Assembly (NCBI GenBank): GCA_964500895.1
Contig: CAZCQP010000006.1
Location: forward strand, 9,211-73,210
Source of the DNA: an uncultured Eubacteriales bacterium
Lineage (GTDB): Bacteria; Bacillota; Clostridia; Lachnospirales; JAISER01
Direction of reading: 5' to 3'
Length of the DNA: 64,000 bases
Within the stretch, counting starts at the first letter, position 1. Each line of letters starts with the position of its first letter. Both the position numbers and the translations under genes were made by a program. Under the pieces are notes generated by a model, which saw only the letters and a program-made list of their open reading frames with translations, was not told where the DNA came from and ran no database searches. Below, in pieces: positions 1 through 64,000 of this stretch.

Positions 1-13
1 AGGTTGAAAACCC

Positions 14-42
14 TTGACAATGGGTATATTTTGTTAGACAAT
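14..42 (+). promoter_or_regulatory. putative sigma-A promoter of smpB
   Basis: TTGACA (14-19), 17-nt spacer, GACAAT (37-42), about 38 nt upstream of the smpB ATG. The -10 is weak. Confidence 0.35.
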
Positions 43-79
43 ATGCCCAAGGTAGGATAAGCGGGAAGAGGTGACAGTC

Positions 80-556
80 ATGGCCAAACAGCAGGGCGAA
101 AAGCTGATTGCGGGCAACAAAAAGGCGTACCATGATTATTTTATAGAAGAAACCTTTCAGGCGGGCATTGCACTGGCCGGCACAGAGGTGAAAAGCCTGC
201 GGGCGGGCAAGTGCAATTTAAAGGACAGCTATGTGAAAATAGAGGATGGGGAAGCCTTTGTGTACAACATGCACATCAGCCCTTATGAACAAGGCAATGT
301 GTTTAACAAAGACCCTATGCGCAAACGGCGGCTTCTGTTGCACAAGGTGGAAATACGGAAGCTGGCGGGGGCCATTGCCCGGGACGGCATGACGGTAGTG
401 CCCCTTAGAATTTATTTAAGCCGCAGCTATGTGAAGCTAGACATTGGCTTGGCCAAAGGTAAAAAGCTTTATGACAAGCGGGACACCATCGCCAAAAAAG
501 ACCAGGCCAGGGAAGCGGCCCGGGAAGGCGTTATGCGCAGCAAAGGCAGTTTTTAA
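80..556 (+). CDS. smpB: SsrA-binding protein SmpB
   Basis: ORF 71..556. [19 protein letters not shown] and KRRLLLHK are SmpB signatures. The ATG at 80 follows a GAAGAGG SD. Confidence 0.93.
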
Positions 557-564
557 CATGCAAT

Positions 565-596
565 AAAAAATTTCCAGATTACCTGGGAATTTTTTT
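565..596 (+). terminator. intrinsic terminator after smpB
   Basis: An A-run, the stem TTTCCAG/CTGGGAA with loop ATTAC, then TTTTTTT. Confidence 0.65.
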
Positions 597-609
597 ACCT
601 ATTATCATA

Positions 610-638
610 TTGACACTTATAATAAATACACTTATAAT
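610..638 (+). promoter_or_regulatory. consensus sigma-A promoter of the SRPBCC-MarR operon, with an embedded 12-nt direct repeat
   Basis: TTGACA (610-615), exactly 17 nt, TATAAT (633-638). ACACTTATAATA occurs twice (613-624 and 628-639). Confidence 0.7.
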
Positions 639-671
639 AGACTTGTAAATTAAACCGATTATAGGGAGGCA

Positions 672-1091
672 ATGATGATGGAGTTTAGCTTTAAAACAAA
701 GGTTCACGCAACAAAAGAAAAGGTGTGGGGGTTCTATGCCGACGTACAAAAGTGGTATATTTGGGAGCAGAGTTTGAAAAGCATTACTTTGGATGGGGGT
801 TTTCAAGAAGGCTCTGCCGGCACCATGGTATTTGAAGGTATGCCGCCTATTGATTATGTGTTAACATGTGTGAGTGAAAATAAAGAATTTTGGGATAAGT
901 CTGTGCTGCCTTTCGGCACCCTGCATTTTGGTCACGAAATTACTGAAGAAGACCATGGTTATGTATCCATTCAACATACAGTACGGTTAGAAAGTGACAG
1001 CATAACCGAAGATAAAGTTGCATTTTTAAAGCAAGTGTTTGCAGATGTGCCGGATGCGGTTTTACTTATTAAAAAAACGGTTGAAGCGTAA
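672..1091 (+). CDS. SRPBCC (START/polyketide-cyclase-like) family protein
   Basis: 139-aa ORF preceded by a GGGAGG SD. The size and the KEKVWGFYADVQKW N-terminus are typical of the family. Three consecutive ATGs (672/675/678) leave the start ambiguous. Confidence 0.6.
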   Translation: MMMEFSFKTKVHATKEKVWGFYADVQKWYIWEQSLKSITLDGGFQEGSAGTMVFEGMPPIDYVLTCVSENKEFWDKSVLPFGTLHFGHEITEEDHGYVSIQHTVRLESDSITEDKVAFLKQVFADVPDAVLLIKKTVEA

Positions 1092-1549
1092 TGGAATTTA
1101 AATCTAAAAATAAAGACAATTCGGAAAATGCAGTTGGTTTATTGTTTATGCGCACCTATAACAAGTGGCATTCGGAAATTAAAAGGCAGCTAAAAACGCT
1201 GGACATCACCCACCCCCAGTTTGTGGTTTTAACCACCCTGGGCTACTTGTCTTTGCAAGAAGCAGAAGTAACCCAGGTGATGATTGCCAAACTGGCGGGG
1301 ATGGACGTGATGTCTGTGTCCCAAATTATCGGCGTGCTGGAAAAGCACGCACTGGTGGTGCGCAGGGAGCATTCCAGAGACACACGGGCGAAGGCGGTGT
1401 CTTTAACCCCTTTGGGAAGGGAAAAAATGAACGCCGCTCTGCCCATTGTTGAAAATATTGATATTGAGTTTTTTGGGTCCTTGCAAAGCCAAGAAGTGGA
1501 GCTTATGCAGCTTTTGCAAGCGCTGAATCAGTATCAGTTTAAGCCGTAG
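1091..1549 (+). CDS. MarR family transcriptional regulator
   Basis: 152 aa. Winged-HTH pattern (ITHPQFVVLTTL ... DTRAKAVSLTPLGRE). Start overlaps the stop of the upstream ORF. Confidence 0.85.
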   Translation: MEFKSKNKDNSENAVGLLFMRTYNKWHSEIKRQLKTLDITHPQFVVLTTLGYLSLQEAEVTQVMIAKLAGMDVMSVSQIIGVLEKHALVVRREHSRDTRAKAVSLTPLGREKMNAALPIVENIDIEFFGSLQSQEVELMQLLQALNQYQFKP

Positions 1550-3004
1550 CTATGACCGGTTCATATGGTACGTTCTAAAAAAAACGGTACGGTGGCGGCA
1601 CAAGTCTTTCACCAGAGAGGCATGGGCGTCTGTCAGCAGGCAGATGCCCCCATCGTTTTGAATCACCCCAACCCCGTGAATGAGCCGGTGCTTTTCATAG
1701 CTTTCCAAAGGTGCTGTTAAGCCAAAGGCTTTGTGGTGCTCTGCGTAAATTTGCCGAAATAGTCCAATGGGTACATGCCGGGTTAAAAAGGTTTGGTCAA
1801 TTTTTAGGAAACCTTCGGGGGGATATTTGTTTTCCAGCAACCCGCTTTGGGCCATGCCCTCCAGCAACTGGCTGTTGTTTAGCCCGGACAAAATGATGTT
1901 GTGTCGCTCGGCAGGTTCCAGTATTTCTGGGGTAATATAATGGTTCAGCATGTCAATCATGGTGGCAATAAGGGGCGGGCAATGGGTGGTGTGCACATCC
2001 AGCCGCTTGATGGCATCCATGAAAAAACGGTCTGTAAAGTTGAAATAATCGTCCGTTTCATCTTGCCGGGTTATCCAGGTGCGCAATGTGTCTTTATCCG
2101 GGAAGCCCCCTTCGCTGGTGGCCAGCAGCCAATCAATGATTTTTTCCGCCATGTAGGTGATGATGGACACGTGCTTGTGGTAAAACACCTGGGAATAAGC
2201 AAAGTAGCGGTTAATGAGAAACTGGTCCGCCGACATAATGCCTTTGGAGTTCACCCCAATCACATCCACCCCAAATTCCGTGTGGTGGGCCATGTCCAGG
2301 TTTTTGATGAGGGTGTTGATTTCAAAAGCACCGTAGGCCGTGCCGGAAGAAAAAGTGTCCCGCAGCAGGTAGTCTATGCGGTCGGCATCCAGTTCTGCAT
2401 GAAGAATTTGCACAAACTTCACCAGCCGCTGGTTTTGTATATCCCCGGTGATGATGGCGCATACATCCTCTACGTTAAAGCCGTATTGGTGGAAAATGTC
2501 CAAAATGGGCCGGCTATTGCGAATCACCTGCTCCCCAATGGCTTCGTGATGGAAAGGGTTGGGGCTTTTCTCCATCAGCGTGTGGGTGAGAATGTCCCTC
2601 TCTTCGTCATGTTGGTGGGAAAGGGTTTGGGCAAAAGCTGTTACGGTTTCCTTAAGACTATGCTGCAAAACAGCAGCATCTTTTTTGTATGCCCGCTCCC
2701 CCACATGGGACAAAGGATAGTGGCCAATGTCGTGCAACATTCCCGCCAGCCGGATAAGCTGCCGTTCGTAGGCAGTAAAGTGCAGCTTAGAGGCCATCTG
2801 GTCTGCAATGTGCATCACACCTAGGCTGTGGGAATAGCGGGTGTGTTCCGCCCCGGGGAAAATCCAGTTGGTAAGCCCTAACTGCTTAATGCCACGCAGC
2901 CGCCGAAACACGGGCAGTTTTTCAATTTTGCACTCCATTTCGGTTAAGGCGATGTAACCGTGAATGTTGTCTAAGATATAGTCTTCAAATAAAAGCTGGG
3001 TCAT
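1550..3004 (-). CDS. HD-domain phosphohydrolase (COG1078, dNTP triphosphohydrolase-like)
   Basis: HTRYSHSLGV, LHDIGHYPLSH and DADRIDYLLRD motifs. Start placed at the MTQLLFEDY ATG (3002-3004) rather than the ORF-track start at 3109. Confidence 0.8.
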   Translation of the reverse strand: MTQLLFEDYILDNIHGYIALTEMECKIEKLPVFRRLRGIKQLGLTNWIFPGAEHTRYSHSLGVMHIADQMASKLHFTAYERQLIRLAGMLHDIGHYPLSHVGERAYKKDAAVLQHSLKETVTAFAQTLSHQHDEERDILTHTLMEKSPNPFHHEAIGEQVIRNSRPILDIFHQYGFNVEDVCAIITGDIQNQRLVKFVQILHAELDADRIDYLLRDTFSSGTAYGAFEINTLIKNLDMAHHTEFGVDVIGVNSKGIMSADQFLINRYFAYSQVFYHKHVSIITYMAEKIIDWLLATSEGGFPDKDTLRTWITRQDETDDYFNFTDRFFMDAIKRLDVHTTHCPPLIATMIDMLNHYITPEILEPAERHNIILSGLNNSQLLEGMAQSGLLENKYPPEGFLKIDQTFLTRHVPIGLFRQIYAEHHKAFGLTAPLESYEKHRLIHGVGVIQNDGGICLLTDAHASLVKDLCRHRTVFFRTYHMNRS

Positions 3005-3161
3005 GGGCGCACCCCTATTAAAAATATAAAAATCATTTACATGGGCGTATGAATATGTTATGCTATGGGTAGATTTAAAAGAGGGAGTGCTGTCACACTC
3101 CCCCAGCACAGCCGCTTCAAAGGCGGCAGGCTTTGCAGTTTTATTTTACGGAAATAACCGC

Positions 3162-3202
3162 AAAAATAACCGCTGTCCTGGCATTGGGGCGGTTATTTTT
3201 TT
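3162..3202. terminator. bidirectional hairpin terminator overlapping the 3' end of the small toxin ORF
   Basis: Stem ATAACCGC (3166-3173) / GCGGTTAT (3189-3196), flanked by an A-run on one side and a T-run on the other. Confidence 0.5.
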
Positions 3203-3270
3203 GTTTTGAAAATCGTAACAATGAGCATTGCAAAGCTAATCATTAAAGATATGGCTTCATATACGCTCAT
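3193..3270 (-). CDS. 25-aa putative holin-like toxin (Hol_Tox-type small hydrophobic peptide)
   Basis: MSVYEAISLMISFAMLIVTIFKTKK with an AAGGAG SD 7 nt upstream of the ATG at 3270. The ORF track shows it only as the tail of a 67-aa ORF. Confidence 0.6.
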   Translation of the reverse strand: MSVYEAISLMISFAMLIVTIFKTKK

Positions 3271-3442
3271 GGCCTCAACTCCTTTCGGAGCAAAGCCCAC
3301 CGCCCTTATGCGCTTTGTGCCAACCCCATGATAACACACTGCCATACATATGCAAAGAAAATTTACAGTTGACAGAACGGTTTTTTTCATATACACTCAT
3401 ACAAGTGTAAAGTGTTTTTACTTTACGGCAAGGAGGCCCGCA

Positions 3443-3781
3443 ATGGAAGACTTTGTATACACCACCTTGCTGCTGGATTTTTACGGTGAACTGCTTACCG
3501 ATAAGCAAAAAACATTCATGGGCCTGTATTACTTTGAAAACTGGTCGTTGCAGGAAATTGCGGAAGACCACGCCATCACCCCCCAAGGGGTGCGGGATTT
3601 GCTCATGCGCACAGTGAAGCTTTTAAAACGGTATGAAAAAGCGTTGGGGCTTATTGCCCGGCAAGAAGCGCAAAAATCCCGGTTAGCGCAAATGACCCAG
3701 TACATTGGGGACATGCACGCCCCAGAAGAAGAAAAACAAACGTTGTTACAATGGATTGCAAACATAGAAAACGACATTTAA
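3443..3781 (+). CDS. ylxM: YlxM / p13-like putative DNA-binding protein (UPF0122)
   Basis: LLDFYGELLTDKQK ... YYFENWSLQEIAE lies immediately upstream of ffh. AAGGAGG SD before the ATG at 3443. Confidence 0.88.
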   Translation: MEDFVYTTLLLDFYGELLTDKQKTFMGLYYFENWSLQEIAEDHAITPQGVRDLLMRTVKLLKRYEKALGLIARQEAQKSRLAQMTQYIGDMHAPEEEKQTLLQWIANIENDI

Positions 3782-3801
3782 GCAGTGAGGAGTGAGTAGC
3801 C

Positions 3802-5139
3802 ATGGCTTTTGAAAACTTGTCCGACAAGCTGCAAGCCATTTTTAAAAATTTAAAAAGTAAAGGCTTGCTCACAGAAAAAGATGTAAAAGAAGCACTGCGG
3901 CAGGTGAAACTGGCCCTTTTGGAAGCGGACGTGAACTTCCGGGTGGTCAAAACCTTCATCAATGCTGTGTCTGAAAAAGCGGTGGGCAAAGATGTGCTGG
4001 AAGGCTTAAACCCCGGCCAGCAAGTGATTAAAATTGTTCACGACGAACTGGTGGCCATGATGGGCTCTGCCCAAAGCAAGCTCACCTTTTCATCCACCCC
4101 CCCCACGGTGTTTATGCTTACCGGGTTGCAAGGGGCCGGAAAGACCACGTCTTGCGGCAAGCTGGCGGGCTCTTTGAAAAAACAAGGCAAAAACCCGCTG
4201 CTGGTAGCCTGTGACGTGTACCGCCCTGCTGCCATTAAGCAGCTGGAAGTGGTGGCCAAAAACTTCAACATTCCCGTATTTACCATAGAAAATTCCAAAG
4301 ACCCGGTGGCCATTGCCAAAGCCGCCGTGGACCATGCCCGAGGCGTTCACGATGTGGTGTTGATTGACACTGCCGGGCGGTTGCACATTGACGAAACCAT
4401 GATGGAAGAGCTGGTGGCCATTAAAGCCGCCGTGCGTCCCCAGGAAATTTTGTTGGTGATTGATGCCATGACCGGCCAAGACGCTGTGAACGTGGCGGAA
4501 AGCTTCAACAGCCAGCTGGGGCTGGATGGCATCATCATGACCAAGCTGGACGGGGATACCCGGGGTGGCGCAGCCCTTTCTGTCCGTTCCGTTACCGGCA
4601 AGCCCATCAAACTGGTGGGCATGGGGGAAAAACTGACGGACTTGGAGCCCTTTTACCCAGACCGTATGGCCTCCCGCATTTTGGGGATGGGTGATGTGCT
4701 TTCGCTCATCGACAAAGCCCAGGCGGCCTTTGATGAAAAGGAAGCCAAGGACTTAGAGCAAAAAATGCGCACCAACAGCTTTACTCTGCAAGATTTCTTG
4801 GTGCAAATGCAGCAGATTAAGAAAATGGGTTCTATAAAAAGCGTGTTAAGCATGGTGCCCGGGTTGAACCAGGCCGCCATTGACGATTCCATGATAGACG
4901 AAAAAGCACTGGTACATGTGGAAGCCATTATCCAGTCTATGACCCCCAAGGAACGGGAAAACCCAGACATTTTAAATGGCTCTCGTAAAAAGCGCATTGC
5001 CCAGGGCAGCGGCAGAAGCATTCAGGAAGTGAACCGGCTACTGAAACAATTTGAAGACATGCGCAAAATGATGAAACAGTTTTCAGACATGACCAAAGGC
5101 AAAAAAGGAAAACGGTTACCCTTTAACCTGCCCTTTTAA
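3802..5139 (+). CDS. ffh: signal recognition particle protein Ffh
   Basis: GLQGAGKTTSCGKLA, DTAGRL and TKLDGDTRGGAALS motifs, with a Met-rich C-terminal M domain. Confidence 0.97.
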   Translation: MAFENLSDKLQAIFKNLKSKGLLTEKDVKEALRQVKLALLEADVNFRVVKTFINAVSEKAVGKDVLEGLNPGQQVIKIVHDELVAMMGSAQSKLTFSSTPPTVFMLTGLQGAGKTTSCGKLAGSLKKQGKNPLLVACDVYRPAAIKQLEVVAKNFNIPVFTIENSKDPVAIAKAAVDHARGVHDVVLIDTAGRLHIDETMMEELVAIKAAVRPQEILLVIDAMTGQDAVNVAESFNSQLGLDGIIMTKLDGDTRGGAALSVRSVTGKPIKLVGMGEKLTDLEPFYPDRMASRILGMGDVLSLIDKAQAAFDEKEAKDLEQKMRTNSFTLQDFLVQMQQIKKMGSIKSVLSMVPGLNQAAIDDSMIDEKALVHVEAIIQSMTPKERENPDILNGSRKKRIAQGSGRSIQEVNRLLKQFEDMRKMMKQFSDMTKGKKGKRLPFNLPF

Positions 5140-5181
5140 GTGTATTGCATAAAAACGAAACCCTTTAAAGGAGGTGAAAAC

Positions 5182-5427
5182 ATGGTAAAGATCAGACTGA
5201 AAAGAATGGGTGCAAAAAAATCCCCGTTTTATAGAATTGTGGTTGCAGACAGCAGAACCCCAAGAGATGGCAAAGCCATTGAGGAACTGGGCTACTACGA
5301 CCCCACCAAAAACCCTGCTGTGTTGAAGGTTGACGTGGAAGCCGCTCAAAAGTGGCTGAAAAACGGCGCGAAACCTTCCGAAACAGTGAGAGCGCTGTTG
5401 AAAAAGGCCGGTACATTTGAAGCATAA
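5182..5427 (+). CDS. rpsP: 30S ribosomal protein S16
   Basis: [34 protein letters not shown] before the ATG at 5182. Confidence 0.96.
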
Positions 5428-5465
5428 CAACAGACATCTTTCCGTTTTCTAAGGAGGAATATGTC

Positions 5466-5693
5466 ATGAAGGAATTGCTGGAGCTTTTAGCCAAAAATTT
5501 GGTAGAACACCCGGAAGCTGTATCGGTAACCGAGGTGAAAAAGGCCGAAACCCTGGTGCTGGAGCTGCGTGTAGCCCCAGACGACATGGGCAAGGTCATT
5601 GGCAAGCATGGCCGCATTGCAAAAGCCATTCGCAATGTGATGAAGGCCGCTGCCATTCATGAAAACAAGCGTGTGCTTGTGGAAATTGTTTAG
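5466..5693 (+). CDS. khpA: KH-domain RNA-binding protein (YlqC/KhpA family)
   Basis: 75 aa with the GKVIGKHGRIAKAIR KH motif. Sits in the conserved position between rpsP and rimM. Confidence 0.85.
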   Translation: MKELLELLAKNLVEHPEAVSVTEVKKAETLVLELRVAPDDMGKVIGKHGRIAKAIRNVMKAAAIHENKRVLVEIV

Positions 5694-5806
5694 GCAATAA
5701 AAAGGTTGTGTCAAGGCATGTAAGCCCGGGAAAACTTTCCGGCGGTGTTTTGATACAGCCTCTTTTCACAATAAGATAAAATTAAAAGTAGGAACGGATG
5801 ACCTAA

Positions 5807-6313
5807 ATGGATACGTTTACCATTGGCACCCTGGTGAATACCCAGGGGTTGCAGGGGGAAGTACGGGTTCTGCCCGAAACCTTCGACCCAGGCCGATTTA
5901 ATTTATTAGATGAAATATTGGTGGAAACCAAAGCAGGTTTAAAGCCACTGCCCATAGAGCGGGTGCGTTTTCAAAAGCAATTTGTCATTTTGAAGTTTAA
6001 AGGGTTAGACACCATTGAAGCGGTGCAGGGCTATAAAGGCTGCGTGTTGAAAATTCCTGCGGAAAAGGCACTGCCCTTGGAAGCAGACGAATATTACTAT
6101 AAAGACTTGTTTGGCTTAACGGTGGTGACCGAAACAGGAGACGCCCTGGGCACCATCACAGACATTCTGCAAACTGGGGCCAACGATGTGTACGCCGTAA
6201 CCGGAGCAGAAGGCAAAACCATCCTCATTCCGGCCATTAAGCAATGCATTTTAAAGGTAGATGTGCCCGGCAAAACCATGACGGTTCACCTGTTGGAGGG
6301 GCTTGTGGAATGA
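5807..6313 (+). CDS. rimM: 16S rRNA processing protein RimM
   Basis: GTLVNTQGLQGEVRV N-terminus plus a PRC-barrel C-terminus. Conserved synteny with trmD. Confidence 0.92.
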   Translation: MDTFTIGTLVNTQGLQGEVRVLPETFDPGRFNLLDEILVETKAGLKPLPIERVRFQKQFVILKFKGLDTIEAVQGYKGCVLKIPAEKALPLEADEYYYKDLFGLTVVTETGDALGTITDILQTGANDVYAVTGAEGKTILIPAIKQCILKVDVPGKTMTVHLLEGLVE

Positions 6314-6987
6314 CCTTTTACTTTTTAACCCTTTTCCCCGAAATGATAGAAGCCGCCGTGGCCCACAGCATCATCCGCCGGGCCATGGACACAGGCGCCA
6401 TTGCCGTGCGGTGCATCAACATCCGGGAGTTTGCCCATAATAAGCACAAACAGGTGGACGACTACCCCTACGGTGGCGGGGCTGGTATGGTAATGCAACC
6501 CCAGCCGGTGTATGCGGCTTATTTGTATGCCCGGGAACAAGCCGGGCCAGATGCCCCCGTGGTGTACTTAACCCCCCAAGGCCAAACGTTTTCCCAACAA
6601 CAAGCCCATGGTTTGGCCAAACACGAAAGCCTTATTTTGCTGTGCGGCCATTATGAAGGCATAGACGAACGGGTGATTGAAGAAATTGCCCCCATTGAAA
6701 TTTCCATTGGGGATTACGTGCTTACCGGCGGGGAATTGCCGGCGCTGGTGCTGGCAGACTGTGTGGCCCGTCTACAGCCAAACGTTTTAGGCAGCCCGGA
6801 TTCCTTTGTGGATGAAAGCTTTGAAAATGGGCTTTTAGAGTACCCCCAATACACACGGCCCCCGGAATTTATGGGCCGGAAGGTGCCGGAGGTGTTATTG
6901 TCCGGCCACCATGCCAACATTGAAAAATGGCGCAAAGCCCAGGCCTTGGCACGCACCATGGCCAAACGGCCAGATTTGCTGCAATAA
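6310..6987 (+). CDS. trmD: tRNA (guanine37-N1)-methyltransferase TrmD
   Basis: FLTLFPEM, DDYPYGGGAGMVM and GHYEGIDERV motifs. ATGA overlap with the rimM stop. Confidence 0.95.
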   Translation: MTFYFLTLFPEMIEAAVAHSIIRRAMDTGAIAVRCINIREFAHNKHKQVDDYPYGGGAGMVMQPQPVYAAYLYAREQAGPDAPVVYLTPQGQTFSQQQAHGLAKHESLILLCGHYEGIDERVIEEIAPIEISIGDYVLTGGELPALVLADCVARLQPNVLGSPDSFVDESFENGLLEYPQYTRPPEFMGRKVPEVLLSGHHANIEKWRKAQALARTMAKRPDLLQ

Positions 6988-7002
6988 AGAGGGGGATTCT
7001 TT

Positions 7003-7539
7003 ATGTTAAAGCGGTTTTACCCAAATCTTTTTTTCCCGTCTGTGTTTGATATTCCTTATGACCAATTAATGAAAGAAAAGGGCATTCAAGCGCTGGTGTT
7101 CGACATTGACAACACACTGGTGCCCTTTGACATAGAAACCCCCACCTTGGAAATTTTGGGTTTAATGGCAGATTTAGGGGCCAAGGGCTTTAAAATAGGC
7201 CTGTTGTCCAACAACCATGAAGCCCGGGTGGCTGGGTTTAACATTCAACTCAACCTGCCCTTTGTGGCCCAGGCTAAAAAACCTACCGGCAAAGGTTTAA
7301 GAAAAGCCATGGCACTCCTTGGCTGCAATCCCACCAACACAGCCATGATTGGTGACCAGCTTTTTACGGATGTGTGGGGAGGAAACCGGCAGGGTTTGTT
7401 AACGGTGCTGGTTCACCCCGTATCAGAGCGGGATGAATGGACGGTGCGCCTGAAACGCAGCACAGAAAAGTGGGTGCTGGGGCAATATAAAAAGTATTTG
7501 GAAAAATATGGAATTGACCCTTGCATGCTGCATAATTAA
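7003..7539 (+). CDS. yqeG: YqeG-family HAD-IIIA phosphatase
   Basis: VFDIDNTLV, SNN and GDQLFTDVWGGN motifs. Confidence 0.85.
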   Translation: MLKRFYPNLFFPSVFDIPYDQLMKEKGIQALVFDIDNTLVPFDIETPTLEILGLMADLGAKGFKIGLLSNNHEARVAGFNIQLNLPFVAQAKKPTGKGLRKAMALLGCNPTNTAMIGDQLFTDVWGGNRQGLLTVLVHPVSERDEWTVRLKRSTEKWVLGQYKKYLEKYGIDPCMLHN

Positions 7540-7572
7540 GCATTATGATAAGGATAATAACATACAAAGCTT

Positions 7573-7729
7573 AGATCCTATATTCATAAACGAAACGCCG
7601 CCTTTTCGGCGGATTTTATGCCAAAATTAGCCTTGATGCACCGGCAAGAAGGCCGGACGCACCAAAGGTGCTGAGCTGGCAAAAAATTCGCTCGAAAATC
7701 CAGCATTCCTTATTATGAATACAGGCTCT
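7573..7729 (+). other. 17-nt imperfect inverted repeat enclosing about 123 nt upstream of comFB (structured leader or MITE-like relic)
   Basis: AGATCCTATATTCATAA (7573-7589) against TTATGAATACAGGCTCT (7713-7729), 15 of 17 complementary. Internal hairpins GCCGCC/GGCGG, GCACC/GGTGC and CTGG/CCAG. Confidence 0.4.
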
Positions 7730-7768
7730 GCTTGAACCCTTAAAATGATGAAAAGGAGACATGCACCC

Positions 7769-8050
7769 ATGCCGGAAATTACCAATTATATGGAGATTTG
7801 TGTGAAAGATGCGCTCATTCCTGTTCTGAATGCGGTGAACAGCTGCACCTGCGAAAAATGCCGGTTAGACATCACGGCCATTGCGCTAAACTCCCTGCCG
7901 CCCAAGTATGTGGTGACCAAAAAAGGCCAGCTGTACACCAAGCTTTCGGCTTTGCAGCAACAGTTCGATGTAGACATTATTGCGGCCATTACCAAAGCCG
8001 CTGTGTTGGTGGGCCGTTCCCCACGCCACGACGAGGGGGACGATCGGTAA
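7769..8050 (+). CDS. comFB: ComFB-family protein (late competence development protein ComFB domain)
   Basis: NYMEICVKDAL ... CTCEKCRLDITAIALNSLPPKYV is the ComFB Cys-motif pattern. The ATG at 7769 follows an AGGAGA SD; the ORF is open from 7745. Confidence 0.8.
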   Translation: MPEITNYMEICVKDALIPVLNAVNSCTCEKCRLDITAIALNSLPPKYVVTKKGQLYTKLSALQQQFDVDIIAAITKAAVLVGRSPRHDEGDDR

Positions 8051-8101
8051 TAGGCATATACGAAGGATTCAGGGGCTAAACAGCCCAGATAGGAGTATTT
8101 C

Positions 8102-8551
8102 ATGGAAAACATACAGGTACAAGTGCTGCACGGCCCAAACTTAAATTTAACGGGGCTGCGGGAAGTGGGTATTTACGGCACCGTTACCTTAGAGGACATT
8201 AACCGCCGGTTGGTGGAAGAAGGGGCCCGGCTGGGTTTTGACGTCAGCTGTTTCCAAAGCAACCACGAAGGCGGGCTGATAGACTGCATCCATAGCTGCC
8301 GGGGGAAAGCCCGGGGCATCATCATCAACCCGGGGGCATACACCCATTACAGCTATGCCCTGCGGGACGCCATCTCTGCGGTGGACATTCCGGCTGTAGA
8401 GGTGCACCTTTCCAACATACACAGCCGTGAAGCTTTTCGGCACACCTCCGTCATTGCACCGGTGTGCCTGGGGCAGATTTGCGGCTTTGGCCCCCAGGGG
8501 TACATACTGGGATTGAACGCCCTGGCCGCCCATTTGGAAGGGAAAAAGTAA
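8102..8551 (+). CDS. aroQ: type II 3-dehydroquinate dehydratase
   Basis: [29 protein letters not shown] and [11 protein letters not shown] motifs. Confidence 0.95.
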
Positions 8552-8604
8552 ATAGGGTATTGAATGCGAACCTTTGAAGGTATATGGAAAAAAATTCGGC
8601 ATAT

Positions 8605-8629
8605 AAACCTTTGAAGGTTTATTTTTTTA
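8605..8629 (+). terminator. intrinsic terminator after aroQ
   Basis: AAACCT TTGA AGGTTT followed by ATTTTTTTA. A near copy of the hairpin without a T-run lies at about 8566-8582. Confidence 0.55.
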
Positions 8630-8647
8630 TTTTTAAGGAGGTAAGCC

Positions 8648-9451
8648 ATGTTTAGCCTTAGCCCTTGGTTGAATCAAGGGGTGGAAGCCTTTCAAAGGTT
8701 AGAGGAAGTGGACTGCCTGGTGTTGGGTGGTTCAAGGGCCACAGCCCAGAACGACCAGAACTCGGATTATGACATGTATGTGTATGCAAACAAGGAACTG
8801 CCTGTGGAAACAAGGAAGGCCATTTTAGAACCCTTGTGTTCCTATATAGAACTGAACAACACCTATTGGGAAACAGAGGACGACTGCATTTTAAAAGACG
8901 GCAACTATTTTGAAATCATTTACCGCAATTTAATGGAGACGGAAAACAACTTGCACAGCACGCTTATAGACGGTAATGCCGGGATGGGCTATACCACGTG
9001 CATCTGCTATAACGTGTTCACCGCCAAAGTGCTCTACGACCCCAAAAACCTGTATCAAGCACTGGTGGAAAAGTATGCCTTCCCTTACCCGGAAGCCCTG
9101 GCACAAAATATTATCATAAAAAACAGGCCCCTTTTAGGGGGCCTCATATCGTCTTATGATCGGCAAATTGAAAAGGCTGTAGCCAGAAAAGACTTTGTAA
9201 GCGTGAATCACCGCATTGCGGCCTTTCTGGCAAGCTATTTCGACATTATTTTTGCATTAAACCGGCTGTACCATCCCGGGGAAAAGCGGTTGGTCAGCTA
9301 TTGCCTTAAACATTGCCAGCATTTGCCCACAGGTTTTGAGCAGGACATTTGCGCATTGTCGTTGGCAACAGAAACCACGGACTTTGAAGGGTTGCTTCAA
9401 AAAATCATTAACAACCTAGATGTGCTGCTTGCCCAGCAAAAGGCTTTTTAA
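8648..9451 (+). CDS. nucleotidyltransferase-domain protein (DUF4037-like)
   Basis: The LGGSRATAQNDQNSDYDMYVY minimal NTase motif near the N-terminus, followed by a helical C-terminal domain. Confidence 0.6.
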   Translation: MFSLSPWLNQGVEAFQRLEEVDCLVLGGSRATAQNDQNSDYDMYVYANKELPVETRKAILEPLCSYIELNNTYWETEDDCILKDGNYFEIIYRNLMETENNLHSTLIDGNAGMGYTTCICYNVFTAKVLYDPKNLYQALVEKYAFPYPEALAQNIIIKNRPLLGGLISSYDRQIEKAVARKDFVSVNHRIAAFLASYFDIIFALNRLYHPGEKRLVSYCLKHCQHLPTGFEQDICALSLATETTDFEGLLQKIINNLDVLLAQQKAF

Positions 9452-10416
9452 GAAGCCTCTGCTTCCCCGTCCGTGTCCAGCAACGCCCGGGCAAAATCTG
9501 CGGCTACAAAAGGCTGCAAGTCTTCCGCCTTTTCGCCCACACCCACAAAGCGGATGGGCACGTTCAGTTCGTGCTTAATGGCCAGCACTACGCCACCCTT
9601 GGCTGTGCCGTCCAGTTTGGTGAGCACCAGCCCCGTGATGTTGGCCGCTTCTTTAAACAGCTTGGCCTGGGACAAAGCATTCTGGCCGGTGGTGGCATCC
9701 AACACCAGCAACACTTCCAGCTGGGCTTCTGGGTAGTTTAAATCAATGATTTTGTATATTTTTTTCAACTCGTCCATCAGGTTTTTCTTGTTGTGCAACC
9801 GGCCGGCAGTGTCACAAATGAGCAGGTCACTGTTGCGGGCGGCGGCGGCTTTCACGCCGTCAAACACCACCGCCCCAGGGTCTGCATTTTCCTGGTGTTT
9901 AATGATGTCTACCCCGGCTCGGTTTGCCCATACATCCAGCTGGTCTATGGCCGCAGCACGGAACGTGTCTGCCGCTGCCAGCAACACTTTTTTGCCTTGG
10001 CTTTTATAATGACTGGCCAGCTTGCCAATGGTGGTGGTTTTGCCCACCCCGTTCACCCCAATGATCAACAGCACTGACGGGCTTTTTAAGTTGAAAGCTT
10101 CCTCGTCTTCGGTTAGGGCATCGGCAATGGTTTGGGCCAGTAGGGCTTTTACTTCTGTGGCGTCCGTGGCCCGGGCTTGCTTCACCCGCTCCCTTAACCG
10201 CTCAATAAGCCATGTGGCGGTGGGCACCCCAATGTCTGCCATAATCAAGGCTTCTTCCAATTCCTCGTACAGGGCTTCATCTATCTTTTGAAAGCCTTTC
10301 AGCGCATTTTCCACGCTGGACATAATGTTTTGCCGGGTTTTACCCAGCCCTGCCAGCATAGTCTTAAAAAAGCCGGTAGCCTTGGGCTTTTCTTGTTTTT
10401 CCATATCGTCTGCCAT
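9448..10416 (-). CDS. ftsY: signal recognition particle receptor FtsY
   Basis: [24 protein letters not shown] and [10 protein letters not shown] motifs. Its stop overlaps the convergent ORF by 4 nt. Confidence 0.96.
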
Positions 10417-10448
10417 TGTTCTAGTTCCCTTCTATTGTGAATTGCTAT

Positions 10449-13400
10449 TTAAACGGCTTTCACAGCCTGCGCAAAATCTACAGATACCAACTTGGAAATG
10501 CCCTGTTCCTGCATGGTCACCCCATACAGCACGTCGGCGGCCTCCATGGTGCCTTTTCGGTGGGTGATGAGCAAAAACTGGGTGTCCTCTGAAAAATGCT
10601 GCAAAAAATTGGCGTAGCGTTTCACATTGGCGTCGTCCAAAGCGGCATCCACCTCGTCCAAAATGCAGAAGGGGGAAGGTTTCAGCCGCAAAATGCCAAA
10701 AAGCAGGGCAGTGGCCGTTAAAGAACGCTCCCCGCCAGAAAGCAAAGACATGCTTTGCAGCGTTTTCCCCGGCGGACGGGCAATGATGTCTATGCCGCAT
10801 TCTAGCACATTGCTTTCGTCTCCCAGCTTCAAATACGCTTGCCCCCCAGAGAACATCTCCTTAAACACCTGTGCAAAGCTTTCAGAAATGCGGGAAAATT
10901 CCTGCTTAAACTGCTTTTCCATGCCTGCGGTCAGTTCATCAATGAGCACTTTCAGCTGCTTTTCTGCTTCTAAAATGTCTGCACGCTGGGCGGAAAGTTC
11001 CTCGTATTGGGTGCGTACTTCCTTATACTGCTCAATGGCCCCCACGTTCACGTTGCCCAGCCCGGCAATGGCCTCCTTCACCTTGCGCTCGTCCTTTTTC
11101 ATTTGGTCAAAGGGTATGTCTAAGGCCAGGGCTTGGTCGGCATAAGCTTTGGCGGTCTGGGGGGTTAGGCCATATTCTTCCCACAGGTTATCGTACAAGC
11201 TGCGGCGGGTGTCCGTCAAGTGTTCTTTTTTCATGTCCAGTCGGGCCTTTTCTCCTTGCAACGTAAGCAACACCGCCTGGCTTTGATTTTCCAAGTCAGC
11301 CAAGCTGTTGAGTTGGTCGCTTAAAACGGCTTTTTGGGCTTCCAGCTTGGTCAATGCTTCTGTTTGGATGGCGTATTGCTGGGCAAGCTGTGCCTTTTCG
11401 GCTTCAAATGTTTGAATTTCCTGTTCTTTGCCCTGGCAATGGGTTTCTTGGTTTTGGCACTGTGCAGAAAGCTGCTCCATCCGCACCCGGGAAGCGGACA
11501 ACTCTGCATCTATGCGGGCTCTTTCCGAAGCCAGGTTTTCCAGCGATTGGGTTTTGGCGCTTAATGCCACCTTCAAATCCGTAAGCTGTTGAATATGGCT
11601 GTCTTGGGTTTCCCGGTGGGTGGCCATGCTGTTTTGATATTCCGCCAACTGGGCATGCAACTGGCGTAACCCTTCCTCCGCCTGCACCTGGATTACTGCA
11701 TGGCGGCGAATGGCCCGGTTGGTTTCCTGCAAACGAGCCATAAGCTGGCTATCCTGAGCAGCTAAAGCTTCTGCCTGGGCCACAAGGGTGGTCAGTGCTT
11801 CTTCTGCTTGTGCCAAATTTTCTTTCATCGTCACTTGCTCCAGTGCTTTTTCATGCAACAAGCTTTGGTTGTGCCGCTGTTTTTCCTTAATAATGCCCAA
11901 TTGATGGCTTTCCTTTTCCAGCTGGGCTTGTAAGATGTCGTTTTCTGCGGTTAAGGCGGCAATGCTTTCTTTTAAAGCCTTAATCTCCCGGCTGCGGTTG
12001 AAAATGCCGCTGCTTTTCTGGTTCAAGCTGCCCCCGGTCATAGCCCCCCCGGCGCTTAAAAGCTCCCCGTCACAAGTGACCATTTTATGGGCATAGCCAT
12101 ATTTTTTGTGGATGGCCGAGGCGTTGGCCAGCTTGTCCACCACCAGCACATTGCCCAGCAAGTGGGCAAAAACACCCTCATAAGCGGCATCGTAGCGGCA
12201 CAAATCTTTGGCCAGCCCCACCACCCCTTTTTCTTTTAGAAGGTGGTCTTTGTCACGGCCAAGCCCTTTGGCTTTCATGGCGGTCATGGGCAAAAACGTC
12301 ACCCGCCCGGCCTGAGTTTCCTTCAAAAACTGAATGGCGGCCATGGCGTCTTTGTCTGTTTGGGTCACCACGTTTTGGGTGGCTGCACCAAGGGCCACAT
12401 CAATGGCGGTGGCATAGGCGGGCTCTGCCTCCACCAGCTGCCCCACTGCCCCACATACCCCGGCAAAGGCACTGGGCTGTTTCTGCTTTTGTTGCAAAAG
12501 GGTTTTTACGCTTTTGTAGTATCCCTCGTAGCTGTTTTCGTAGTCCGATAATATTTTAAACCGGGAAGAAGCTTCCTGCAAGGTTTTGGCGGCTTGCCGG
12601 TGCTGCACTTCCAATTGTTGCAGCTTTCCAATGGCGGCTTCTTTTTCTCCGGCCAGTGTGGTCTGTTCGTCTTGGATGGCGGCCAAGCTTTCCAAAAGCT
12701 GGGCCTGCAATTTTTTTAATGCGTCTATTTTAAGGCTTCTGGCCTGTCGGGCTGCTTCGTTTTGTTCACATGCTTCTTCCAGTTTTTCCTTTTCTGCTTC
12801 CAGTTGGGTATAGGCGTTTTGCAGCCGGTCGGCTTCCGCCCCGGCCTCTGTGGCCAGCCGGATCTGCTCCATAATGGCCTGGTTGTATTGGTCAATTTGT
12901 TGTTGGCTGCCACTCATGGTCGCGTTTAATGTGGCAAAGGCGGTTTCCTGGGCAGACAAAGCGGCCCGGGCTTCTTCTGTTTGGCGGGCAAGGGTGTCTT
13001 GCTGCTGTTGGGTTTCTGCTAATGTTTCTGCCAATGCGGTTTGGGCGGCTGTTTCCCCGGCCATGGCTTCCTGAATGCGGGCCATTTCCTGCCGGGCATG
13101 CAGCAGCTGTTCTTTGGCCAGTACAATGTCGTTTTCCTTTTGCTCCCGTTGAGAGCGTGCTTCCGCCAGCCGGTGGGCCAGGGTTTTCATGGCTTCTTCG
13201 GCTTGCAGAAAGTTTTCCCTTAACAAGGAGCCATCTTCTTTTAAGGCGTTTAGTTGCCGTTCTTCATCGGTGTGCTGGCGGATGACGGTTTCCAAGTTGG
13301 CATTGATGGTGGCCAAAGCTTCCTCCAGCCGCTGGCTCTCTGTAAGGAACATGCTGATTTGCAGTGCTTTCAGCCGTTCTTTGTATGCCAAATAAGCCTT

Positions 13401-14039
13401 GGCTTTGTCCGACTGGTCTTTGAGGGGTTCCAGCTGGCTTTCTAACACGGAAAGCACGTCTTCCGCCCGGGACAGGTTTTGCCGCTGTTTTTCCAGCTTG
13501 TTCAAGGCTTCCTGCTTCTTGTTTTTAAATTTCACAATACCGGCGGCTTCCTCAAACAAATAACGCCGGTCTTCCGAACGGGCGCTTAGAATTTCCTCAA
13601 TGCGCCCCTGGCCAATGATGGAATAGCCTTCCCGGCCGATGCCTGTGTCCATCAGCAGGCTGTGGATGTCCTTCAACCGGCAAGCCACACCGTTTAACAA
13701 ATAGTCGCTTTCCCCGGAACGAAACACTCGCCGGGTAATTTTCACTTCGTTAAAATCAATGGGCAAAATGTGGCTGCTGTTGTCCATCACGATGGACACC
13801 TCGGCAAAGCCCAGGGGGCGGCGGTTTTCTGTGCCGGCGAAGATCACGTCTTCCATCTTCATCCCCCGAAGGCTTTTGGCGCTTTGTTCCCCCAACACCC
13901 AACGGACGGCATCGGCAATGTTGCTTTTGCCGCTGCCGTTGGGCCCCACCACGGCGGTGAGGTTGTGGTTGAACTCTAGCTTTATTTTATCTGTAAAAGA
14001 CTTAAACCCCTGTATTTCCAGGCGCTTTAAGACATTCAT
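10449..14039 (-). CDS. smc: chromosome segregation protein SMC
   Basis: 1196 aa. N-terminal GPNGSGKSNI Walker A, long coiled coils, a hinge, and C-terminal LSGGE ... ILDEVDAALD. Confidence 0.97.
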   Translation of the reverse strand: MNVLKRLEIQGFKSFTDKIKLEFNHNLTAVVGPNGSGKSNIADAVRWVLGEQSAKSLRGMKMEDVIFAGTENRRPLGFAEVSIVMDNSSHILPIDFNEVKITRRVFRSGESDYLLNGVACRLKDIHSLLMDTGIGREGYSIIGQGRIEEILSARSEDRRYLFEEAAGIVKFKNKKQEALNKLEKQRQNLSRAEDVLSVLESQLEPLKDQSDKAKAYLAYKERLKALQISMFLTESQRLEEALATINANLETVIRQHTDEERQLNALKEDGSLLRENFLQAEEAMKTLAHRLAEARSQREQKENDIVLAKEQLLHARQEMARIQEAMAGETAAQTALAETLAETQQQQDTLARQTEEARAALSAQETAFATLNATMSGSQQQIDQYNQAIMEQIRLATEAGAEADRLQNAYTQLEAEKEKLEEACEQNEAARQARSLKIDALKKLQAQLLESLAAIQDEQTTLAGEKEAAIGKLQQLEVQHRQAAKTLQEASSRFKILSDYENSYEGYYKSVKTLLQQKQKQPSAFAGVCGAVGQLVEAEPAYATAIDVALGAATQNVVTQTDKDAMAAIQFLKETQAGRVTFLPMTAMKAKGLGRDKDHLLKEKGVVGLAKDLCRYDAAYEGVFAHLLGNVLVVDKLANASAIHKKYGYAHKMVTCDGELLSAGGAMTGGSLNQKSSGIFNRSREIKALKESIAALTAENDILQAQLEKESHQLGIIKEKQRHNQSLLHEKALEQVTMKENLAQAEEALTTLVAQAEALAAQDSQLMARLQETNRAIRRHAVIQVQAEEGLRQLHAQLAEYQNSMATHRETQDSHIQQLTDLKVALSAKTQSLENLASERARIDAELSASRVRMEQLSAQCQNQETHCQGKEQEIQTFEAEKAQLAQQYAIQTEALTKLEAQKAVLSDQLNSLADLENQSQAVLLTLQGEKARLDMKKEHLTDTRRSLYDNLWEEYGLTPQTAKAYADQALALDIPFDQMKKDERKVKEAIAGLGNVNVGAIEQYKEVRTQYEELSAQRADILEAEKQLKVLIDELTAGMEKQFKQEFSRISESFAQVFKEMFSGGQAYLKLGDESNVLECGIDIIARPPGKTLQSMSLLSGGERSLTATALLFGILRLKPSPFCILDEVDAALDDANVKRYANFLQHFSEDTQFLLITHRKGTMEAADVLYGVTMQEQGISKLVSVDFAQAVKAV

Positions 14040-14416
14040 TGGGCAACGGCCACCACCTCAATTTCCACCAGGCTGTCTTTGGGCAGGGCAGCCACTTGCA
14101 CGGTGGAGCGGGCGGGGGGATTTTCCGTGAAATAGGTGGCGTACACGGCGTTCATGGCGGCGAAATCCCCTAAATCCTTCATGAAAACGGTGGTTTTCAC
14201 CACGTCTTGAAAGCCCAGGCCGGCTTGGGCCAAAACGGCTTTCAGGTTGGCGAACACTTGCTGGGTTTGGGCGGTGATGTCCCCGTCCACTTTGTTGCCG
14301 TTTACGTCCAGGGGAACCTGGCCGGAGGTGAACAAAAACTGGCCGACACGTACAGCGTGGCTATATGGGCCGATTGGGGGTGCCGCTTCTTTTGCGTTAA
14401 CAATGTTTTTTTCCAT
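14036..14416 (-). CDS. ridA: RidA family (YjgF/L-PSP) enamine/imine deaminase
   Basis: 126 aa. APPIGPYSHAV ... GQVPLD ... PARSTVQVAALPKD ... EIE. 4-nt overlap with the smc start. Confidence 0.92.
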   Translation of the reverse strand: MEKNIVNAKEAAPPIGPYSHAVRVGQFLFTSGQVPLDVNGNKVDGDITAQTQQVFANLKAVLAQAGLGFQDVVKTTVFMKDLGDFAAMNAVYATYFTENPPARSTVQVAALPKDSLVEIEVVAVAQ

Positions 14417-14470
14417 GGGAATGCTCCTTTTTTATCATGTAGTATATGCGTTATTATATATTGCTATTGG

Positions 14471-15994
14471 CTAGTTCAGTTTGCCCACGGCGGCTTCTGC
14501 GGCAGCCAGAACGCTGCCATCGGCCACCAACTGGGCGGCGGCGGCCATGTCTGGGTACAGCACCCGGTCCGAAGCCATGTAGGACACTTTGTTCCGCAAA
14601 GTTTTGTAAGCGGTTTGGCTGCCTGCCCCCAGCTTGGCTGGGTCTGTAAAATCTGCCGCCTGGGATGCGCACAAAAGCTCAATGCCCAACACCTGTTGCA
14701 CGTGCTTTAAAACCTCCCGTGCTTTGCGGGCGGCAATGGTGCCCATGCTCACATGGTCCTCCTGGTTGGCACAGGTGGGGATAGAATCCACACTGGCAGG
14801 GTGTGCCAGCACTTTGTTTTCAGAGACAAGGGCTGCTGCGGCGTACTGGGGAATCATAAAGCCGCAGTTCACGCCTCCTTTTTCCGTTAAAAACGCCGGT
14901 AGGCCACTGAGGGCGGGGTTTAACAGCCGCTCGATGCGCCGCTCGGATACATTGGCGTATTCTGCCATGGCAATCGCCAGTGTATCCATCGCAATGGCCA
15001 CCGGCTGGCCGTGGAAGTTGCCGCCAGAAATGACGGAAGCTTTGTCCCCGGCGAAAATCAGGGGGTTGTCTGTGGCGGCGTTTAGTTCCGCCTCAATCAC
15101 TTCCGTTATATACTGCAAAGCCGGGCGGCTGGCCCCGTGTATTTGGGGAATGCACCGCAGGGAATAGGCATCCTGCACCCGTTTTTCCCCTTGTTTGGTG
15201 GTTAATCCGCTGCCCTGGCACAGTTTTAAAACATTTTCCGCCACGGCCACTTGCCCTTTTTGGTTTCTGGCTTTGTGCAACCGTAGGTCGTAGGCATCCA
15301 CAATGCCTGAAAGGGTTTCCATGGTTAAAGTGCCCACCACGTCTGCGGTTTTGGCTAAAATGTTGGCATCGTATACCGCCAGCGCTGCCGGGCCCATCAT
15401 GGCACACGTACCGTTAATGAGGGCAAGCCCTTCTTTGGCCCTAAGGGCAATGGGGGCAATCCCCGCTTTGGCCAAGGCTTGTCCACCGGGCATCACCGTG
15501 CCTTTGTACTCTGCTTCTCCTTCGCCCATCATCACCAGTGCCATGTGGGCCAATGGGCATAAATCCCCGCTGGCCCCCACAGAGCCTTTTTCGGGAATGA
15601 TGGGATGCACCCCAGCGTTCAACATGTCCACCAATGTTTGTACCACAGACAAGCGAATGCCGGAAAAGCCTTTGGCCAGGGCATTCACCCGCAGCAGCAT
15701 AATCACCCGCACCACTTCGGTGTCAAAGGGTTTGCCCACACCGCAGCAATCGGAATAAATAAGCCGCACTTGCAAATCCACCAGTTCCTCGTCGGAAACA
15801 GCCACGTTGCACAAGCTACCAAAGCCTGTATTTAAACCGTAAATCACGTTACCATCGGCAATAAATTTTTCCACTTGCGCCCGGGATGCATTAATTTTCT
15901 CTTTGCCTTCCGGGGAGACTTCCACCGTGGCCCCTTCCCGGGCAACAGCCACGGTTTGTTCCAGTGTTAAACTTTCTCCGTCCAAGTAAATCAT
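14471..15994 (-). CDS. hutH: histidine ammonia-lyase
   Basis: 507 aa. GSVGASGDL (the MIO-forming ASG motif) and QEDHVSMG. Confidence 0.95.
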   Translation of the reverse strand: MIYLDGESLTLEQTVAVAREGATVEVSPEGKEKINASRAQVEKFIADGNVIYGLNTGFGSLCNVAVSDEELVDLQVRLIYSDCCGVGKPFDTEVVRVIMLLRVNALAKGFSGIRLSVVQTLVDMLNAGVHPIIPEKGSVGASGDLCPLAHMALVMMGEGEAEYKGTVMPGGQALAKAGIAPIALRAKEGLALINGTCAMMGPAALAVYDANILAKTADVVGTLTMETLSGIVDAYDLRLHKARNQKGQVAVAENVLKLCQGSGLTTKQGEKRVQDAYSLRCIPQIHGASRPALQYITEVIEAELNAATDNPLIFAGDKASVISGGNFHGQPVAIAMDTLAIAMAEYANVSERRIERLLNPALSGLPAFLTEKGGVNCGFMIPQYAAAALVSENKVLAHPASVDSIPTCANQEDHVSMGTIAARKAREVLKHVQQVLGIELLCASQAADFTDPAKLGAGSQTAYKTLRNKVSYMASDRVLYPDMAAAAQLVADGSVLAAAEAAVGKLN

Positions 15995-16039
15995 TTAAGT
16001 GCCTCCTTGTGTGGTTGTATTTTGAGTGAAGCTGAACAG

Positions 16040-17293
16040 TTATGCCACAACTTCACCGTTTTTAATCACGGTTTCCACTGGGGAAACCCCCAGCCTGTAA
16101 ACGGCATCTTCAAATTGGGGCACGTGCCAAATTTGCACATCTGCCAGTTTGCCCGGCTCTAAGGTGCCTCGGTCATGGGAAAGCCCCAGTGCTTTAGCAC
16201 CGCCGATGGTGGCAGCCAACAATGCTTCCGCTGGTGTCATGGCGTGGCGGCGGGTGGCCAGCATCATCACAAAGGCCATGGATTCCACCCACACGCCTGG
16301 GTTGCAGTTGGTGCCCAGGGCTAAGGTTAGCCCGGCATCCAACATGGGCCGTGGGTTAAAAGGTTTGGGGTGGTTCACGGCAAAGTCTGTGGTGGGCAGC
16401 ACAACACCGGTGACCCCGGCTTTCACCATCTTTTCAATGGCGGCGGGTGGGGTGTAGTTTAAGTGGTCGGCGGACACCATGCCCATGTCTGCGGCCAAGT
16501 CTGAACCGCCTATGTAGGAATAGCCGTCTGTATGGATTTTAGGCTTTAGCCCCGCATCCAGCCCTGCTTTTAGGATGGTTTCGCATTCTTTGGCATCGTA
16601 GAAGCCATCGTCGCACCAAATGTCGCAAAATACGGCCAGCCCGGAAGCGGCTACGGCAGGGATGGATTCTTTCAGCAGAAGCTCTATGTACTGGGCTTTG
16701 GGCATGTTGGCAGGCCAGGCGTGGGCACCTAAAAAAGTGGGCATAATGTCCACAGGGAAGTTTTTGGCCAGCCGCTGAATCACCCGCAGCTGCTTCATTT
16801 CATCTTCCACATTCAGGCCGTAGCCAGACTTGATTTCAATGGTGGTGGTGCCATTTTGAATCATGGCGGAAAGCCGGGCGGCAGACTGGGCGTACAGCGC
16901 GTCCTCGCTGGCTTCCCTGGTCATGGCCATAGAGGCTTCCAACCCGGTTAAAGGGCAAGCTTTTTGAATGGCTTCCGGGTCGTTGGTGGTAAGCCGAACT
17001 GCATACTCTGCCCGACGGCTTCCCCCAAACACCAGATGGGTGTGGCAGTCTACAAAGCCGGGCACTACCGTTTTACCGGTGGCATCAATCACTTTGGCCA
17101 GTGTGGTATCACACTGTTTGGCCACGGTGTCTTTGCTTCCCACGGCTACAATGCGGTTGCCTTGAATGGCTACGCAGCCCCCTTCAATAATGCCCAGGGG
17201 GTTGCCCGGGGCAGGCACGCAGGTAACCAATTGCCCAGCGTTGGTAATAAGGGTGCCGGCTTGCACTTGTGTGGTTGACGGTGCATTGTCCAT
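16040..17293 (-). CDS. hutI: imidazolonepropionase
   Basis: 417 aa amidohydrolase fold. PGFVDCHTHLVFGG ... HTD ... SADHL. Confidence 0.92.
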   Translation of the reverse strand: MDNAPSTTQVQAGTLITNAGQLVTCVPAPGNPLGIIEGGCVAIQGNRIVAVGSKDTVAKQCDTTLAKVIDATGKTVVPGFVDCHTHLVFGGSRRAEYAVRLTTNDPEAIQKACPLTGLEASMAMTREASEDALYAQSAARLSAMIQNGTTTIEIKSGYGLNVEDEMKQLRVIQRLAKNFPVDIMPTFLGAHAWPANMPKAQYIELLLKESIPAVAASGLAVFCDIWCDDGFYDAKECETILKAGLDAGLKPKIHTDGYSYIGGSDLAADMGMVSADHLNYTPPAAIEKMVKAGVTGVVLPTTDFAVNHPKPFNPRPMLDAGLTLALGTNCNPGVWVESMAFVMMLATRRHAMTPAEALLAATIGGAKALGLSHDRGTLEPGKLADVQIWHVPQFEDAVYRLGVSPVETVIKNGEVVA

Positions 17294-17446
17294 ATGCTAT
17301 TCCTTCCTTCGCTCCAATTTTCTGAAATTGCTATGGGCCAAACATCTTGTCATACATGGGTTTATTTTAACGCAAACGGCCGGTTTTTACAATACAAGCC
17401 AGAAATTAATGAATCAGAAAATTGTGCACAAGCCGACAAAAAGGCA

Positions 17447-17484
17447 TAAAAAATCCTTCCATGTCTATGTGGGCATGGAAGGAT
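17447..17484 (-). terminator. intrinsic terminator of the FlxA-like gene
   Basis: Minus-strand stem ATCCTTCCATG / CATGGAAGGAT (11 bp) followed by TTTTTT. Confidence 0.75.
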
Positions 17485-17493
17485 TTGAAGGGT

Positions 17494-18255
17494 TTATTGC
17501 TTCTTATCTGCTGCGGGTTGCTGGTTTGGGGTGTTGTTGGAACTGTCAATAGAGGTGGGCGTGTTTGGTGTTTCGGCCTGGGCACCATCGTTAGAGGTGC
17601 TTGTATCAGACATGGCTTGGGAAGCCTCATGGATGTCTTTCACCGCTTGCCCCATGTTTTTAGAAGCCTTATCTACCCCTTCTTTAAGTTTGCCAAGGTG
17701 TTGTTCCTTTTTTGCAGTGTTGACGCCCCGGCTTTTGTCCATCTTGATTTCAGATGTCAGCACATTGGCTTCCCCTCGAAGTTGCACTTTCTGTGCATTG
17801 GCACTTTGCAGGTTTTTTAAGCCCCTATCTGCTTCCAGCATAGCCTTTGCATTAAAGCTTAAATCCAGAACCACACCCTCTTCGGTGCTTCCCTTTTCGT
17901 TGACATCAGATTTGCTTTTAGAACCTTTGCCTTGCCCCTTTTTATTTTGCTCCAGCACAGACTCAGACATTTGGTCTATCTTTGCTTTTTCAATTTCCTT
18001 CAGTTGCTTTTCCAATTCCTCAATTTTGCTTTTCTTGGTTTCGGCATCGTAATGGTCGTTTTCGTTTACCTTTTGGATTTGCTTTTGAATGTTTTCAAGC
18101 ATTTTGTCGTAGCGTGCGCTTAACGCCAAAGATAGGCTGGAGCCACTGGGGCTACCTGTGTTTCCCGTTTTGGTTTCACCGGCCTTTTTTGCAACTGTAC
18201 CCATGTGGCCAAAACCGCTGCCTGTTGATGCAAAAGGGATTTTTTGTACTGTCAT
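17494..18255 (-). CDS. hypothetical coiled-coil, Lys/Glu-rich protein (FlxA-like)
   Basis: The segment ENIQKQIQKVNENDHYDAETKKSKIEELEKQLKEIEK resembles FlxA-like proteins. No signal peptide. Start placed at the second ATG (18255), 6 nt after AAGGAGG. Confidence 0.55.
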   Translation of the reverse strand: MTVQKIPFASTGSGFGHMGTVAKKAGETKTGNTGSPSGSSLSLALSARYDKMLENIQKQIQKVNENDHYDAETKKSKIEELEKQLKEIEKAKIDQMSESVLEQNKKGQGKGSKSKSDVNEKGSTEEGVVLDLSFNAKAMLEADRGLKNLQSANAQKVQLRGEANVLTSEIKMDKSRGVNTAKKEQHLGKLKEGVDKASKNMGQAVKDIHEASQAMSDTSTSNDGAQAETPNTPTSIDSSNNTPNQQPAADKKQ

Positions 18256-18280
18256 GGTCATCCTCCTTGATTATTAATGT

Positions 18281-18321
18281 AAAACAAATGTAGTTATAAG
18301 GGGTATAACTACATTTGTTTT
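18281..18321. promoter_or_regulatory. perfect 18-bp inverted repeat (blaR1 terminator and/or paired BlaI-type operators)
   Basis: AAAACAAATGTAGTTATA (18281-18298), a 5-nt loop, then TATAACTACATTTGTTTT (18304-18321). Each arm contains ACA-AA-TGTA. Confidence 0.5.
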
Positions 18322-18370
18322 AACCTCTATTTTATATCGGTGTTTACAGCAAAATAATTTAGAAGATTTT

Positions 18371-19738
18371 TTAAAGTTTACCGCTTATGGCTAAAAACAG
18401 ATGCTCCAAATCATTGCGGTTGGATAACTTTTCTGTAAAATACCTGGGCATATCCTTTGTGAAAAGTTCATGGGCAGAAAAGTGATAATTGGTGCCATTT
18501 ATAAATTCAAAGGGGTGAGAGGTGTAATCAAAGTTTTTGGAACTGAGAACCACGGTGTCATAGCCGGTACTTGCATAATCCCCCAGCAATGCACGTAAGG
18601 CCAATTGATCCACATAAATTGTATCGTTTTCTATAGCATAAATGTTAGGGTAAACCGTGGGGTCGATGGTTTGAAAGGTGGAATAATCGGGTTGGGTTAA
18701 GAGAATTTCAAACACAGCGTTATAGTTTTGGTTTAGGTTCAGATGGTTTGTATAAACAAAATGAACGGCTGTGTTCACCGTCATGCATAAAATGACCACG
18801 AATGTAGCCAAAGGGGTAACGTTGTGGCGGATAGGGTTAAAACGGTAAAGCCCTTCTATGCGGTCTTTTAATATGGTGTAAGCATCCGAAAAACCGTAGC
18901 CCAAGCCCGCAACAGAATGCCTGCTGGAACAGCCTTTTAACAATAACTGCCCATAGCGCTCCTTGGAATGGCCTTGAACCCCCATCACCTGGCTATCGCA
19001 CAATAATTCCGTATCCCGCCTGAAATGTTTGAGGAACACCCCCATTACAGGATTGAACCACATGAAGCATTCCAAAAAATGCAGCAAACGAAATTTCACC
19101 GTATCCCCGTTTTGAATGTGGCTCAATTCATGCAAAAGCATGAGGTAAAGCTCTTGGTGCGTAAATTTTTCTTGGTAATTTTGGGGCAGCAAAATGCAGG
19201 AGGTTACCATGCCGTAGGATACAGGTGTATCTATGTATGCCGCAATGCTAACCCTTATTTCTCTTTTAATGCCTAAAGCGGCCTTGGCTTTTGATAATAA
19301 GTTTTTATGGTCATTGAAGGGAGGCATGTATTTAAAGGATTGCTGTATTTTCCAATTTAAAATAAAGTAGCCGGCCATTTTATAGATGACAACCGATAGC
19401 CATAAAAGGGCCAAAAAGCAAGCCGCAACATACAAATAAGGGGCATAAGGTTTGTCTGTATACAACATGGCAAACAGCGGGCTTGTGAAGTAATGGTTAA
19501 CCTCTAGGTTTGCAAGTACAAAGCTTAGAAGCAATACATACCAGCAGTAATAATTGGCTTGGACATGGCGGTTGATGTGCTTACTTTTTTTAACACACTG
19601 TATCATGCCATAAATAAGGTTAAAGTAGAAGGCAATACAAAGCCATTTCACTACCAACAGCAGCAGCATAAAAAAGAAAGCCGGCAGTACAGCATGTTGA
19701 AGCATCAATGCCCGAAGGTGCATGACAAGGTTATCCAT
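18371..19738 (-). CDS. BlaR1/MecR1-like M56 peptidase signal transducer lacking a recognisable penicillin-binding sensor domain
   Basis: N-terminal TM helices and an HELSHIQNGD zinc motif. In the C-terminal ~130 aa I could not align an SxxK/KTG penicillin-binding arrangement. Confidence 0.8.
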   Translation of the reverse strand: MDNLVMHLRALMLQHAVLPAFFFMLLLLVVKWLCIAFYFNLIYGMIQCVKKSKHINRHVQANYYCWYVLLLSFVLANLEVNHYFTSPLFAMLYTDKPYAPYLYVAACFLALLWLSVVIYKMAGYFILNWKIQQSFKYMPPFNDHKNLLSKAKAALGIKREIRVSIAAYIDTPVSYGMVTSCILLPQNYQEKFTHQELYLMLLHELSHIQNGDTVKFRLLHFLECFMWFNPVMGVFLKHFRRDTELLCDSQVMGVQGHSKERYGQLLLKGCSSRHSVAGLGYGFSDAYTILKDRIEGLYRFNPIRHNVTPLATFVVILCMTVNTAVHFVYTNHLNLNQNYNAVFEILLTQPDYSTFQTIDPTVYPNIYAIENDTIYVDQLALRALLGDYASTGYDTVVLSSKNFDYTSHPFEFINGTNYHFSAHELFTKDMPRYFTEKLSNRNDLEHLFLAISGKL

Positions 19739-19739
19739 T

Positions 19740-20129
19740 TTATTTAACTTTCTTTTTCTCCAATATGTGCTTTAAGTCGGCAATTTCGTCCTGGGTCAGT
19801 TGGTTGTTTTCCAAAAACATGGCAAACATTTTTTTAAGGTTATTCTCATAGTACAAATGCAGAAATTGTTTGCTTTCCTCTAAAACACATTCCGATTGGG
19901 ATACAATGGGCCGATAGTAATACAGTTTGGCATTGTTTTCATCCACAGTAAAAGCCACAGCTTTTTTGGCTATAAGCCGCCGCAACAGGGTTTTAATGGT
20001 GGTCACCTCAAGGTCTTTTTCTTTTTGCACTTTCTCCACAATCTCCGCAGCGGTGGCCGGGGAATGCTCCCATAGTTTATTCATAATAAGCCATTCACTT
20101 TCGGATATTTTGGGTAACTTTTTATACAT
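19740..20129 (-). CDS. blaI: BlaI/MecI/CopY family transcriptional repressor
   Basis: ISESEWLIMNKLWEHSPATAAEIVEKV ... TIKTLLRRL winged helix. AGGAGG SD before the ATG at 20129. Adjacent to the blaR1-like gene. Confidence 0.88.
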   Translation of the reverse strand: MYKKLPKISESEWLIMNKLWEHSPATAAEIVEKVQKEKDLEVTTIKTLLRRLIAKKAVAFTVDENNAKLYYYRPIVSQSECVLEESKQFLHLYYENNLKKMFAMFLENNQLTQDEIADLKHILEKKKVK

Positions 20130-20197
20130 GATAACCCTCCTGCACCACGTAAAAATGCCTGGCCACCAATTTTGCAACTGCCTGTGTGGATGGCCGT

Positions 20198-20214
20198 TTA
20201 ACTACGTTTGTTTG
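20198..20214 (-). promoter_or_regulatory. candidate BlaI operator upstream of blaI
   Basis: TTAACTACGTTTGTTTG differs by one base from the arm AACTACATTTGTT of the 18281-18321 palindrome. Confidence 0.4.
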
Positions 20215-20292
20215 AACGCTCACTTTGTATATCGGCAGTTATAACAAAAATGTTAGTTTCTTTTTGCAGCGGTAATGCAGCCCAAAACATGT

Positions 20293-20324
20293 AAAAAGCC
20301 GGTATAGTGTGTGGCTATACCGGC
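20293..20324 (-). terminator. intrinsic terminator of the SLH-protein gene
   Basis: Stem GCCGGTATAG / CTATACCGGC, followed on the minus strand by TTTTTA. Confidence 0.7.
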
Positions 20325-20343
20325 TGCTGCTGAGCATGTTTGC

Positions 20344-23259
20344 CTATTCTTCAGGTGTCGCTTCAGGAAGGGTTATGCCCATAAAAAGTATTATTCCGCT
20401 GACTCCTTCGCTGGGGTAGAATGGTACATTGGGGTCTAACTTTTGCACCACAATGGTGCCGCCGGGCTTAAGGTTTGTGCCGTTAGGGTTATAGAACACA
20501 ATGGGTTCCAGCGTATCCAATGTGGAGTCTGGGTGGGCACCATGGAAGCTGAAGATGCCTTCATCCATGTTGGCAAAAAGGGTGATGCGGTAGTAGAGGT
20601 TCACGACTTCTAACGGTGCATCTGCCAAACCGGTGTCTGCAAATTGCTCCTGGGCCAGCACCCACTGGAAAGCGCCGTCATCGGTTGGTTCTGGTTGTGT
20701 GCGGTAGTAGTTCAACAGTTCGGTAAAAACCTGTGTTCCGCCGGTTTGCTGCTTTAAGTATTCCGCAAATATGCCGGATAAAGAATATCCCAATAAATTG
20801 CTGCCTAGGGTGTTATCATCTTCATGAAAGCCGTAAAGAGAGCGGCCGTTACGCACCCCCTCGGTGCCATACAGGTTATAGTATTTCACACGTGGGATAA
20901 GCACACTGTTGGGGTATACAATTTCTTCCGCTGCCATAGACATGGCCTCGTTTAACCACGCTGGCATAAGCCTTTCAACAATGTAGGGGCTCATGATCAT
21001 TGCGGAATCATTAATCAAATGCTGTAGTTCATGGAACAACACGGAATAACTGTTTGTGACACCTCTGCCGGGATAAAAAATCAAGGGATACGTATCAATA
21101 TGTATGATGGCGGCATGATTTGCTTCGGGATTAAAATCCCAAGGATTGAAATAGCCGCCTATATATCCGCTGGTGCCAGCAGGGTCAAAGTTATCTTGAA
21201 TGTCATAAAGCAAAATATTCAGCATTCCATCGTTAGCAGGGTTATATAAGTCTCCGAAAACGTCAATGACCAGCCCAGATTTTTGGTCATACTCATTGGC
21301 AATTTGCACTGCCATGGCGGAGGTCACCACATAATCGGCATCAAAAACATCTGCCCAAACATAGCAATGTTCGCCCTTTACCAGAAGCTCAAAGGGCTTA
21401 TCTTCCATATTTTCTAATGTGTTATCCAAAAATGCATGTTTTAACACCTTAAAAGTCTTCACATCCCCTACAGCGCTGGAGGTGGTGGTGCTATAAGGCT
21501 GGGGCTTGGACGCAAGGCTTGCCTTCAATTGGCTAAGGTCTGCCCGGGGGCTAAAAGGTATGGCATAAGGCTCCGAGGGTTCGGGTGCCATGCGTTTGCC
21601 GGAAGCAGGTGGGGTTGTTACAATGCCTTCAAGGGGGCCGGTTGGCAGTTCCAAGACAGGCATATCGTACCATTCTGATGAAAAAAGATTAGAAATCATC
21701 ACGTAGTCGCCGGAAATGCCATCGGAGGCATCCAAATCAAACATCACCATTATATCGCAGGTAGCGGTTTTGCCGCCGTCTTCTGTGGTGGCAGTGATGG
21801 TAGCAGTACCGAAGTCTAACGCTTTAACAGTGCCGGTATCGTCTACGGCTACCACATCGGGGTTGCTGGAATGCCAAGCAATGGTCTTGTTTTTGGCATT
21901 GCTGGGTGTAATGACGGGTTCAAACAGATATTTCTGCCCCACGCCCAGATACATGAAGGATTGATCCAGGGCAATGCTTTCAACAGGTACATTATTGTTG
22001 GAAGATGAACCACCTTTGTGGGGGCCGTTGCTTCTTGGGCTGGAAACGGAAGATACAGTGCTTTTGGTACCGTCCGGCAGGGTTACGTCCTTCACGCCAG
22101 AAGCGACGGTGACGGTATCGGGACTATTGCCTTTAATAACAGTGCCCGAAGCGTTTATGTGCACATTGCTAATGGTACCTTTATTTTCTACGGTTACTTG
22201 TGCATTGGCTGTCAGATTTTTCACTTTGCTGGCACTGTCCAGGGTAAGGGTTGCCCCTTTGCCTTCAATAACCAGGTTTTGAACGTTGGCGCCCACAGCA
22301 TTAACCTTTGTGCCCGCCATAACGGTCAGGTTTTGCACGGAACCAGACACAAACAGTGTACCGGCCTCCATGGCCAGGGTGTCTACAACAGCATTCTCTT
22401 GTATTTTTACCGAAACGGGGCCGTTGTTTTTAGCCACCACAAGGTGGGCAATGTGGGAATTACCCCTAATGATAACAGAATCTTTTCCGCCGCCCCGGAC
22501 AATCACCGTGCCTGCCACGGTTACGCTGTCTAAGACCACCTCACCATTGCCTACGCCTTCGGCAATCATTAAGTCGCCGCCGACAGTCATGTCTTTAAGC
22601 ACGGCGCCGGAAGTGTTTACCAGCACACCGCTGGCGGTATCTTTGGAATAGCTACCGGCATGGTTCAAATACCCTTCCACAGCGTTGTCCAAAATGGCCA
22701 ACACTTCGGCTCTGGTAATGTTGGCATCAAAGGCAAAGTTGCCTTTAAAAACCCCTTCCAGATACCCGTGGGCAGCCATGCCGTTTACAGATTGCACGGC
22801 CCAATCTGGTATGTATTCGTTGGCATAAGCCTGCTTGGTACTTTCGGGTACCCCCAGCGCCACAGCCAATGCCCGTAGGGCTTCAGCCCGGGTTATGTTG
22901 GCGTTTGGCCGCATGGTGCCGTCTGGGTAGCCTGCAAAAACATTTGCGGCGGCAGCTTTAAGCAGGGGTTCTGTGTACCAGGCGCTTTTTTCCAAGTCTT
23001 CGTATTGGTTGGACGCTGTGTCTAAATAGCCCATTAAGCGTTCTAAAATAACGGAAATTTCAGCACGGGTGATTTTACCATCCGGCTTGAAACTGCCATC
23101 GGGGTACCCGCTGATAACCCCGTAACTGACAAAGTTGTTCACCGCTCCTTGCGCCCAGTGCCCGGAAATGTCAGTAAATTCTGCGGCATAGGCGGTTTGG
23201 CCAAACAGGCCCAAAAACATGGCCGCAGATAGCAACATTGCTAAAAATCGTTTGCGCAT
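20344..23259 (-). CDS. secreted SLH-domain protein with beta-helix repeats, a Big_2 domain and a C-terminal M1-like (gluzincin) metallopeptidase domain
   Basis: Signal peptide, then three SLH repeats (FTDISGHWAQ ..., GYPDG ...). Big_2 (TIAWHSSNPDVVAVDDTGTVKAL). HELQHLIN plus WLNEAMS about 20 aa later. Confidence 0.8.
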   Translation of the reverse strand: MRKRFLAMLLSAAMFLGLFGQTAYAAEFTDISGHWAQGAVNNFVSYGVISGYPDGSFKPDGKITRAEISVILERLMGYLDTASNQYEDLEKSAWYTEPLLKAAAANVFAGYPDGTMRPNANITRAEALRALAVALGVPESTKQAYANEYIPDWAVQSVNGMAAHGYLEGVFKGNFAFDANITRAEVLAILDNAVEGYLNHAGSYSKDTASGVLVNTSGAVLKDMTVGGDLMIAEGVGNGEVVLDSVTVAGTVIVRGGGKDSVIIRGNSHIAHLVVAKNNGPVSVKIQENAVVDTLAMEAGTLFVSGSVQNLTVMAGTKVNAVGANVQNLVIEGKGATLTLDSASKVKNLTANAQVTVENKGTISNVHINASGTVIKGNSPDTVTVASGVKDVTLPDGTKSTVSSVSSPRSNGPHKGGSSSNNNVPVESIALDQSFMYLGVGQKYLFEPVITPSNAKNKTIAWHSSNPDVVAVDDTGTVKALDFGTATITATTEDGGKTATCDIMVMFDLDASDGISGDYVMISNLFSSEWYDMPVLELPTGPLEGIVTTPPASGKRMAPEPSEPYAIPFSPRADLSQLKASLASKPQPYSTTTSSAVGDVKTFKVLKHAFLDNTLENMEDKPFELLVKGEHCYVWADVFDADYVVTSAMAVQIANEYDQKSGLVIDVFGDLYNPANDGMLNILLYDIQDNFDPAGTSGYIGGYFNPWDFNPEANHAAIIHIDTYPLIFYPGRGVTNSYSVLFHELQHLINDSAMIMSPYIVERLMPAWLNEAMSMAAEEIVYPNSVLIPRVKYYNLYGTEGVRNGRSLYGFHEDDNTLGSNLLGYSLSGIFAEYLKQQTGGTQVFTELLNYYRTQPEPTDDGAFQWVLAQEQFADTGLADAPLEVVNLYYRITLFANMDEGIFSFHGAHPDSTLDTLEPIVFYNPNGTNLKPGGTIVVQKLDPNVPFYPSEGVSGIILFMGITLPEATPEE

Positions 23260-23609
23260 ACAATCCTCCATTCATACATTCTTCTAACAAAATACCATAA
23301 CAAAAGTATAGCCCAGCGCATTGTTTAAAGTCAATATGAACTTTATTGATTATTTTTAAACAGTTTGAACACATTTACGGCAAATTAAGTCATAAGGTGC
23401 ATTCTAAAAATGGCAAACATTCATTTAAGGTATTGCTAATTTTTGACAGCGGGAATATACTTAGTCCAGGTAGGGATCTACATTTTATTAAAAAACCAAG
23501 ACATAGAATGGGACACAATCGCCGACAATATGAATGTACAATTTGATTGCTTGCCTAAATTACTGGCAAATTGATTGAATACAGGTTCTAAAAAAATGGA
23601 GGAGAAGCA

Positions 23610-25829
23610 ATGAAAAACTTAAAAATCAGCGCTAAGCTTTGGTTAGGGTTCGGCGTGGTGCTGGTCATGATTATTTTGCTTGGTACGCTTTCATTATTTA
23701 GTATTGGCAGAATAAACAAGGTAGTCACCTTGTATGCCACCAAAACCTTGCCAAATACAGGCTATATTTGGGAAATTCGATATGAAATGGTTTCTATAGA
23801 ACGTTACTTAACCGAAGCCATTGCCACCGAAAGCCGGGATGTAAAGCTGGATATGCTTAAAAAAGCGGATGAAGAGGGGGCACTGCTTCTTGAACGCATT
23901 GACCGTTACAAGCAAAATGCCAGAACAGACCCAGCACTTATAGAGGAATACGTTAAGCGCTTAGAAAGCGCTGCCCAATACAGGCAACAAATTACAGACA
24001 TCCTTAATCTTCCAGAGTCCAAGGAAAACGATGCATTAGCGCTGGAGATATTTGAAAACCAGTACGTTCCCGCCTTTGACAGTGCTACCGAGGCGTTAAC
24101 AAAAGTGTCGGACGTGGTTTACCAACTGGCAGACAAACAGAAAGCAGATGCGGAAGTAACCTTTGGTACCGTGAAATCCGCTGTGTTTTTCATTACTTTA
24201 TTTATTGCGTTTTTAGCCGTTTTGATGGTGGCTTTAATCCGCAGGTCCATCATCACCCCAGTGAGAGCCATTGAGCAAATGGCCAATGATTTATCTGAAG
24301 GCCGGATGAACAGCAACGTCACCTATGTAAGCAAAGATGAGTTTGGCAGCCTGGTGCAGACCATGGGCACAGTGCGCCAGACCATTTCCATGCTGGTGGA
24401 CCGCCTGCAAAAGCTGATTGTAGATTTTGATAAAGGCATCACCGATTCCAGAGTGGACGAAACAGTGTTTAAAGGGGAATACCAGTCGTTGGCCCAGGGG
24501 GTAAATGAACTTTGCAGCACGTTGATTAACGATAATTTATTAATCATGGATGCCTTTGGCGCCTTAGGCAATGGTGATTTTAATGCCACTTTAACACAGC
24601 TACCCGGGCAAAAGGCTGTTGCCAACGAACGGTTTGATGTGTTTAAAGCCAACATTAAGGCTTTGCATACAGACTTGTCTATGCTGATAGACAGCGCCGC
24701 CGGCGGTAAGCTGGACACCCGCATTGACGCAGCCGCTTACAAAGATGGTTGGCAGGAAATTGTAACAGGCTTAAACAACCTGTTGGCTGCGGTGAACAAA
24801 CCCATTGAAGATGCCAACCAGGTGCTGGAGCAGTTGGCCCGTGGGCAGTTTGATGTAAGGATTCAAAATGCCTACAAAGGCGCTTTTGCGGAAATGATGT
24901 TGTCTTTGAACAGCATGGTGCAAACCATTGGTTCTTATATTGCTGAAATTACCCAAATGCTGCAAGTTATGGCAGAGGGTGACTTACGCTCTACCATTAA
25001 CCGGGACTATGTGGGTGAGTTTGGCCAGATTAAAGATTCCATCAACCACATCGTTAACACCATGCAGGAAACCATCCAAAACATTATTGCTTCTGCGGAC
25101 AATGTGCGCGCTGGTGCAAGGCAAATTTCAGAATCTGCCATGGACTTGGCTTCCGGGGCTTCAAACCAGGCCGGTGCTGTGGAGCAATTGTCGGCGTCCA
25201 TCAGCGTGATTAACGAACAGTCTACCCAAAACACAGCCAGAACCAAAGAAGCAAACCAACTGTCCCAGCGGGCCATTGCCGGGGCGGAAAACGGCCGCAA
25301 AGAAATGCAGCAGATGTTGGATTCTATGGAGACCATTAAAAAATCTTCCCACGACATTGCAAACATCATTAAGGTGATTGACGACATTGCTTTCCAAACA
25401 AACTTGCTGGCCTTAAACGCTGCGGTAGAGGCTGCCCGGGCCGGTGAGCACGGCAGAGGGTTTTCGGTGGTGGCGGAAGAGGTGCGGGCGTTGGCAGGAA
25501 GAAGCCAGGAAGCGGCCAAAAACACAGAGTCGCTCATTGACCAAACCATTCAAAACATTAATGCGGGTTCGGAAATTGCCACCACCACCGCCGATGCTTT
25601 AAACACCATTGTGAATGACATTAATTCCATTTCGTCCATCATTGAGGACATTGACCAGTCCAGCGCCAACCAGGCAGACAGCATTGCCCAAATTACCGCT
25701 GGCATTAACCAAATTTCAGAGGTGGTACAAAGCAATTCTTCTACGTCGGAGGAATCTGCGGCAGCGTCTCAGGAACTGAGCAGCCAGTCCGAGCTGCTGG
25801 CCACCATGGTAGAGAGTTTTAAAGTTTAG
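23610..25829 (+). CDS. methyl-accepting chemotaxis protein
   Basis: N-terminal TM/4HB sensor, HAMP repeats, and the conserved signalling hairpin [34 protein letters not shown]. Confidence 0.95.
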
Positions 25830-25835
25830 AGGCGG

Positions 25836-26268
25836 GTAAAACCTTGGGGCGTTGCCCCAAACCCCACTTCTTTCTTGTAAGAAAGAAGCAAAGAACTTTT
25901 AAGGGAAATGCCGCTTAGCGGCATTTCTAGGTAAAGGCTTTTTAAAAGGCTTGGGTAACATATTCCCGAAAAAGCTTCCCAAGGTCTTTTGTCCCCAAAC
26001 CACACTTCTTTCGTAAAAGAAAGAAGCAAAGAACTTTTAAGGGAAATGCCGCTTAGCGGCATTTCTAGGTAAAGGCTTTTTAAAAGGCTTGGGTAACATA
26101 TTCCCGAAAAAGCTACCCAAGGTCTTTTGTCCCCAAACCACACTTCTTTCGTAAAAGAAAGAAGCACAAAGTTTTTAAGGGAAATGCCGCTTTGCGGCAT
26201 TTCAAGATAAAGGCTTTTTAAAGGGTTTGGGAAACTTTTTCTTGAAAAAGTTTCCCAAGGTTTTTTAT
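25836..26268. repeat. three tandem copies (period about 137-138 bp) of a modular multi-hairpin intergenic repeat
   Basis: Unit starts are near 25857, 25993 and 26131. Each carries hairpins such as CTTCTTTC-loop-GAAAGAAG and GAAATGCCGC-TTA-GCGGCATTTC. Homologous in reverse orientation to 40109-40462. Confidence 0.85.
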
Positions 26269-26499
26269 CTACACAAATAAAGGGCATCCTTAACCACGGC
26301 TTACGCCGGGGTGGGATGCCCTTCTTTGCTTTCGTATTTTTTTCAGAGAGAGGTAATGCGCATTGTTGGTTTTTGTCTTTAGCAAAAACGTTCATGAAGG
26401 GCTGTCGTTTGAAAGCCAGCCCGGAAGGTTACATTAAATGGCTACATGGGTAAAGCTGGCAATTCTGTCAATAGGGATTTCTGTCACGGAGCCAAGCCA

Positions 26500-26600
26500 G
26501 TTGCTACCACAGCCGCCACCACAGCCACAGCCCCAGCTGCCGCCCCAGCCAGTGCCCCAGCCAGTGCCCCAGCCAGTGCCCCAGCCAGTGCCCCAGCCGT
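26500..26600. repeat. 12-bp tandem repeat (CCCCAGCCAGTG: 4 perfect copies plus degenerate flanks)
   Basis: Perfect copies at 26543-26590. Reads as PQPV repeats on the + strand and GWGT repeats on the - strand. Confidence 0.9.
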
Positions 26601-26713
26601 TTAAGCCCACAGCGTTGTTGCCGCCAGGCATCCAACCGGTGCAAGCGCTTCCTACTGGGCAAGCTGGAGGTGCGCCGCCACCACCAACAGTTTTGCCACC
26701 ATCATGGGCGCTG

Positions 26714-27973
26714 TTAGAGAAAGGGCAGCAGTATTTGGCGCTGGGTATTTAAGGTTTCGGCTTGCTTTTCAATTGCTTCCAACGTTTCGGCCAAAGCATA
26801 GGCTTTGGTTGGTTCGCCTTCTGCCAGAAAACCGCTAATGGCTTGCACACAGTGGGTATGCTGCTGTTGGGTTTTGCCATACGCCTTGTGGATGGCGGTG
26901 GCCTTTTGCCGCAGCCGTTTTTTTAAGGGCTTTTGAGCAGAAAGCCCAAACAGGGGCAGTATGTGGCTGACGGCTTGAACCACGGCGGCATCTGTTGCCC
27001 CAGCAGGTATGCTGTAAGGGCCGGTGCACGGGGAAAGCCTTGTTTTGCCCGTGCAGTAATAGCTGTTGGCTCGGCCTTTCTTCGCCATCCGTGCCCCACA
27101 TGCCCTGCAATGAAGCAGCGGGTTCAACAAAGCCGCCTCGGCCTTGGCCTTTGGCTGTGGGCGGCGGGTATTGGCTTTTTCCCATACGTCTGCATGTACA
27201 AGTGCCAAATGGGGGTAAAAATGGCCCCCGTATACCCCTTTGTACAGCGGGTTTTGCAAAAGGCGGTAAATGGCTGCGGGCCGCCAGTTGTTCCCTTTTT
27301 GGGTGGGAATGCCCTGTGCGTTTAAGGTTTTGGCAATTTTGTAGCCCCCCGCCTGTTGATGGGCGGCCATGTAAAAAATGCGGGTAACAACGGCTTCTTC
27401 TTCTGGCAGGGGTGTAAGCAGGTGTACAGCCCGCCCCCGGCGGTTCACTTCCCTGCTTTCCACCAACTGATAACCGTATGGCGGGCTTCCTCCGCGGTAC
27501 TTTCCGGCGGCCACAAGTTGCCGGTGGGCTTCCGATACACGCTGGCTGTTGTTGGCGCTCTCCCCTCCGGCGTGCCAGAAGCGGATGTAGTTCATCAATC
27601 GGTCGCCTGCATCCTCCAGCCGCAAAGGGCCTTCGCATACGCTGTAAAGCGCCACCCCCAGCCCCCACAGCCGGGCGGCCAAAAAAGGCATCTCCTTTTC
27701 CTGACGGCCCAGGCGGTCAAACATAAACACCAGCAGCACATCAAAGCACCCTTGGGATGCATCCCCCAAAAGCCGCTGCATCACCGGGCGCTTGCTTAAG
27801 GGCTTGCGGTAGCCGGAAACCCCTTTTTCTTCATATTCCTCCACCAAAACCCAGCCGGGCTTTTGGTCAATAAAGGCTTGGCAGGATTGGCGCTGCATGG
27901 GCATGTCCAGCTTGTCCAGCTGCCCCAGGGTGGACACCCGGTACAAGCAGGCCACCCGGCGTGTTTTGGTCAT
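26714..27973 (-). CDS. large serine recombinase
   Basis: N-terminal ACLYRVSTLGQ catalytic-Ser motif, a recombinase domain, and a Cys-rich zinc ribbon (CRACGARM ... YYCTG). ATGA overlap with the upstream recombinase. Confidence 0.9.
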   Translation of the reverse strand: MTKTRRVACLYRVSTLGQLDKLDMPMQRQSCQAFIDQKPGWVLVEEYEEKGVSGYRKPLSKRPVMQRLLGDASQGCFDVLLVFMFDRLGRQEKEMPFLAARLWGLGVALYSVCEGPLRLEDAGDRLMNYIRFWHAGGESANNSQRVSEAHRQLVAAGKYRGGSPPYGYQLVESREVNRRGRAVHLLTPLPEEEAVVTRIFYMAAHQQAGGYKIAKTLNAQGIPTQKGNNWRPAAIYRLLQNPLYKGVYGGHFYPHLALVHADVWEKANTRRPQPKAKAEAALLNPLLHCRACGARMAKKGRANSYYCTGKTRLSPCTGPYSIPAGATDAAVVQAVSHILPLFGLSAQKPLKKRLRQKATAIHKAYGKTQQQHTHCVQAISGFLAEGEPTKAYALAETLEAIEKQAETLNTQRQILLPFL

Positions 27974-29574
27974 GGCGGGTCACCTGCCTGTGTTTCCCAG
28001 CCTGGCAGGGGGTGTTTAAAGTAAATGTGCAAATGGCCGGGGGAAACTTCAATGCGTTCAATGAGGGCGGATAGTACCATCTTTTGGGTTTCAGGGGGTG
28101 CGTTCAGCAGTTCCTTTTGCCAATCGGGCGGGAAAGGAACGGGAGCGGAGGGTTCACAGTGACTCTGGGAAGCTTCTTCCTGCACGGCCAAAAGCTGGGC
28201 CTCCTTTTCCTGTATGATGGTGGCCAACTGCCTGGGAGTAAAAGGGCTTTCCCCCAGCAACGCCTTTGCGGTTTCTGCCTGCAAGGCGGCAAGTTCTTTG
28301 TTTAAACGGTTTTGTTCGGATTTTGTTTGCCGGGCTTGGGCTTTTTGTGCCACAACATTTTGGGTCTTGCGTTCCTCTATTTTTGCTTGCACTCGCGTAA
28401 AATCCACCAGGGGCAGACATCCAAAAATGTGGCTCAAGACCACCGGGTCTATTTTGTTTTGGCTGTAGGTGTGCTGGCTGGGGCAGGCAGGCGGGTGACC
28501 GCCGGTGCGGCAGGTGTATTGGGGCTTTGACGCTGTTTTCACTTCCCCTGTTTTTAGCCTCCACCGTTTCTGCCCGTAACGCACCCCCATAGCCTGGCCG
28601 CAGCCCATGCAAAACACAAGCCCGGAAAAAAGCAGGGGGCTTTTGCTCTGGGCTTGCAGCCTAGGGGTAGTTGGCTTTGGGGTGTGTTGTTGACGCAAAG
28701 CCTCTGCCCGTGCCCACACTGCTTCGGAAACAATGGCCAAGTGGGGCAAAGGGGTTAGGGCCGTAATCCAGTCTTTTTCCGGCAAACGCAATTGCCCAGT
28801 GGGTTTGCGCTGCCGTTTGCCGTACACATACCACCCTTTATACACCGGGTTTTTAAGCAGCGATAACACCCCCGCCCCCGTCCACCGGCCCCCTTTTTGA
28901 GTGGGAATGGCTTTTGCATTCAGCCATTGGGCAATTTTCCCCCCGCCCATGGCATAATCTGCCGCCAGCTGGTAAATGCGGCGCACAATAGGGGCTTGGG
29001 TGTCGTCTAAGGCCAGCCCTCGCCGAGGCAAGCCTTGTCTTGTGGCATCTTTTGTCCATACCAGCCGGTAGCCGTAGGGGGGGCTTCCCCCACGGAAAAC
29101 CCCGTCCATGGCCATCTGCTTGTGTTTTTCCCACACCCTTTTACCAGTTTTCTCGCTTTCCCCGCCGGACTGCCAAAACCGCAAATAATTTAAAAGCTTA
29201 TCCGTGCGGTTTTCAATGGTTTGCTGCCCTTCCGTCACGCTCCACACTTCAATGCCCCGGCTCACCAGCCATTCCACCACAAAAGGGGTTTCATCCTCAC
29301 GGCGGCCAAGGCGGTCGAACATAAACACCAAAAGCACATCAAAGCAGCCGTTGCCGGCATCGGCTTTCATCTGCTGCAACACGTCCCGTTCTTCCGCCCG
29401 CTTATGGTAGCCGGACACCCCTTTTTCCGTGTATTCCATAGCCAGTTCCCAGCCTGGGCGGCCTTCGATGAATGCCCGACAAGCCTTTTTTTGCAAAGGA
29501 ATGTCGTTATCTGTCACTTGTTTTTTAGTGGACACCCGGTACAGACAGGCCACTTTTTTAATGGCTTCATCCAT
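27970..29574 (-). CDS. large serine recombinase
   Basis: ACLYRVSTKKQ, LLVFMFDRLGRRE, a zinc ribbon (CMGCGQAM ... YTCRTG) and a coiled-coil C-terminus. Confidence 0.9.
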   Translation of the reverse strand: MDEAIKKVACLYRVSTKKQVTDNDIPLQKKACRAFIEGRPGWELAMEYTEKGVSGYHKRAEERDVLQQMKADAGNGCFDVLLVFMFDRLGRREDETPFVVEWLVSRGIEVWSVTEGQQTIENRTDKLLNYLRFWQSGGESEKTGKRVWEKHKQMAMDGVFRGGSPPYGYRLVWTKDATRQGLPRRGLALDDTQAPIVRRIYQLAADYAMGGGKIAQWLNAKAIPTQKGGRWTGAGVLSLLKNPVYKGWYVYGKRQRKPTGQLRLPEKDWITALTPLPHLAIVSEAVWARAEALRQQHTPKPTTPRLQAQSKSPLLFSGLVFCMGCGQAMGVRYGQKRWRLKTGEVKTASKPQYTCRTGGHPPACPSQHTYSQNKIDPVVLSHIFGCLPLVDFTRVQAKIEERKTQNVVAQKAQARQTKSEQNRLNKELAALQAETAKALLGESPFTPRQLATIIQEKEAQLLAVQEEASQSHCEPSAPVPFPPDWQKELLNAPPETQKMVLSALIERIEVSPGHLHIYFKHPLPGWETQAGDPP

Positions 29575-29783
29575 CAGGGTTGCAGATCTTTCAAATGATT
29601 TTCCGTATACAGGGTAGACAAAGCGTCTGTTAAAACCTCCTGCTCATAACGGTTGGCCTCCCCAAGGGGAAAGTACAGGTGCACGGTCATGTCCCGGGCG
29701 CTGGAAGGGCGGCTTAAATGGAGGTACGTGCCTGTTTTTTCCATGTTGTAAGTCATGTCGTTGAGTTGTATGGTTTGGGGCAT
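29574..29783 (-). CDS. hypothetical 69-aa protein coupled to the recombinases
   Basis: Its stop overlaps the recombinase ATG (TGATG). No recognisable motif. Confidence 0.45.
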   Translation of the reverse strand: MPQTIQLNDMTYNMEKTGTYLHLSRPSSARDMTVHLYFPLGEANRYEQEVLTDALSTLYTENHLKDLQP

Positions 29784-29893
29784 ACTAAATCACCACCGAT
29801 AAAAATGTTAACATCAATATATGTGCATAACAGACTGTCTCATACGTGATAACCTAGGCAAAAATTAAGGAGCCATTAAATTGCCACTGTAGT

Positions 29894-29909
29894 AATTGGT
29901 ATAGACCAA
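29894..29909 (+). promoter_or_regulatory. candidate HutC/NagR-type (GntR family) operator, distal site
   Basis: AATTGGTATAGACCAA has the dyad TTGGT-N4-ACCAA. Lies 20 nt upstream of the -35. Confidence 0.45.
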
Positions 29910-29928
29910 AAAAAGTTTTATAAATTGT

Positions 29929-29957
29929 TTGACAATGGGTATAAACGGTTTTATAAT
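29929..29957 (+). promoter_or_regulatory. consensus sigma-A promoter of the glm-hut operon
   Basis: TTGACA (29929-29934), 17-nt spacer, TATAAT (29952-29957). Confidence 0.75.
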
Positions 29958-29974
29958 GATAAAAACAAGTTGCT

Positions 29975-29992
29975 AATTGGTACAGTCCAATT
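29975..29992 (+). promoter_or_regulatory. candidate HutC/NagR-type operator, proximal site
   Basis: AATTGGTACAGTCCAATT has the dyad AATTGG-N6-CCAATT. Lies just downstream of the predicted transcription start. Confidence 0.45.
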
Positions 29993-30024
29993 TGAAGACA
30001 GTAGTGATGATGGAGGAATGCAGG

Positions 30025-30447
30025 ATGGAAAAAACAAAAGGCACCCTGATTATGGGTGTCATTGGCGCAGACGTTCACGCCGTGGGTAACAAGATTTTAG
30101 ACTATGCGTTAACCCAAGCGGGGTTCAACGTCATCAACCTGGGGGTTATGGTGTCTCAAACAGAATTTATTGAGGCCGCCATGGAAGCAGATGCCCATGC
30201 CATTGTGGTATCTTCCCTTTACGGCCACGGCGAAATTGACTGCCGGGGATTGCGCGAAAAATGTGACGAAGCCGGACTTAAAAACATTAAACTTTACGTG
30301 GGCGGTAACCTGGTGGTTGGTGCGGCAGATTTTGAACAAGTGTCTGCCACATTTAAAGCCATGGGTTTTGACAGAGTATACCCGCCCGGCACATTGCCTG
30401 AAGACTGCATTGGCCACTTTGAAGCCGATTTGAGGGATATGGTATGA
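30025..30447 (+). CDS. glmS: glutamate mutase (methylaspartate mutase) sigma subunit, B12-binding
   Basis: [16 protein letters not shown] carries the DxHxxG base-off B12 motif. About 140 aa. GGAGGA SD before the ATG at 30025. Confidence 0.93.
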
Positions 30448-31835
30448 CAAAAACCATGCTGGCGGTGGATTTTGGTTCCACCTTTACAAAGGTGACGGCC
30501 ATAGACATAACCGGGCGGCAGATTTTGGGAGTGGCCAAGTCCTTTACCACTATTGACACCGATGTGTGCCAGGGGTTAAACAATGCCTTGGCCATGCTGA
30601 AAGACCAGTGCGGCACAATAGACTTTGACTACAAGATGGCGTCTTCCAGCGCCGCTGGCGGGCTTAAAATGATTTCATGCGGCTTTGTGCCGGATTTAAC
30701 CACCAAAGCCTCCAAACTGGCAGCCGCCAGCGCCGGGGCAAAGGTGCTGAAAACCTATTCATACGAGCTTTCACCCTATGAATTGGAAGAAATTCAGGCT
30801 TTATCCCCAGACATTATTTTACTTACCGGGGGCATTGACGGGGGCAACAAGGCCGTGCTTTTGCACAACGCCAACATGTTGGCCACGTTGCCCGGGCACT
30901 TTGCCGTTATTGTGGCAGGAAACAAAACCGCCGCCCACCAAGTGGGAGAAATATTAGAAGCGGCGGGTAAAGATGCCATTTTGTGCGAAAACGTGATGCC
31001 CCAGTTCAACAAGCTGAACATCATGCCCGCCAAAACGGCCATTCGCAAGCTATTTATCAAGAACATTATTGAAGCCAAGGGCTTAAACGATGCCCAGGTT
31101 CAAATGTCTGAAAGCATCATCCCCACACCGTTGGCTGTGTTCGAGGCCGCAGAGCTTTTGGCCAAAGGCACAGACAAAACAGCGGGCATGGGAAATTTAA
31201 TGGCCTATGATGTTGGCGGCGCCACCACGGATGTGTATTCCATGGCGGCAGGCACGCCATCCAGAGCCACTGTGGTAATGAAAGGCTTGCCGGAACCTTT
31301 TGCCAAACGAACGGTAGAAGGGGACATTGGGGTGCGGTACAGTATGCCCCATTTAATTGCCGAAGCCACACCGGAAGCCGTGGCAGCCTGGGCGGAAGTT
31401 ACCCCAGAGGAAGTGCTGGCCTGGCAAGACAAATGCCAAAGCGCCATGGACACCGTGCCTCAACCGGGAACCCGGGAAAACCGCATAGACGAAGGTTTGG
31501 CGGCCATGGCGGTGTACATTGCTTCCAATCGGCACTGCGGCACGTATGAATCGGCCTACACCCCTGCCGGGGAAGTGTTCTTGCAAGAAGGCAAAGATTT
31601 AACCAAAGTGGAAGCTATCATCGGGTCTGGGGGCAGCATCATCCACAGCAGCAGACCGGGGGACATTTTAAAGCAATCCCTGTACACCCCGGCATTGCCC
31701 AACGTTTTAAAGCCTGCCCAAGCACGGATGTATCTGGACAAAGACAACATATTTGCCGCCATGGGGCTTTTGGGGCGTATAGACCCAGATGCCGCAGTGG
31801 AAATTATGCTGAAAAACTTTATTGAAGTTCAATAA
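30444..31835 (+). CDS. glmL: glutamate mutase accessory/reactivating protein GlmL (MutL)
   Basis: 463 aa ASKHA-fold-like protein ([11 protein letters not shown] ... DVGGATTDV) between the S and E subunits. ATGA overlap with glmS. Confidence 0.85.
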
Positions 31836-31869
31836 TATAGCGGTTTAACCATAAATATGGGAGGTTACC

Positions 31870-33321
31870 ATGGAATTAAAGAATGAAAAGCTCAGTGATG
31901 ACCTGTTTTATAGCATTCAAAAAGAAGTGCTCACACAGTGGCCCACGGGCAAGGACGTAAACTTTGACGAAGCGGTGCAAATGCAAAAGGCCATTCCTGC
32001 GTCCAAACGCTTCTCTGTGAAGCTGGACAAAGCCAAAGCATCCGGCGACACCCTCATTCAGCCTCGGGCTGGGGTGGCATTGCCAGAAAACCACATCACA
32101 CTGCTTAAATATTTAGAAGACGAGGGCCATGCAGATTTACTGCCCACCACCATCGACAGCTACACCCGCCACAACCGTTACAAAGAAGCAGATGTGGGTA
32201 TGGAAGAATCCCGCAAGCTGAACCGTTCCATGCTGAACGGCTTCCCGGCAGTAAACCACGGTGTGGAGATTTGCCGGAAAGTAACCTCTGCAGTGAAAAG
32301 CCCGGTGCAAGTGCGCCACGGCACACCGGACGCCCGTTTGTTAACAGAAATTTCCGTAGCCGGTGGCTTTACCTCCTATGAAGGCGGCGGTATTTCTTAC
32401 AACATTCCTTACGCCAAAGACCACTCTTTGGAAAAAACCATTTACGACTGGCAATATTGCGACCGCTTGATTGGCATTTACGAAGAAGCCGGGGTGACCA
32501 TTAACCGTGAACCTTTCGGCCCATTAACCGGCACACTGGTACCACCTTGTATCTCTAACAGTGTGGCCATTTTAGAAAGCTTGATGGCTGCCGCTCAAGG
32601 CGTGAAGCACCTGACTGTCGGTTACGGCCAATGCGGTAACTTAATGCAAGACATTGCCGCCATTAAGAGCCTTGAAAAACAAACCAACAGCTACTTGAAA
32701 AAATTTGGCTTTAACGACGTGACCGTCACCACCGTGTTCCATCAATGGATGGGTGGTTTCCCACCAGATGAAGCCAGTGCTTTCGGTGTAATCTCCTGGG
32801 GTGCTGCTGCGGCTGCACTGTCCGGTGCCACCAAAGTTATTGTTAAAACCCCTCATGAAGCTTTGGGTATTCCTACCAAGGAAGCCAACGCTGCTGGCCT
32901 TCGTGCCACCAAGCAAGTGGTGTCCATGCTGAAAGACCAGCTCTACATCAACCTGCAAGAAGTGGAAGCTGAATGCAAAGTGCTGGAAGCCGAAGTGGAT
33001 TGCATCATGCAAAAAACACTGGAATTTGGCAACAACGATGCCGCCATCGGTACGGTGCGTGCCTTCCAGGCAGGTGTTATCGACGTGCCTTTTGCACCCA
33101 GCCGCTACAACGCCGGCAAGTGCTTGCCCGCCCGTGACAACAACGGTGCTGTCCGTTTCTTAGACATCGGCAACCTGCCTTTCTCCAAGGAAATTGCAGA
33201 TTTCCATACAGAAAAACTGCAAGCCCGTGGCAAAGCAGAAAAACGTGCCGTGAGCTTCCAGATGGTTATTGACGACATTTACGCCATTGGCAAAGGCTAC
33301 CTGGTTGGTCGCCCTAAATAA
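31870..33321 (+). CDS. glmE: glutamate mutase epsilon (catalytic) subunit
   Basis: 483 aa. IQPRAGV ... TIDSYTR ... GFPAVNHG ... [10 protein letters not shown]. Confidence 0.92.
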
Positions 33322-33338
33322 TAAAAATAATGCAACTG

Positions 33339-33404
33339 TTTGGGCGGTCTCTGACCGCCCAAATTGAACAACAGTCCAGAGGTGGGGGCGGCACTTGACC
33401 GCCC
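33339..33404 (+). other. two near-identical GC-rich hairpins in the glmE-mal spacer
   Basis: TTTGGGCGGTC-TCT-GACCGCCCAAA (33339-33363) and GGGCGG-CACTTGA-CCGCCC (33386-33404). Neither is followed by a good T-run. Confidence 0.6.
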
Positions 33405-33448
33405 AACCCTTTCCCTTAAAGTGTTTGATTCATTGAGGAGGAAAACCA

Positions 33449-34690
33449 ATGAAAATTGTAAAATTAGCTTGTTCCGCTGGCAAAACAGGTTTTTTCTTTG
33501 ACGACCAAAAAGCCATTAAAACCGGCGCAAAAGCAGACGGCAACACCTATGTAGGCAACCCGGTAACCCCAGGGTTTACCAAAGTGCGTCAAGCCGGTGA
33601 ATCCATTTCCATTATGCTTGTTTTAGAAGACGGCCAAGTGGCTTATGGCGACTGTGCAGCCGTGCAATACTCTGGTGCAGGCGGCCGTGACCCATTGTTC
33701 CTGGCCCAAGACTTCATTCCCATTATTGAAAAAGAAGTGGCTCCCTTGTTGGTGGGCAAAGAAATCACCACCTTTAAAGAAATGGCAACTGCTGTAGACA
33801 GCTTAAAAGATGCAGACGGCAAACCCATGCACACTGCCATTCGTTACGGCGCAACCCAAGCCATTTTGGATGCAGTGGCTAAAGCCAACCACAAGCTGAT
33901 GGCGCAAGTGGTGGCCGATGAATACGGCTTAACCATGGAAGACACTTTAGTGCCTATCTTCTGCCAATCCGGCGACGACCGTTACGCCAACGTAGACAAA
34001 ATGATTTTAAAAGGCGCCAACGTATTGCCCCACGGTTTGATTAACAACGTGAAAGACAAACTGGGCGAAAACGGCGAAAAACTGGAAGATTACGTGAAAT
34101 GGCTGTCTGAACGCATTCAACAAATCCGCCCGGTGCAAGACTATGCCCCTGTGCTGCACATTGACGTGTACGGCACATTAGGATTGGCTTTCAACAACGA
34201 CTGTGATAAAATTGTGGCTTACCTGGGCAAACTGGAAGCAGCTGCGAAACCTTTCCACCTGCGCATTGAAGGGCCTGTGGACATGGGCGAACGGGAAGCT
34301 CAAGTGGAAGCACTGGCAACCATCACCAAGAAGCTGGAAGAACAAAACATTAACGTGGAAATCGTGGCCGACGAATGGTGCAACACCTACGAAGACGTGG
34401 TCATTTTCACAGACAAAAAAGCAGGGCACATGGCACAAATTAAAACCCCAGACCTTGGCGGCATTAACAACTCTATTGAAGCGGTTATCTACTGCAAGCA
34501 AAACGGCATGGGCGCTTACTTAGGCGGCACCTGCAACGAAACCGAACGGTCCGCTGCTGTGTGTGCCCACATTGCCATGGCAACCCGTCCGGTACAAACA
34601 TTGGCCAAACCCGGCATGGGCGTGGACGAAGGTTTCATGATTGTACACAACGAAATGCAACGCATTCTGGCATTGAAAAACCTCATTTAA
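33449..34690 (+). CDS. mal: methylaspartate ammonia-lyase
   Basis: 413 aa enolase-superfamily protein. FFFDDQKAI ... IKTPDLGG ... GGTCNETE. Confidence 0.92.
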   Translation: MKIVKLACSAGKTGFFFDDQKAIKTGAKADGNTYVGNPVTPGFTKVRQAGESISIMLVLEDGQVAYGDCAAVQYSGAGGRDPLFLAQDFIPIIEKEVAPLLVGKEITTFKEMATAVDSLKDADGKPMHTAIRYGATQAILDAVAKANHKLMAQVVADEYGLTMEDTLVPIFCQSGDDRYANVDKMILKGANVLPHGLINNVKDKLGENGEKLEDYVKWLSERIQQIRPVQDYAPVLHIDVYGTLGLAFNNDCDKIVAYLGKLEAAAKPFHLRIEGPVDMGEREAQVEALATITKKLEEQNINVEIVADEWCNTYEDVVIFTDKKAGHMAQIKTPDLGGINNSIEAVIYCKQNGMGAYLGGTCNETERSAAVCAHIAMATRPVQTLAKPGMGVDEGFMIVHNEMQRILALKNLI

Positions 34691-34709
34691 TTATAAATTC
34701 TGAAAGAAG

Positions 34710-36101
34710 GTGAACGGCTTGGAAGAAATGCGCATTCTTTCTCCAACGGCGATTTTAGGCTACGGCTTTCCTGAAAGCGCCTTTGAAGCGGCCATGGCGC
34801 TGAAACCGCACGTCATTGCGGTGGATGCTGGTTCAACAGACCCGGGCCCATATTATTTAGGTGCAGGCAAGTCCTTTACAGACAGAAACGCCGTAAAGCG
34901 GGATTTAAGCTTAATGATTCCGGCTGCTTTAGAAGCGGGCATTCCTGTTATCATCGGTTCTGCCGGTGGCAGCGGGGCAGACAGCCACTTGAACTGGAAC
35001 GTAGAAATCATTAAAGAAATTGCCACCGAAAAAGGGCTTTCCTTTAAAATGGCTGCCATCAACGCACAAATTGCGCCGGAAACCGTGAAACAAAAACTGG
35101 CCGAAGGCAAAATTGTGCCCCTAGAACCGGCTGAACAAATCACTGAACAAGACATTGAAGCATCCACCAACATTGTGGCCCAAATGGGGCATGAACCTTT
35201 CATCAAAGCGCTGGAAGAAGGGGCACAAGTGATTGTGGCCGGCCGTGCATACGACCCTGCCGTGTTTGCTTCTTTGGCTGTTTCCAAAGGTTATAACCCC
35301 GGCTTGGCCATTCACTTGGGCAAAATTTTGGAATGCGCCGCCATTGCTTCCACACCTGGCAGCGGCAGCGACTGTATGATGGGCTATTTAGGGGAAGATT
35401 ATTTTAAAGTGTTCCCGCTTTCCTCCAACCGGAAGTGCACCCTGCTTTCCGTGGCCGCCCATACCTTGTACGAAAAAAGCAACCCGGTGCGCCTGCCTGG
35501 CCCCGGCGGCATTTTAGACCTGACACAGACCAGCTTCGAGCAATTTTCAGACAACACCGTTATGGTGAAAGGCAGCCGGTTTATCCCCACAGAAGAAGGC
35601 TACTTCGTGAAGCTTGAAGGCGCTAAAAAAGTGGGTTACCGCACAGTTTCCTTTGCCGCTTGCAAAGACCCCATCATGATTGCCCAAATTGACACCATGG
35701 TGGAAGAAATTAAGGCCAAAGTGAAATCCAACTTTGAAAAGTTTGGCATTACGGACTTTTTCTTAGACTTTAAACTTTATGGTAAAAACGGGGTTTTAGG
35801 CATGTTTGAGGGCATGGAAGCAGAAGTTGACCCTGCCGAACTGGGCGTGGTGATTGAAGCTGTGGCACCCACCCAAGAACAAGCCAATACCATTTGCAGC
35901 TTTGCCCGTTCCACCATGCTGCACTTTGGTTATGAAGGCCGGAAGTCCACCGCCGGCAACCTGGCGTTTCCGTTCTCTCCGTCCGACTTTCCTGGCGGCG
36001 TGGTATATGCCTTTAGCATGTACCACTTGATGGCGGTTAATGACCCTTGCGAGTGCTTCCCCATGACCATAGAAGAATGCCGAAAGGGGGAATGGCAATG
36101 A
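34710..36101 (+). CDS. uncharacterised protein, tentatively DUF1446 (AtuA-like) family
   Basis: About 460-aa ORF (start GTG 34710 or ATG 34728), coupled by an ATGA overlap to a DUF4387-like ORF. The pairing is typical of split AtuA-like proteins. The family call rests on memory only. Confidence 0.5.
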   Translation: MNGLEEMRILSPTAILGYGFPESAFEAAMALKPHVIAVDAGSTDPGPYYLGAGKSFTDRNAVKRDLSLMIPAALEAGIPVIIGSAGGSGADSHLNWNVEIIKEIATEKGLSFKMAAINAQIAPETVKQKLAEGKIVPLEPAEQITEQDIEASTNIVAQMGHEPFIKALEEGAQVIVAGRAYDPAVFASLAVSKGYNPGLAIHLGKILECAAIASTPGSGSDCMMGYLGEDYFKVFPLSSNRKCTLLSVAAHTLYEKSNPVRLPGPGGILDLTQTSFEQFSDNTVMVKGSRFIPTEEGYFVKLEGAKKVGYRTVSFAACKDPIMIAQIDTMVEEIKAKVKSNFEKFGITDFFLDFKLYGKNGVLGMFEGMEAEVDPAELGVVIEAVAPTQEQANTICSFARSTMLHFGYEGRKSTAGNLAFPFSPSDFPGGVVYAFSMYHLMAVNDPCECFPMTIEECRKGEWQ

Positions 36102-36409
36102 AGCTCTTTGACATTGCAGACGTTATCCGCAGTAAAAACTCCGGCCCTTACGAATTAACTTTTGATATTATCTTTAAAGATGTTGACATGTTTAAAAAAG
36201 TATGGGATGCTAAAGTGATTAACACCCAAAGCTTTGCTGCCCTGTACCATATTCCTGAAACCGACATCATCAATATCTTGGCTTTTGAACCAGCCAAGGC
36301 CATTAAAATCACCATTAAACGGCCCATCTGCTCCGGTGACTTAGGGGAGCGGGATGTGTACGGCGCACAACAGCATGCCCCATTGATGGGGTTCACATTT
36401 GAACTGTAG
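36098..36409 (+). CDS. DUF4387-like small protein
   Basis: 103 aa. IRSKNSGPYELTFDIIF (RSKN motif) and GERDVYGAQQH. Confidence 0.6.
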   Translation: MKLFDIADVIRSKNSGPYELTFDIIFKDVDMFKKVWDAKVINTQSFAALYHIPETDIINILAFEPAKAIKITIKRPICSGDLGERDVYGAQQHAPLMGFTFEL

Positions 36410-36456
36410 TACCTGTATTTAAAACTTTGATATACACGTGCTAAGGAGTGGTTAAG

Positions 36457-38481
36457 ATGCTTGATAATAACGCCATTGCCAATGCCATGGAGATCAAACT
36501 TGACCCCGTTCTGCCCGAATACCCGGCCTTCCAGCCGGGTATTCGTCGTGCACCGAACAGGGGTTTTCGTTTGTCCAAAGCACAGGCGGAAACTGCTTTA
36601 AAAAATGCCCTGCGTTATTTGCCGGAGGCCCTGCATGAACAAATGGCCCCGGAACTGATGGAAGAACTGGCCACCTATGGCCGCATTTATGCTTACCGGT
36701 TCCGCCCAGAAGGACGGCTCTATGGCAAGCCCATAGACGAATACAAGGGCAACTGCATTGAAGGCAAAGCTTTTCAAGTGATGATTGACAACAACCTAGA
36801 TTTTGAGACAGCACTGTATCCTTATGAACTGGTTACTTATGGTGAAACGGGCAGCGTATGCCAAAACTGGCTGCAATACCGGCTCATTATAAAGTATTTA
36901 GAAGTGATGACCAACCAGCAGACGTTGGTGGTGGAATCTGGCCATCCTTTAGGGCTGTTCCCTTCCCGGCCGGAAGCGCCCCGGGTGATTATCACCAACG
37001 CCCTGATGATTGGCATGTTCGACAACATTGACGACTGGGAAATTGCAGAACAAATGGGTGTGGCCAACTACGGGCAAATGACCGCTGGCGGCTGGATGTA
37101 CATAGGCCCACAAGGCATTGTGCATGGCACTTTTAACACCATTGTGAATGCCGGGCGGCTGAAACTGGGCATTGGCCAGGATGAAGATTTAAAAGGCCAT
37201 TTGTTTGTTACCAGTGGTTTGGGCGGCATGAGCGGTGCGCAACCCAAAGCCATTGAAATTGCAGGCGGCGTGGGCATCATTGCGGAAGTAGATAAATCCC
37301 GCATTGAAACCCGCCACAGCCAAGGCTGGGTGGGCAAAGTGTCTGACGACCTAGGCGAAGTGTTCGCCATGGCCAAGGACGCTTTGGAACAAAAAGTGCC
37401 CTTATCCATCGCATACCACGGCAACATTGTGGATTTGTTGCAGTATGCTGTGGATAACCACATCCATATTGAACTGTTATCCGACCAAACCTCCTGCCAC
37501 AACGTGTATGATGGGGGTTACTGCCCACAAGGGCTTACTTTTGAGCAACGCACGGACATGCTGGCCAAAGACCGGGAACAGTTTAAAAAGAGGGTGGATG
37601 CCTCCCTGCGCACCCACTTTAACTTAATCAAAACACTGACAGAACGGGGTTCTTACTTCTTCGATTACGGCAATTCCTTCTTGAAAGCCATTTTCGATGC
37701 AGGTGTGCAAGAAGTGTCTAAAAATGGGGTAGACGAAAAAGACGGCTTTATCTTCCCATCTTATGTGGAAGATATTTTAGGGCCGGAACTTTTCGATTAC
37801 GGCTACGGGCCTTTCCGCTGGGTGTGCTTAAGCGGTAACCCAGAAGATTTAGCCAAAACAGACCAAGCCGCCATGGATTGCATCGACCCCAACCGTTGCG
37901 GGCAAGACCGGGATAACTACATTTGGATTCGGGATGCCCAAAAGAACAAGCTGGTGGTGGGTACCCAGGCCCGCATTTTGTACCAGGATGCCATTGGCCG
38001 CACCCGCATTGCCTTGAAATTTAATGAAATGATTAAAAACGGCGAAATTGGGCCGGTGATGCTGGGCCGTGACCACCACGACGTAAGCGGCACAGATTCC
38101 CCCTTCCGGGAAACTTCCAACATTAAAGATGGTTCCAACGTGATGGCAGACATGGCCACCCAATGCTTTGCCGGAAATGCAGCCAGAGGCATGAGCTTAA
38201 TAGCGCTGCACAACGGGGGCGGCGTGGGCATTGGCAAGTCCATCAACGGCGGATTTGGCATGGTGCTGGACGGCAGCCACCGGGCTGGAGAAATCATTGC
38301 CTGTGCCATGATGTGGGACGTGATGGGTGGCGTGGCCAGACGCAGCTGGGCCAGGAACCAAAACGCCATCACCGTCAGCGTTGAATATAACAACATGGAA
38401 AAGGGCAAGGGGCACATTACTTTGCCGTACATCCCAAAAGAAAGCCTTGTAGAACAAACTGTGGGTCAATACTTTCAATAA
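36457..38481 (+). CDS. hutU: urocanate hydratase
   Basis: About 675 aa. TYGETGSVCQNW, GLGGMSGAQP and DHHDVSGTDSPFRETSN motifs. AAGGAG SD before the ATG at 36457. Confidence 0.95.
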   Translation: MLDNNAIANAMEIKLDPVLPEYPAFQPGIRRAPNRGFRLSKAQAETALKNALRYLPEALHEQMAPELMEELATYGRIYAYRFRPEGRLYGKPIDEYKGNCIEGKAFQVMIDNNLDFETALYPYELVTYGETGSVCQNWLQYRLIIKYLEVMTNQQTLVVESGHPLGLFPSRPEAPRVIITNALMIGMFDNIDDWEIAEQMGVANYGQMTAGGWMYIGPQGIVHGTFNTIVNAGRLKLGIGQDEDLKGHLFVTSGLGGMSGAQPKAIEIAGGVGIIAEVDKSRIETRHSQGWVGKVSDDLGEVFAMAKDALEQKVPLSIAYHGNIVDLLQYAVDNHIHIELLSDQTSCHNVYDGGYCPQGLTFEQRTDMLAKDREQFKKRVDASLRTHFNLIKTLTERGSYFFDYGNSFLKAIFDAGVQEVSKNGVDEKDGFIFPSYVEDILGPELFDYGYGPFRWVCLSGNPEDLAKTDQAAMDCIDPNRCGQDRDNYIWIRDAQKNKLVVGTQARILYQDAIGRTRIALKFNEMIKNGEIGPVMLGRDHHDVSGTDSPFRETSNIKDGSNVMADMATQCFAGNAARGMSLIALHNGGGVGIGKSINGGFGMVLDGSHRAGEIIACAMMWDVMGGVARRSWARNQNAITVSVEYNNMEKGKGHITLPYIPKESLVEQTVGQYFQ

Positions 38482-38543
38482 TTAAAAAGCTTCGTTCGCC
38501 CCCTGGGCGGACGAAGCTTTTAGACAAGAAAGGAACGAGTTTC

Positions 38544-39449
38544 ATGCCAAAATTAGTGGAATGCATCCCCAATTTCAGCGAAGGCCGGAACAAAGACGTG
38601 ATTGAAGCGCTGGTGGCTTGTGCCAAAAGCGCACCCGGCGTCATTTTGCTGGACCATTCTTCCGACGAAAGCCACAACCGCAGCGTGTTCACCCTTATCG
38701 GTGACCCAGAGAATTTGCAAGAAGCCGTTTTCCGCCTGGTGAAGCTGGCCAGCGAAAAAATAGACATGACCAAGCACACTGGGGAGCACCCCCGCATGGG
38801 TGCCACGGACGTGGTGCCTTTTGTGCCCGTGCAAGGGGTGACCATGGAGGAATGCGTGGCCATGGCCAAAGCAACCGCCCAGCGCATTAACCAGGAACTG
38901 AACATTCCCATCTTCCTGTACGAAGATGCCGCCACCAGCGAAGGCCGCCGGAATTTGGCGGTGGTGCGCAAAGGTCAATTTGAAGGAATGCCTGAAAAAC
39001 TGTTGCAGCCGGAATGGGCGCCGGATTTTGGTGAACGTAAAATTCACCCCACCGCCGGGGTAACGGCTGTTTCTGCCAGAATGCCTTTGGTGGCCTTCAA
39101 CGTGAACTTAAACACTGCCGACTTGTCCATCGCCAACAAAATTGCCAAGGTGGTGCGGGGTTCCAGCGGCGGGTTTAAATACTGCAAAGCCATTGGGGTC
39201 ATGCTGGAAGACCGGAACATTGCCCAAGTATCCATGAACATGGTGAACTACGAGGGCACACCTTTATACCTGGCTTATGAAACCATTCGCATGGAAGCCA
39301 AACGGTATGGTGTGTCCATTCTGGGCAGCGAAATCATTGGGGTAACCCCTGCCAAAGCCCTCATTGACAGTGCCCTGTACTACATGCAGGTGGAAGATTT
39401 TGACTACAACAAGCAAGTGCTGGAAAACCACGTGATTGCCAATTCATGA
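38544..39449 (+). CDS. ftcD: glutamate formimidoyltransferase
   Basis: The LVECIPNFSEGRN N-terminus is characteristic of the family. 301 aa. Confidence 0.92.
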   Translation: MPKLVECIPNFSEGRNKDVIEALVACAKSAPGVILLDHSSDESHNRSVFTLIGDPENLQEAVFRLVKLASEKIDMTKHTGEHPRMGATDVVPFVPVQGVTMEECVAMAKATAQRINQELNIPIFLYEDAATSEGRRNLAVVRKGQFEGMPEKLLQPEWAPDFGERKIHPTAGVTAVSARMPLVAFNVNLNTADLSIANKIAKVVRGSSGGFKYCKAIGVMLEDRNIAQVSMNMVNYEGTPLYLAYETIRMEAKRYGVSILGSEIIGVTPAKALIDSALYYMQVEDFDYNKQVLENHVIANS

Positions 39450-39462
39450 AATGGGTGAAGAA

Positions 39463-40092
39463 ATGAAGCTAACAGAGATGACGGTTTCTCAATTTATAGA
39501 TACCCTTTATTCCGATGCACCTGCCCCTGGTGGCGGCAGCGCGGCGGCATTGTCCGGGGCGCTGGGCATAAGCCTGGTGGCCATGGTAGCCGCCTTAACC
39601 GCCGGAAAAGAGAAGTACAAGGAATATGACGCCTTGATGCAGGATATTCTGGAAAGAAGCCAGGGTTTAAAGGAAAAGCTGACACACGCCATAGACGCAG
39701 ACACAGAAGCTTTTAACGGGGTTAGCGCTGTGTTTGCCATGCCTAAAGCCACAGAGGAAGACAAGGCCAACCGCAAAGCCGCCATGCAGGAAGCGCTGAA
39801 AGAAGCAGCACGGGTGCCCTTGGATGTAATGCATTTAGCGGTAGATGCATTGGGCTTGGCGGAAGCCGCTCTGGGCAAAGCAAACCCCAACGCCGCCAGT
39901 GACTTAGGGGTGGCTGCCATTCAGTTAAAAACAGCCCTTCAAGGGGCGTGGCTGAACGTGTGCATCAATTTATCGGGCATTCAAGACGAAAGTTTTGTGG
40001 CCGATTGCCGGGCGAAAGGGCAAGCTTGCCTGAACCGGGGCGTGGCCTATGCAGACCGGGTGTATGAAGGGATCTTAAGTCAGGTACAATAA
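39463..40092 (+). CDS. fchA: formimidoyltetrahydrofolate cyclodeaminase (cyclodeaminase/cyclohydrolase family)
   Basis: APAPGGGSAAALSGALGISLVAMV motif. The start is uncertain (39436-39463). Confidence 0.85.
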   Translation: MKLTEMTVSQFIDTLYSDAPAPGGGSAAALSGALGISLVAMVAALTAGKEKYKEYDALMQDILERSQGLKEKLTHAIDADTEAFNGVSAVFAMPKATEEDKANRKAAMQEALKEAARVPLDVMHLAVDALGLAEAALGKANPNAASDLGVAAIQLKTALQGAWLNVCINLSGIQDESFVADCRAKGQACLNRGVAYADRVYEGILSQVQ

Positions 40093-40108
40093 CGATTTGG
40101 GCTGCCTT

Positions 40109-40462
40109 TTAAAAGACCTTGGGAAACTTTTTCAGGAAAAAGTTTCCCAAACCCTTCAAAAAGCCTTTACCTTAAATGCCGCAAAGCGGCATTTAATAAA
40201 GTTTTTGCACCGCTTTTTTTCAAAAAGCGGTTAGGGTTCGGGGCAAAGCCCCGAGGTTTTTTATCAGCTGTGGATAGCCTCAGATTGTTGACAAAAGACA
40301 TTGGGAAACTTTTTCGGGAAAAAGTTTCCCAAACTCTTCAAAAAGCCTTTACCGTAAATGCCGCAAAGCGGCATTTAATAAAGTTTTTGCACCGCTTTTT
40401 TTAAAAAGCGGTTAGGGTTCGGGGCAAAGCCCCCAGGTTTTTATCAGTTGTCGACAGCCTGG
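40109..40462. repeat. two copies (period about 182 bp) of the multi-hairpin repeat family, flanked by a 10-bp direct repeat
   Basis: Reverse-complement homologue of 25836-26268. GGGCTGCCTT at 40099-40108 is repeated at 40463-40472. Confidence 0.85.
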
Positions 40463-40463
40463 G

Positions 40464-40499
40464 GGCTGCCTTGCAAAGGAAAAGCAAGGCAGCCTTTTT
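40464..40499 (+). terminator. intrinsic terminator of the glm-hut operon
   Basis: Stem GGCTGCCTTGC / GCAAGGCAGCC (11 bp) followed by TTTTT. Confidence 0.8.
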
Positions 40500-40501
40500 A
40501 G

Positions 40502-40885
40502 TTACCTAAGAATGTTTCGCTTACAGGCGCTTACCGGGTACCAGCTACAATCCCCGCAAATATCATCCATTATAGAGGCAGTCATTGTTGCATGAATCAT
40601 GCGGATAAGGTCTTGGTAAATGTAGCGCTTTTCTTCAAGACCAAAATAGTGCATCACCTTCATATCATAACGTTTAACCTTCTCGTTATCCACACACACA
40701 TCCACACCAAGCATGTTGGGGCACTTGCTGCAAATGTCATCGGTGGAGCACACAATGTCAATGGTAGCAGTGGCATCGTTGCGCAAGTGGTTGGTTATGG
40801 CCGTCATGTTTTCAACAAAAGCATGGCTGTATCCTTTGCCGCTGTACCCTTGGGTACACAACAAATGGTGGGGGCGTAACTTCAT
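40502..40885 (-). CDS. DUF1284 domain protein
   Basis: MKLRPHHLLCTQGYSGKGYS N-terminus plus Cys-rich motifs. Confidence 0.7.
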   Translation of the reverse strand: MKLRPHHLLCTQGYSGKGYSHAFVENMTAITNHLRNDATATIDIVCSTDDICSKCPNMLGVDVCVDNEKVKRYDMKVMHYFGLEEKRYIYQDLIRMIHATMTASIMDDICGDCSWYPVSACKRNILR

Positions 40886-41436
40886 ACATACACCTTGCTT
40901 TTTAAGAGCGCTGTTTTAATGCTCTTGCCTAAAACCGCCGTTAAAGCAATCTTTACAAGGCTTGTGGGGATAAAGGGAAGCACACAGGCGAAAAAGGCGG
41001 TTGCTAGGCTGCTGGATAAAACCAAGCTAAAATAAAACATACCGCAAAGGTAATTGATGACGGTGCCTGTTACAAGCCCAACCACCAACCAAACTTTGTC
41101 ATTGTTACGCCCTCCCAACCCGGCAGTTAAAGCCAAGATGGGGAAGGAAAGAATAAAGCCGCCTGTTGGGCCAAAAACAATGCCCAAGCCCCCCGTAAAC
41201 TCTGCAAAAACAGGGGCGCCCATGGAACCAAGCAGAACATAAAACAATGTTGCCCATGTGCCTTTTTTGACGCCCAGTACAATGCCTGCAAGAGGAATGG
41301 CGAATGTTTGCAACGTCATGGGTACACCATAGGGCATAGGAATGCTGATTTGTGCACATATGGTTATGATGGTTGTGAAAAGGCCAATGTGGCAAAGGTC
41401 TTGGGGTGACAGTTTTTTGGGGTTCATTTGCATCAT
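40882..41436 (-). CDS. bioY: biotin transporter BioY
   Basis: VPMTLQTFAIPLAGIVLG ... GPTGGFILSFP. The start is ambiguous (41427-41436). ATGA overlap with the DUF1284 gene. Confidence 0.9.
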   Translation of the reverse strand: MMQMNPKKLSPQDLCHIGLFTTIITICAQISIPMPYGVPMTLQTFAIPLAGIVLGVKKGTWATLFYVLLGSMGAPVFAEFTGGLGIVFGPTGGFILSFPILALTAGLGGRNNDKVWLVVGLVTGTVINYLCGMFYFSLVLSSSLATAFFACVLPFIPTSLVKIALTAVLGKSIKTALLKSKVYV

Positions 41437-41480
41437 TGCTCCTATGTATATTTGCTTTATTATACATGGGAGAAAATATA

Positions 41481-41512
41481 TTGTCAACCAACGATTAATT
41501 AGTGGTTGACAA
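41481..41512. promoter_or_regulatory. BirA operator (bioO-like dyad) upstream of bioY
   Basis: TTGTCAACC (41481-41489), 14 nt, GGTTGACAA (41504-41512): a perfect 9-bp inverted repeat spanning the birA stop codon. Confidence 0.7.
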
Positions 41513-42491
41513 TTGTTTGGATGCTTATTTCCCCAGAGGAAAGAAAAAGCACCTCACCGTTAGCTTTTTTCACCATTAAGCGCCCCATGGCATCAATATC
41601 CAGCGCCATGGCCCTGTAAGGTTCCCCATTGCCTGTAACCAAAATTTCTTGCCCAAGCCAAAGCAACCGCTGCTTGTATTTTTCCAGCATTTCCTTTTCC
41701 TTATGGGGGTGCGCTGGAGTGGTTAAACGGTTGACAATTTCGGCAGCAAGGTGATTTCTGGTGGTTGACGGAGGGCCTTCTGGAAAAATAGACGCTGCAA
41801 TCTGCCGTAAATCTTCTGGAAAGGCCATGGCCGGTGTACTGAAGTTGATGCCGATGCCCACCACAATCCATTGGATATTGCCGCTTTCAAAATCTGTGAC
41901 TGCTTCAGTTAAAATGCCGCATATCTTTTTGCTTTCTAAATATATATCGTTCACCCATTTGATTTGGGGGTTTTTCTCTGTAATGGCTTCAATGGCTTCG
42001 CATACTGCCACGGCGGCAAGGGCTGTCACCAATGTGGGGGTATGAAGCCCAAGCTGCCCGGGATGCAGAACCATACTCATGTAGATGCCGTGCCCAGCCG
42101 GTGAATAAAATGCCCGGCCATACCGCCCTTGTCCTGCTGTTTGGCAATCGGTTATAATGGTTGTGCCATGTTCCGCCCCGGCAATGGCCATTTCTTTTGC
42201 GGTTTTATTGGTAGATGCACAGGCATCGTATATTAAAATCTTTTCCGCCATTGGTGTTTGCAACAAAAAGGGTAGCATTCCTTGAACAGATAAAATGTCG
42301 TTATCCCCGCAAAGACAATAGCCCTTGTTGGTAATCCCTTGAATCTTATAGCCCTCTTTTTCCAGTTCCTTAATGGCTTTCCACACAGCATTGCGGCTGA
42401 TGTGAAGCTGTTGGGCTATGAAGCTGCCCGATATATTTTGGCCCCGTTTGCTTTCAAGCAAAGCAAGGACATTTTGTTTTGTACCCATCAT
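41499..42491 (-). CDS. birA: bifunctional biotin-[acetyl-CoA-carboxylase] ligase / biotin operon repressor BirA
   Basis: N-terminal HTH (ISGSFIAQQLHISRNAVWKAIKELEKEG) and a ligase core (TDCQTAGQGRYGR). Start placed at the MMGTKQ ATG. Confidence 0.9.
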   Translation of the reverse strand: MMGTKQNVLALLESKRGQNISGSFIAQQLHISRNAVWKAIKELEKEGYKIQGITNKGYCLCGDNDILSVQGMLPFLLQTPMAEKILIYDACASTNKTAKEMAIAGAEHGTTIITDCQTAGQGRYGRAFYSPAGHGIYMSMVLHPGQLGLHTPTLVTALAAVAVCEAIEAITEKNPQIKWVNDIYLESKKICGILTEAVTDFESGNIQWIVVGIGINFSTPAMAFPEDLRQIAASIFPEGPPSTTRNHLAAEIVNRLTTPAHPHKEKEMLEKYKQRLLWLGQEILVTGNGEPYRAMALDIDAMGRLMVKKANGEVLFLSSGEISIQTIVNH

Positions 42492-42540
42492 TGGATTGGC
42501 CACACTTTCTGGTGATGATGTGAAGGATTGCCCATCAAGC

Positions 42541-42915
42541 TCATGTACCCGCATTTTCTTTGTTGTTTAGATGGGCCTTAATCTTTTGAAAGGTTACCTC
42601 GTTAAGATGATGTTCAATTTTGCAGGCATCCTCGTCTGCAATGTGTTCTGGAACGCCAATGCCCATTAAAGCCTGCTTTAAAATGCTGTGCCGCTCTAAA
42701 ATGGCGTTTGCCTTTTGCCCGCCAAGTTCTGTAAAGGTAATCAATCCATGGGTATCTATATGAATGAGCTGGGCAGCTTTTAGTTTTTTCATGGCCTCAC
42801 TAATGCTTGGCTTAGCATAGCCTGTTTCATTCACAACATCTATAGAGCGCACTTGCCCCAAGCGTTTGCTTAAGATTAAAATGGTTTCTAAATAGTGCTC
42901 TGCCGATTCTTTCAA
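42541..42915 (-). CDS. DtxR/IdeR/MntR-family metal-dependent transcriptional regulator
   Basis: SAEHYLETILIL ... VRSIDVVNETGYAKPSISEAMKKL. 124 aa (no SH3-like domain). Confidence 0.85.
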   Translation of the reverse strand: MKESAEHYLETILILSKRLGQVRSIDVVNETGYAKPSISEAMKKLKAAQLIHIDTHGLITFTELGGQKANAILERHSILKQALMGIGVPEHIADEDACKIEHHLNEVTFQKIKAHLNNKENAGT

Positions 42916-43001
42916 CGCATATCACCTCCAGCATAGCTTACCATACCTACACTGAATTAACAATATCACTGTTGTGGCGTAGAGCACACACGGCCAGGCA
43001 A

Positions 43002-43178
43002 TCAAGGTGTATACATGTCTCCTTTTGCACGGGTACAGCCGGTGCATCCTTTGCAACCAGCGCACCCGTGTTTTCCTGCCTTTTTGTCCCGATACAGCTT
43101 CTGTGCAACAAGAAGAATGCCACCAAACACGACACCTGCCACCAGCATGGTGGGCAGATTTTGAATGATAAAACCCAT
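43002..43178 (-). CDS. FeoB-associated Cys-rich membrane peptide (58 aa)
   Basis: Hand-translated as MGFIIQNLPTMLVAGVVFGGILLVAQKLYRDKKAGKHGCAGCKGCTGCTRAKGDMYTP. Below the ORF-track size cut-off. Lies directly downstream of feoB. Confidence 0.75.
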   Translation of the reverse strand: MGFIIQNLPTMLVAGVVFGGILLVAQKLYRDKKAGKHGCAGCKGCTGCTRAKGDMYTP

Positions 43179-43190
43179 ACAATCACCCCT

Positions 43191-45332
43191 CTACTTTTCT
43201 TCTGCCGGTTTTCTAAACAATAAAAACAGCAATACTAAAACCAATGCCACAGCCACCGCCGTCCAAAGGGTCAGTGCGCCTGTTGTAACAAACAACCCCA
43301 GCTGGTAGATAATTAGGGCAATCACATAAGCAAACCCGCACATGTAGCCGATGGCAATAGCCGTCCACTTGGGGCTGTTCATTTCACGCTTGATGGCACC
43401 CATAGCCGCAAAGCAAGGGGCGCACAGCAGGTTAAACACAAGGAACGCATAAGCAGAAAGCCCTGTAAAATGTAATGCAATGGGGGACAATCCCTCAAAA
43501 GCGCCTGCTTCAACCATGGTGAGTGTTTCGCCTCCAATGCCAAAAAGAACCCCGAATACCCCCACCACTTCTTCCTTTGCAACCAGCCCCATGATGGTGG
43601 CCACCGTGGCTTGCCAAGAGCCAAAGCCCAGCGGCGCAAAGAGTGGCGCCACAATATTGCCAATGGTTGCAAGCATACTGTGGTTCATATCCTCCACCAT
43701 TCCAAAACCGGCATCTCCCCATCCGAACCCGGATAGAAACCAAATAACCACACTGGCAAGCAGAATAACGGTTCCTGCCCGTTGAATGAAGGACCACCCA
43801 CGCTCCCAAGTGCTGCGAAAAATGTTAGAAAAGGTTGGGGCGTGATAGGCGGGCAGTTCCATGACAAAGGGGGCAGGGTTACCAGCAAACAACCGGCTCT
43901 TTTTCAAAATAACGCCCGAAATGACGATGGCTGCAATGCCCATAAAGTAGGCGCTGGGGCCAACCCACCATGCACCGCCGAATAGTGCGCCGGCAATTAA
44001 CGCCACCATGGGCATCTTGGCACCACAAGGGATGAAAGTGGTGGTCATAATGGTCATTTTGCGGTCACGGTCCGTTTCGATGGTGCGGGAAGCCATAACA
44101 CCCGGTACACCACAGCCGGAGCCGATGAGCATCGGGATAAAGCTTTTGCCGGAAAGGCCAAACTTGCGGAAAATGCGGTCCATGATGAAAGCCACACGTG
44201 CCATGTACCCGCAGTCTTCCAACAGGGAAAGCAGCAAAAACAGAACAAACATCTGGGGCACAAACCCGAGCACACCACCCACACCGCCGATGATGCCGTC
44301 CACAATAAGCCCGGTGAGCCACGGTGCAACATGGATACCGTCCAAAAAGTTCCCCACCGCAGGCAACACCCATTCCCCAAATATAGTTTCGTTGGTAAAG
44401 TCGGTAAGTGTTGCGCCTAAGGTGGTAATGGAAAGGTAGTACACCAAAAACATCACGGCGGCGAAGATGGGCAACGCCAAAATGCGATTGGTGACAATGC
44501 GGTCAATCTTGTCTGAAACAGTCAGGCTGCCGGCAGGTGCTTTCTTTTTCACGCAGGCAGACACCAATTTGGATATGTATGCATACCGTTGGTTGGTCAT
44601 GATGCTCTCTGCATCATCGTCCTGCTCCATCTCGCATTCCACAATATGCTGTTCCAAGTGTTGCAACTGTTCGGCAGATAAGTTTAGCTTTTCCAGCACT
44701 TTTGCATCCCGTTCAAATACCTTAATGGCAAACCACCGCATGCTTTGGGCTGAAACTTCCCCTTGCAGGGATTCCTCTATATGTGCAATGGCATGTTCCA
44801 CACTGCCCTCAAAGGTGCAGGGCACAAAATACTTTGCGTTTTCCTTAGCCGCTGCAACGGCTTGTTGTGCGGCTGCTTTTGTGCCTTCGCCTTTCAGCGC
44901 AGACATGGTTACAACCGGGCAGCCCAAAGCTTTAGACAGCTTATCCACCCTAATTTCATCCCCGTTTTTGCGCAAGGTGTCCATCATATTCAGCGCCACC
45001 ACCACCGGAATACCAAGCTCTATGAGCTGGGTGGTCAAATAAAGGTTTCTTTCAATGTTGGTGGCATCCACAATGTTTAAAATGGCATCCGGCTGTTCCT
45101 CCACCAAATATTCCCTGGTTACCACCTCTTCCAACGTATAGGGCGAGAGGGAGTAGATACCCGGCAAGTCTTGAATGGTTACGCTTTTGTCGCCCTTTAG
45201 CTTACCTTCCTTTTTCTCAACAGTTACCCCGGGCCAGTTGCCCACATACTGGGCGTTGCCTGTTAAATCATTAAAAAGCGTTGTCTTGCCGCAGTTGGGG
45301 TTACCGGCAAGCGCAATTTTTATCTCTACCAT
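43191..45332 (-). CDS. feoB: ferrous iron transporter FeoB
   Basis: N-terminal G domain (GNPNCGKTTLFN, DLPGIYS) and a polytopic membrane domain. 713 aa. Confidence 0.96.
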   Translation of the reverse strand: MVEIKIALAGNPNCGKTTLFNDLTGNAQYVGNWPGVTVEKKEGKLKGDKSVTIQDLPGIYSLSPYTLEEVVTREYLVEEQPDAILNIVDATNIERNLYLTTQLIELGIPVVVALNMMDTLRKNGDEIRVDKLSKALGCPVVTMSALKGEGTKAAAQQAVAAAKENAKYFVPCTFEGSVEHAIAHIEESLQGEVSAQSMRWFAIKVFERDAKVLEKLNLSAEQLQHLEQHIVECEMEQDDDAESIMTNQRYAYISKLVSACVKKKAPAGSLTVSDKIDRIVTNRILALPIFAAVMFLVYYLSITTLGATLTDFTNETIFGEWVLPAVGNFLDGIHVAPWLTGLIVDGIIGGVGGVLGFVPQMFVLFLLLSLLEDCGYMARVAFIMDRIFRKFGLSGKSFIPMLIGSGCGVPGVMASRTIETDRDRKMTIMTTTFIPCGAKMPMVALIAGALFGGAWWVGPSAYFMGIAAIVISGVILKKSRLFAGNPAPFVMELPAYHAPTFSNIFRSTWERGWSFIQRAGTVILLASVVIWFLSGFGWGDAGFGMVEDMNHSMLATIGNIVAPLFAPLGFGSWQATVATIMGLVAKEEVVGVFGVLFGIGGETLTMVEAGAFEGLSPIALHFTGLSAYAFLVFNLLCAPCFAAMGAIKREMNSPKWTAIAIGYMCGFAYVIALIIYQLGLFVTTGALTLWTAVAVALVLVLLFLLFRKPAEEK

Positions 45333-45394
45333 TGTTTCCTCCTTGCAGGTTAGCTTAGCCTAACCCATGCTTAAAAATATAGGCCGTGCCTGTT

Positions 45395-45619
45395 TTACTC
45401 CACTTCAATCATCTGTGCGTCTGCTTTCCTAACCGAAAGCGCATACCCACGCACATTTAATTCAATAGGGTCGCCCAGTGGGGCAACCTTACGCACCAGT
45501 ATGGTGGTGCCCTTTGTGATGCCCATGTCCATAATGCGGCGCTTTGTGGCACCTTCCCCGTGCAGTTTGATCACTGTGGTGCTTTGCCCAACAGGAACGT
45601 CGTTTAATGTTTTCATCAT
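45395..45619 (-). CDS. feoA: FeoA-family protein
   Basis: 74-aa SH3-like FeoA (LGDPIELNVRGYALSVRKADA). Confidence 0.88.
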   Translation of the reverse strand: MMKTLNDVPVGQSTTVIKLHGEGATKRRIMDMGITKGTTILVRKVAPLGDPIELNVRGYALSVRKADAQMIEVE

Positions 45620-45634
45620 ATACCTCCATTTAAC

Positions 45635-45847
45635 CTAAACCATAATTCGGTTTGCCATGGTTTCATCTAATGCAATACGGCTGTCTTTCACCGAAAGAAT
45701 TAAGTTTCCCGCAAGTTTTGCTATAACGGTCACCTCTGAACCAACAACAAAGCCAAGCTGGGCAAGGTGTTGCCGCACATCGTCTTTGCCGGTGATTCTG
45801 CGAATGGGGTTGGTATCCCCAATGCTTGCCATTGTTAAGGGCATCAT
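45635..45847 (-). CDS. feoA: FeoA-family protein (second copy)
   Basis: About 70 aa. LAQLGFVVGSEVTV ... NLILSVKDSRIAL. AAGGAGG SD before the ATG at 45847. Confidence 0.85.
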   Translation of the reverse strand: MMPLTMASIGDTNPIRRITGKDDVRQHLAQLGFVVGSEVTVIAKLAGNLILSVKDSRIALDETMANRIMV

Positions 45848-45879
45848 TGAGACCTCCTTAAAGTTAAGTATGCACATGA

Positions 45880-45931
45880 GGTTAGGGGAGACTAACTCAA
45901 AGTGCTAATAATTGGTTAGTCATAACTAACC
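45880..45931. promoter_or_regulatory. two DtxR-box-like dyads (GGTTAG-N6-CTAAC) in the feo leader
   Basis: GGTTAGGGGAGACTAAC (45880-45896) and GGTTAGTCATAACTAACC (45914-31). The second directly abuts the -10. Confidence 0.55.
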
Positions 45932-45940
45932 TGTGCCATT

Positions 45941-45969
45941 AATATAGCATAGTCTTTTTACTTTGTCAA
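45941..45969 (-). promoter_or_regulatory. sigma-A promoter of the feo operon
   Basis: On the minus strand: TTGACA (45969-45964), 17 nt, TATATT (45946-45941). Confidence 0.65.
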
Positions 45970-46066
45970 GATGCGCTGTTAGAAAGCTAGTTAAAGAAAG
46001 AGCCAAACTGGTTTTTGATGATGTTTTCTATTTATCCGTTTGTCAAACTGTCGCTCACGAGGTGTA

Positions 46067-46094
46067 TTGACAAAATAAAGACTTATGATAAAAT
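46067..46094 (+). promoter_or_regulatory. putative sigma-A promoter of eutV-eutW
   Basis: TTGACA (46067-46072), 16 nt, TAAAAT (46089-46094). Confidence 0.5.
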
Positions 46095-46216
46095 TAAATA
46101 TGACCAGCGTGTAATTTTTATATCAAAGAATTAAAGTATAAAGTGAAAATAAAAAGTGAAAAGTGTACAAATGGTTTAGGAATGAGTGCATATTATCGGT
46201 GGAAAGGAATTATGCG

Positions 46217-46789
46217 ATGTCAGTAAAAGTCGTTATTGCCGAAGATGAGCCGATCATAAAAATGGATATAAGAGAAATCCTTGAAAGCAGAGGGTACGAT
46301 GTGGTGGGGGAAGCATCGGACGGCTATGATGTTGTAGAAATTTGCAGAAGCAAAAAGCCGGACCTTGTAATCATGGATATAAAAATGCCATTGTTTGACG
46401 GCCTGAAGGCCGCAGAAGTCATTAAAAATGAAAAGCTGGCCCGCTGTGTCATGTTGTTGACGGCATATAGTGATAAAGCCATGCTGGAGCAAGCCAAAAA
46501 GGCCAATGTGATGGGATACCTTATCAAGCCGGTGGCCGAAGCATCTTTAGTGCCGGCGATTGAAATTGCCTTGGCCAAACAGGACGAAATAGACGCCATG
46601 GAGCAAGATTATCAGAAAACGAAAGCGGCCCTGGAATCTCGGAAAGTGGTTGAAAAAGCCAAGGGCATTTTAATGAAAAGAGATAATCTTAGTGAAGAAG
46701 AAGCGTATAGTTATTTAAGAAAGGTGGCAATGAGTAAAGCGTGTACTATAGCCGATATTGCCAAGATTATCATAGCATCAGAGCAATAA
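46217..46789 (+). CDS. eutV: ANTAR-domain response regulator (EutV-like)
   Basis: REC domain (VVIAEDEP ... DLVIMDIKMP) plus a C-terminal ANTAR domain (RKVVEKAKGILM ... EEEAYSYLRKVAMS). Confidence 0.92.
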   Translation: MSVKVVIAEDEPIIKMDIREILESRGYDVVGEASDGYDVVEICRSKKPDLVIMDIKMPLFDGLKAAEVIKNEKLARCVMLLTAYSDKAMLEQAKKANVMGYLIKPVAEASLVPAIEIALAKQDEIDAMEQDYQKTKAALESRKVVEKAKGILMKRDNLSEEEAYSYLRKVAMSKACTIADIAKIIIASEQ

Positions 46790-46797
46790 ATAAGCGC

Positions 46798-48189
46798 ATG
46801 ATGATAGAAGTTTGCAGCAAGTATACCCATGCGACCGAAAGTGACATACAGAAGCTATTGCAAGTGGGGGAAAGCTTGCCCATTATTGGTGAGCTTGAAG
46901 GCTGCGATATGTTCATTGATTGTTTTACAAAAGATGCCCGCCATGCTGTAGTGGTGGCCCAATATAACCCGCACACTGCAACATCTTTTTACAGCGATAG
47001 CATTGTGGGGCATTTCATGCATAGGCATAACGAGCCGGGGGTTTTTCGCACGCTGGAAACAGGCGTGCCGTCCCGGGAAGTGAAGGCCATTGTACAGCAG
47101 GACTTTGTGATACGCCAAAACGTTAGCCCCATAAGAAACGATGAGGATAAAATTATTGGCGTGCTCATTATGGAGCGCAACATTATCAATGCGGCCAATT
47201 CTGAAGAGCGCATTCGTTTGCATGAAAAAATGCAAAGGGAACGCATGAGTAGCGATGAAAACGACTTGTTTAGCATCGTGTCCCATATTGACGAAGCCAT
47301 CATTTATTTCAACACCATGGGCACAGCGGTGTTCGCAAATAAAAATGCACAAAAACTATACAAGAACCTTGGTTATAACGACGAAATTGTAGGTATGAGG
47401 TTTGACAATTTGGTTCTTGGAAGTTATACTATAGACGATGTGGTCGAAAAAAAGTACATTGAACATGCAGAGGTAAAAATCGGGAAATATACGCTCACCA
47501 TTGTGCATGCGGCTATTATCGAAGACGACCAATGCATTGGCATTGTCATTCTCATTAATGACAAGACCGACAAAGAGAATAGCCACAAAGAGCTTATCTT
47601 GAAGTCGGCCGCCATTGAAGAGATACACCACAGAGTTAAAAACAACCTACAGACGATTGTCAGCCTAATCCGTCTGCAAGCCAGAAGAAGCGGCCAGGTC
47701 GAAGTCAAAAAAGTGTGCGACTCCATCATCAGCCGGATTTTCAGCATATCCATCACCCATGAGATTTTGTCTGTTAAAGGTGTGGATTCCATCGACGTCA
47801 AGGTGATGCTTTGCCGGATGGCTGAAAACACCAAAAGCTATATGATGGGCGACGGTTTTGATTTAGACATCCATGTGGTTGGCCAGGGTTTTAATGTGCC
47901 GTCTGCTTCGGCCACGGCCATTGCTATGATTGTGAATGAATTGCTTCAAAATTCCGTCAAGCATGGTTTTGTGGGAAGAAGCCGGGGGGAAATTTCCATC
48001 CGCACATCCCAGGGGGATATTTATTCATGCATTGTTGTGGAGGATGATGGTGCCGGGTTTATAGAAGGCGCCAAAAAGGAAGAAAGCCTGGGGTTGAAGC
48101 TGGTGAATAGCCTAATTAAGGACAAGCTGGGCGGTAGTATCATCATTGATACATCCACAAAAGGTACAAAGATAACACTTTTGTTTTAA
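46798..48189 (+). CDS. eutW: sensor histidine kinase (EutW-like)
   Basis: HHRVKNNLQTIVSLIRLQ H-box and a C-terminal HATPase domain. Immediately follows eutV. Confidence 0.88.
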   Translation: MMIEVCSKYTHATESDIQKLLQVGESLPIIGELEGCDMFIDCFTKDARHAVVVAQYNPHTATSFYSDSIVGHFMHRHNEPGVFRTLETGVPSREVKAIVQQDFVIRQNVSPIRNDEDKIIGVLIMERNIINAANSEERIRLHEKMQRERMSSDENDLFSIVSHIDEAIIYFNTMGTAVFANKNAQKLYKNLGYNDEIVGMRFDNLVLGSYTIDDVVEKKYIEHAEVKIGKYTLTIVHAAIIEDDQCIGIVILINDKTDKENSHKELILKSAAIEEIHHRVKNNLQTIVSLIRLQARRSGQVEVKKVCDSIISRIFSISITHEILSVKGVDSIDVKVMLCRMAENTKSYMMGDGFDLDIHVVGQGFNVPSASATAIAMIVNELLQNSVKHGFVGRSRGEISIRTSQGDIYSCIVVEDDGAGFIEGAKKEESLGLKLVNSLIKDKLGGSIIIDTSTKGTKITLLF

Positions 48190-48227
48190 GCTTAAATAAA
48201 TGTTTGCTTTTTTTCAATTTCATACTT

Positions 48228-48267
48228 GATATGCAACGGCGTATATCAATAACGGGCAACGAAGCTC
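48228..48267 (+). promoter_or_regulatory. ANTAR target: two tandem hexaloop hairpins
   Basis: P1 is GATATGC-AACGGC-GTATATC (48228-48247). P2 is GGGC-AACGAA-GCTC (48254-48267). Both loops have A at position 1 and G at position 4, and the P2 3' arm overlaps the terminator's 5' arm. Confidence 0.8.
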
Positions 48268-48305
48268 AAAGAATCCCTATAAGGGTTTTTTTGAGCTTTT
48301 TTATT
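48262..48305 (+). terminator. intrinsic terminator controlled by the ANTAR leader
   Basis: AAGCTCAAA ... TTTGAGCTT long stem with an inner CCCT/AGGG helix, followed by TTTTTTATTTT. Confidence 0.8.
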
Positions 48306-48370
48306 TTGGTTATAGTGCCCCTATAGCAGATGGCTATAGGCTATAAACATACAAAAGGAAGGGTTGAAAA

Positions 48371-49738
48371 ATGAAACTGAAAACAGCTTTACATGGCAAT
48401 GTTTTTCAATTCAATAGCTTAAAAGAAGTTTTCGGAAAAGCAAACGAAGAAAAATCTGCGGATATGATTATGGGGATTGGTGCCCGCTCTGTGTCTGAAA
48501 GGGTCGCCGCCAAAGTGGTGCTTAGCGAACTGACGCTGGAGCAAATACGCAACAATCCGCTCATTCCGTATGAAAGCGATGAAGTAACAAGGGTTATCGA
48601 GGATGGCATCAATGAAACCATCTACAAAAGCATCAAGTCTAAAACCGTGGGGGAACTTAGAAATTATATTCTCGACCACAAGACCACCAACAAAGACTTG
48701 GACTGCCTGCGCCAAGGCCTGAACGCCGAAATGATTGCGGCCGTGACCAAGCTGATGAGCAACATGGACTTGGTGTACGGTGCCAGAAAAATGCGTAACA
48801 GCGCCAAATGCAAATATGATATTGGCCTGGAAGGCACATTATCATTCCGTTTGCAGCCCAACCACCCCATGGACAACCCCAAAGGTATTCTGGCATCCAT
48901 AATGGAAGGCTTGAGCTATGGCAGCGGCGACGCCGTGCTTGGTGTAAACCCTGTGGAAGACAATGTGGAAGGCACAACCCGCATCATGAACACACTGTAC
49001 GACTTCATGTTAAAGTGGGACATTCCAACCCACACCTGCGTGCTGTCCCACATTACAACGCAAATGGAGGCTGTTAAAAAGGGCGCACCGGTTTCCATGT
49101 TGTTTCAAAGCGTGGCAGGCACGCAACCGGCTAACGAAGGTTTTGGTGTGAATGAAGCCATTTTAAACGAAGCCTTCGAGATTATTAAAAAGCACGGCAT
49201 TGCACCCGGGCCGAACCTGATGTATTTTGAAACCGGCCAAGGTTCTGAATGCAGCCTGGATGCCGACCTGGGCGTAGACGAAATGACCCTGGAGGCAAGA
49301 ACATACGGCTACATTAAAAAGTATGCACCGTTTATGGTGAACAATGTATCAGGCTTTATTGGGCCAGAAACCTTGTATGACGGCAAGCAGATGATTCGTG
49401 CCAACTTGGAAGATCACTTTATGGGCAAGCTCACCGGTCTGCCCATGGGAATGGCACCTTGCTACACCAACCACACGGGCATTGACCAAGGCGACCAGGA
49501 AATTGCAACCATGCTCTTGGCTATGGCTGGGTCTAATTACTACATGGGCGTGGCCTGTGGCGACGACGTGATGTTGAGCTATCAGGACACCAGCTTCCAC
49601 GATGACGCCACATTGCGGGAACTTTTAAACCTTAAACCCGCCAAAGAATTTTTTGAATGGACAATCAAAATGGGCATTCTGGATGAAAATGGCCGTTTAG
49701 GTGAAAGAGCGGGCGATGCATCCATCTTTTTAAAATAA
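48371..49738 (+). CDS. ethanolamine ammonia-lyase large-subunit paralog, divergent (EutB')
   Basis: 455 aa, collinear with EutB (MKLKTALHGN ..., RLQPN, GVNPV, YFETGQGS). It reads GLPMGMAPCYTNH where the canonical copy has GISMGCDACYTNH. Confidence 0.9.
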   Translation: MKLKTALHGNVFQFNSLKEVFGKANEEKSADMIMGIGARSVSERVAAKVVLSELTLEQIRNNPLIPYESDEVTRVIEDGINETIYKSIKSKTVGELRNYILDHKTTNKDLDCLRQGLNAEMIAAVTKLMSNMDLVYGARKMRNSAKCKYDIGLEGTLSFRLQPNHPMDNPKGILASIMEGLSYGSGDAVLGVNPVEDNVEGTTRIMNTLYDFMLKWDIPTHTCVLSHITTQMEAVKKGAPVSMLFQSVAGTQPANEGFGVNEAILNEAFEIIKKHGIAPGPNLMYFETGQGSECSLDADLGVDEMTLEARTYGYIKKYAPFMVNNVSGFIGPETLYDGKQMIRANLEDHFMGKLTGLPMGMAPCYTNHTGIDQGDQEIATMLLAMAGSNYYMGVACGDDVMLSYQDTSFHDDATLRELLNLKPAKEFFEWTIKMGILDENGRLGERAGDASIFLK

Positions 49739-49758
49739 ATATGGAGGGGTGAAAGTCG

Positions 49759-50646
49759 GTGGATAAAGCAAGCTTGGAAAGCGTGATCAGAGGTGTCATT
49801 CAAGAAATGACAAAAGAAAACGCTGGACAGTTACAACGCAATGAACCGTGTGGTCAATTAGGCGCAGCCGATTGCGGCTGTGATGGGGCTGTGGAAGACA
49901 TTACAACCGTTCAGCTGAACCAGGTGCTGAACGTGCCAAACCCGGAAAACAGAGAAGCCTATATGGAACTGAAACAGGCCACCCCGGCCAGGCTGGGCGT
50001 TTGGAGAGCAGGCCCCCGCCTGACCACCAGCACCCTGCTACGTTTCCGGGCAGACCATGCGGCAGCCATGGACGCTGTGTTTAGCGAAGTGGACGAAGCG
50101 TTGCTTACACGTAACAACCTGTTTACCGTACATACCACGTCGAAAGACAAAGTGCAGTTTTTGTCGAACCCGGCCACGGGCAGGTGTTTTGATGAAGCAA
50201 ACACGCAAATCATTAAAGAAAAGTGTGTCCATGCACCTCAAGTGCAAATTATCGTGGCGGATGGGTTAAGCTCCACGTCCATAGAAGCAAACATCGAGGA
50301 CATGATTCCGTCACTGGTGCAGGGCTTAAAAGGCCATGGGCTAACCATGGGCACACCGTTCTTTATTAAGCATGGACGGGTAGGGGCCATGGACGCCGTG
50401 ACGGAAGCATTAGATGCTGAGGTCACCGTGTTGCTCATTGGTGAAAGGCCGGGCTTGGTAACCGGCGAAAGCATGAGCTGCTATATGACGTACAAAGGGC
50501 GCGTAGGCATGGCCGAATCTATGCGCACGGTGGTGTCCAACATTTACAAAAACGGCACACCGCCCACCGAAGCAGGCGCTCACGTTGCAGACATTGTGAA
50601 GCTTATGATTGAGCGCAAGGCCAGCGGGCTAGATTTAAAGCTGTAG
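49759..50646 (+). CDS. ethanolamine ammonia-lyase small-subunit paralog (EutC')
   Basis: GTG start. [20 protein letters not shown] and LIGERPGL motifs. N-terminal amphipathic helix SLESVIRGVIQEM. Confidence 0.9.
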   Translation: MDKASLESVIRGVIQEMTKENAGQLQRNEPCGQLGAADCGCDGAVEDITTVQLNQVLNVPNPENREAYMELKQATPARLGVWRAGPRLTTSTLLRFRADHAAAMDAVFSEVDEALLTRNNLFTVHTTSKDKVQFLSNPATGRCFDEANTQIIKEKCVHAPQVQIIVADGLSSTSIEANIEDMIPSLVQGLKGHGLTMGTPFFIKHGRVGAMDAVTEALDAEVTVLLIGERPGLVTGESMSCYMTYKGRVGMAESMRTVVSNIYKNGTPPTEAGAHVADIVKLMIERKASGLDLKL

Positions 50647-50687
50647 TACATACAGCTAAAAATAGTAAAGAAGAGGAAGGTGTCTGT

Positions 50688-51341
50688 ATGACCAACGATG
50701 CATTAAAAAGTAGCGTATTAAGCGCAAGAATTATTCCAAATGTGAATGAAGACATGGTAAAGGAATTCAACCTGCCTGCAGGGCACCGCAGCATTGGCAT
50801 GTTTACGGCCGACTGCGATGATGTGTCCTACACGGCTATGGACGAAGCCACCAAGCGGGTGGACGTTAAAGTGGTGTATGGCAAAAGCTTTTACGGCGGT
50901 GCGGCCAACGCCAACACCAAGCTGGCCGGTGAAGTGATTGGTATCATTTCCGGTGCAAGCCCCGCAGAAGTAAAAAGCGGCTTAGATGCCATCGTGGACG
51001 TGGTGGAAAACGAAGCCCATTTCATTAGCGCCAACGAAGACGACAGTGTGGTTTATTACGCACAGTGTATTTCCAGAACAGGCTCCTATTTGTCTCAAGT
51101 GGCCAACATTCCAGAAGGACAACCTTTGGCCTATCTCATCGCCCCTCCATTGGAAGCCATGTATGGGCTGGATGCGGCACTGAAGGCGGCAGATGTGACC
51201 ATGGTGGCATTTTATGGCCCGCCATCTGAAACAAACTTTGGCGGCGGCTTGCTGACGGGAAGTCAATCAGCCTGTAAAGCCGCATGTGATGCGTTTGCAG
51301 ACGCTGTAAAGGCCGTTGCCGCGAACCCAACTAAATATTAA
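50688..51341 (+). CDS. eutL: BMC-T shell protein EutL
   Basis: 217 aa. SARIIPNVNEDMVKEFNLP ... IGMFTADCDDVSYTAMDEATK. Confidence 0.92.
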   Translation: MTNDALKSSVLSARIIPNVNEDMVKEFNLPAGHRSIGMFTADCDDVSYTAMDEATKRVDVKVVYGKSFYGGAANANTKLAGEVIGIISGASPAEVKSGLDAIVDVVENEAHFISANEDDSVVYYAQCISRTGSYLSQVANIPEGQPLAYLIAPPLEAMYGLDAALKAADVTMVAFYGPPSETNFGGGLLTGSQSACKAACDAFADAVKAVAANPTKY

Positions 51342-51354
51342 GAGGTGATTCGCC

Positions 51355-51966
51355 ATGCAGGCAATCGGTATGATTGAAACCAAAGGCTTGACGGCTTCCA
51401 TTGAAGCGCTGGATGCGATGGTGAAATCAGCCAATGTTAAATTGGTGACTAAGCAAAATATAGGCGGTGCCCTGATAACCGTTGTTGTAGAAGGCGATGT
51501 GGGTGCGGTGAAAGCGGCTGTAGATGCGGGCGTATCTGCGGCACAGAAGGTGGGAACGGTTGTTTCCGCACATGTCATTCCCCGGTGCAGCCAGGACGTT
51601 GGCATGGTTTTGCTGGGTGCGGCCCAGGAAAATGTGCAGGATAGCGTGCAGGAAAGCATAGCCCCCGTACAGCCCGTTGCGGACAATGCGCCAGAGGAGA
51701 CCGCCTGCCCAGATGAACCACAGATGCCGGAAGAAGAACAGACCTTACCGGAAGAGCCAGAAGAACCGGTTGAACAGGAAGAAGCAAAGCTTGCACCGGC
51801 CTTACCTGTAAAAACAAGAGAAGAACTGAACGGCATGAAGTTAGCCGAACTGCGGCAACTGGCCAGACAGCTTCCCATCCAAGGTTTGAAATATCAGGAG
51901 ATTAAGCTTCTGAACCAGGAAACCTTAATAGAACATATTTTAAAGTGCTACGAAGCACAACAATAA
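51355..51966 (+). CDS. BMC-H shell protein with an acidic Pro/Glu linker and a C-terminal helix-extended-helix (Rho_N/SAP-like) module (EutK-like)
   Basis: N-terminal BMC domain ([26 protein letters not shown]), an approximately 65-aa P/E/Q-rich linker, then [39 protein letters not shown]. Confidence 0.8.
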
Positions 51967-51988
51967 TCTTATACATGGAGGTATACAT

Positions 51989-52282
51989 ATGTCTATAACA
52001 AATGCATTAGGTTTGGTTGAAACAAAAGGGCTGGTAGGCGCCATTGAAGCAGCCGATGCCATGGTTAAAGCAGCCAATGTAACACTGGTTGGCAAAGAAA
52101 AAATCGGCAGCGGTTTAGTGACCGTCATGATTAGAGGCGACGTTGGTGCAGTCAAGGCAGCTACCGATGCTGGTGCAGCTGCTGCGGCAAGAATTAGCGA
52201 AGTGGTATCTGTACACGTTATTCCACGGCCCCACGGCGAAGTGGAGATGATTTTACCGAAAAGCTTGGTAATCACTGAATAA
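51989..52282 (+). CDS. eutM: BMC-H shell protein EutM/PduA type
   Basis: 97 aa. [26 protein letters not shown] ... VHVIPRPH. Confidence 0.94.
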
Positions 52283-52312
52283 TAAAAGCCCATCTGGAAA
52301 GGTTGTGGCAGC

Positions 52313-53143
52313 ATGTTTTGTGCTGAACGGGTGGATGCGTTTATAGGCAGCGTGGAGCAGTCGTTAACCGTAAACGGTGCATTTCAAAGCCCAGATGAAC
52401 TGATGGTGGGCGTGGATTTAGGCACGGCATACATTGTGGTGGTGGTTTTAAACGGGCAAGGCCAGCCTGTGGCCTGTGAATTGGCATTTTCGCAAGTGCT
52501 GAAAGACGGGTTGGTGGTTGACTACATCGGTGCGGTGAACACCGTCCGGCAACTAAAGGCCAAGCTTGAAAACAGGTTAGGCGTTGCTCTAACAAAGGCA
52601 GCCATTGCAGTGCCGCCGGGCACTTCCCCTGGCGACCAGCGCACCCATGTAAATGTGGTGGAAGCTTGCGAAATGGATGTGACCGCCATTGTTGAAGAAC
52701 CCACAGCGGCCAATGCTGTCTTAAACATTCAGCAAGGCGTTATCGTGGACATTGGCGGCGGCACCACGGGGCTTTCAGTGCTGGACGGCGGAAAAGTTAT
52801 CTATACGGCAGACGAAGCAACCGGCGGAACCCACCTGAGCCTGGTTTTGTCCGGCCGGTATAAAGTGTCTTTTGAAGAAGCGGAAAGCTTAAAAAAAGAT
52901 GCCAGACGCCAAAAAGAAGTGCTACTGGCTGTAACCCCGGTTATTCAGAAAATGTGCGCCATTGTGCGGGACAACATCCAGCGCTTTAACGTGGAGGATG
53001 TGTATCTGGTGGGAGGCACGTGCTGTTTAAAAGGCGTAGAGGACATTTTCTCAAAAGAACTGGGCATCCGGGTGTACAAACCGGCCAATCCGTTTTTGGT
53101 GACGCCCACAGGCATTGCTTTATGCTGCCGGGGCGAAGATTAA
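52313..53143 (+). CDS. eutJ: ethanolamine utilization protein EutJ (actin/Hsp70-fold chaperone-like)
   Basis: VGVDLGTAYIV ... VDIGGGTTGLSV ... ATGGTHLS. Confidence 0.9.
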   Translation: MFCAERVDAFIGSVEQSLTVNGAFQSPDELMVGVDLGTAYIVVVVLNGQGQPVACELAFSQVLKDGLVVDYIGAVNTVRQLKAKLENRLGVALTKAAIAVPPGTSPGDQRTHVNVVEACEMDVTAIVEEPTAANAVLNIQQGVIVDIGGGTTGLSVLDGGKVIYTADEATGGTHLSLVLSGRYKVSFEEAESLKKDARRQKEVLLAVTPVIQKMCAIVRDNIQRFNVEDVYLVGGTCCLKGVEDIFSKELGIRVYKPANPFLVTPTGIALCCRGED

Positions 53144-53185
53144 GTTATGGCAGATGGTGCACATTCAGCCATAGGGAGGCTTTAC

Positions 53186-53455
53186 ATGATTATTGGCAAA
53201 GTGATAGGCAATGTGTGGGCCACCAGCAAAAGCAAGGGGTTGGAGGGCATGAAGCTGATGGTTGTGGAACCGTACGGCTATGACGGCCATCCGAAACAAT
53301 ACCCCATTGTTGCAGCAGACAGCATTGGCGCAGGCATTGGCGAAACGGTGCTTGTGGTTTCCGGCAGTTCTGCCCGGTGTGTGGCCGAAAACAAAGATAT
53401 TCCGGTGGACAGTATGATTGTGGGGATTATTGACGCAATAGACTTGCAACAGTAA
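53186..53455 (+). CDS. eutN: BMC-P vertex protein EutN/CcmL
   Basis: MIIGKVIGNVWATSK ... LVVSGSSAR. GGGAGG SD before the ATG at 53186. Confidence 0.9.
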   Translation: MIIGKVIGNVWATSKSKGLEGMKLMVVEPYGYDGHPKQYPIVAADSIGAGIGETVLVVSGSSARCVAENKDIPVDSMIVGIIDAIDLQQ

Positions 53456-53503
53456 AAGCATGATTATGCACACAAAAATTAATTCAGGAAAAGGAGCGGC
53501 AGC

Positions 53504-54592
53504 ATGGGAATAAGCGATATTATTATATACATTATGTTGTTTTTCATGGTTGTTGGTATTGTTGACAAGTTGGTTTTTAAAAGCAAATGGGGTTATGGAA
53601 CCCAATTTGAAGAAGGCGTGCAGGCCATGGGTGCGCTGGCATTGGCTATGGTTGGTATCATGTGCTTTGCACCCGTTTTGGGCAATGTACTGACACCGAT
53701 TATCAGCCCATTATATGCCATAATCGGTGCAGACCCGGCCATGGTAGCCGGCTCGCTGCTGGCCATTGACATGGGTGGGTACCCGTTGGCCAAAGTTATG
53801 ACGGAAAATGCACAAATCCATAACCTTTCAGGTATTTACTTGGGCGCTATGATGGGTGCTACCGTTGTGTTTTCTATTCCGGTTTCGCTGGGCATCATTC
53901 AAGATTCGGACAAGCCTTTTCTTGCAAAAGGTATGTTGGCAGGTTTTATAGCCATTCCCTTCGGCGCATTTGCATCGGGCATTGCGGACGGCATTGGCAT
54001 GGGCATTTTGTTGGTGAATCTGATTCCTTCCATCGTTTTAGCAGGTTTGTTTGCACTTGGGCTTTTCTTCATTCCAGAAACTATGCTGAAAGGGTTTAAC
54101 ATTTTTTCAGTGGCCATTACGGTGTTAATTACCGTTTGCTTTGGCGCTGCCATTATTGAAGCGCTGTCAGGCATTGTCATCATTCCCGGTATGGACCCCA
54201 TTGGCCCGCAGCTTGAAGTGGTGGGAATCATCGCCATTACGCTGGCCGGTGCGTACCCGCTGGTGCATTTCATTACAAAAGTGTTTAGTAAACCGCTGAT
54301 GGTGCTGGGCAAGCTGATGGGTGTAAACGATGTGACAGCGGCGGGCATGATTGCCACGCTGGCCAACAACATCCCCATGTTCGGCATGATGAAAGACATG
54401 GACAACAAAGGCAAAGTGCTTTCTGTGGCATTTTCCGTGTGTGCAGCGTTTACATTCGGTGACCATTTGGGTTACGCTTCGGCCCAAGACCCTAAAGTCA
54501 TTATGCCCATGATTGCCGGCAAGTTGGTTGGCGGTGTGGTTGCTATCATTATCGCAAGCCTGTTTGTGGGCAAAGAGCATAAAGCAAGCTAG
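53504..54592 (+). CDS. eutH: ethanolamine permease/facilitator EutH
   Basis: 362-aa polytopic membrane protein. GADPAMVAGSLLAIDMGGYPLA. Confidence 0.88.
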   Translation: MGISDIIIYIMLFFMVVGIVDKLVFKSKWGYGTQFEEGVQAMGALALAMVGIMCFAPVLGNVLTPIISPLYAIIGADPAMVAGSLLAIDMGGYPLAKVMTENAQIHNLSGIYLGAMMGATVVFSIPVSLGIIQDSDKPFLAKGMLAGFIAIPFGAFASGIADGIGMGILLVNLIPSIVLAGLFALGLFFIPETMLKGFNIFSVAITVLITVCFGAAIIEALSGIVIIPGMDPIGPQLEVVGIIAITLAGAYPLVHFITKVFSKPLMVLGKLMGVNDVTAAGMIATLANNIPMFGMMKDMDNKGKVLSVAFSVCAAFTFGDHLGYASAQDPKVIMPMIAGKLVGGVVAIIIASLFVGKEHKAS

Positions 54593-54606
54593 GAGGAAGA
54601 TCTTTC

Positions 54607-55065
54607 ATGGAAATTGATGCAAAGTTAATCGAATCAATGATACGCAAGGTGTTACAAGAAGAAGCAGCAAAAAACGCAGACCCAGGGCTGGCAGGGCTTC
54701 GCCGTGTGGACAGCTCCGGCGTGATGGCGGTGAACACCAATAAAGTGGTGTGTGAAAAGTTTCCTTTCCCAATCCCCAGCCAGGACGTTTATTTAAAAGA
54801 CATTATGACTGTGGAAGAAAGCCCTCGTTTGGGCTGCGGTATGATGGAAATGAAAAACGGCGCAAGCTTCGACTGGACGCTGAAATATGACGAAGTGGAC
54901 TATGTGATTGAAGGCACGCTGGAAATCATCATAGACGGCCGCAAAGTAAGCGCTAGCGCAGGAGAAGTGCTTTTTATCCCCAAAAACTCCAGCATTACTT
55001 TCAGTACGCCAGACCAGGCACGGTTCTTATACGTGGTATACCCCGCCAACTGGTCCGAGCAATAG
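54607..55065 (+). CDS. eutQ: cupin-fold EutQ
   Basis: 152 aa. C-terminal cupin (DEVDYVIEGTLEIIIDGRK) and an N-terminal amphipathic helix LIESMIRKVLQEE. Confidence 0.85.
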   Translation: MEIDAKLIESMIRKVLQEEAAKNADPGLAGLRRVDSSGVMAVNTNKVVCEKFPFPIPSQDVYLKDIMTVEESPRLGCGMMEMKNGASFDWTLKYDEVDYVIEGTLEIIIDGRKVSASAGEVLFIPKNSSITFSTPDQARFLYVVYPANWSEQ

Positions 55066-55078
55066 GAGATGGCTTTCA

Positions 55079-56248
55079 ATGCATTATTTTGAAGCGTGCC
55101 CGAAAATTTGCTTCGGCGAGGACGCCTTGAATTATTTAGACAGCATAAAAGATGAAAAAATTTGTGTCATTGCCGACCCGTTTATGGTCAGTTCCGGCAT
55201 TGCACAAGACGTGACAAAGGTATTCAGGGAAAAAGGGTATGCTTACACCATATTTTCAGATGTAGAGCCGGATCCTTCCATCGCAACCATCAGCAGGGGT
55301 GTGCATCACATCTTCCAGGAAAAACCGGATGTGGTAATTGCGCTGGGCGGCGGTTCGGCCATTGATGCAGCCAAGGCCATCCTCTATTTTTGCACCCGGC
55401 TGAAAGGGCAAATGATGGATGAAAAGTATATTCACAAGCCATTTTTCATTGCCATTCCCACAACAAGCGGCACGGGTTCGGAAGTAACGTCTTATGCGGT
55501 GGTCACAGACCCATTAAACAACGTGAAAATACCCATAAGCGCCAAAAGGATGATTCCAGATGTGGCCATTCTGTGGCCCCAGTTTACCAAGACGCTACCA
55601 TTGGCTATTGTGGCCAATACGGGCATGGATGTGTTAACCCACGCCGTTGAAGCCTTTGTATCCAAAAATGCAAACCCATTTTCAGATATGTATGCCAAGG
55701 AAGCGGCACAGAAAGTGTTTAAATACCTGATTCCCCTGTACGAAAACCTGAACAATACGTCGCTGCGTGAGGAAATGTACATTGCATCTACCATGGCAGG
55801 GCTGGCCTTCACCAATTCCGGCTTGGGCATTAACCACAGCATTGCCCATACCATTGGGGCGGATTTTCACATTCCCCACGGCTTGGCCAACAGCATTGTT
55901 TTGCCATACGTCATTGCCTACAATGCAGGGTTGACCAAATATGTGGCCAATGGTGTGCATGAGAAATACGGGGTGCTGGCCCGTTTCATGGGCCTTCCCT
56001 TGGCAGATGATGTTGCGGCGTGTAAAGGATTGGTGATGGCCGTTCAAGCTTTTAACCAAAAGTTTGGCATCAAGCAAGCCTTAAAAGAGCATGGCATAGA
56101 CCCAACAACCTTTGCAGACAGGCTGGATGTTTCGGCAGACAAAATACTTGCCGATATGTGTACATCGGCAAACCCGGTGGACATTTCAAAGGAAAGCCTG
56201 AAGGGGCTGCTGATGGACATTTATGAAGGCAACGGAATCATGTTATAA
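55079..56248 (+). CDS. eutG: iron-containing alcohol dehydrogenase EutG
   Basis: [20 protein letters not shown] and the HxxxH metal motifs (HSIAHTIG). Confidence 0.9.
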
Positions 56249-56261
56249 GGATGGTGCAGGT

Positions 56262-56609
56262 GTGGGCGAAGAAAAGCAAAGAGTGATACAGGAATATGTG
56301 CCCGGCAAACAGATTACGCTGGCACATTTGATAGCCAACCCCATTGCAGGTCTGCACAAAAAGCTGGGCCTGTTTGAAGACAGCCGAAACGCCATTGGCA
56401 TTCTGACCATCACTCCGTCGGAAGCCGCCATCATTGCAGCGGATGTGGCCACAAAGTCTGCCGCTGTAGACATTGGCTTTATCGACCGGTTCAGCGGTTC
56501 GCTCATGATAACAGGCGATGTTTCTGCGGTGGAATCGGCCCTTAAAGGTGTGCTGGAACTGCTGTCGGGTAAGATGGGTTTTACCCCGTCGGACATCACC
56601 CGCTCATAG
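56262..56609 (+). CDS. eutS: circularly permuted BMC shell protein EutS/PduU
   Basis: [20 protein letters not shown] ... [17 protein letters not shown]. The GTG start at 56262 is chosen by N-terminal alignment to remembered EutS. Confidence 0.88.
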
Positions 56610-56630
56610 TTTGCGCCAAAGGAGAGACAT

Positions 56631-57059
56631 ATGAAAAGAGTCATCCTGATTGGTAAGACGGGCAGCGGAAAAACAACGCTTATTCAAAAGATAGAAGCGT
56701 TGGACATGCAGTATAAAAAAACCCAAAGCATTGAGTCTTACTACCAGTTTATAGACACGCCGGGGGAATATTTAGAGCACAAAGCATATTACGGCGCATT
56801 GCTTATTTCTTCCGCCGAAGCGGACATCATTGGCTTGGTGGAGGACTGCACGGCGGAAGAAGTATGGCTGCCACCCATGATGTCCTCGGCCTTTTCCAAA
56901 GAAACCATTGGCATTATTACTAAAATGGACAAGGCTGAATCAAGCATGGTGGACAAAGCCAGGCAACGGCTGAAAGAAGCCGGTGCAGGTGAAATCTTTG
57001 AAGTGTCGGCTGTAGAAGACCTGGGTGTAGAGGCGTTAAAAGCCTATATTGACCGGTAG
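56631..57059 (+). CDS. eutP: EutP/PduV small GTPase
   Basis: [15 protein letters not shown] ... IDTPGEY ... ITKMD. Confidence 0.9.
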
Positions 57060-57075
57060 GAAGGGGGTGTCAGGC

Positions 57076-58515
57076 TTGAGAGAAGTGATACTAAGTGTGG
57101 GCATTGATATTGGCACCAGCACAACACAAGTTGTGTTTTCCAATATTACCATTGAAAACACGGCTTCCGATTTTAGTGTGCCAAGGATTGCCATTATTGA
57201 CAAAGAAATTGTCTATCGCAGCCACATCCACTTTACACCCCTTAAATCACCCATTGAAATCGACATGGAAAAGGTAAGAGATATTGTCGTAGAAGAATAT
57301 GGGAAAGCCGGTATTGACAAGCAGAACATCCAGACCGGTGCAGTGGTGATTACCGGTGAAACAGCACGCAAAGAAAATGCTAACGAAGTGGTGCTGTACC
57401 TGAGCGATTTTGCAGGAGACTTTGTGGTGGCCACCGCCGGGCCAGACCTTGAAAGCATCATTGCCGGTAGAGGGGCTGGGGTGGACGTCTATTCCAAAGA
57501 GCACTTGACCAATGCAGCCAACTATGACGTTGGCGGGGGCACATCCAACTTTGTGCTGTTTAAAAACGGTGAGTTGATGGCCACCAGCTGCCTGGACATT
57601 GGCGGGCGGCTCATTAAGGTGGACAAGGCCACCAAGCGCATCACGTATATTGCGCCTAAAATAAAAAAGCTGATTGACTATAAAAACATTGGCTTGCGGG
57701 AAGGCGACCAGGCAGATTTGGGCAAATTGCAGCAGGTGACGGCGGCAATGGCCAACTTGCTGGCCATGTCTCTGGGCACGGTGGAAAAAGACAGCTTTTA
57801 CCCCACCATTCTCACCATTGAAGGCAACGACGTTGTGTTGAAAGAGCCGGTGAAAAACATTTGTTTTTCCGGCGGCGTGGCGGATTATGTAGGAGAAGCC
57901 ACCCAGGAGGACGTGTTTGCCTACGGGGACATCGGCATTTTGCTGGGCCGTGCCATCCATGCATGCGAAGGCTTAAAGTGTATCAACCGGGTACACGCAA
58001 CCGAAACCATTCGGGCCACTGTGGTGGGCGCCGGGTCCCACATTACGGAAATAAGCGGCAGCACCATTGAATATGGCGAAAATATTTTGCCGCTGAAAAA
58101 TGTACCCATTCTCAAATTGACAAAAGAAGAAGAAACGGACAATGCAACCATTGCCCGAGCCATTAGGGATAAACTGAACTGGTTTACCTTAGAGGATGAA
58201 AAGAACGTACCGGTGGTGGCCGTGGCCATGACGGGTAAAAAAAGCATTGGATTTAAGGAAGTAACCAATGTAGCCCAAGGCATTGTGGCAGGCTGTGAAA
58301 AAATGATTGCCGCCAACATGCCGCTGGTGGTGGTGGTGGAGTTTGACATGGCCAAGGTGCTGGGGCAAACCCTTAACCGGCTTTTGAACTACCGGCACCC
58401 CATTGTCTGCATCGACATGATTACCGTGGAAAACGGGGACTACATTGATATTGGAAAGCCTGTGGGCGGTGGCAGTGTGCTGCCTGTAGTCATTAAGACG
58501 TTGGTTTTCAAGTAG
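57076..58515 (+). CDS. eutA: ethanolamine ammonia-lyase reactivase EutA
   Basis: [17 protein letters not shown] ... YDVGGGTSN. The ORF is open from 57049. TTG 57076 is favoured (GGAAGGGGG SD 9 nt upstream; matches remembered EutA N-terminal length). Confidence 0.88.
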
Positions 58516-58566
58516 CACGCATCGTGCACATGCACTTGATTTATTTTACGAAAGTGAGGGATTACT

Positions 58567-59931
58567 CTGAAGCTGAAAACAAGTTTATACGGGAAAACAT
58601 ATGCATTTAATAGCTTAAAAGAAGTATTGGCAAAAGCCAATGAAGAAAAATCCGGCGACAAGCTGGCCGGTATTGCAGCGGAATCCTCCGAGGAACGCAT
58701 TGCGGCCAAGGTGGTTCTGTCTGAAGTGACTGTTGGAGAGTTGCGCAACAGCCCTGTGGTGCCTTATGAAGAAGATGAGGTTACCAGAGTGATTCAGGAC
58801 AGCGTGAATGAAAAAATTCACAGCGAGTTCAAAAATAAAACCATTTCAGAGCTTCGTGAATACATATTGGACGAAAATACAACGGGCAACGACATTAAGA
58901 GAATGTCTAAAGGCATCACCTCTGAAGTTGTGGCCGGTGTAACCAAGCTCATGTCCAACCTGGACTTGATTTACGGGGCCAAAAAAATTAACATTACCGC
59001 CCATTGCAACACCACCATTGGTTTGCCGGGCACTTTTTCCACCAGATTGCAGCCAAACCACCCCACAGACAATGTGGACGGCATTTTGGCCTCTTTGATG
59101 GAAGGATTAAGCTATGGCGTGGGTGATGCGGTCCTTGGCCTGAACCCTGTGGACGATTCTGTGGCCAGCGTTAGCCGGGTGCTGGAACTGTTTCATGAAT
59201 TTAGAAACAAATGGAGCATCCCAACCCAAATTTGTGTGTTGGCTCACGTAACCACCCAGATGGAAGCCATTCGGAAAGGTGCGCCTTGCGACCTTGTTTT
59301 CCAATCCATTGCCGGTTCACAAAAAGGCAATACCGCTTTCGGTTTGGACGTTCAAATGCTGGACGAAGCCAAGGCGCTCATGTTATCCCACGGCACCTCC
59401 ACCGGCCCTAACGTGATGTATTTTGAAACAGGGCAAGGCTCTGAACTGTCTTCCGATGCACACAACGGCGCAGACCAGGTGACCATGGAAGCCCGCTGCT
59501 ATGGCTTGGCTAAACGGTATGACCCGTTTTTGGTTAACACCGTTGTTGGGTTCATCGGGCCGGAATATTTGTACGACTCCAAACAAGTGATTCGTGCCGG
59601 TCTGGAAGACCACTTTATGGGCAAGTTGACCGGCATCTCCATGGGCTGTGACGCCTGCTACACCAACCACATGAAAGCAGACCAGAACGACATTGAAAAC
59701 CTGGCTGTACTGCTTGTGGCGGCGGGCTGTAACTATGTGATGGGCATTCCTCATGGCGATGACGTGATGCTGAACTATCAGTGCACGGGTTACCACGAAG
59801 CCATGGCTTTAAGAGAACTGCTGGGGCTGCGGCCGATTAAAGAGTTTGAAACATGGATGGAACAAATTGGCATCATCAAAGATGGCAAAATGACAAAACG
59901 GATGGGCGACGCATCCATATTCTTGAAATAA
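58567..59931 (+). CDS. eutB: ethanolamine ammonia-lyase large subunit EutB (canonical copy), probable CTG start
   Basis: The ORF track starts at TTG 58627. The 20 in-frame codons upstream read LKLKTSLYGKTYAFNSLKEV, matching the conserved EutB N-terminus. GAGGG SD 6 nt before CTG 58567; in-frame TGA at 58555. Confidence 0.85.
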   Translation: MKLKTSLYGKTYAFNSLKEVLAKANEEKSGDKLAGIAAESSEERIAAKVVLSEVTVGELRNSPVVPYEEDEVTRVIQDSVNEKIHSEFKNKTISELREYILDENTTGNDIKRMSKGITSEVVAGVTKLMSNLDLIYGAKKINITAHCNTTIGLPGTFSTRLQPNHPTDNVDGILASLMEGLSYGVGDAVLGLNPVDDSVASVSRVLELFHEFRNKWSIPTQICVLAHVTTQMEAIRKGAPCDLVFQSIAGSQKGNTAFGLDVQMLDEAKALMLSHGTSTGPNVMYFETGQGSELSSDAHNGADQVTMEARCYGLAKRYDPFLVNTVVGFIGPEYLYDSKQVIRAGLEDHFMGKLTGISMGCDACYTNHMKADQNDIENLAVLLVAAGCNYVMGIPHGDDVMLNYQCTGYHEAMALRELLGLRPIKEFETWMEQIGIIKDGKMTKRMGDASIFLK

Positions 59932-59988
59932 ACCGAATGGGCCCACTTTGGGCGCTCACGTTCAATAATGAAAGAGGAGGCATAACCA

Positions 59989-60888
59989 GTGGTCAATGAA
60001 AACGAAATTAAAAGCATGATTGAAAAAGTATTGGCACAAATATTAAGTGAAGAAGCCGCCGGCCCCCAGGACACCCCACAGGCAGTTTCTGTAAAAGAAG
60101 ATACATGTGGCATTCAAGTGGATCCGGGTGCAATTGAAGACATTACGGCCATTGATTTAAAAGATCACTTCTTGGTGCCGGAACCTGCGGACAAAGAAGG
60201 ATATTTGGCCATGAAAAAATATACCCCTGCACGCCTTGGCGTGTGGCGGGCAGGCCCACGGTACAAAACTGTCACATCCCTGCGTTTCCGGGCAGACCAT
60301 GCCACAGCACAGGATTCCGTGTTTTCCAATGTTTCAGAAGATTTTGTGAAAGCAAACGGCTTTGTGTCTGTTCAAACAAGCTGCACGGATAAAGATGAAT
60401 ACGTTACCCGGCCAGACCTTGGCAAAACTTTTAGCAGTGAAACCACTGCCCAAATGAAAAAAGAACTGAAACACGGCATGAAGGTGCAAATTATGATTGG
60501 TGACGGCTTAAGTTCTGCCGCCATTGAAGCCAATATACCGGACATTTTGCCGTCCATCATTCAAGGGCTTTCTAGATACGGCATTGACGTTGGGCCCATT
60601 CCCTTCGTGAAATATTGCCGGGTTGGGGCCATGGATGCCATTGGCGAACTGACCGACGCAGACGTGGTGTGTTGCCTGATTGGTGAAAGACCAGGCCTTG
60701 TAACGGCTGAATCCATGAGCGCTTATATGGCGTATAAGCCCACGGTGAACATGCCGGAAGCCAGACGAACCGTTGTGTCTAACATTCACAAAGGTGGCAC
60801 CCCACCGGCAGAAGCAGGCGCCCATATTGCAGAACTTTTGAAGCTGATGCTGGATAAAAAAATGTCTGGTGTGGAACTGAAGCTGTAA
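59989..60888 (+). CDS. eutC: ethanolamine ammonia-lyase small subunit EutC (canonical copy)
   Basis: GTG start. [20 protein letters not shown] and LIGERPGL motifs. N-terminal helix [14 protein letters not shown]. Confidence 0.92.
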
Positions 60889-60903
60889 AGGAGGCAAACA
60901 GCC

Positions 60904-62367
60904 ATGGAACTTTTGGATAAAGACCTGGTGTCGATACAGGCTGTGCGCAACCTTGTGAAGGAAGCCAAGGCCGCCCAGGCGCAACTGGCAACTTTTTCGC
61001 AGGAACAGCTGGACAAAATTGTTTTCGCCATGTACAGAGCGGGCTTTGAGAATGCAGAACGGCTGGGCCGGATGGCAAACGAAGAAACCGGCTTTGGCAA
61101 GGCGGCAGATAAATGCATCAAAAACCAATTTGCTTCCCAGTCTGTGTATGATTCTATCAAAGATTTAAAGACGGTAGGCATATTGAACGACGACAAAGAA
61201 AAACAAGTGATGGAAGTCGGCGTACCCATCGGCGTTATTGCGGCGCTGGTGCCGTCTACCAACCCTACGTCTACTGTTATTTTTAAGGCGCTTATTGCCA
61301 TTAAAACAGGTAACGCCATTGTGTTTTCGCCCCACCCAAGTGCACTCAAATGCATCACAGAGACCGTCCGGGTGATGAATGAGGCTGCCATGAACGCCGG
61401 CTGCCCCAAAGGTGCTATTGCCACCATGGAAATACTGACCATGCAAAGCACGGCGGAACTGATGAAACACAAAGATGTATCCCTTATTTTGGCCACAGGT
61501 GGCACGGCCATGGTGAAGGCTGCTTATTCCTCCGGTACCCCATCCATCGGGGTTGGGCCGGGGAACGGCCCTGCATTTATCGAAAAGACAGCGGACATTC
61601 CGCTGGCCGTTAAACGCATTATTGAATCAAAAACCTTTGATAATGGCACCATCTGCGCTTCAGAACAATCTGTTGTGGTAGAGGCCGAAATGGAAGCCGT
61701 GGTGAAAGCCGAATTTGAAAGACAAGGCGGCTATTTCCTGAAGCCAGACCAAAAGAGCAAGCTGGAAAAAATATTAATGCTGCCCAGTGGCACCATGAAC
61801 CCTAAAATCGTGGGCAAACCAGCCCATGTTGTGGCAGAAATGGCGGGCATTGATATTCCGGCGGGCACAACGGTTTTGCTGGGCTATGAGACTGGCGTGG
61901 GCGCACAATACCCACTTTCAGAGGAAAAGCTGTGCCCGGTGCTTGGCTTTTATGTAGAGGCCGACTGGGAAGCCGCTTGCCTACGAAGCATTGAGATTCT
62001 CAACCACGAAGGTGCGGGGCATACCATGATGATCCATACCAACGACACTGCCATTGTGCGTGAATTTGCCTTGCGTAAACCGGTCAGCAGACTGCTGGTG
62101 AATACACCGGGTGCGTTGGGTGGCATTGGGGGAACAACCAACCTGTTGCCGTCGCTCACACTGGGCTGCGGTGCTGTTGGCGGTAGCTCAACCTCCGATA
62201 ACATTGGCCCCCTTCACCTGATTAACATTCGGCGCATTTGCTATGGGGTAAGGGAATTAGATGACATTAGAGGTACGGCTGCACCTGCCGGTTCCTGTGA
62301 AAATGCATATGTAGAGCGCATTATTGAAAGAGTGCTGGAAAAGTTATGCGCAGGACAGCGTTCATAA
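60904..62367 (+). CDS. eutE: CoA-acylating acetaldehyde dehydrogenase EutE
   Basis: 487-aa ALDH fold with FDNGTICASEQS (catalytic Cys). Confidence 0.92.
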   Translation: MELLDKDLVSIQAVRNLVKEAKAAQAQLATFSQEQLDKIVFAMYRAGFENAERLGRMANEETGFGKAADKCIKNQFASQSVYDSIKDLKTVGILNDDKEKQVMEVGVPIGVIAALVPSTNPTSTVIFKALIAIKTGNAIVFSPHPSALKCITETVRVMNEAAMNAGCPKGAIATMEILTMQSTAELMKHKDVSLILATGGTAMVKAAYSSGTPSIGVGPGNGPAFIEKTADIPLAVKRIIESKTFDNGTICASEQSVVVEAEMEAVVKAEFERQGGYFLKPDQKSKLEKILMLPSGTMNPKIVGKPAHVVAEMAGIDIPAGTTVLLGYETGVGAQYPLSEEKLCPVLGFYVEADWEAACLRSIEILNHEGAGHTMMIHTNDTAIVREFALRKPVSRLLVNTPGALGGIGGTTNLLPSLTLGCGAVGGSSTSDNIGPLHLINIRRICYGVRELDDIRGTAAPAGSCENAYVERIIERVLEKLCAGQRS

Positions 62368-62403
62368 CACCTTAAAACGGCTATGAGAAGGGGGGGCTTG
62401 TGG

Positions 62404-63753
62404 TTGAACCTGATTCAGAATGTTTTCGAGGCAGGGGTGGTAGGCGCAGGCGGCGCAGGGTTTCCCACCCATGTAAAGCTGGACGCTAAAGCGGAGTATC
62501 TAATTATCAATGCCGCAGAATGCGAACCCCTGCTGGAAACAGATAAATATATGATGCGCAATATGGCAGAGCGTATTGTCCGTGGGGCTTGCCTGGCCGG
62601 GCAGCACTTACAGGCTGAACATATCATCATTGCGCTGAAAAAAGCATATCATTCGGAAGCGGAAAAACTGACCCAGGCCATCAAGGCGCAGTGTGCCCCT
62701 GTTACGTTGTCTTTGATGGACAGCTTTTACCCCGCAGGGGATGAGCATGTGATGGCAAACCATGTCACCGGGCGGGTGGTCCCCCCGGGGGGCGTACCCA
62801 TTCAGGCGGGCATGGTGGTGTCCAACGTGGGCACGATGATTGGCGTAGCCGACGCAGCCGATGGCATTGCCGTCTCAAGAAAGCTGGTGTCTGTGCTGGG
62901 TGAGGTGCATACCCCTCGCCTCGTGGATGTGCCGGTGGGTGCGCCATTAAGCGCCTGTATTGAGGCGGCAGGGGGCTTAAAGCGGCAGGATGTGATGTTT
63001 GTGTTAGGCGGCCCCATGATGGGGCGCTGCCTTAGCCCAAAACAGTGTGAGCAAACATTTGTAACCAAAACCACTGGGGCCATCATCGCTATTCCGGCCG
63101 ACCTGTCCTTTATAAAGCGGAAGGAACAGCCCTTGCAGCACATTTTGAACAGAGCAAAATCGGTCTGCATACAATGTGCCTATTGCACAGAAATGTGCCC
63201 CCGCTATTTGCTTGGCCATGACTTACGGCCACACAAAATGATGCGCCTGACGGCTTATCAAGGCTTTGACCAAGCGGTGCAGACGAAGGAAGCACAAGAA
63301 GCGCTTCTTTGCAGCGAATGTGGTGTATGCGAAGAATATGCATGCCCCATGGGCTTGTCGCCCCGAAGGGTGAATGTGGCCATCAAGGCCAAGTTGCGGG
63401 AACGAGGGGTCAAATACACCCCAGGTAGCTTGCCGGTTCAGGCAAGAGCAGGGGGAGACGGACGCAGAATCCCATCCCACCGGCTTATTGCCCGGCTGGG
63501 GCTGGACAAATACCATGTGTCATTGGGCGACCATGTGGTTGTGCCGGATGTTACGGCAGTGCGGGTGCCTTTGCGCCAGCACATTGGTCAGGCGGCTGTA
63601 CCGGTGGTAAAAGAAGGCGACAGCGTATGTGCCGGAGAAAAAATCGGTCAGATTCCCACCGGCGCAATGGGTGCCAATGTCCACACCGGCATCAGCGGAA
63701 CGGTCATAAAAATTGATGAATACGTTTGGATTGAAAAAGAGGTGGTTTCATGA
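62404..63753 (+). CDS. pduS: PduS-like cobalamin reductase (RnfC/SLBB, 2x[4Fe-4S])
   Basis: GVVGAGGAGFPTHVKL, INAAECEPLL, CIQCAYCTEMCP and CSECGVCEEYACP motifs. The ORF is open from 62383; TTG 62404 is favoured (G-rich SD 7 nt upstream). Confidence 0.88.
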   Translation: MNLIQNVFEAGVVGAGGAGFPTHVKLDAKAEYLIINAAECEPLLETDKYMMRNMAERIVRGACLAGQHLQAEHIIIALKKAYHSEAEKLTQAIKAQCAPVTLSLMDSFYPAGDEHVMANHVTGRVVPPGGVPIQAGMVVSNVGTMIGVADAADGIAVSRKLVSVLGEVHTPRLVDVPVGAPLSACIEAAGGLKRQDVMFVLGGPMMGRCLSPKQCEQTFVTKTTGAIIAIPADLSFIKRKEQPLQHILNRAKSVCIQCAYCTEMCPRYLLGHDLRPHKMMRLTAYQGFDQAVQTKEAQEALLCSECGVCEEYACPMGLSPRRVNVAIKAKLRERGVKYTPGSLPVQARAGGDGRRIPSHRLIARLGLDKYHVSLGDHVVVPDVTAVRVPLRQHIGQAAVPVVKEGDSVCAGEKIGQIPTGAMGANVHTGISGTVIKIDEYVWIEKEVVS

Positions 63754-64000
63754 GCCATGCCATAGGGTTTTTAGAATTAAACAGCATTGCCAAAGGCATC
63801 GGAGCCACAGACCATATGATTAAAGCCGCAGATGTGTTTTTGGCCGCCGCCAAGCCCACGTGCCCTGGAAAATTCACCATATTGATAACAGGGGATGTGG
63901 CGGCAGTGAATGCCGCTGTGAAAGCGGGCATGGCGGCTGGTGGTGAAGCGGTGGTGGACCATCTGGTCATTCCTCGGGTGCACCGGCAAGTGGTGGCTGC
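63750..64000 (+). CDS. pduT: PduT-like BMC-T shell protein (5' partial, runs off the window)
   Basis: Hand-translated as MSHAIGFLELNSIAKGIGATDHMIKAADV ... CPGKFTILITGDVAAVNAAV. ATGA overlap with the pduS stop. Absent from the ORF track because no stop lies within the window. Confidence 0.8.
   Translation, partial: MSHAIGFLELNSIAKGIGATDHMIKAADVFLAAAKPTCPGKFTILITGDVAAVNAAVKAGMAAGGEAVVDHLVIPRVHRQVVA

Follow-up and report, generated by a model that had tools for sequence, protein, structure and literature searches.

A DUF1446/DUF4387 gene pair downstream of mal very probably encodes the two-subunit citramalate lyase CmlAB of histidine/glutamate fermentation in a gut Clostridia-class bacterium

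Organization of the glm-mal-cml-hut locus

The analysed stretch of DNA (64,000 nucleotides, hereafter the window) carries a single operon with the gene order glmS-glmL-glmE-mal-cmlA-cmlB-hutU-ftcD-fchA (Table 1). The names that the initial annotation had given to the flanking genes (glmS, glmL, glmE, mal, hutU, ftcD and fchA, as well as hutH and hutI) were upheld by Pfam and NCBIfam. The two coupled open reading frames that it had placed between mal and hutU were also borne out, and both are intact. The large gene, cmlA, follows mal after 28 nt and shares a stop/start overlap (ATGA, 36098-36101) with the small gene, cmlB, which couples the two translationally.

Table 1 Coordinates of the operon, of further histidine genes in the window and of the mesaconase genes on contig C16 of the same genome
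Feature	Position	Strand	Details
cmlA	34719..36101	+	Putative large subunit of the CoA/ACP-independent citramalate lyase, AtuA/DUF1446 family; likely start TTG 34719, 460 aa
cmlB	36098..36409	+	Putative small subunit, DUF4387; 103 aa; ATGA overlap with cmlA
glmS, glmL, glmE	29977..33321	+	B12-dependent glutamate mutase and reactivating accessory protein; NCBIfam NF002612, NF040745, TIGR01503; Pfam agrees
mal	33449..34690	+	Methylaspartate ammonia-lyase; TIGR01502, E 8.9e-183
hutU, ftcD, fchA	36448..40092	+	Urocanase, glutamate formimidoyltransferase, methenyl-THF cyclohydrolase/cyclodeaminase; Pfam and NCBIfam
hutH, hutI	14471..17293	-	Histidine ammonia-lyase (14471-15994; TIGR01225, E 4e-207), imidazolonepropionase (16040-17293; TIGR01224, E 2e-111)
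Promoter before glmS	29929..29957	+	Sigma-70 consensus, TTGACA-17-TATAAT; 12/12 matches
mesAB	C16:31753-32598 and C16:32619-33158		Two-subunit class I Fe-S fumarase/mesaconase; Fumerase and Fumerase_C domains (PF05681, PF05683)

The large ORF spans positions 34710 to 36101 (+) and encodes 463 aa when read from GTG 34710. TTG 34719 is more likely to be the start, because it yields the N-terminus MEEMRILSP and sits 5 nt after the Shine-Dalgarno sequence GAAGGTGA, within which GTG 34710 itself falls. The same N-terminus was present in at least 40 among the 122 homologues listed. An alternative start, ATG 34728 (457 aa), was the choice of a gene caller.

Scanning of the + strand revealed no convincing terminator before position 40172. 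Based on this result and the consensus promoter before glmS, the nine genes from glmS to fchA probably form one transcript of approximately 10 kb. The hutU gene (36448-38481), whose product is a long-form urocanase of ~674 aa, probably starts at ATG 36457, with AAGGAG 8 nt upstream, rather than at GTG 36448. A second urocanase-like gene is present in the genome (C2:39692-40267). Just upstream of glmS, large serine recombinases (CcrB/XisF-like) and an ORF of ~68 aa were found both in the window (26714-29574, -) and in the closest relative (L088:3564-5322), and the glm-mal-cml module may be located beside or on an integrating element.

Family assignment and orthology of the gene pair

In Pfam, the large ORF matched AtuA (PF07287; E 2.1e-24, 86.5 bits, cut-off 22.8), with a partial match whose best stretch covered residues 63-212, and the small ORF matched DUF4387 (PF14330; E 4.2e-39). 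Thus, the AtuA/DUF1446-like and DUF4387 families named in the initial annotation were confirmed. No NCBIfam model matched either ORF. Additionally, neither Pfam nor NCBIfam detected CitF, CitE or CitD homology in the two ORFs, and no Fumerase or Fumerase_C domain (PF05681, PF05683) was found in either by Pfam. The RSKN and GAQQH motifs previously noticed in the small ORF are indeed present; because the same motifs are found in the C43 paralogue of this genome and in the solved CmlB, they are marks of the family and not of a function.

The large protein matched chain A of PDB 9ERQ/9EVF, "Citramalate lyase, subunit A (cmlA)", over residues 7-453 (E 4.7e-150, 503.5 bits), and the small protein matched 9ERQ_B, "Citramalate lyase, subunit B (cmlB)", over residues 3-102 (E 4.6e-26, 94.2 bits). 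The entry 9EVF, released in October 2025, is titled "Citramalate lyase - ADP - pyruvate complex". An AlphaFold (AF2) model of the large subunit (pLDDT 80.6) aligned to 9EVF_A with a TM of 0.80 (E 2.9e-57, 53% identity), which was the sole fold-search match with E <= 0.001. Beyond 9EVF, every match to this model had a TM <= 0.17 and no second informative structural relative was found; therefore, the fold offers no mechanistic clue.

The known CmlAB (PDB 9ERQ and 9EVF; also the Raoultella planticola enzyme of the Berg laboratory) has the same make-up as the window pair, with an AtuA-family protein of ~456 aa and a DUF4387 protein of ~105 aa. Homology extends over the full length of both chains, with identities of ~53-60% for CmlA and roughly 50% for CmlB, and the predicted fold and the signature residues described below are common to both. 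Unlike the enterobacterial host of the known CmlAB, the host of the window is a Clostridia-class gut anaerobe, and its cmlAB genes are internal to their operon, with hutU-ftcD-fchA following them. Moreover, its mesaconase is a split alpha/beta enzyme encoded at a separate locus, whereas the known CmlAB system has a linked FumD.

The Pseudomonas AtuA, from the acyclic terpene utilisation cluster, is the founder of PF07287, and to our knowledge its function is not established. The window CmlA shares this Pfam family with it through the partial match, and differs in having its small subunit encoded by a separate gene and in its context of glutamate fermentation.

A second AtuA/DUF4387 pair of the genome is located at a contig end (C43:22065-23755; L093:13066-14756), with two ADP-ribosylglycohydrolase-family genes, a PfkB kinase, a LacI regulator and an ABC transporter as neighbours. 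Its large protein is 51% identical to the window CmlA and nearly equals it against 9ERQ_A (458 vs 503.5 bits), so that homology alone does not fix the substrate. The two pairs are told apart by synteny, phylogeny and signature residues.

The neighbourhoods of the best 80 relatives of cmlA in species-representative genomes were surveyed. A cmlB homologue lies downstream in 79 of these loci, and mal lies directly upstream of cmlA in 71, so the conserved linkage to mal that the initial annotation had proposed as a check does exist. The loci belong to Bacillota, Bacteroidota, Spirochaetota, Synergistota, Elusimicrobiota and Thermodesulfobacteriota. In a maximum-likelihood tree, the window CmlA, the solved CmlA and the 80 relatives formed a clade of 82 (SH-aLRT 91, not higher, with the solved CmlA on a long branch of 1.96) apart from four paralogues, namely the genome's own C43 copy and three others.

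Eight positions (T7, A8, F14, I206, S212, G213, S214 and P257) are near-invariant in the Cml clade, common to the solved CmlA and different in every paralogue, and the window protein has all eight. In place of the SGS loop of Cml, the C43 paralogue has TTK. Meanwhile, 56 positions are invariant in the clade and the paralogues together, for example, D33, S36, D38, H87, R173, H196, K199, E202, C203, D215, H245, K295, R394 and N411.

Mesaconase genes and distribution of cmlAB against CitF

The initial annotation had asked whether mesaconase and citramalate lyase are encoded elsewhere in the genome. The mesaconase is: a mesAB pair is present on contig C16 (Table 1). In contrast, no CitF or CitE was found in the genome, whose sole HpcH/HpaI-family protein is an aldolase of the HpaI/GarL type and not CitE. 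In 43 of the 80 loci, the cluster that contains cmlAB also includes orthologues of mesAB after cmlB, and the C16 pair is 53-67% identical to them. On C16, a GntR-type regulator and a 313-aa Walker-A gene stand before mesAB, and murI comes after it; elsewhere, the glm operon starts with the GntR-type regulator, and cmlB is followed by the Walker-A gene. From these positions in other genomes, the C16 locus looks like the detached half of the usual cluster.

The Walker-A protein (GDAGSGKS; C16:30815-31756, L001:533-1474) has no match in Pfam or NCBIfam, and its gene, which is ATGA-coupled to mesA, remained beside the mesaconase genes after the split of the cluster in this genome. Its homologues follow cmlB in 56 of the 80 loci. 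In the survey of Mal genomes described below, they were found near mal in 22 of 30 genomes, comprising all 10 of the Cml type and 12 of the 20 others. A role as a Cml-specific partner was rejected, and the protein appears to be an accessory of the whole pathway, since it accompanies both lyase types.

The CitDEF-type citramalate lyase of Clostridium tetanomorphum and its relatives is a citrate lyase homologue with an ACP and with CitC/CitG/CitX activation. It occupies the same pathway slot as CmlAB and presumably catalyses the same reaction, (S)-citramalate to pyruvate and acetate, although the two enzymes are unrelated in sequence and fold and CmlAB has neither an acyl carrier subunit nor prosthetic-group genes. 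We searched 401 genomes of the window's class, 30 of which encode a true Mal. A high-scoring DUF4387 gene adjoins mal in 10 of these 30. Among the 10 Cml-type genomes, eight lack CitF and none has a mal-linked CitF, whereas 19 of the other 20 Mal genomes have CitF, 16 of them within 10 kb of mal. Thus, in none of these 30 genomes are cmlAB and citF both linked to mal (0/10 vs 16/20). Fisher tests in which the ambiguous genome G221 was counted as Cml-type gave p values of ~4e-6 and ~7e-6. Class I fumarase was found in all 30 Mal genomes, with or without cmlAB. Hence, the anticorrelation with mesaconase that the initial annotation had proposed to look for was not observed; the anticorrelated partner is the CitDEF-type lyase. 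This complementarity with CitF, the class I fumarase of all 30 genomes and the lack of CitF and CitE in the window's genome indicate that cmlAB replaces the CitDEF citramalate lyase and not mesaconase.

G221 was dropped as an eleventh Cml-type genome, because its AtuA/DUF4387 pair is a paralogue (53% identity) with an OYE-type reductase beside it, the pair is on another contig than mal, and the Mal is divergent. The divergent Mal homologue (53% identity; L092, G221:C8:9331-13392) has no glutamate mutase nearby and adjoins a divergent Fe-S hydro-lyase pair. Neither mal-linked Cml nor CitF is present in G221, whose Mal locus may belong to a different ammonia-lyase pathway.

Among the loci and genomes surveyed, the junction with the histidine genes was peculiar to the window. 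No hutU was found within 10 kb of cmlAB in any of the 80 related loci, and in the closest relative (78% identity) the cluster stops at cmlB. Urocanase is encoded in 12 of the 30 Mal genomes, but within the glm-cml operon only in the window's genome; in one CitDEF-type Mal genome it is located ~10 kb from mal. An assembly chimera at the cmlB-hutU junction was ruled out, as contigs from four gut-metagenome runs (one study) cross it. Both the fusion to hut genes and the separate location of the mesaconase module are local peculiarities of minor importance.

Role of CmlAB in histidine and glutamate fermentation

Kronen and Berg (2015) drew attention to a DUF1446 gene that follows mal in Enterobacteriaceae, without settling what becomes of citramalate. 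In E. coli O157:H7, as in other members of this family, the gene occupies the same place as cmlA in the window, directly downstream of mal. More recently, the same laboratory used the cmlAB enzyme of Raoultella planticola for in vivo cleavage of citramalate to pyruvate and acetate: growth on mesaconate depended on Cml, plasmid curing abolished growth, and labelling confirmed the route (bioRxiv 10.64898/2026.01.16.699985). In the literature on DUF4387 and DUF1446, and in that since 2023 on citramalate lyase, we found no primary description of CmlAB. Nevertheless, the view of the pair as uncharacterised no longer holds, since PDB entries 9ERQ/9EVF name CmlA and CmlB and the R. planticola genes have been used in vivo. 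The activity label derives from these PDB titles and the Raoultella work, and for the window orthologue we infer the same activity.

The match to 9ERQ/9EVF, the synteny, the tree, the complementarity with CitF, the lack of CitF and CitE and the presence of mesAB together assign the citramalate-cleaving step to the pair, which very probably is the two-subunit citramalate lyase CmlAB, acting as the final enzyme in a joint fermentation of histidine and glutamate. In the proposed route, HutH, HutU, HutI and FtcD would convert histidine to glutamate, GlmSE, aided by GlmL, would rearrange glutamate to 3-methylaspartate, and Mal would convert this compound to mesaconate. MesAB, a class I Fe-S hydratase, would then add water to mesaconate to give (S)-citramalate, which CmlAB would split straight into pyruvate and acetate; neither the acyl-carrier prosthetic group nor the activation genes on which the CitDEF-type enzyme depends would be needed. 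The proposal of a gap in the methylaspartate pathway that the pair closes is thus upheld. Of the substrates considered in the initial annotation, mesaconate or a neighbouring intermediate, it is the neighbouring one, citramalate, that fits, and not mesaconate, since mesAB is present on C16.

A non-canonical mesaconate-processing enzyme in the place of mesaconase was suggested by the position of the pair directly after mal, the maker of mesaconate, in a window without a mesaconase gene. Against this stand the canonical class I fumarase alpha/beta pair at C16:31753-33158, its 53-67% identity to the mesAB found after cmlB in other loci (43/80), the class I fumarase of all 30 Mal genomes regardless of cmlAB, and a solved homologue that is titled citramalate lyase and was crystallised with pyruvate. 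This reading is now highly improbable and close to refuted. Equally little weight can be given to a mainly synthetic enzyme (pyruvate and acetate to citramalate), or to a pair that regulates or assists Mal or glutamate mutase. In favour of a synthetic role, citramalate cleavage by Cml was suspected to be thermodynamically unfavourable at high acetate, and this implies a reversible reaction (bioRxiv 10.64898/2026.01.16.699985); however, the operon is catabolic (hut genes, mutase and Mal), and the distribution of the pair complements that of the catabolic CitDEF lyase.

The pair might also be an AtuA/DUF4387 lyase for another substrate that lies in the glutamate operon by chance. The family is clearly multifunctional: the C43 pair lies in a LacI/ABC/PfkB/ADP-ribosylglycohydrolase locus, and further pairs are found beside an OYE-type reductase, or beside divergent Fe-S hydro-lyases and an esterase. 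The identity of the window CmlA to the paralogue (51%) also compares with only ~53-60% to the solved CmlA. Yet the order mal-cmlA-cmlB is kept across six phyla, the window protein clusters with the solved CmlA and has its signature residues, and the genome otherwise has no means of cleaving citramalate. We consider this reading unlikely, if somewhat less so than the other two, and retain the citramalate lyase CmlAB as the identity of the pair.

Divergent AtuA/DUF4387 pairs (44-46% identity) were found in three other genomes (L089:7137-11324, G376:C17; L090, G365:C101; and G342:C135). Each is followed by the alpha gene of a divergent class I Fe-S hydro-lyase, an AXE1-type esterase gene and the hydro-lyase beta gene, with an AraC regulator adjoining, and these loci look like a hydratase-plus-lyase module for another substrate. 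We tentatively speculate that AtuA/DUF4387 proteins are a broad, little-explored class of carrier-independent C-C lyases of tertiary hydroxy acids, often placed behind an Fe-S hydro-lyase, with the Cml copy under histidine-operon control here; this is possible but doubtful at present. If it were true, the pair at C43:22065-23755 would belong to this class and act on a new substrate, and so would the pairs of other Clostridia that are fused to divergent class I hydro-lyases.

The enzyme is already described and the locus reveals no new biochemistry, so the main value of the finding is annotation. Since these proteins still go by AtuA and DUF4387 in Pfam and lack an NCBIfam model, automatic reconstructions for gut anaerobes will show the methylaspartate pathway as incomplete. 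Recognition of cmlAB completes the pathway here and in many genomes of Bacteroidota, Bacillota and Spirochaetota with the same cluster, and the either/or pattern of cmlAB and CitDEF provides a simple rule for calling pathway completeness.

Follow-up and report, generated by a model that had tools for sequence, protein, structure and literature searches.

A conserved EutB subfamily with an apparently relocated active-site aspartate shares a microcompartment operon with a canonical ethanolamine ammonia-lyase

The window analysed here, a 64,000-nucleotide stretch of DNA from an uncultured Eubacteriales bacterium, carries a bacterial microcompartment (BMC) operon with two ethanolamine ammonia-lyase (EAL) pairs. 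The large subunit of the first, EutB', is by its phylogeny a member of an old monophyletic EutB subfamily, and its amine pocket has probably been rebuilt. EAL is a textbook radical B12 enzyme, and the set of five polar residues that bind its substrate is regarded as fixed. We see about an even chance that EutB'C' is a second catalytically competent adenosylcobalamin (AdoCbl)-dependent amino-alcohol ammonia-lyase with a remodelled amine sub-site, and not a spare canonical copy; a different or broader substrate range for EutB' is plausible.

As a previous sequence-only reading of the window had noted, one + strand operon holds two complete EutB/EutC pairs (48371-50646 and 58567-60888), and every motif quoted in that reading was found in the translations. 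The first pair consists of eutB' (48371..49738, + strand, 455 aa; large subunit of the A362/D406 subfamily, assigned from Pfam, alignments, AF2 and Foldseek) and eutC' (49759..50646, +, 295 aa, GTG start; small subunit, with Pfam EutC at residues 66-294 and NCBIfam EutC). The second consists of a canonical eutB (58567..59931, +, 454 aa, with GCDAC, Y334, N403 and C406; translation, Pfam and alignments) and a canonical eutC (59989..60888, +, 299 aa; translation, Pfam and NCBIfam). EutB' and EutB match Pfam PF06751 end to end (647.9 vs 732 bits, cut-off 25) and NCBIfam NF011649 (611.4 vs 692 bits, cut-off 554), and EutC' and EutC match PF05985 full-length (274.9 and 286.6 bits) and NF003971 (299.7 and 313.8 bits), all above cut-off. 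The EutB family models cannot separate EutB' from the canonical type, which is a warning for annotation. EutB' and EutB are 58% identical, with a single gap near the C-terminus, and EutC' and EutC 49% identical, values that point to an old split. The canonical eutB starts with an apparent CTG at 58567, not ATG, GTG or TTG, preceded by GAGGG; the related locus L113 has an ATG at this place. The two-pair layout of the window is seen again in L113 (76% identity), which is syntenic, with identical, Pfam-annotated gene order. GC and GC3 of eutB'C' are homogeneous with the remaining operon, leaving a recent horizontal acquisition unsupported.

We aligned EutB' to the EutB proteins of E. coli (3abo_A) and Listeria (2qez). 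No gap occurs up to about residue 437, and EutB' positions can therefore be given in E. coli numbering. The changed active-site motif that had been claimed for EutB' is borne out: D362 is replaced by Ala in the gapless alignment to E. coli EutB, residues 361-363 reading M-A-P vs C-D-C/A, and the change is absent from the structurally characterised E. coli and Listeria enzymes. We take D362 to be a ligand of the substrate amino group; it reportedly binds the substrate amine, and activity is said to be lost on its mutation. EutB' retains four of the five polar residues that bind the substrate, namely R160, N193 and E287, presumably ligands of the 1-OH, and Q162, presumably an amine ligand. The hydrophobic pocket residues F245, F329, M392 and L402 are also kept. 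Around them, EutB' carries N325, S327, T334, G338, M361, A362, P363, A379, S403 and D406, and several residues neighbouring the site are smaller (Y334T, N403S/A, V327S). Position 362 lies at the end of strand beta7, Ala-Pro in EutB', and D406 follows beta8, 44 residues later. The AF2 model of EutB' (pLDDT 91.6) has the TIM-barrel fold of an EAL large subunit, with Foldseek TM-scores of 0.96 to 3abo_A and 0.93 to 2qez; its confidence is lowest in the remodelled segments 325-340, 361-370 and 391-410.

The altered motif is a property of a whole subfamily. The best 120 homologues of EutB' share 66-100% identity with it, and every one is closer to EutB' than the EutB of the window is. D362 is missing in all 117 of these sequences that were readable at the motif (GMAPC in 115, GMAPS in 1, GMVPC in 1). 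Scanning species genomes with a degenerate DNA pattern for MGMAPCYTNH, we obtained matches in at least 107 species genomes from many phyla, with hosts including Clostridia, Synergistaceae, Propionibacteriaceae, Nitriliruptorales, Anaerolineales, Deltaproteobacteria, Spirochaetes and Halanaerobium. Canonical homologues carry D362 in 120/120 cases, and of about 60 family representatives just one lacks it (50% identity clusters, a coarse set with many fragments and fusions, used just for the near-universality of D362). In neighbour-joining (NJ) trees, EutB' is monophyletic with and without the diagnostic columns, so that the GMAPCYTNH type does form a clade of its own. A comparison of 88 motif-selected EutB' with 27 canonical sequences gave clade-specific invariant or near-invariant positions at 251, 325, 327, 334, 338, 362, 363, 379 and 406, with A362 in 88/88 EutB' members; R160, Q162, N193, E287, F245, F329, M392 and L402 do not vary within either group (100% conservation). 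The proposal that EutB' is no redundant copy thus holds: its subfamily is monophyletic and strongly conserved, has residues that are invariant and specific to the clade, and reaches at least 107 species. Three apparent intermediates (P0347, P0357 and P0358), with EutB' N-terminal marks and a canonical C-terminal motif, were dropped as evidence; they match a EutB' sequence at 100% identity over residues 1-345 and are canonical from there on, so they are most likely assembly chimeras. The A362/D406 subfamily is apparently undescribed so far: it did not appear in the literature searched on EutB paralogues, amino-alcohol homologues and N-alkyl ethanolamines, and the BMC catalogue (PMC8217296) does not mention it.

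Positions 362 and 406 vary together. The pairs were A/D in 281 sequences and D/non-D in 185, with 2 exceptions, giving exactly one Asp over the two positions in 466/468 sequences, a covariation that reflects mainly one ancient event plus one independent reversal. An Acidaminococcales lineage, nested in the EutB' clade and EutB'-like along its whole length, carries A362D, D406N and S403N together. From the near-perfect covariation of A362 and D406, the carboxylate looks relocated from 362 to 406, not lost, and D406 may take over the role of D362. A strictly ethanolamine-specific isozyme, in which D406 does the job of D362 in the same reaction, is therefore a serious rival explanation, with a substantial though clearly less than even chance of being right. 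Such an isozyme would be set apart just by its kinetics, its expression or how readily it undergoes suicide inactivation, and where the two enzymes co-occur they would serve as high- and low-affinity versions or as a back-up. The conservation of one Asp over 362/406 fits this reading well, but the at least nine fixed changes on beta6-beta8, mostly to smaller residues, exceed a one-for-one Asp swap.

Gene neighbourhoods, read from 8-kb genome pieces and from look-ups of up to 10 kb on each side, bear on the isozyme in both directions. In one full BMC operon, and likewise in L028, L070 and L105, EutB' comes immediately after EutA and is the sole large subunit; some complete eut-like loci with EutB' as the only large subunit include EutH, EutA, EutT, EutE and EutQ. 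EutB' is also found in BMC loci that encode EutH or an APC permease, and in bare eutV-eutW-eutB'-eutC'(-eutL) modules. No additional enzyme or transporter hinting at another substrate was seen in the EutB' loci examined, the neighbours being EutH, EutA, EutT, EutQ and EutVW; the flanks of stand-alone eutB'C' in Butyricicoccus, Synergistaceae, Oscillospiraceae and Spirochaetes held housekeeping genes or an NhaC-type antiporter, with no substrate clue. Loci with EutB' as sole large subunit beside EutH, EutA and EutT are no less compatible with ordinary use of ethanolamine than with an exotic substrate, and control by EutVW/ANTAR, as in ordinary eut operons, likewise favours an ethanolamine enzyme. 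Two organisms point the same way: in the literature, Flavonifractor plautii is said to gain extra ethanolamine capacity from having two Eut operons (PMC7710108), and Halanaerobium polyolivorans, a EutB' carrier (L092), grows on ethanolamine (PMC10536098). However, the Halanaerobium relative has a canonical EutB directly upstream, and growth on ethanolamine is therefore uninformative on EutB'. Against an isozyme also stands the tandem arrangement eutA-eutB-eutB'-eutC with a single EutC, which is kept in several phyla; this lasting side-by-side retention of eutB and eutB' argues for non-redundant functions.

In the tandem loci and some Anaerolineales loci EutB' has no EutC of its own, which could instead suggest a non-catalytic partner that forms mixed hexamers with EutB or has a scaffolding or regulatory part within the microcompartment. 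EutB' also lacks an Asp at residue 362, which reportedly is essential to E. coli EAL. Inactive BMC paralogues provide a precedent, such as the putatively inactive second aldehyde dehydrogenases in GRM1 loci (PMC8217296). We nevertheless consider this explanation improbable: all eight retained substrate-site residues show 100% conservation across 88 sequences drawn from many phyla, and there are loci in which EutB' has a EutC of its own and no canonical EutB close by, namely stand-alone modules and full BMC operons where it is the sole lyase, next to EutA.

The small subunits show no corresponding division. An NJ tree mixed EutC found after EutB' with EutC found after EutB, which rejects a separate EutC' family, and the EutC duplicates of Anaerolineales are sisters. 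EutC has been duplicated repeatedly, one EutC serves both large subunits in many genomes, and EutC', as judged from this tree, is no distinct ancient partner. This bears on the idea that what separates the two pairs is cofactor use, such as selectivity for cobamide lower ligands available in the gut, and not the substrate. Gut anaerobes meet many cobamides, and the two EutC copies of the window are just 49% identical. Yet the diagnostic changes sit in the large subunit around the substrate site, with none assigned to EutC, and both large subunits work with one common EutC in many genomes, so that, with no separate EutC' family in the tree, we regard a cofactor difference as very improbable. 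A recent redundant duplicate or decaying copy, for which nothing speaks except the presence of two pairs within one operon, can virtually be dismissed, as conservation of the subfamily in at least 107 species already contradicts it, together with intact eutB'C' ORFs with good Shine-Dalgarno sites (GGAGGGG upstream of eutC'), homogeneous GC/GC3 and pair identities of 58% and 49%.

Upstream of eutB' lie a eutV-like response regulator gene with an ANTAR output domain (46163..46789, +; probable true start ATG 46214; Pfam Response_reg and ANTAR) and a eutW-like sensor histidine kinase gene (46741..48189, +; probable true start ATG 46798; Pfam, with PdtaS-type GAF, HisKA_2 and HATPase). A promoter-like site lies at 46067-46094, near the eutV-like gene. 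Between eutW and eutB' we located an ANTAR-type antitermination leader (48226..48309, +; sequence and RNA fold, z = -3.8) with hairpins P1 (48226-48249, loop AACGGC) and P2 (48254-48267, loop AACGAA), of which P2 overlaps the 5' arm of a terminator stem (48261-48299) followed by a U-run. The leader fits the ANTAR pattern, with A at loop position 1, G at position 4, terminator competition and an ANTAR regulator nearby, and binding is predicted. In a window scan it was the sole dual-hexaloop site with a downstream T-run, in agreement with the earlier statement that eutB'C' lies behind the only ANTAR leader of the window, and the dual-hexaloop motif is conserved upstream of eutB' in L113. Rfam returned no family at gathering scores across the window; no cobalamin riboswitch was detected, near eutVW or otherwise, and no EutX-like RNA. 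The EutW of the window is 41-49% identical to EutW of tandem-type loci vs 27-32% to EutW of EutB'-only modules; being of the tandem-locus type, it makes it probable that both lyases are induced by one signal.

Downstream of eutC', all on the + strand, follow genes for a eutL-like BMC-T (50688-51341), a BMC-H with a long C-terminal extension (51355-51966; Pfam BMC), a second BMC-H (51989-52282), a eutJ-like protein (52313-53143) and eutN (BMC-P, 53147-53455), assigned from translations and L113 order. The next group, assigned from translations, gene order and Pfam families in L113, and blastp to related loci, comprises the eutH permease (53504-54592), eutQ (54607-55065), the eutG Fe-alcohol dehydrogenase (55079-56248), a eutS-like BMC (56223-56609), eutP (56631-57059) and the eutA reactivase (57049-58515). 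Beyond the canonical pair lie eutE (60904-62367; translation, AldDH homologues in related loci), an acylating aldehyde dehydrogenase with an amphipathic C-terminal tail, and a PduS/RnfC-like flavoprotein (62383-63753; Pfam, PduS homologues in related loci). With BMC-H/-T/-P, EutBC, EutA, aldehyde and alcohol dehydrogenases and EutVW, 46163-63753 classifies as a EUT2-type locus; a phosphotransacylase was not found up to the window end at 64000. The encapsulation peptides that had been claimed for both EutC copies are also predicted here: both N-termini are amphipathic (SLESVIRGVIQEM and a second segment) ahead of the Pfam domain, which begins at residue 66 in one copy and 71 in the other. The helix of EutC' spans approximately residues 5-20, and the canonical EutC has a similar encapsulation-peptide-like N-terminal helix.

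If EutB'C' is a second lyase, EutV acting on the dual-hairpin leader would allow read-through into eutB', and the N-terminal peptide of EutC' would bring EutB' into a shell common with EutBC. There, with the ammonium-holding carboxylate moved outward and the amine sub-site wider, EutB' would still catalyse the radical 1,2-amino shift and yield an aldehyde, which the shared EutE and EutG would consume, while EutA would reactivate either lyase. EutB' could then accept or prefer ethanolamines bulkier at or beside the nitrogen, the candidates being N-methyl- and N,N-dimethylethanolamine and 2-amino-1-alkanols, probably alongside ethanolamine itself. We offer tentatively, as somewhat doubtful, the stronger proposal that the subfamily prefers a non-ethanolamine substrate: N-methylethanolamine, N,N-dimethylethanolamine or even choline (giving acetaldehyde and a methylamine), or a 2-amino-1-alkanol.

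A widespread natural EutB lineage has dispensed with one supposedly fixed ligand, D362, and acquired an Asp at another position. Should the reaction be unchanged, with D406 in place of D362, the subfamily is a natural experiment on the way the ammonium group is bound in the course of the 1,2-shift. A changed specificity would mean that many "eut" loci metabolise something other than, or more than, ethanolamine, including those of gut Oscillospiraceae (Flavonifractor, Intestinimonas, Pseudoflavonifractor), Synergistaceae, termite-gut Deltaproteobacteria and Anaerolineales, and operons of the window type would pack two different lyases into one organelle. Should a non-ethanolamine preference be true, EutB' would be a new microcompartment signature enzyme offering gut and sediment anaerobes a glycyl-radical-independent methylamine route, and EutB'-only eut loci would currently be mis-annotated as ethanolamine loci.

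Among known systems, EutB' is close to the large subunit of E. coli/Salmonella EutBC (EC 4.3.1.7; PDB 3ABO), with a TM-score of 0.96, an rmsd of 1.7 Å, 53% identity, equal length and register, and R160, Q162, N193, E287, F245, F329, M392 and L402 in common; its partner EutC has an N-terminal targeting helix (predicted here), as in that system. It differs by C361M, D362A, Pro at 363, Y334T, N403S, T406D, T325N, V327S, S338G and L379A. The canonical EutB of the window is 77% identical to Listeria monocytogenes EutB (PDB 2QEZ). As in Firmicute EUT2 operons, modelled on Enterococcus faecalis, the window has a EutVW two-component system, a dual-hexaloop leader overlapping a terminator, and shell and accessory genes of the EUT2 kind. 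Unlike them, it has an extra lyase pair at the operon head and a single ANTAR leader placed before eutB', not before eutP, eutG, eutS or eutA, and it showed neither a cobalamin riboswitch nor a EutX-like RNA. Flavonifractor plautii, a gut member of the Oscillospiraceae, also has two eutBC sets, but in two separate loci (PMC7710108), and in strain ATCC 29863 a EutB'-type gene lies behind eutV-eutW (L107). Its Eut copies were described as highly similar and as serving more efficient ethanolamine use, with no mention of an active-site difference between them (Rodriguez-Castaño et al. 2020, PMC7710108), and a Pelobacter paper offers just speculation on duplicated fused eutBC and choline. The next-best structural matches to EutB' are the diol and glycerol dehydratase large subunits PduC and DhaB, at a TM-score of about 0.63. 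These belong to three-subunit AdoCbl-dependent eliminases with a TIM-barrel large subunit and Ca2+-dependent diol binding. They share only 17-19% identity with EutB', which, unlike them, falls clearly inside the EutB family.

A single eut-type microcompartment operon occupies the forward strand from ~46.1 kb up to the window's end. It opens with genes for an eutV-like ANTAR response regulator and an eutW-like histidine kinase, followed by a 180-nt leader and the divergent lyase pair eutB' (48371-49738) and eutC' (49759-50646). Next come, in order, eutL, a pair of BMC-H genes (one of which encodes a long C-terminal extension), eutJ, eutN, eutH, eutQ, eutG, eutS, eutP and eutA, then the canonical eutB (58567-59931) and eutC (59989-60888), eutE and a PduS/RnfC-like gene. 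Both large subunits matched the Pfam EutB model end to end, both small subunits matched Pfam EutC and all four passed NCBIfam cut-offs, bearing out the claim of a sequence-only reading that one operon holds two large and small subunit pairs; the motifs it quoted were all present in the window translations. EutB' is 58% identical to the in-window EutB, and EutC' 49% to EutC. The GC and GC3 of eutB'C' resemble those of the remaining operon.

The extended BMC-H protein (51355-51966) has ~125 additional C-terminal residues, an acidic Pro/Glu-rich linker and then a helical domain, recalling EutK; extended homologues were present in most related loci. In canonical eutB a CTG stands in the place of the start ATG of relatives (ATG also in L113, a related locus), with GAGGG six bases upstream and an in-frame stop at 58555-58557 (site 58555-58630). 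Public annotation begins at a TTG at 58627 (P0121, 434 aa), omitting 20 conserved residues. The CTG could be a rare start codon; it could also be an error in sequencing or a down-mutation in the canonical gene. Upstream of the operon (30444-40092) lie genes for glutamate fermentation (MutL-like reactivase, glutamate mutase E chain and methylaspartate ammonia-lyase) and histidine degradation (urocanase, formiminotransferase and cyclodeaminase), indicating an anaerobe that ferments amino acids and has a second AdoCbl-dependent enzyme system close to the eut operon.

To compare active sites, we aligned EutB' by phmmer with the PDB sequences of Listeria (2qez) and E. coli (3abo) EutB. The alignments were gapless up to approximately residue 437, so EutB' residue numbers equal those of E. 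coli. EutB' retains R160 and Q162 (RLQPN), N193 (GVNPV) and E287 (YFETGQGS), yet residues 361-363 read M-A-P, compared with C-D-C in E. coli and C-D-A in the in-window canonical EutB. The proposed loss of Asp from the GCDxC segment thus held in both alignments, with alanine at 362. We take D362 to be one ligand of the substrate amino group in the E. coli enzyme, where its mutation is reportedly crippling. Among 88 EutB' and 27 canonical sequences, the invariant or near-invariant differences (canonical to EutB') were S251T, T325N, V327S, Y/F334T, S338G, D362A, A363P, L379A and C/T/S406D, with C/V361M and N403S/A also usual, while R160, Q162, N193, F245, E287, F329, M392 and L402 were 100% conserved in both groups. 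Several of the substitutions shrink the side chain. In an AF2 model of EutB' (TM-score 0.96 to chain 3abo_A, confidence lowest in the remodelled loops), the changed positions fall on or just after strands beta6 (322-326) and beta7 (359-362) and in the segment after beta8, elements that neighbour one another on the barrel's catalytic face. Judged from these residues, the pattern is that of an enzyme with a rebuilt sub-site that is under strong purifying selection, rather than that of a dead paralogue. One EutB' subclade (Flavonifractor, Intestinimonas and Butyricicoccus; L012, L061 and L107) varies RLQPN to RCQTN, RCQAN or RNQPN; R160 and Q162 stay fixed, and the changes at 161 and 163 adjoin substrate ligands.

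The best 120 database homologues of EutB' were 66-100% identical to it, each closer to EutB' than is the canonical EutB 10 kb downstream. GMAPC occurred in 115 of the 117 readable sequences (GMAPS and GMVPC in the other two) and D362 in none. A degenerate DNA pattern encoding MGMAPCYTNH matched genomes of at least 107 species, a minimum given that Y365F/W variants occur: Oscillospiraceae (Flavonifractor plautii, Pseudoflavonifractor capillosus, Intestinimonas, Butyricicoccus), other Clostridia (Petrocella, Geosporobacter, Alkaliphilus, Clostridium sediminicola), Halanaerobium, Synergistaceae, Propionibacteriaceae, Nitriliruptorales, Anaerolineales, termite-gut Deltaproteobacteria, Desulfovibrionaceae and Spirochaetes. 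Close homologues of the in-window canonical EutB had D362, Y/F334 and C/T/S406 in 120/120 and N403 in 119/120, and D362 was kept in all but one of ~60 distant family representatives covering the motif (50% identity clusters). In neighbour-joining trees EutB' formed one clade, apart from the canonical clade containing E. coli and Listeria, and persisted when diagnostic columns were removed. The GMAPC type is therefore a clade, a question that the earlier reading had raised, and its spread and invariant clade-specific residues agree with the earlier suggestion that EutB' is not a redundant copy. The EutC tree contained no separate EutC' family, EutC duplicates having arisen repeatedly; the distinction between lyase types is, on these trees, carried by the large subunit.

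Across 468 sequences, the pair at 362/406 was A/D in 281 and D/non-D in 185; one V/D and one D/D sequence were the sole departures. The active-site aspartate thus looks relocated from 362 to 406, not merely lost. This covariation reflects mostly one ancient split, but it has been replicated independently once, in an Acidaminococcales lineage (P0326, P0334) that is nested within the EutB' clade, is EutB'-like over its whole length and has changed A362D, D406N and S403N together. The revertant EutB' (GLDPC, YQNT; Acidaminococcales MAG locus L119, 564-11315) sits in a non-BMC cluster of SBP_bac_5, eutB, eutC, eutA, an FmdA/AmdA-type amidase, a second SBP_bac_5 and two amidohydrolases, which suggests a pathway in which an amide such as an N-acylethanolamine is cleaved to give an amino alcohol ahead of the lyase step. 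A Desulfovibrio sp. MAG (L093) has tandem EutB'-like genes, one standard GMAPC and one deep-branching with GMDPC and YQDT, that is, both aspartates; the latter may be an evolutionary intermediate. Three other candidate intermediates (P0347, P0357 and P0358) were rejected: over residues 1-345 they are 100% identical to an EutB' sequence and beyond that canonical-like, so they are probably metagenome assembly chimeras of the two paralogues, a caution for automated surveys.

EutB' was followed by EutC in 76 of 87 loci with sufficient flank, in four kinds of context. Full EUT2-type operons in Petrocella, Halanaerobium, Geosporobacter, Alkaliphilus, Synergistaceae, Candidatus Adiutrix and others contain a tandem eutA-eutB-eutB'-eutC-eutL with a single EutC; canonical EutB lay directly upstream of EutB' in 21 of 71 loci with sufficient flank. 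The window layout, eutV-eutW-eutB'-eutC'-shell-...-eutA-eutB-eutC, recurs in L113, whose EutB' is 76% identical. In a third group of BMC loci EutB' is the sole large subunit seen, as in termite-gut Deltaproteobacteria (eutS-eutP-eutB'-eutC-eutL-eutE), Tepidanaerobacteraceae (pduS-BMC-eutB'-eutC-eutH-eutP) and L118, a full operon ending in eutA-eutB'-eutC'. Lastly, eutV-eutW-eutB'-eutC' stands as a bare module in Intestinibacillus (L116; no BMC gene within 10 kb) or with eutL only (L117), and eutB'C' adjoins housekeeping genes in Butyricicoccus and Synergistaceae. Individual loci differed further. L118 has a CsoS1D_N-type (BMC-T double-stacking) shell gene (4522-5148) and a long Pta-type phosphotransacetylase, recalling the EUT3 type of the BMC catalogue. 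An Aminipila sp. BMC locus with EutB'C' (L115, 5678-9865) has an APC-family amino-acid permease in place of EutH and two consecutive ANTAR response regulators ahead of the kinase. In two Spirochaetes MAGs (L087, L111) eutB' lacks an adjacent eutC and is flanked by genes for DNA polymerase III tau/gamma and a convergent NhaC-type Na+/H+ antiporter; an NhaC-type gene is also near the Halanaerobium locus L003.

RNA folding of the leader ahead of eutB' gave a hairpin P1 (48226-48249, loop AACGGC), a strong terminator (48261-48299 plus U-run) and an alternative hairpin P2 (48254-48267, loop AACGAA) overlapping the terminator's 5' arm, matching the known ANTAR target layout. It was, as first described, the only such leader: no other dual-hexaloop site with a downstream T-run occurred in the 64 kb. 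The dual-hexaloop leader is also conserved 5' of eutB' in L113. A search of the window for a cobalamin riboswitch found none. Both EutC N-termini proved to carry the amphipathic helix of encapsulation-peptide kind noted before, then a poorly conserved linker, and EutBC and EutB'C' are likely co-encapsulated.

Taken as sequence evidence, EutB'C' is very probably a functional, distinct lyase isozyme from an old subfamily whose amine sub-site has been remodelled. Its substrate range, at close to an even chance, may be shifted or broadened to ethanolamines that are bulkier at or next to the nitrogen. Favouring this are the removal of a carboxylate from the amine-site wall, the shrinking of its neighbours and the placing of a carboxylate further out, as well as the retention of eutB and eutB' side by side across phyla. 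The shared EutE and EutG would still receive an aldehyde as product; were it acetaldehyde, the loci could do without a further downstream enzyme, in keeping with their unremarkable gene content. The main rival, somewhat less probable, is that EutB' is strictly ethanolamine-specific, with D406 doing the job of D362; in its support, EutB' is the only lyase of some eut loci that are ordinary in other respects, and the one-Asp rule holds across 362/406. A non-catalytic partner role is improbable and a cofactor-selectivity difference between the pairs slightly more so, both fitting the data poorly; a decaying duplicate, the poorest fit, is scarcely credible.

The finding is directly testable and bears on microcompartment biology as well as B12 enzymology. 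Family models and fold both place EutB' within the EutB family, but it lacks D362, one of the features that define the EC 4.3.1.7 active site as characterised. We found no description of the subfamily in the searchable literature. The nearest mention concerns Flavonifractor plautii, whose two Eut operons were read as added ethanolamine capacity (PMC7710108); its strain ATCC 29863 has an EutB'-type gene (L107).
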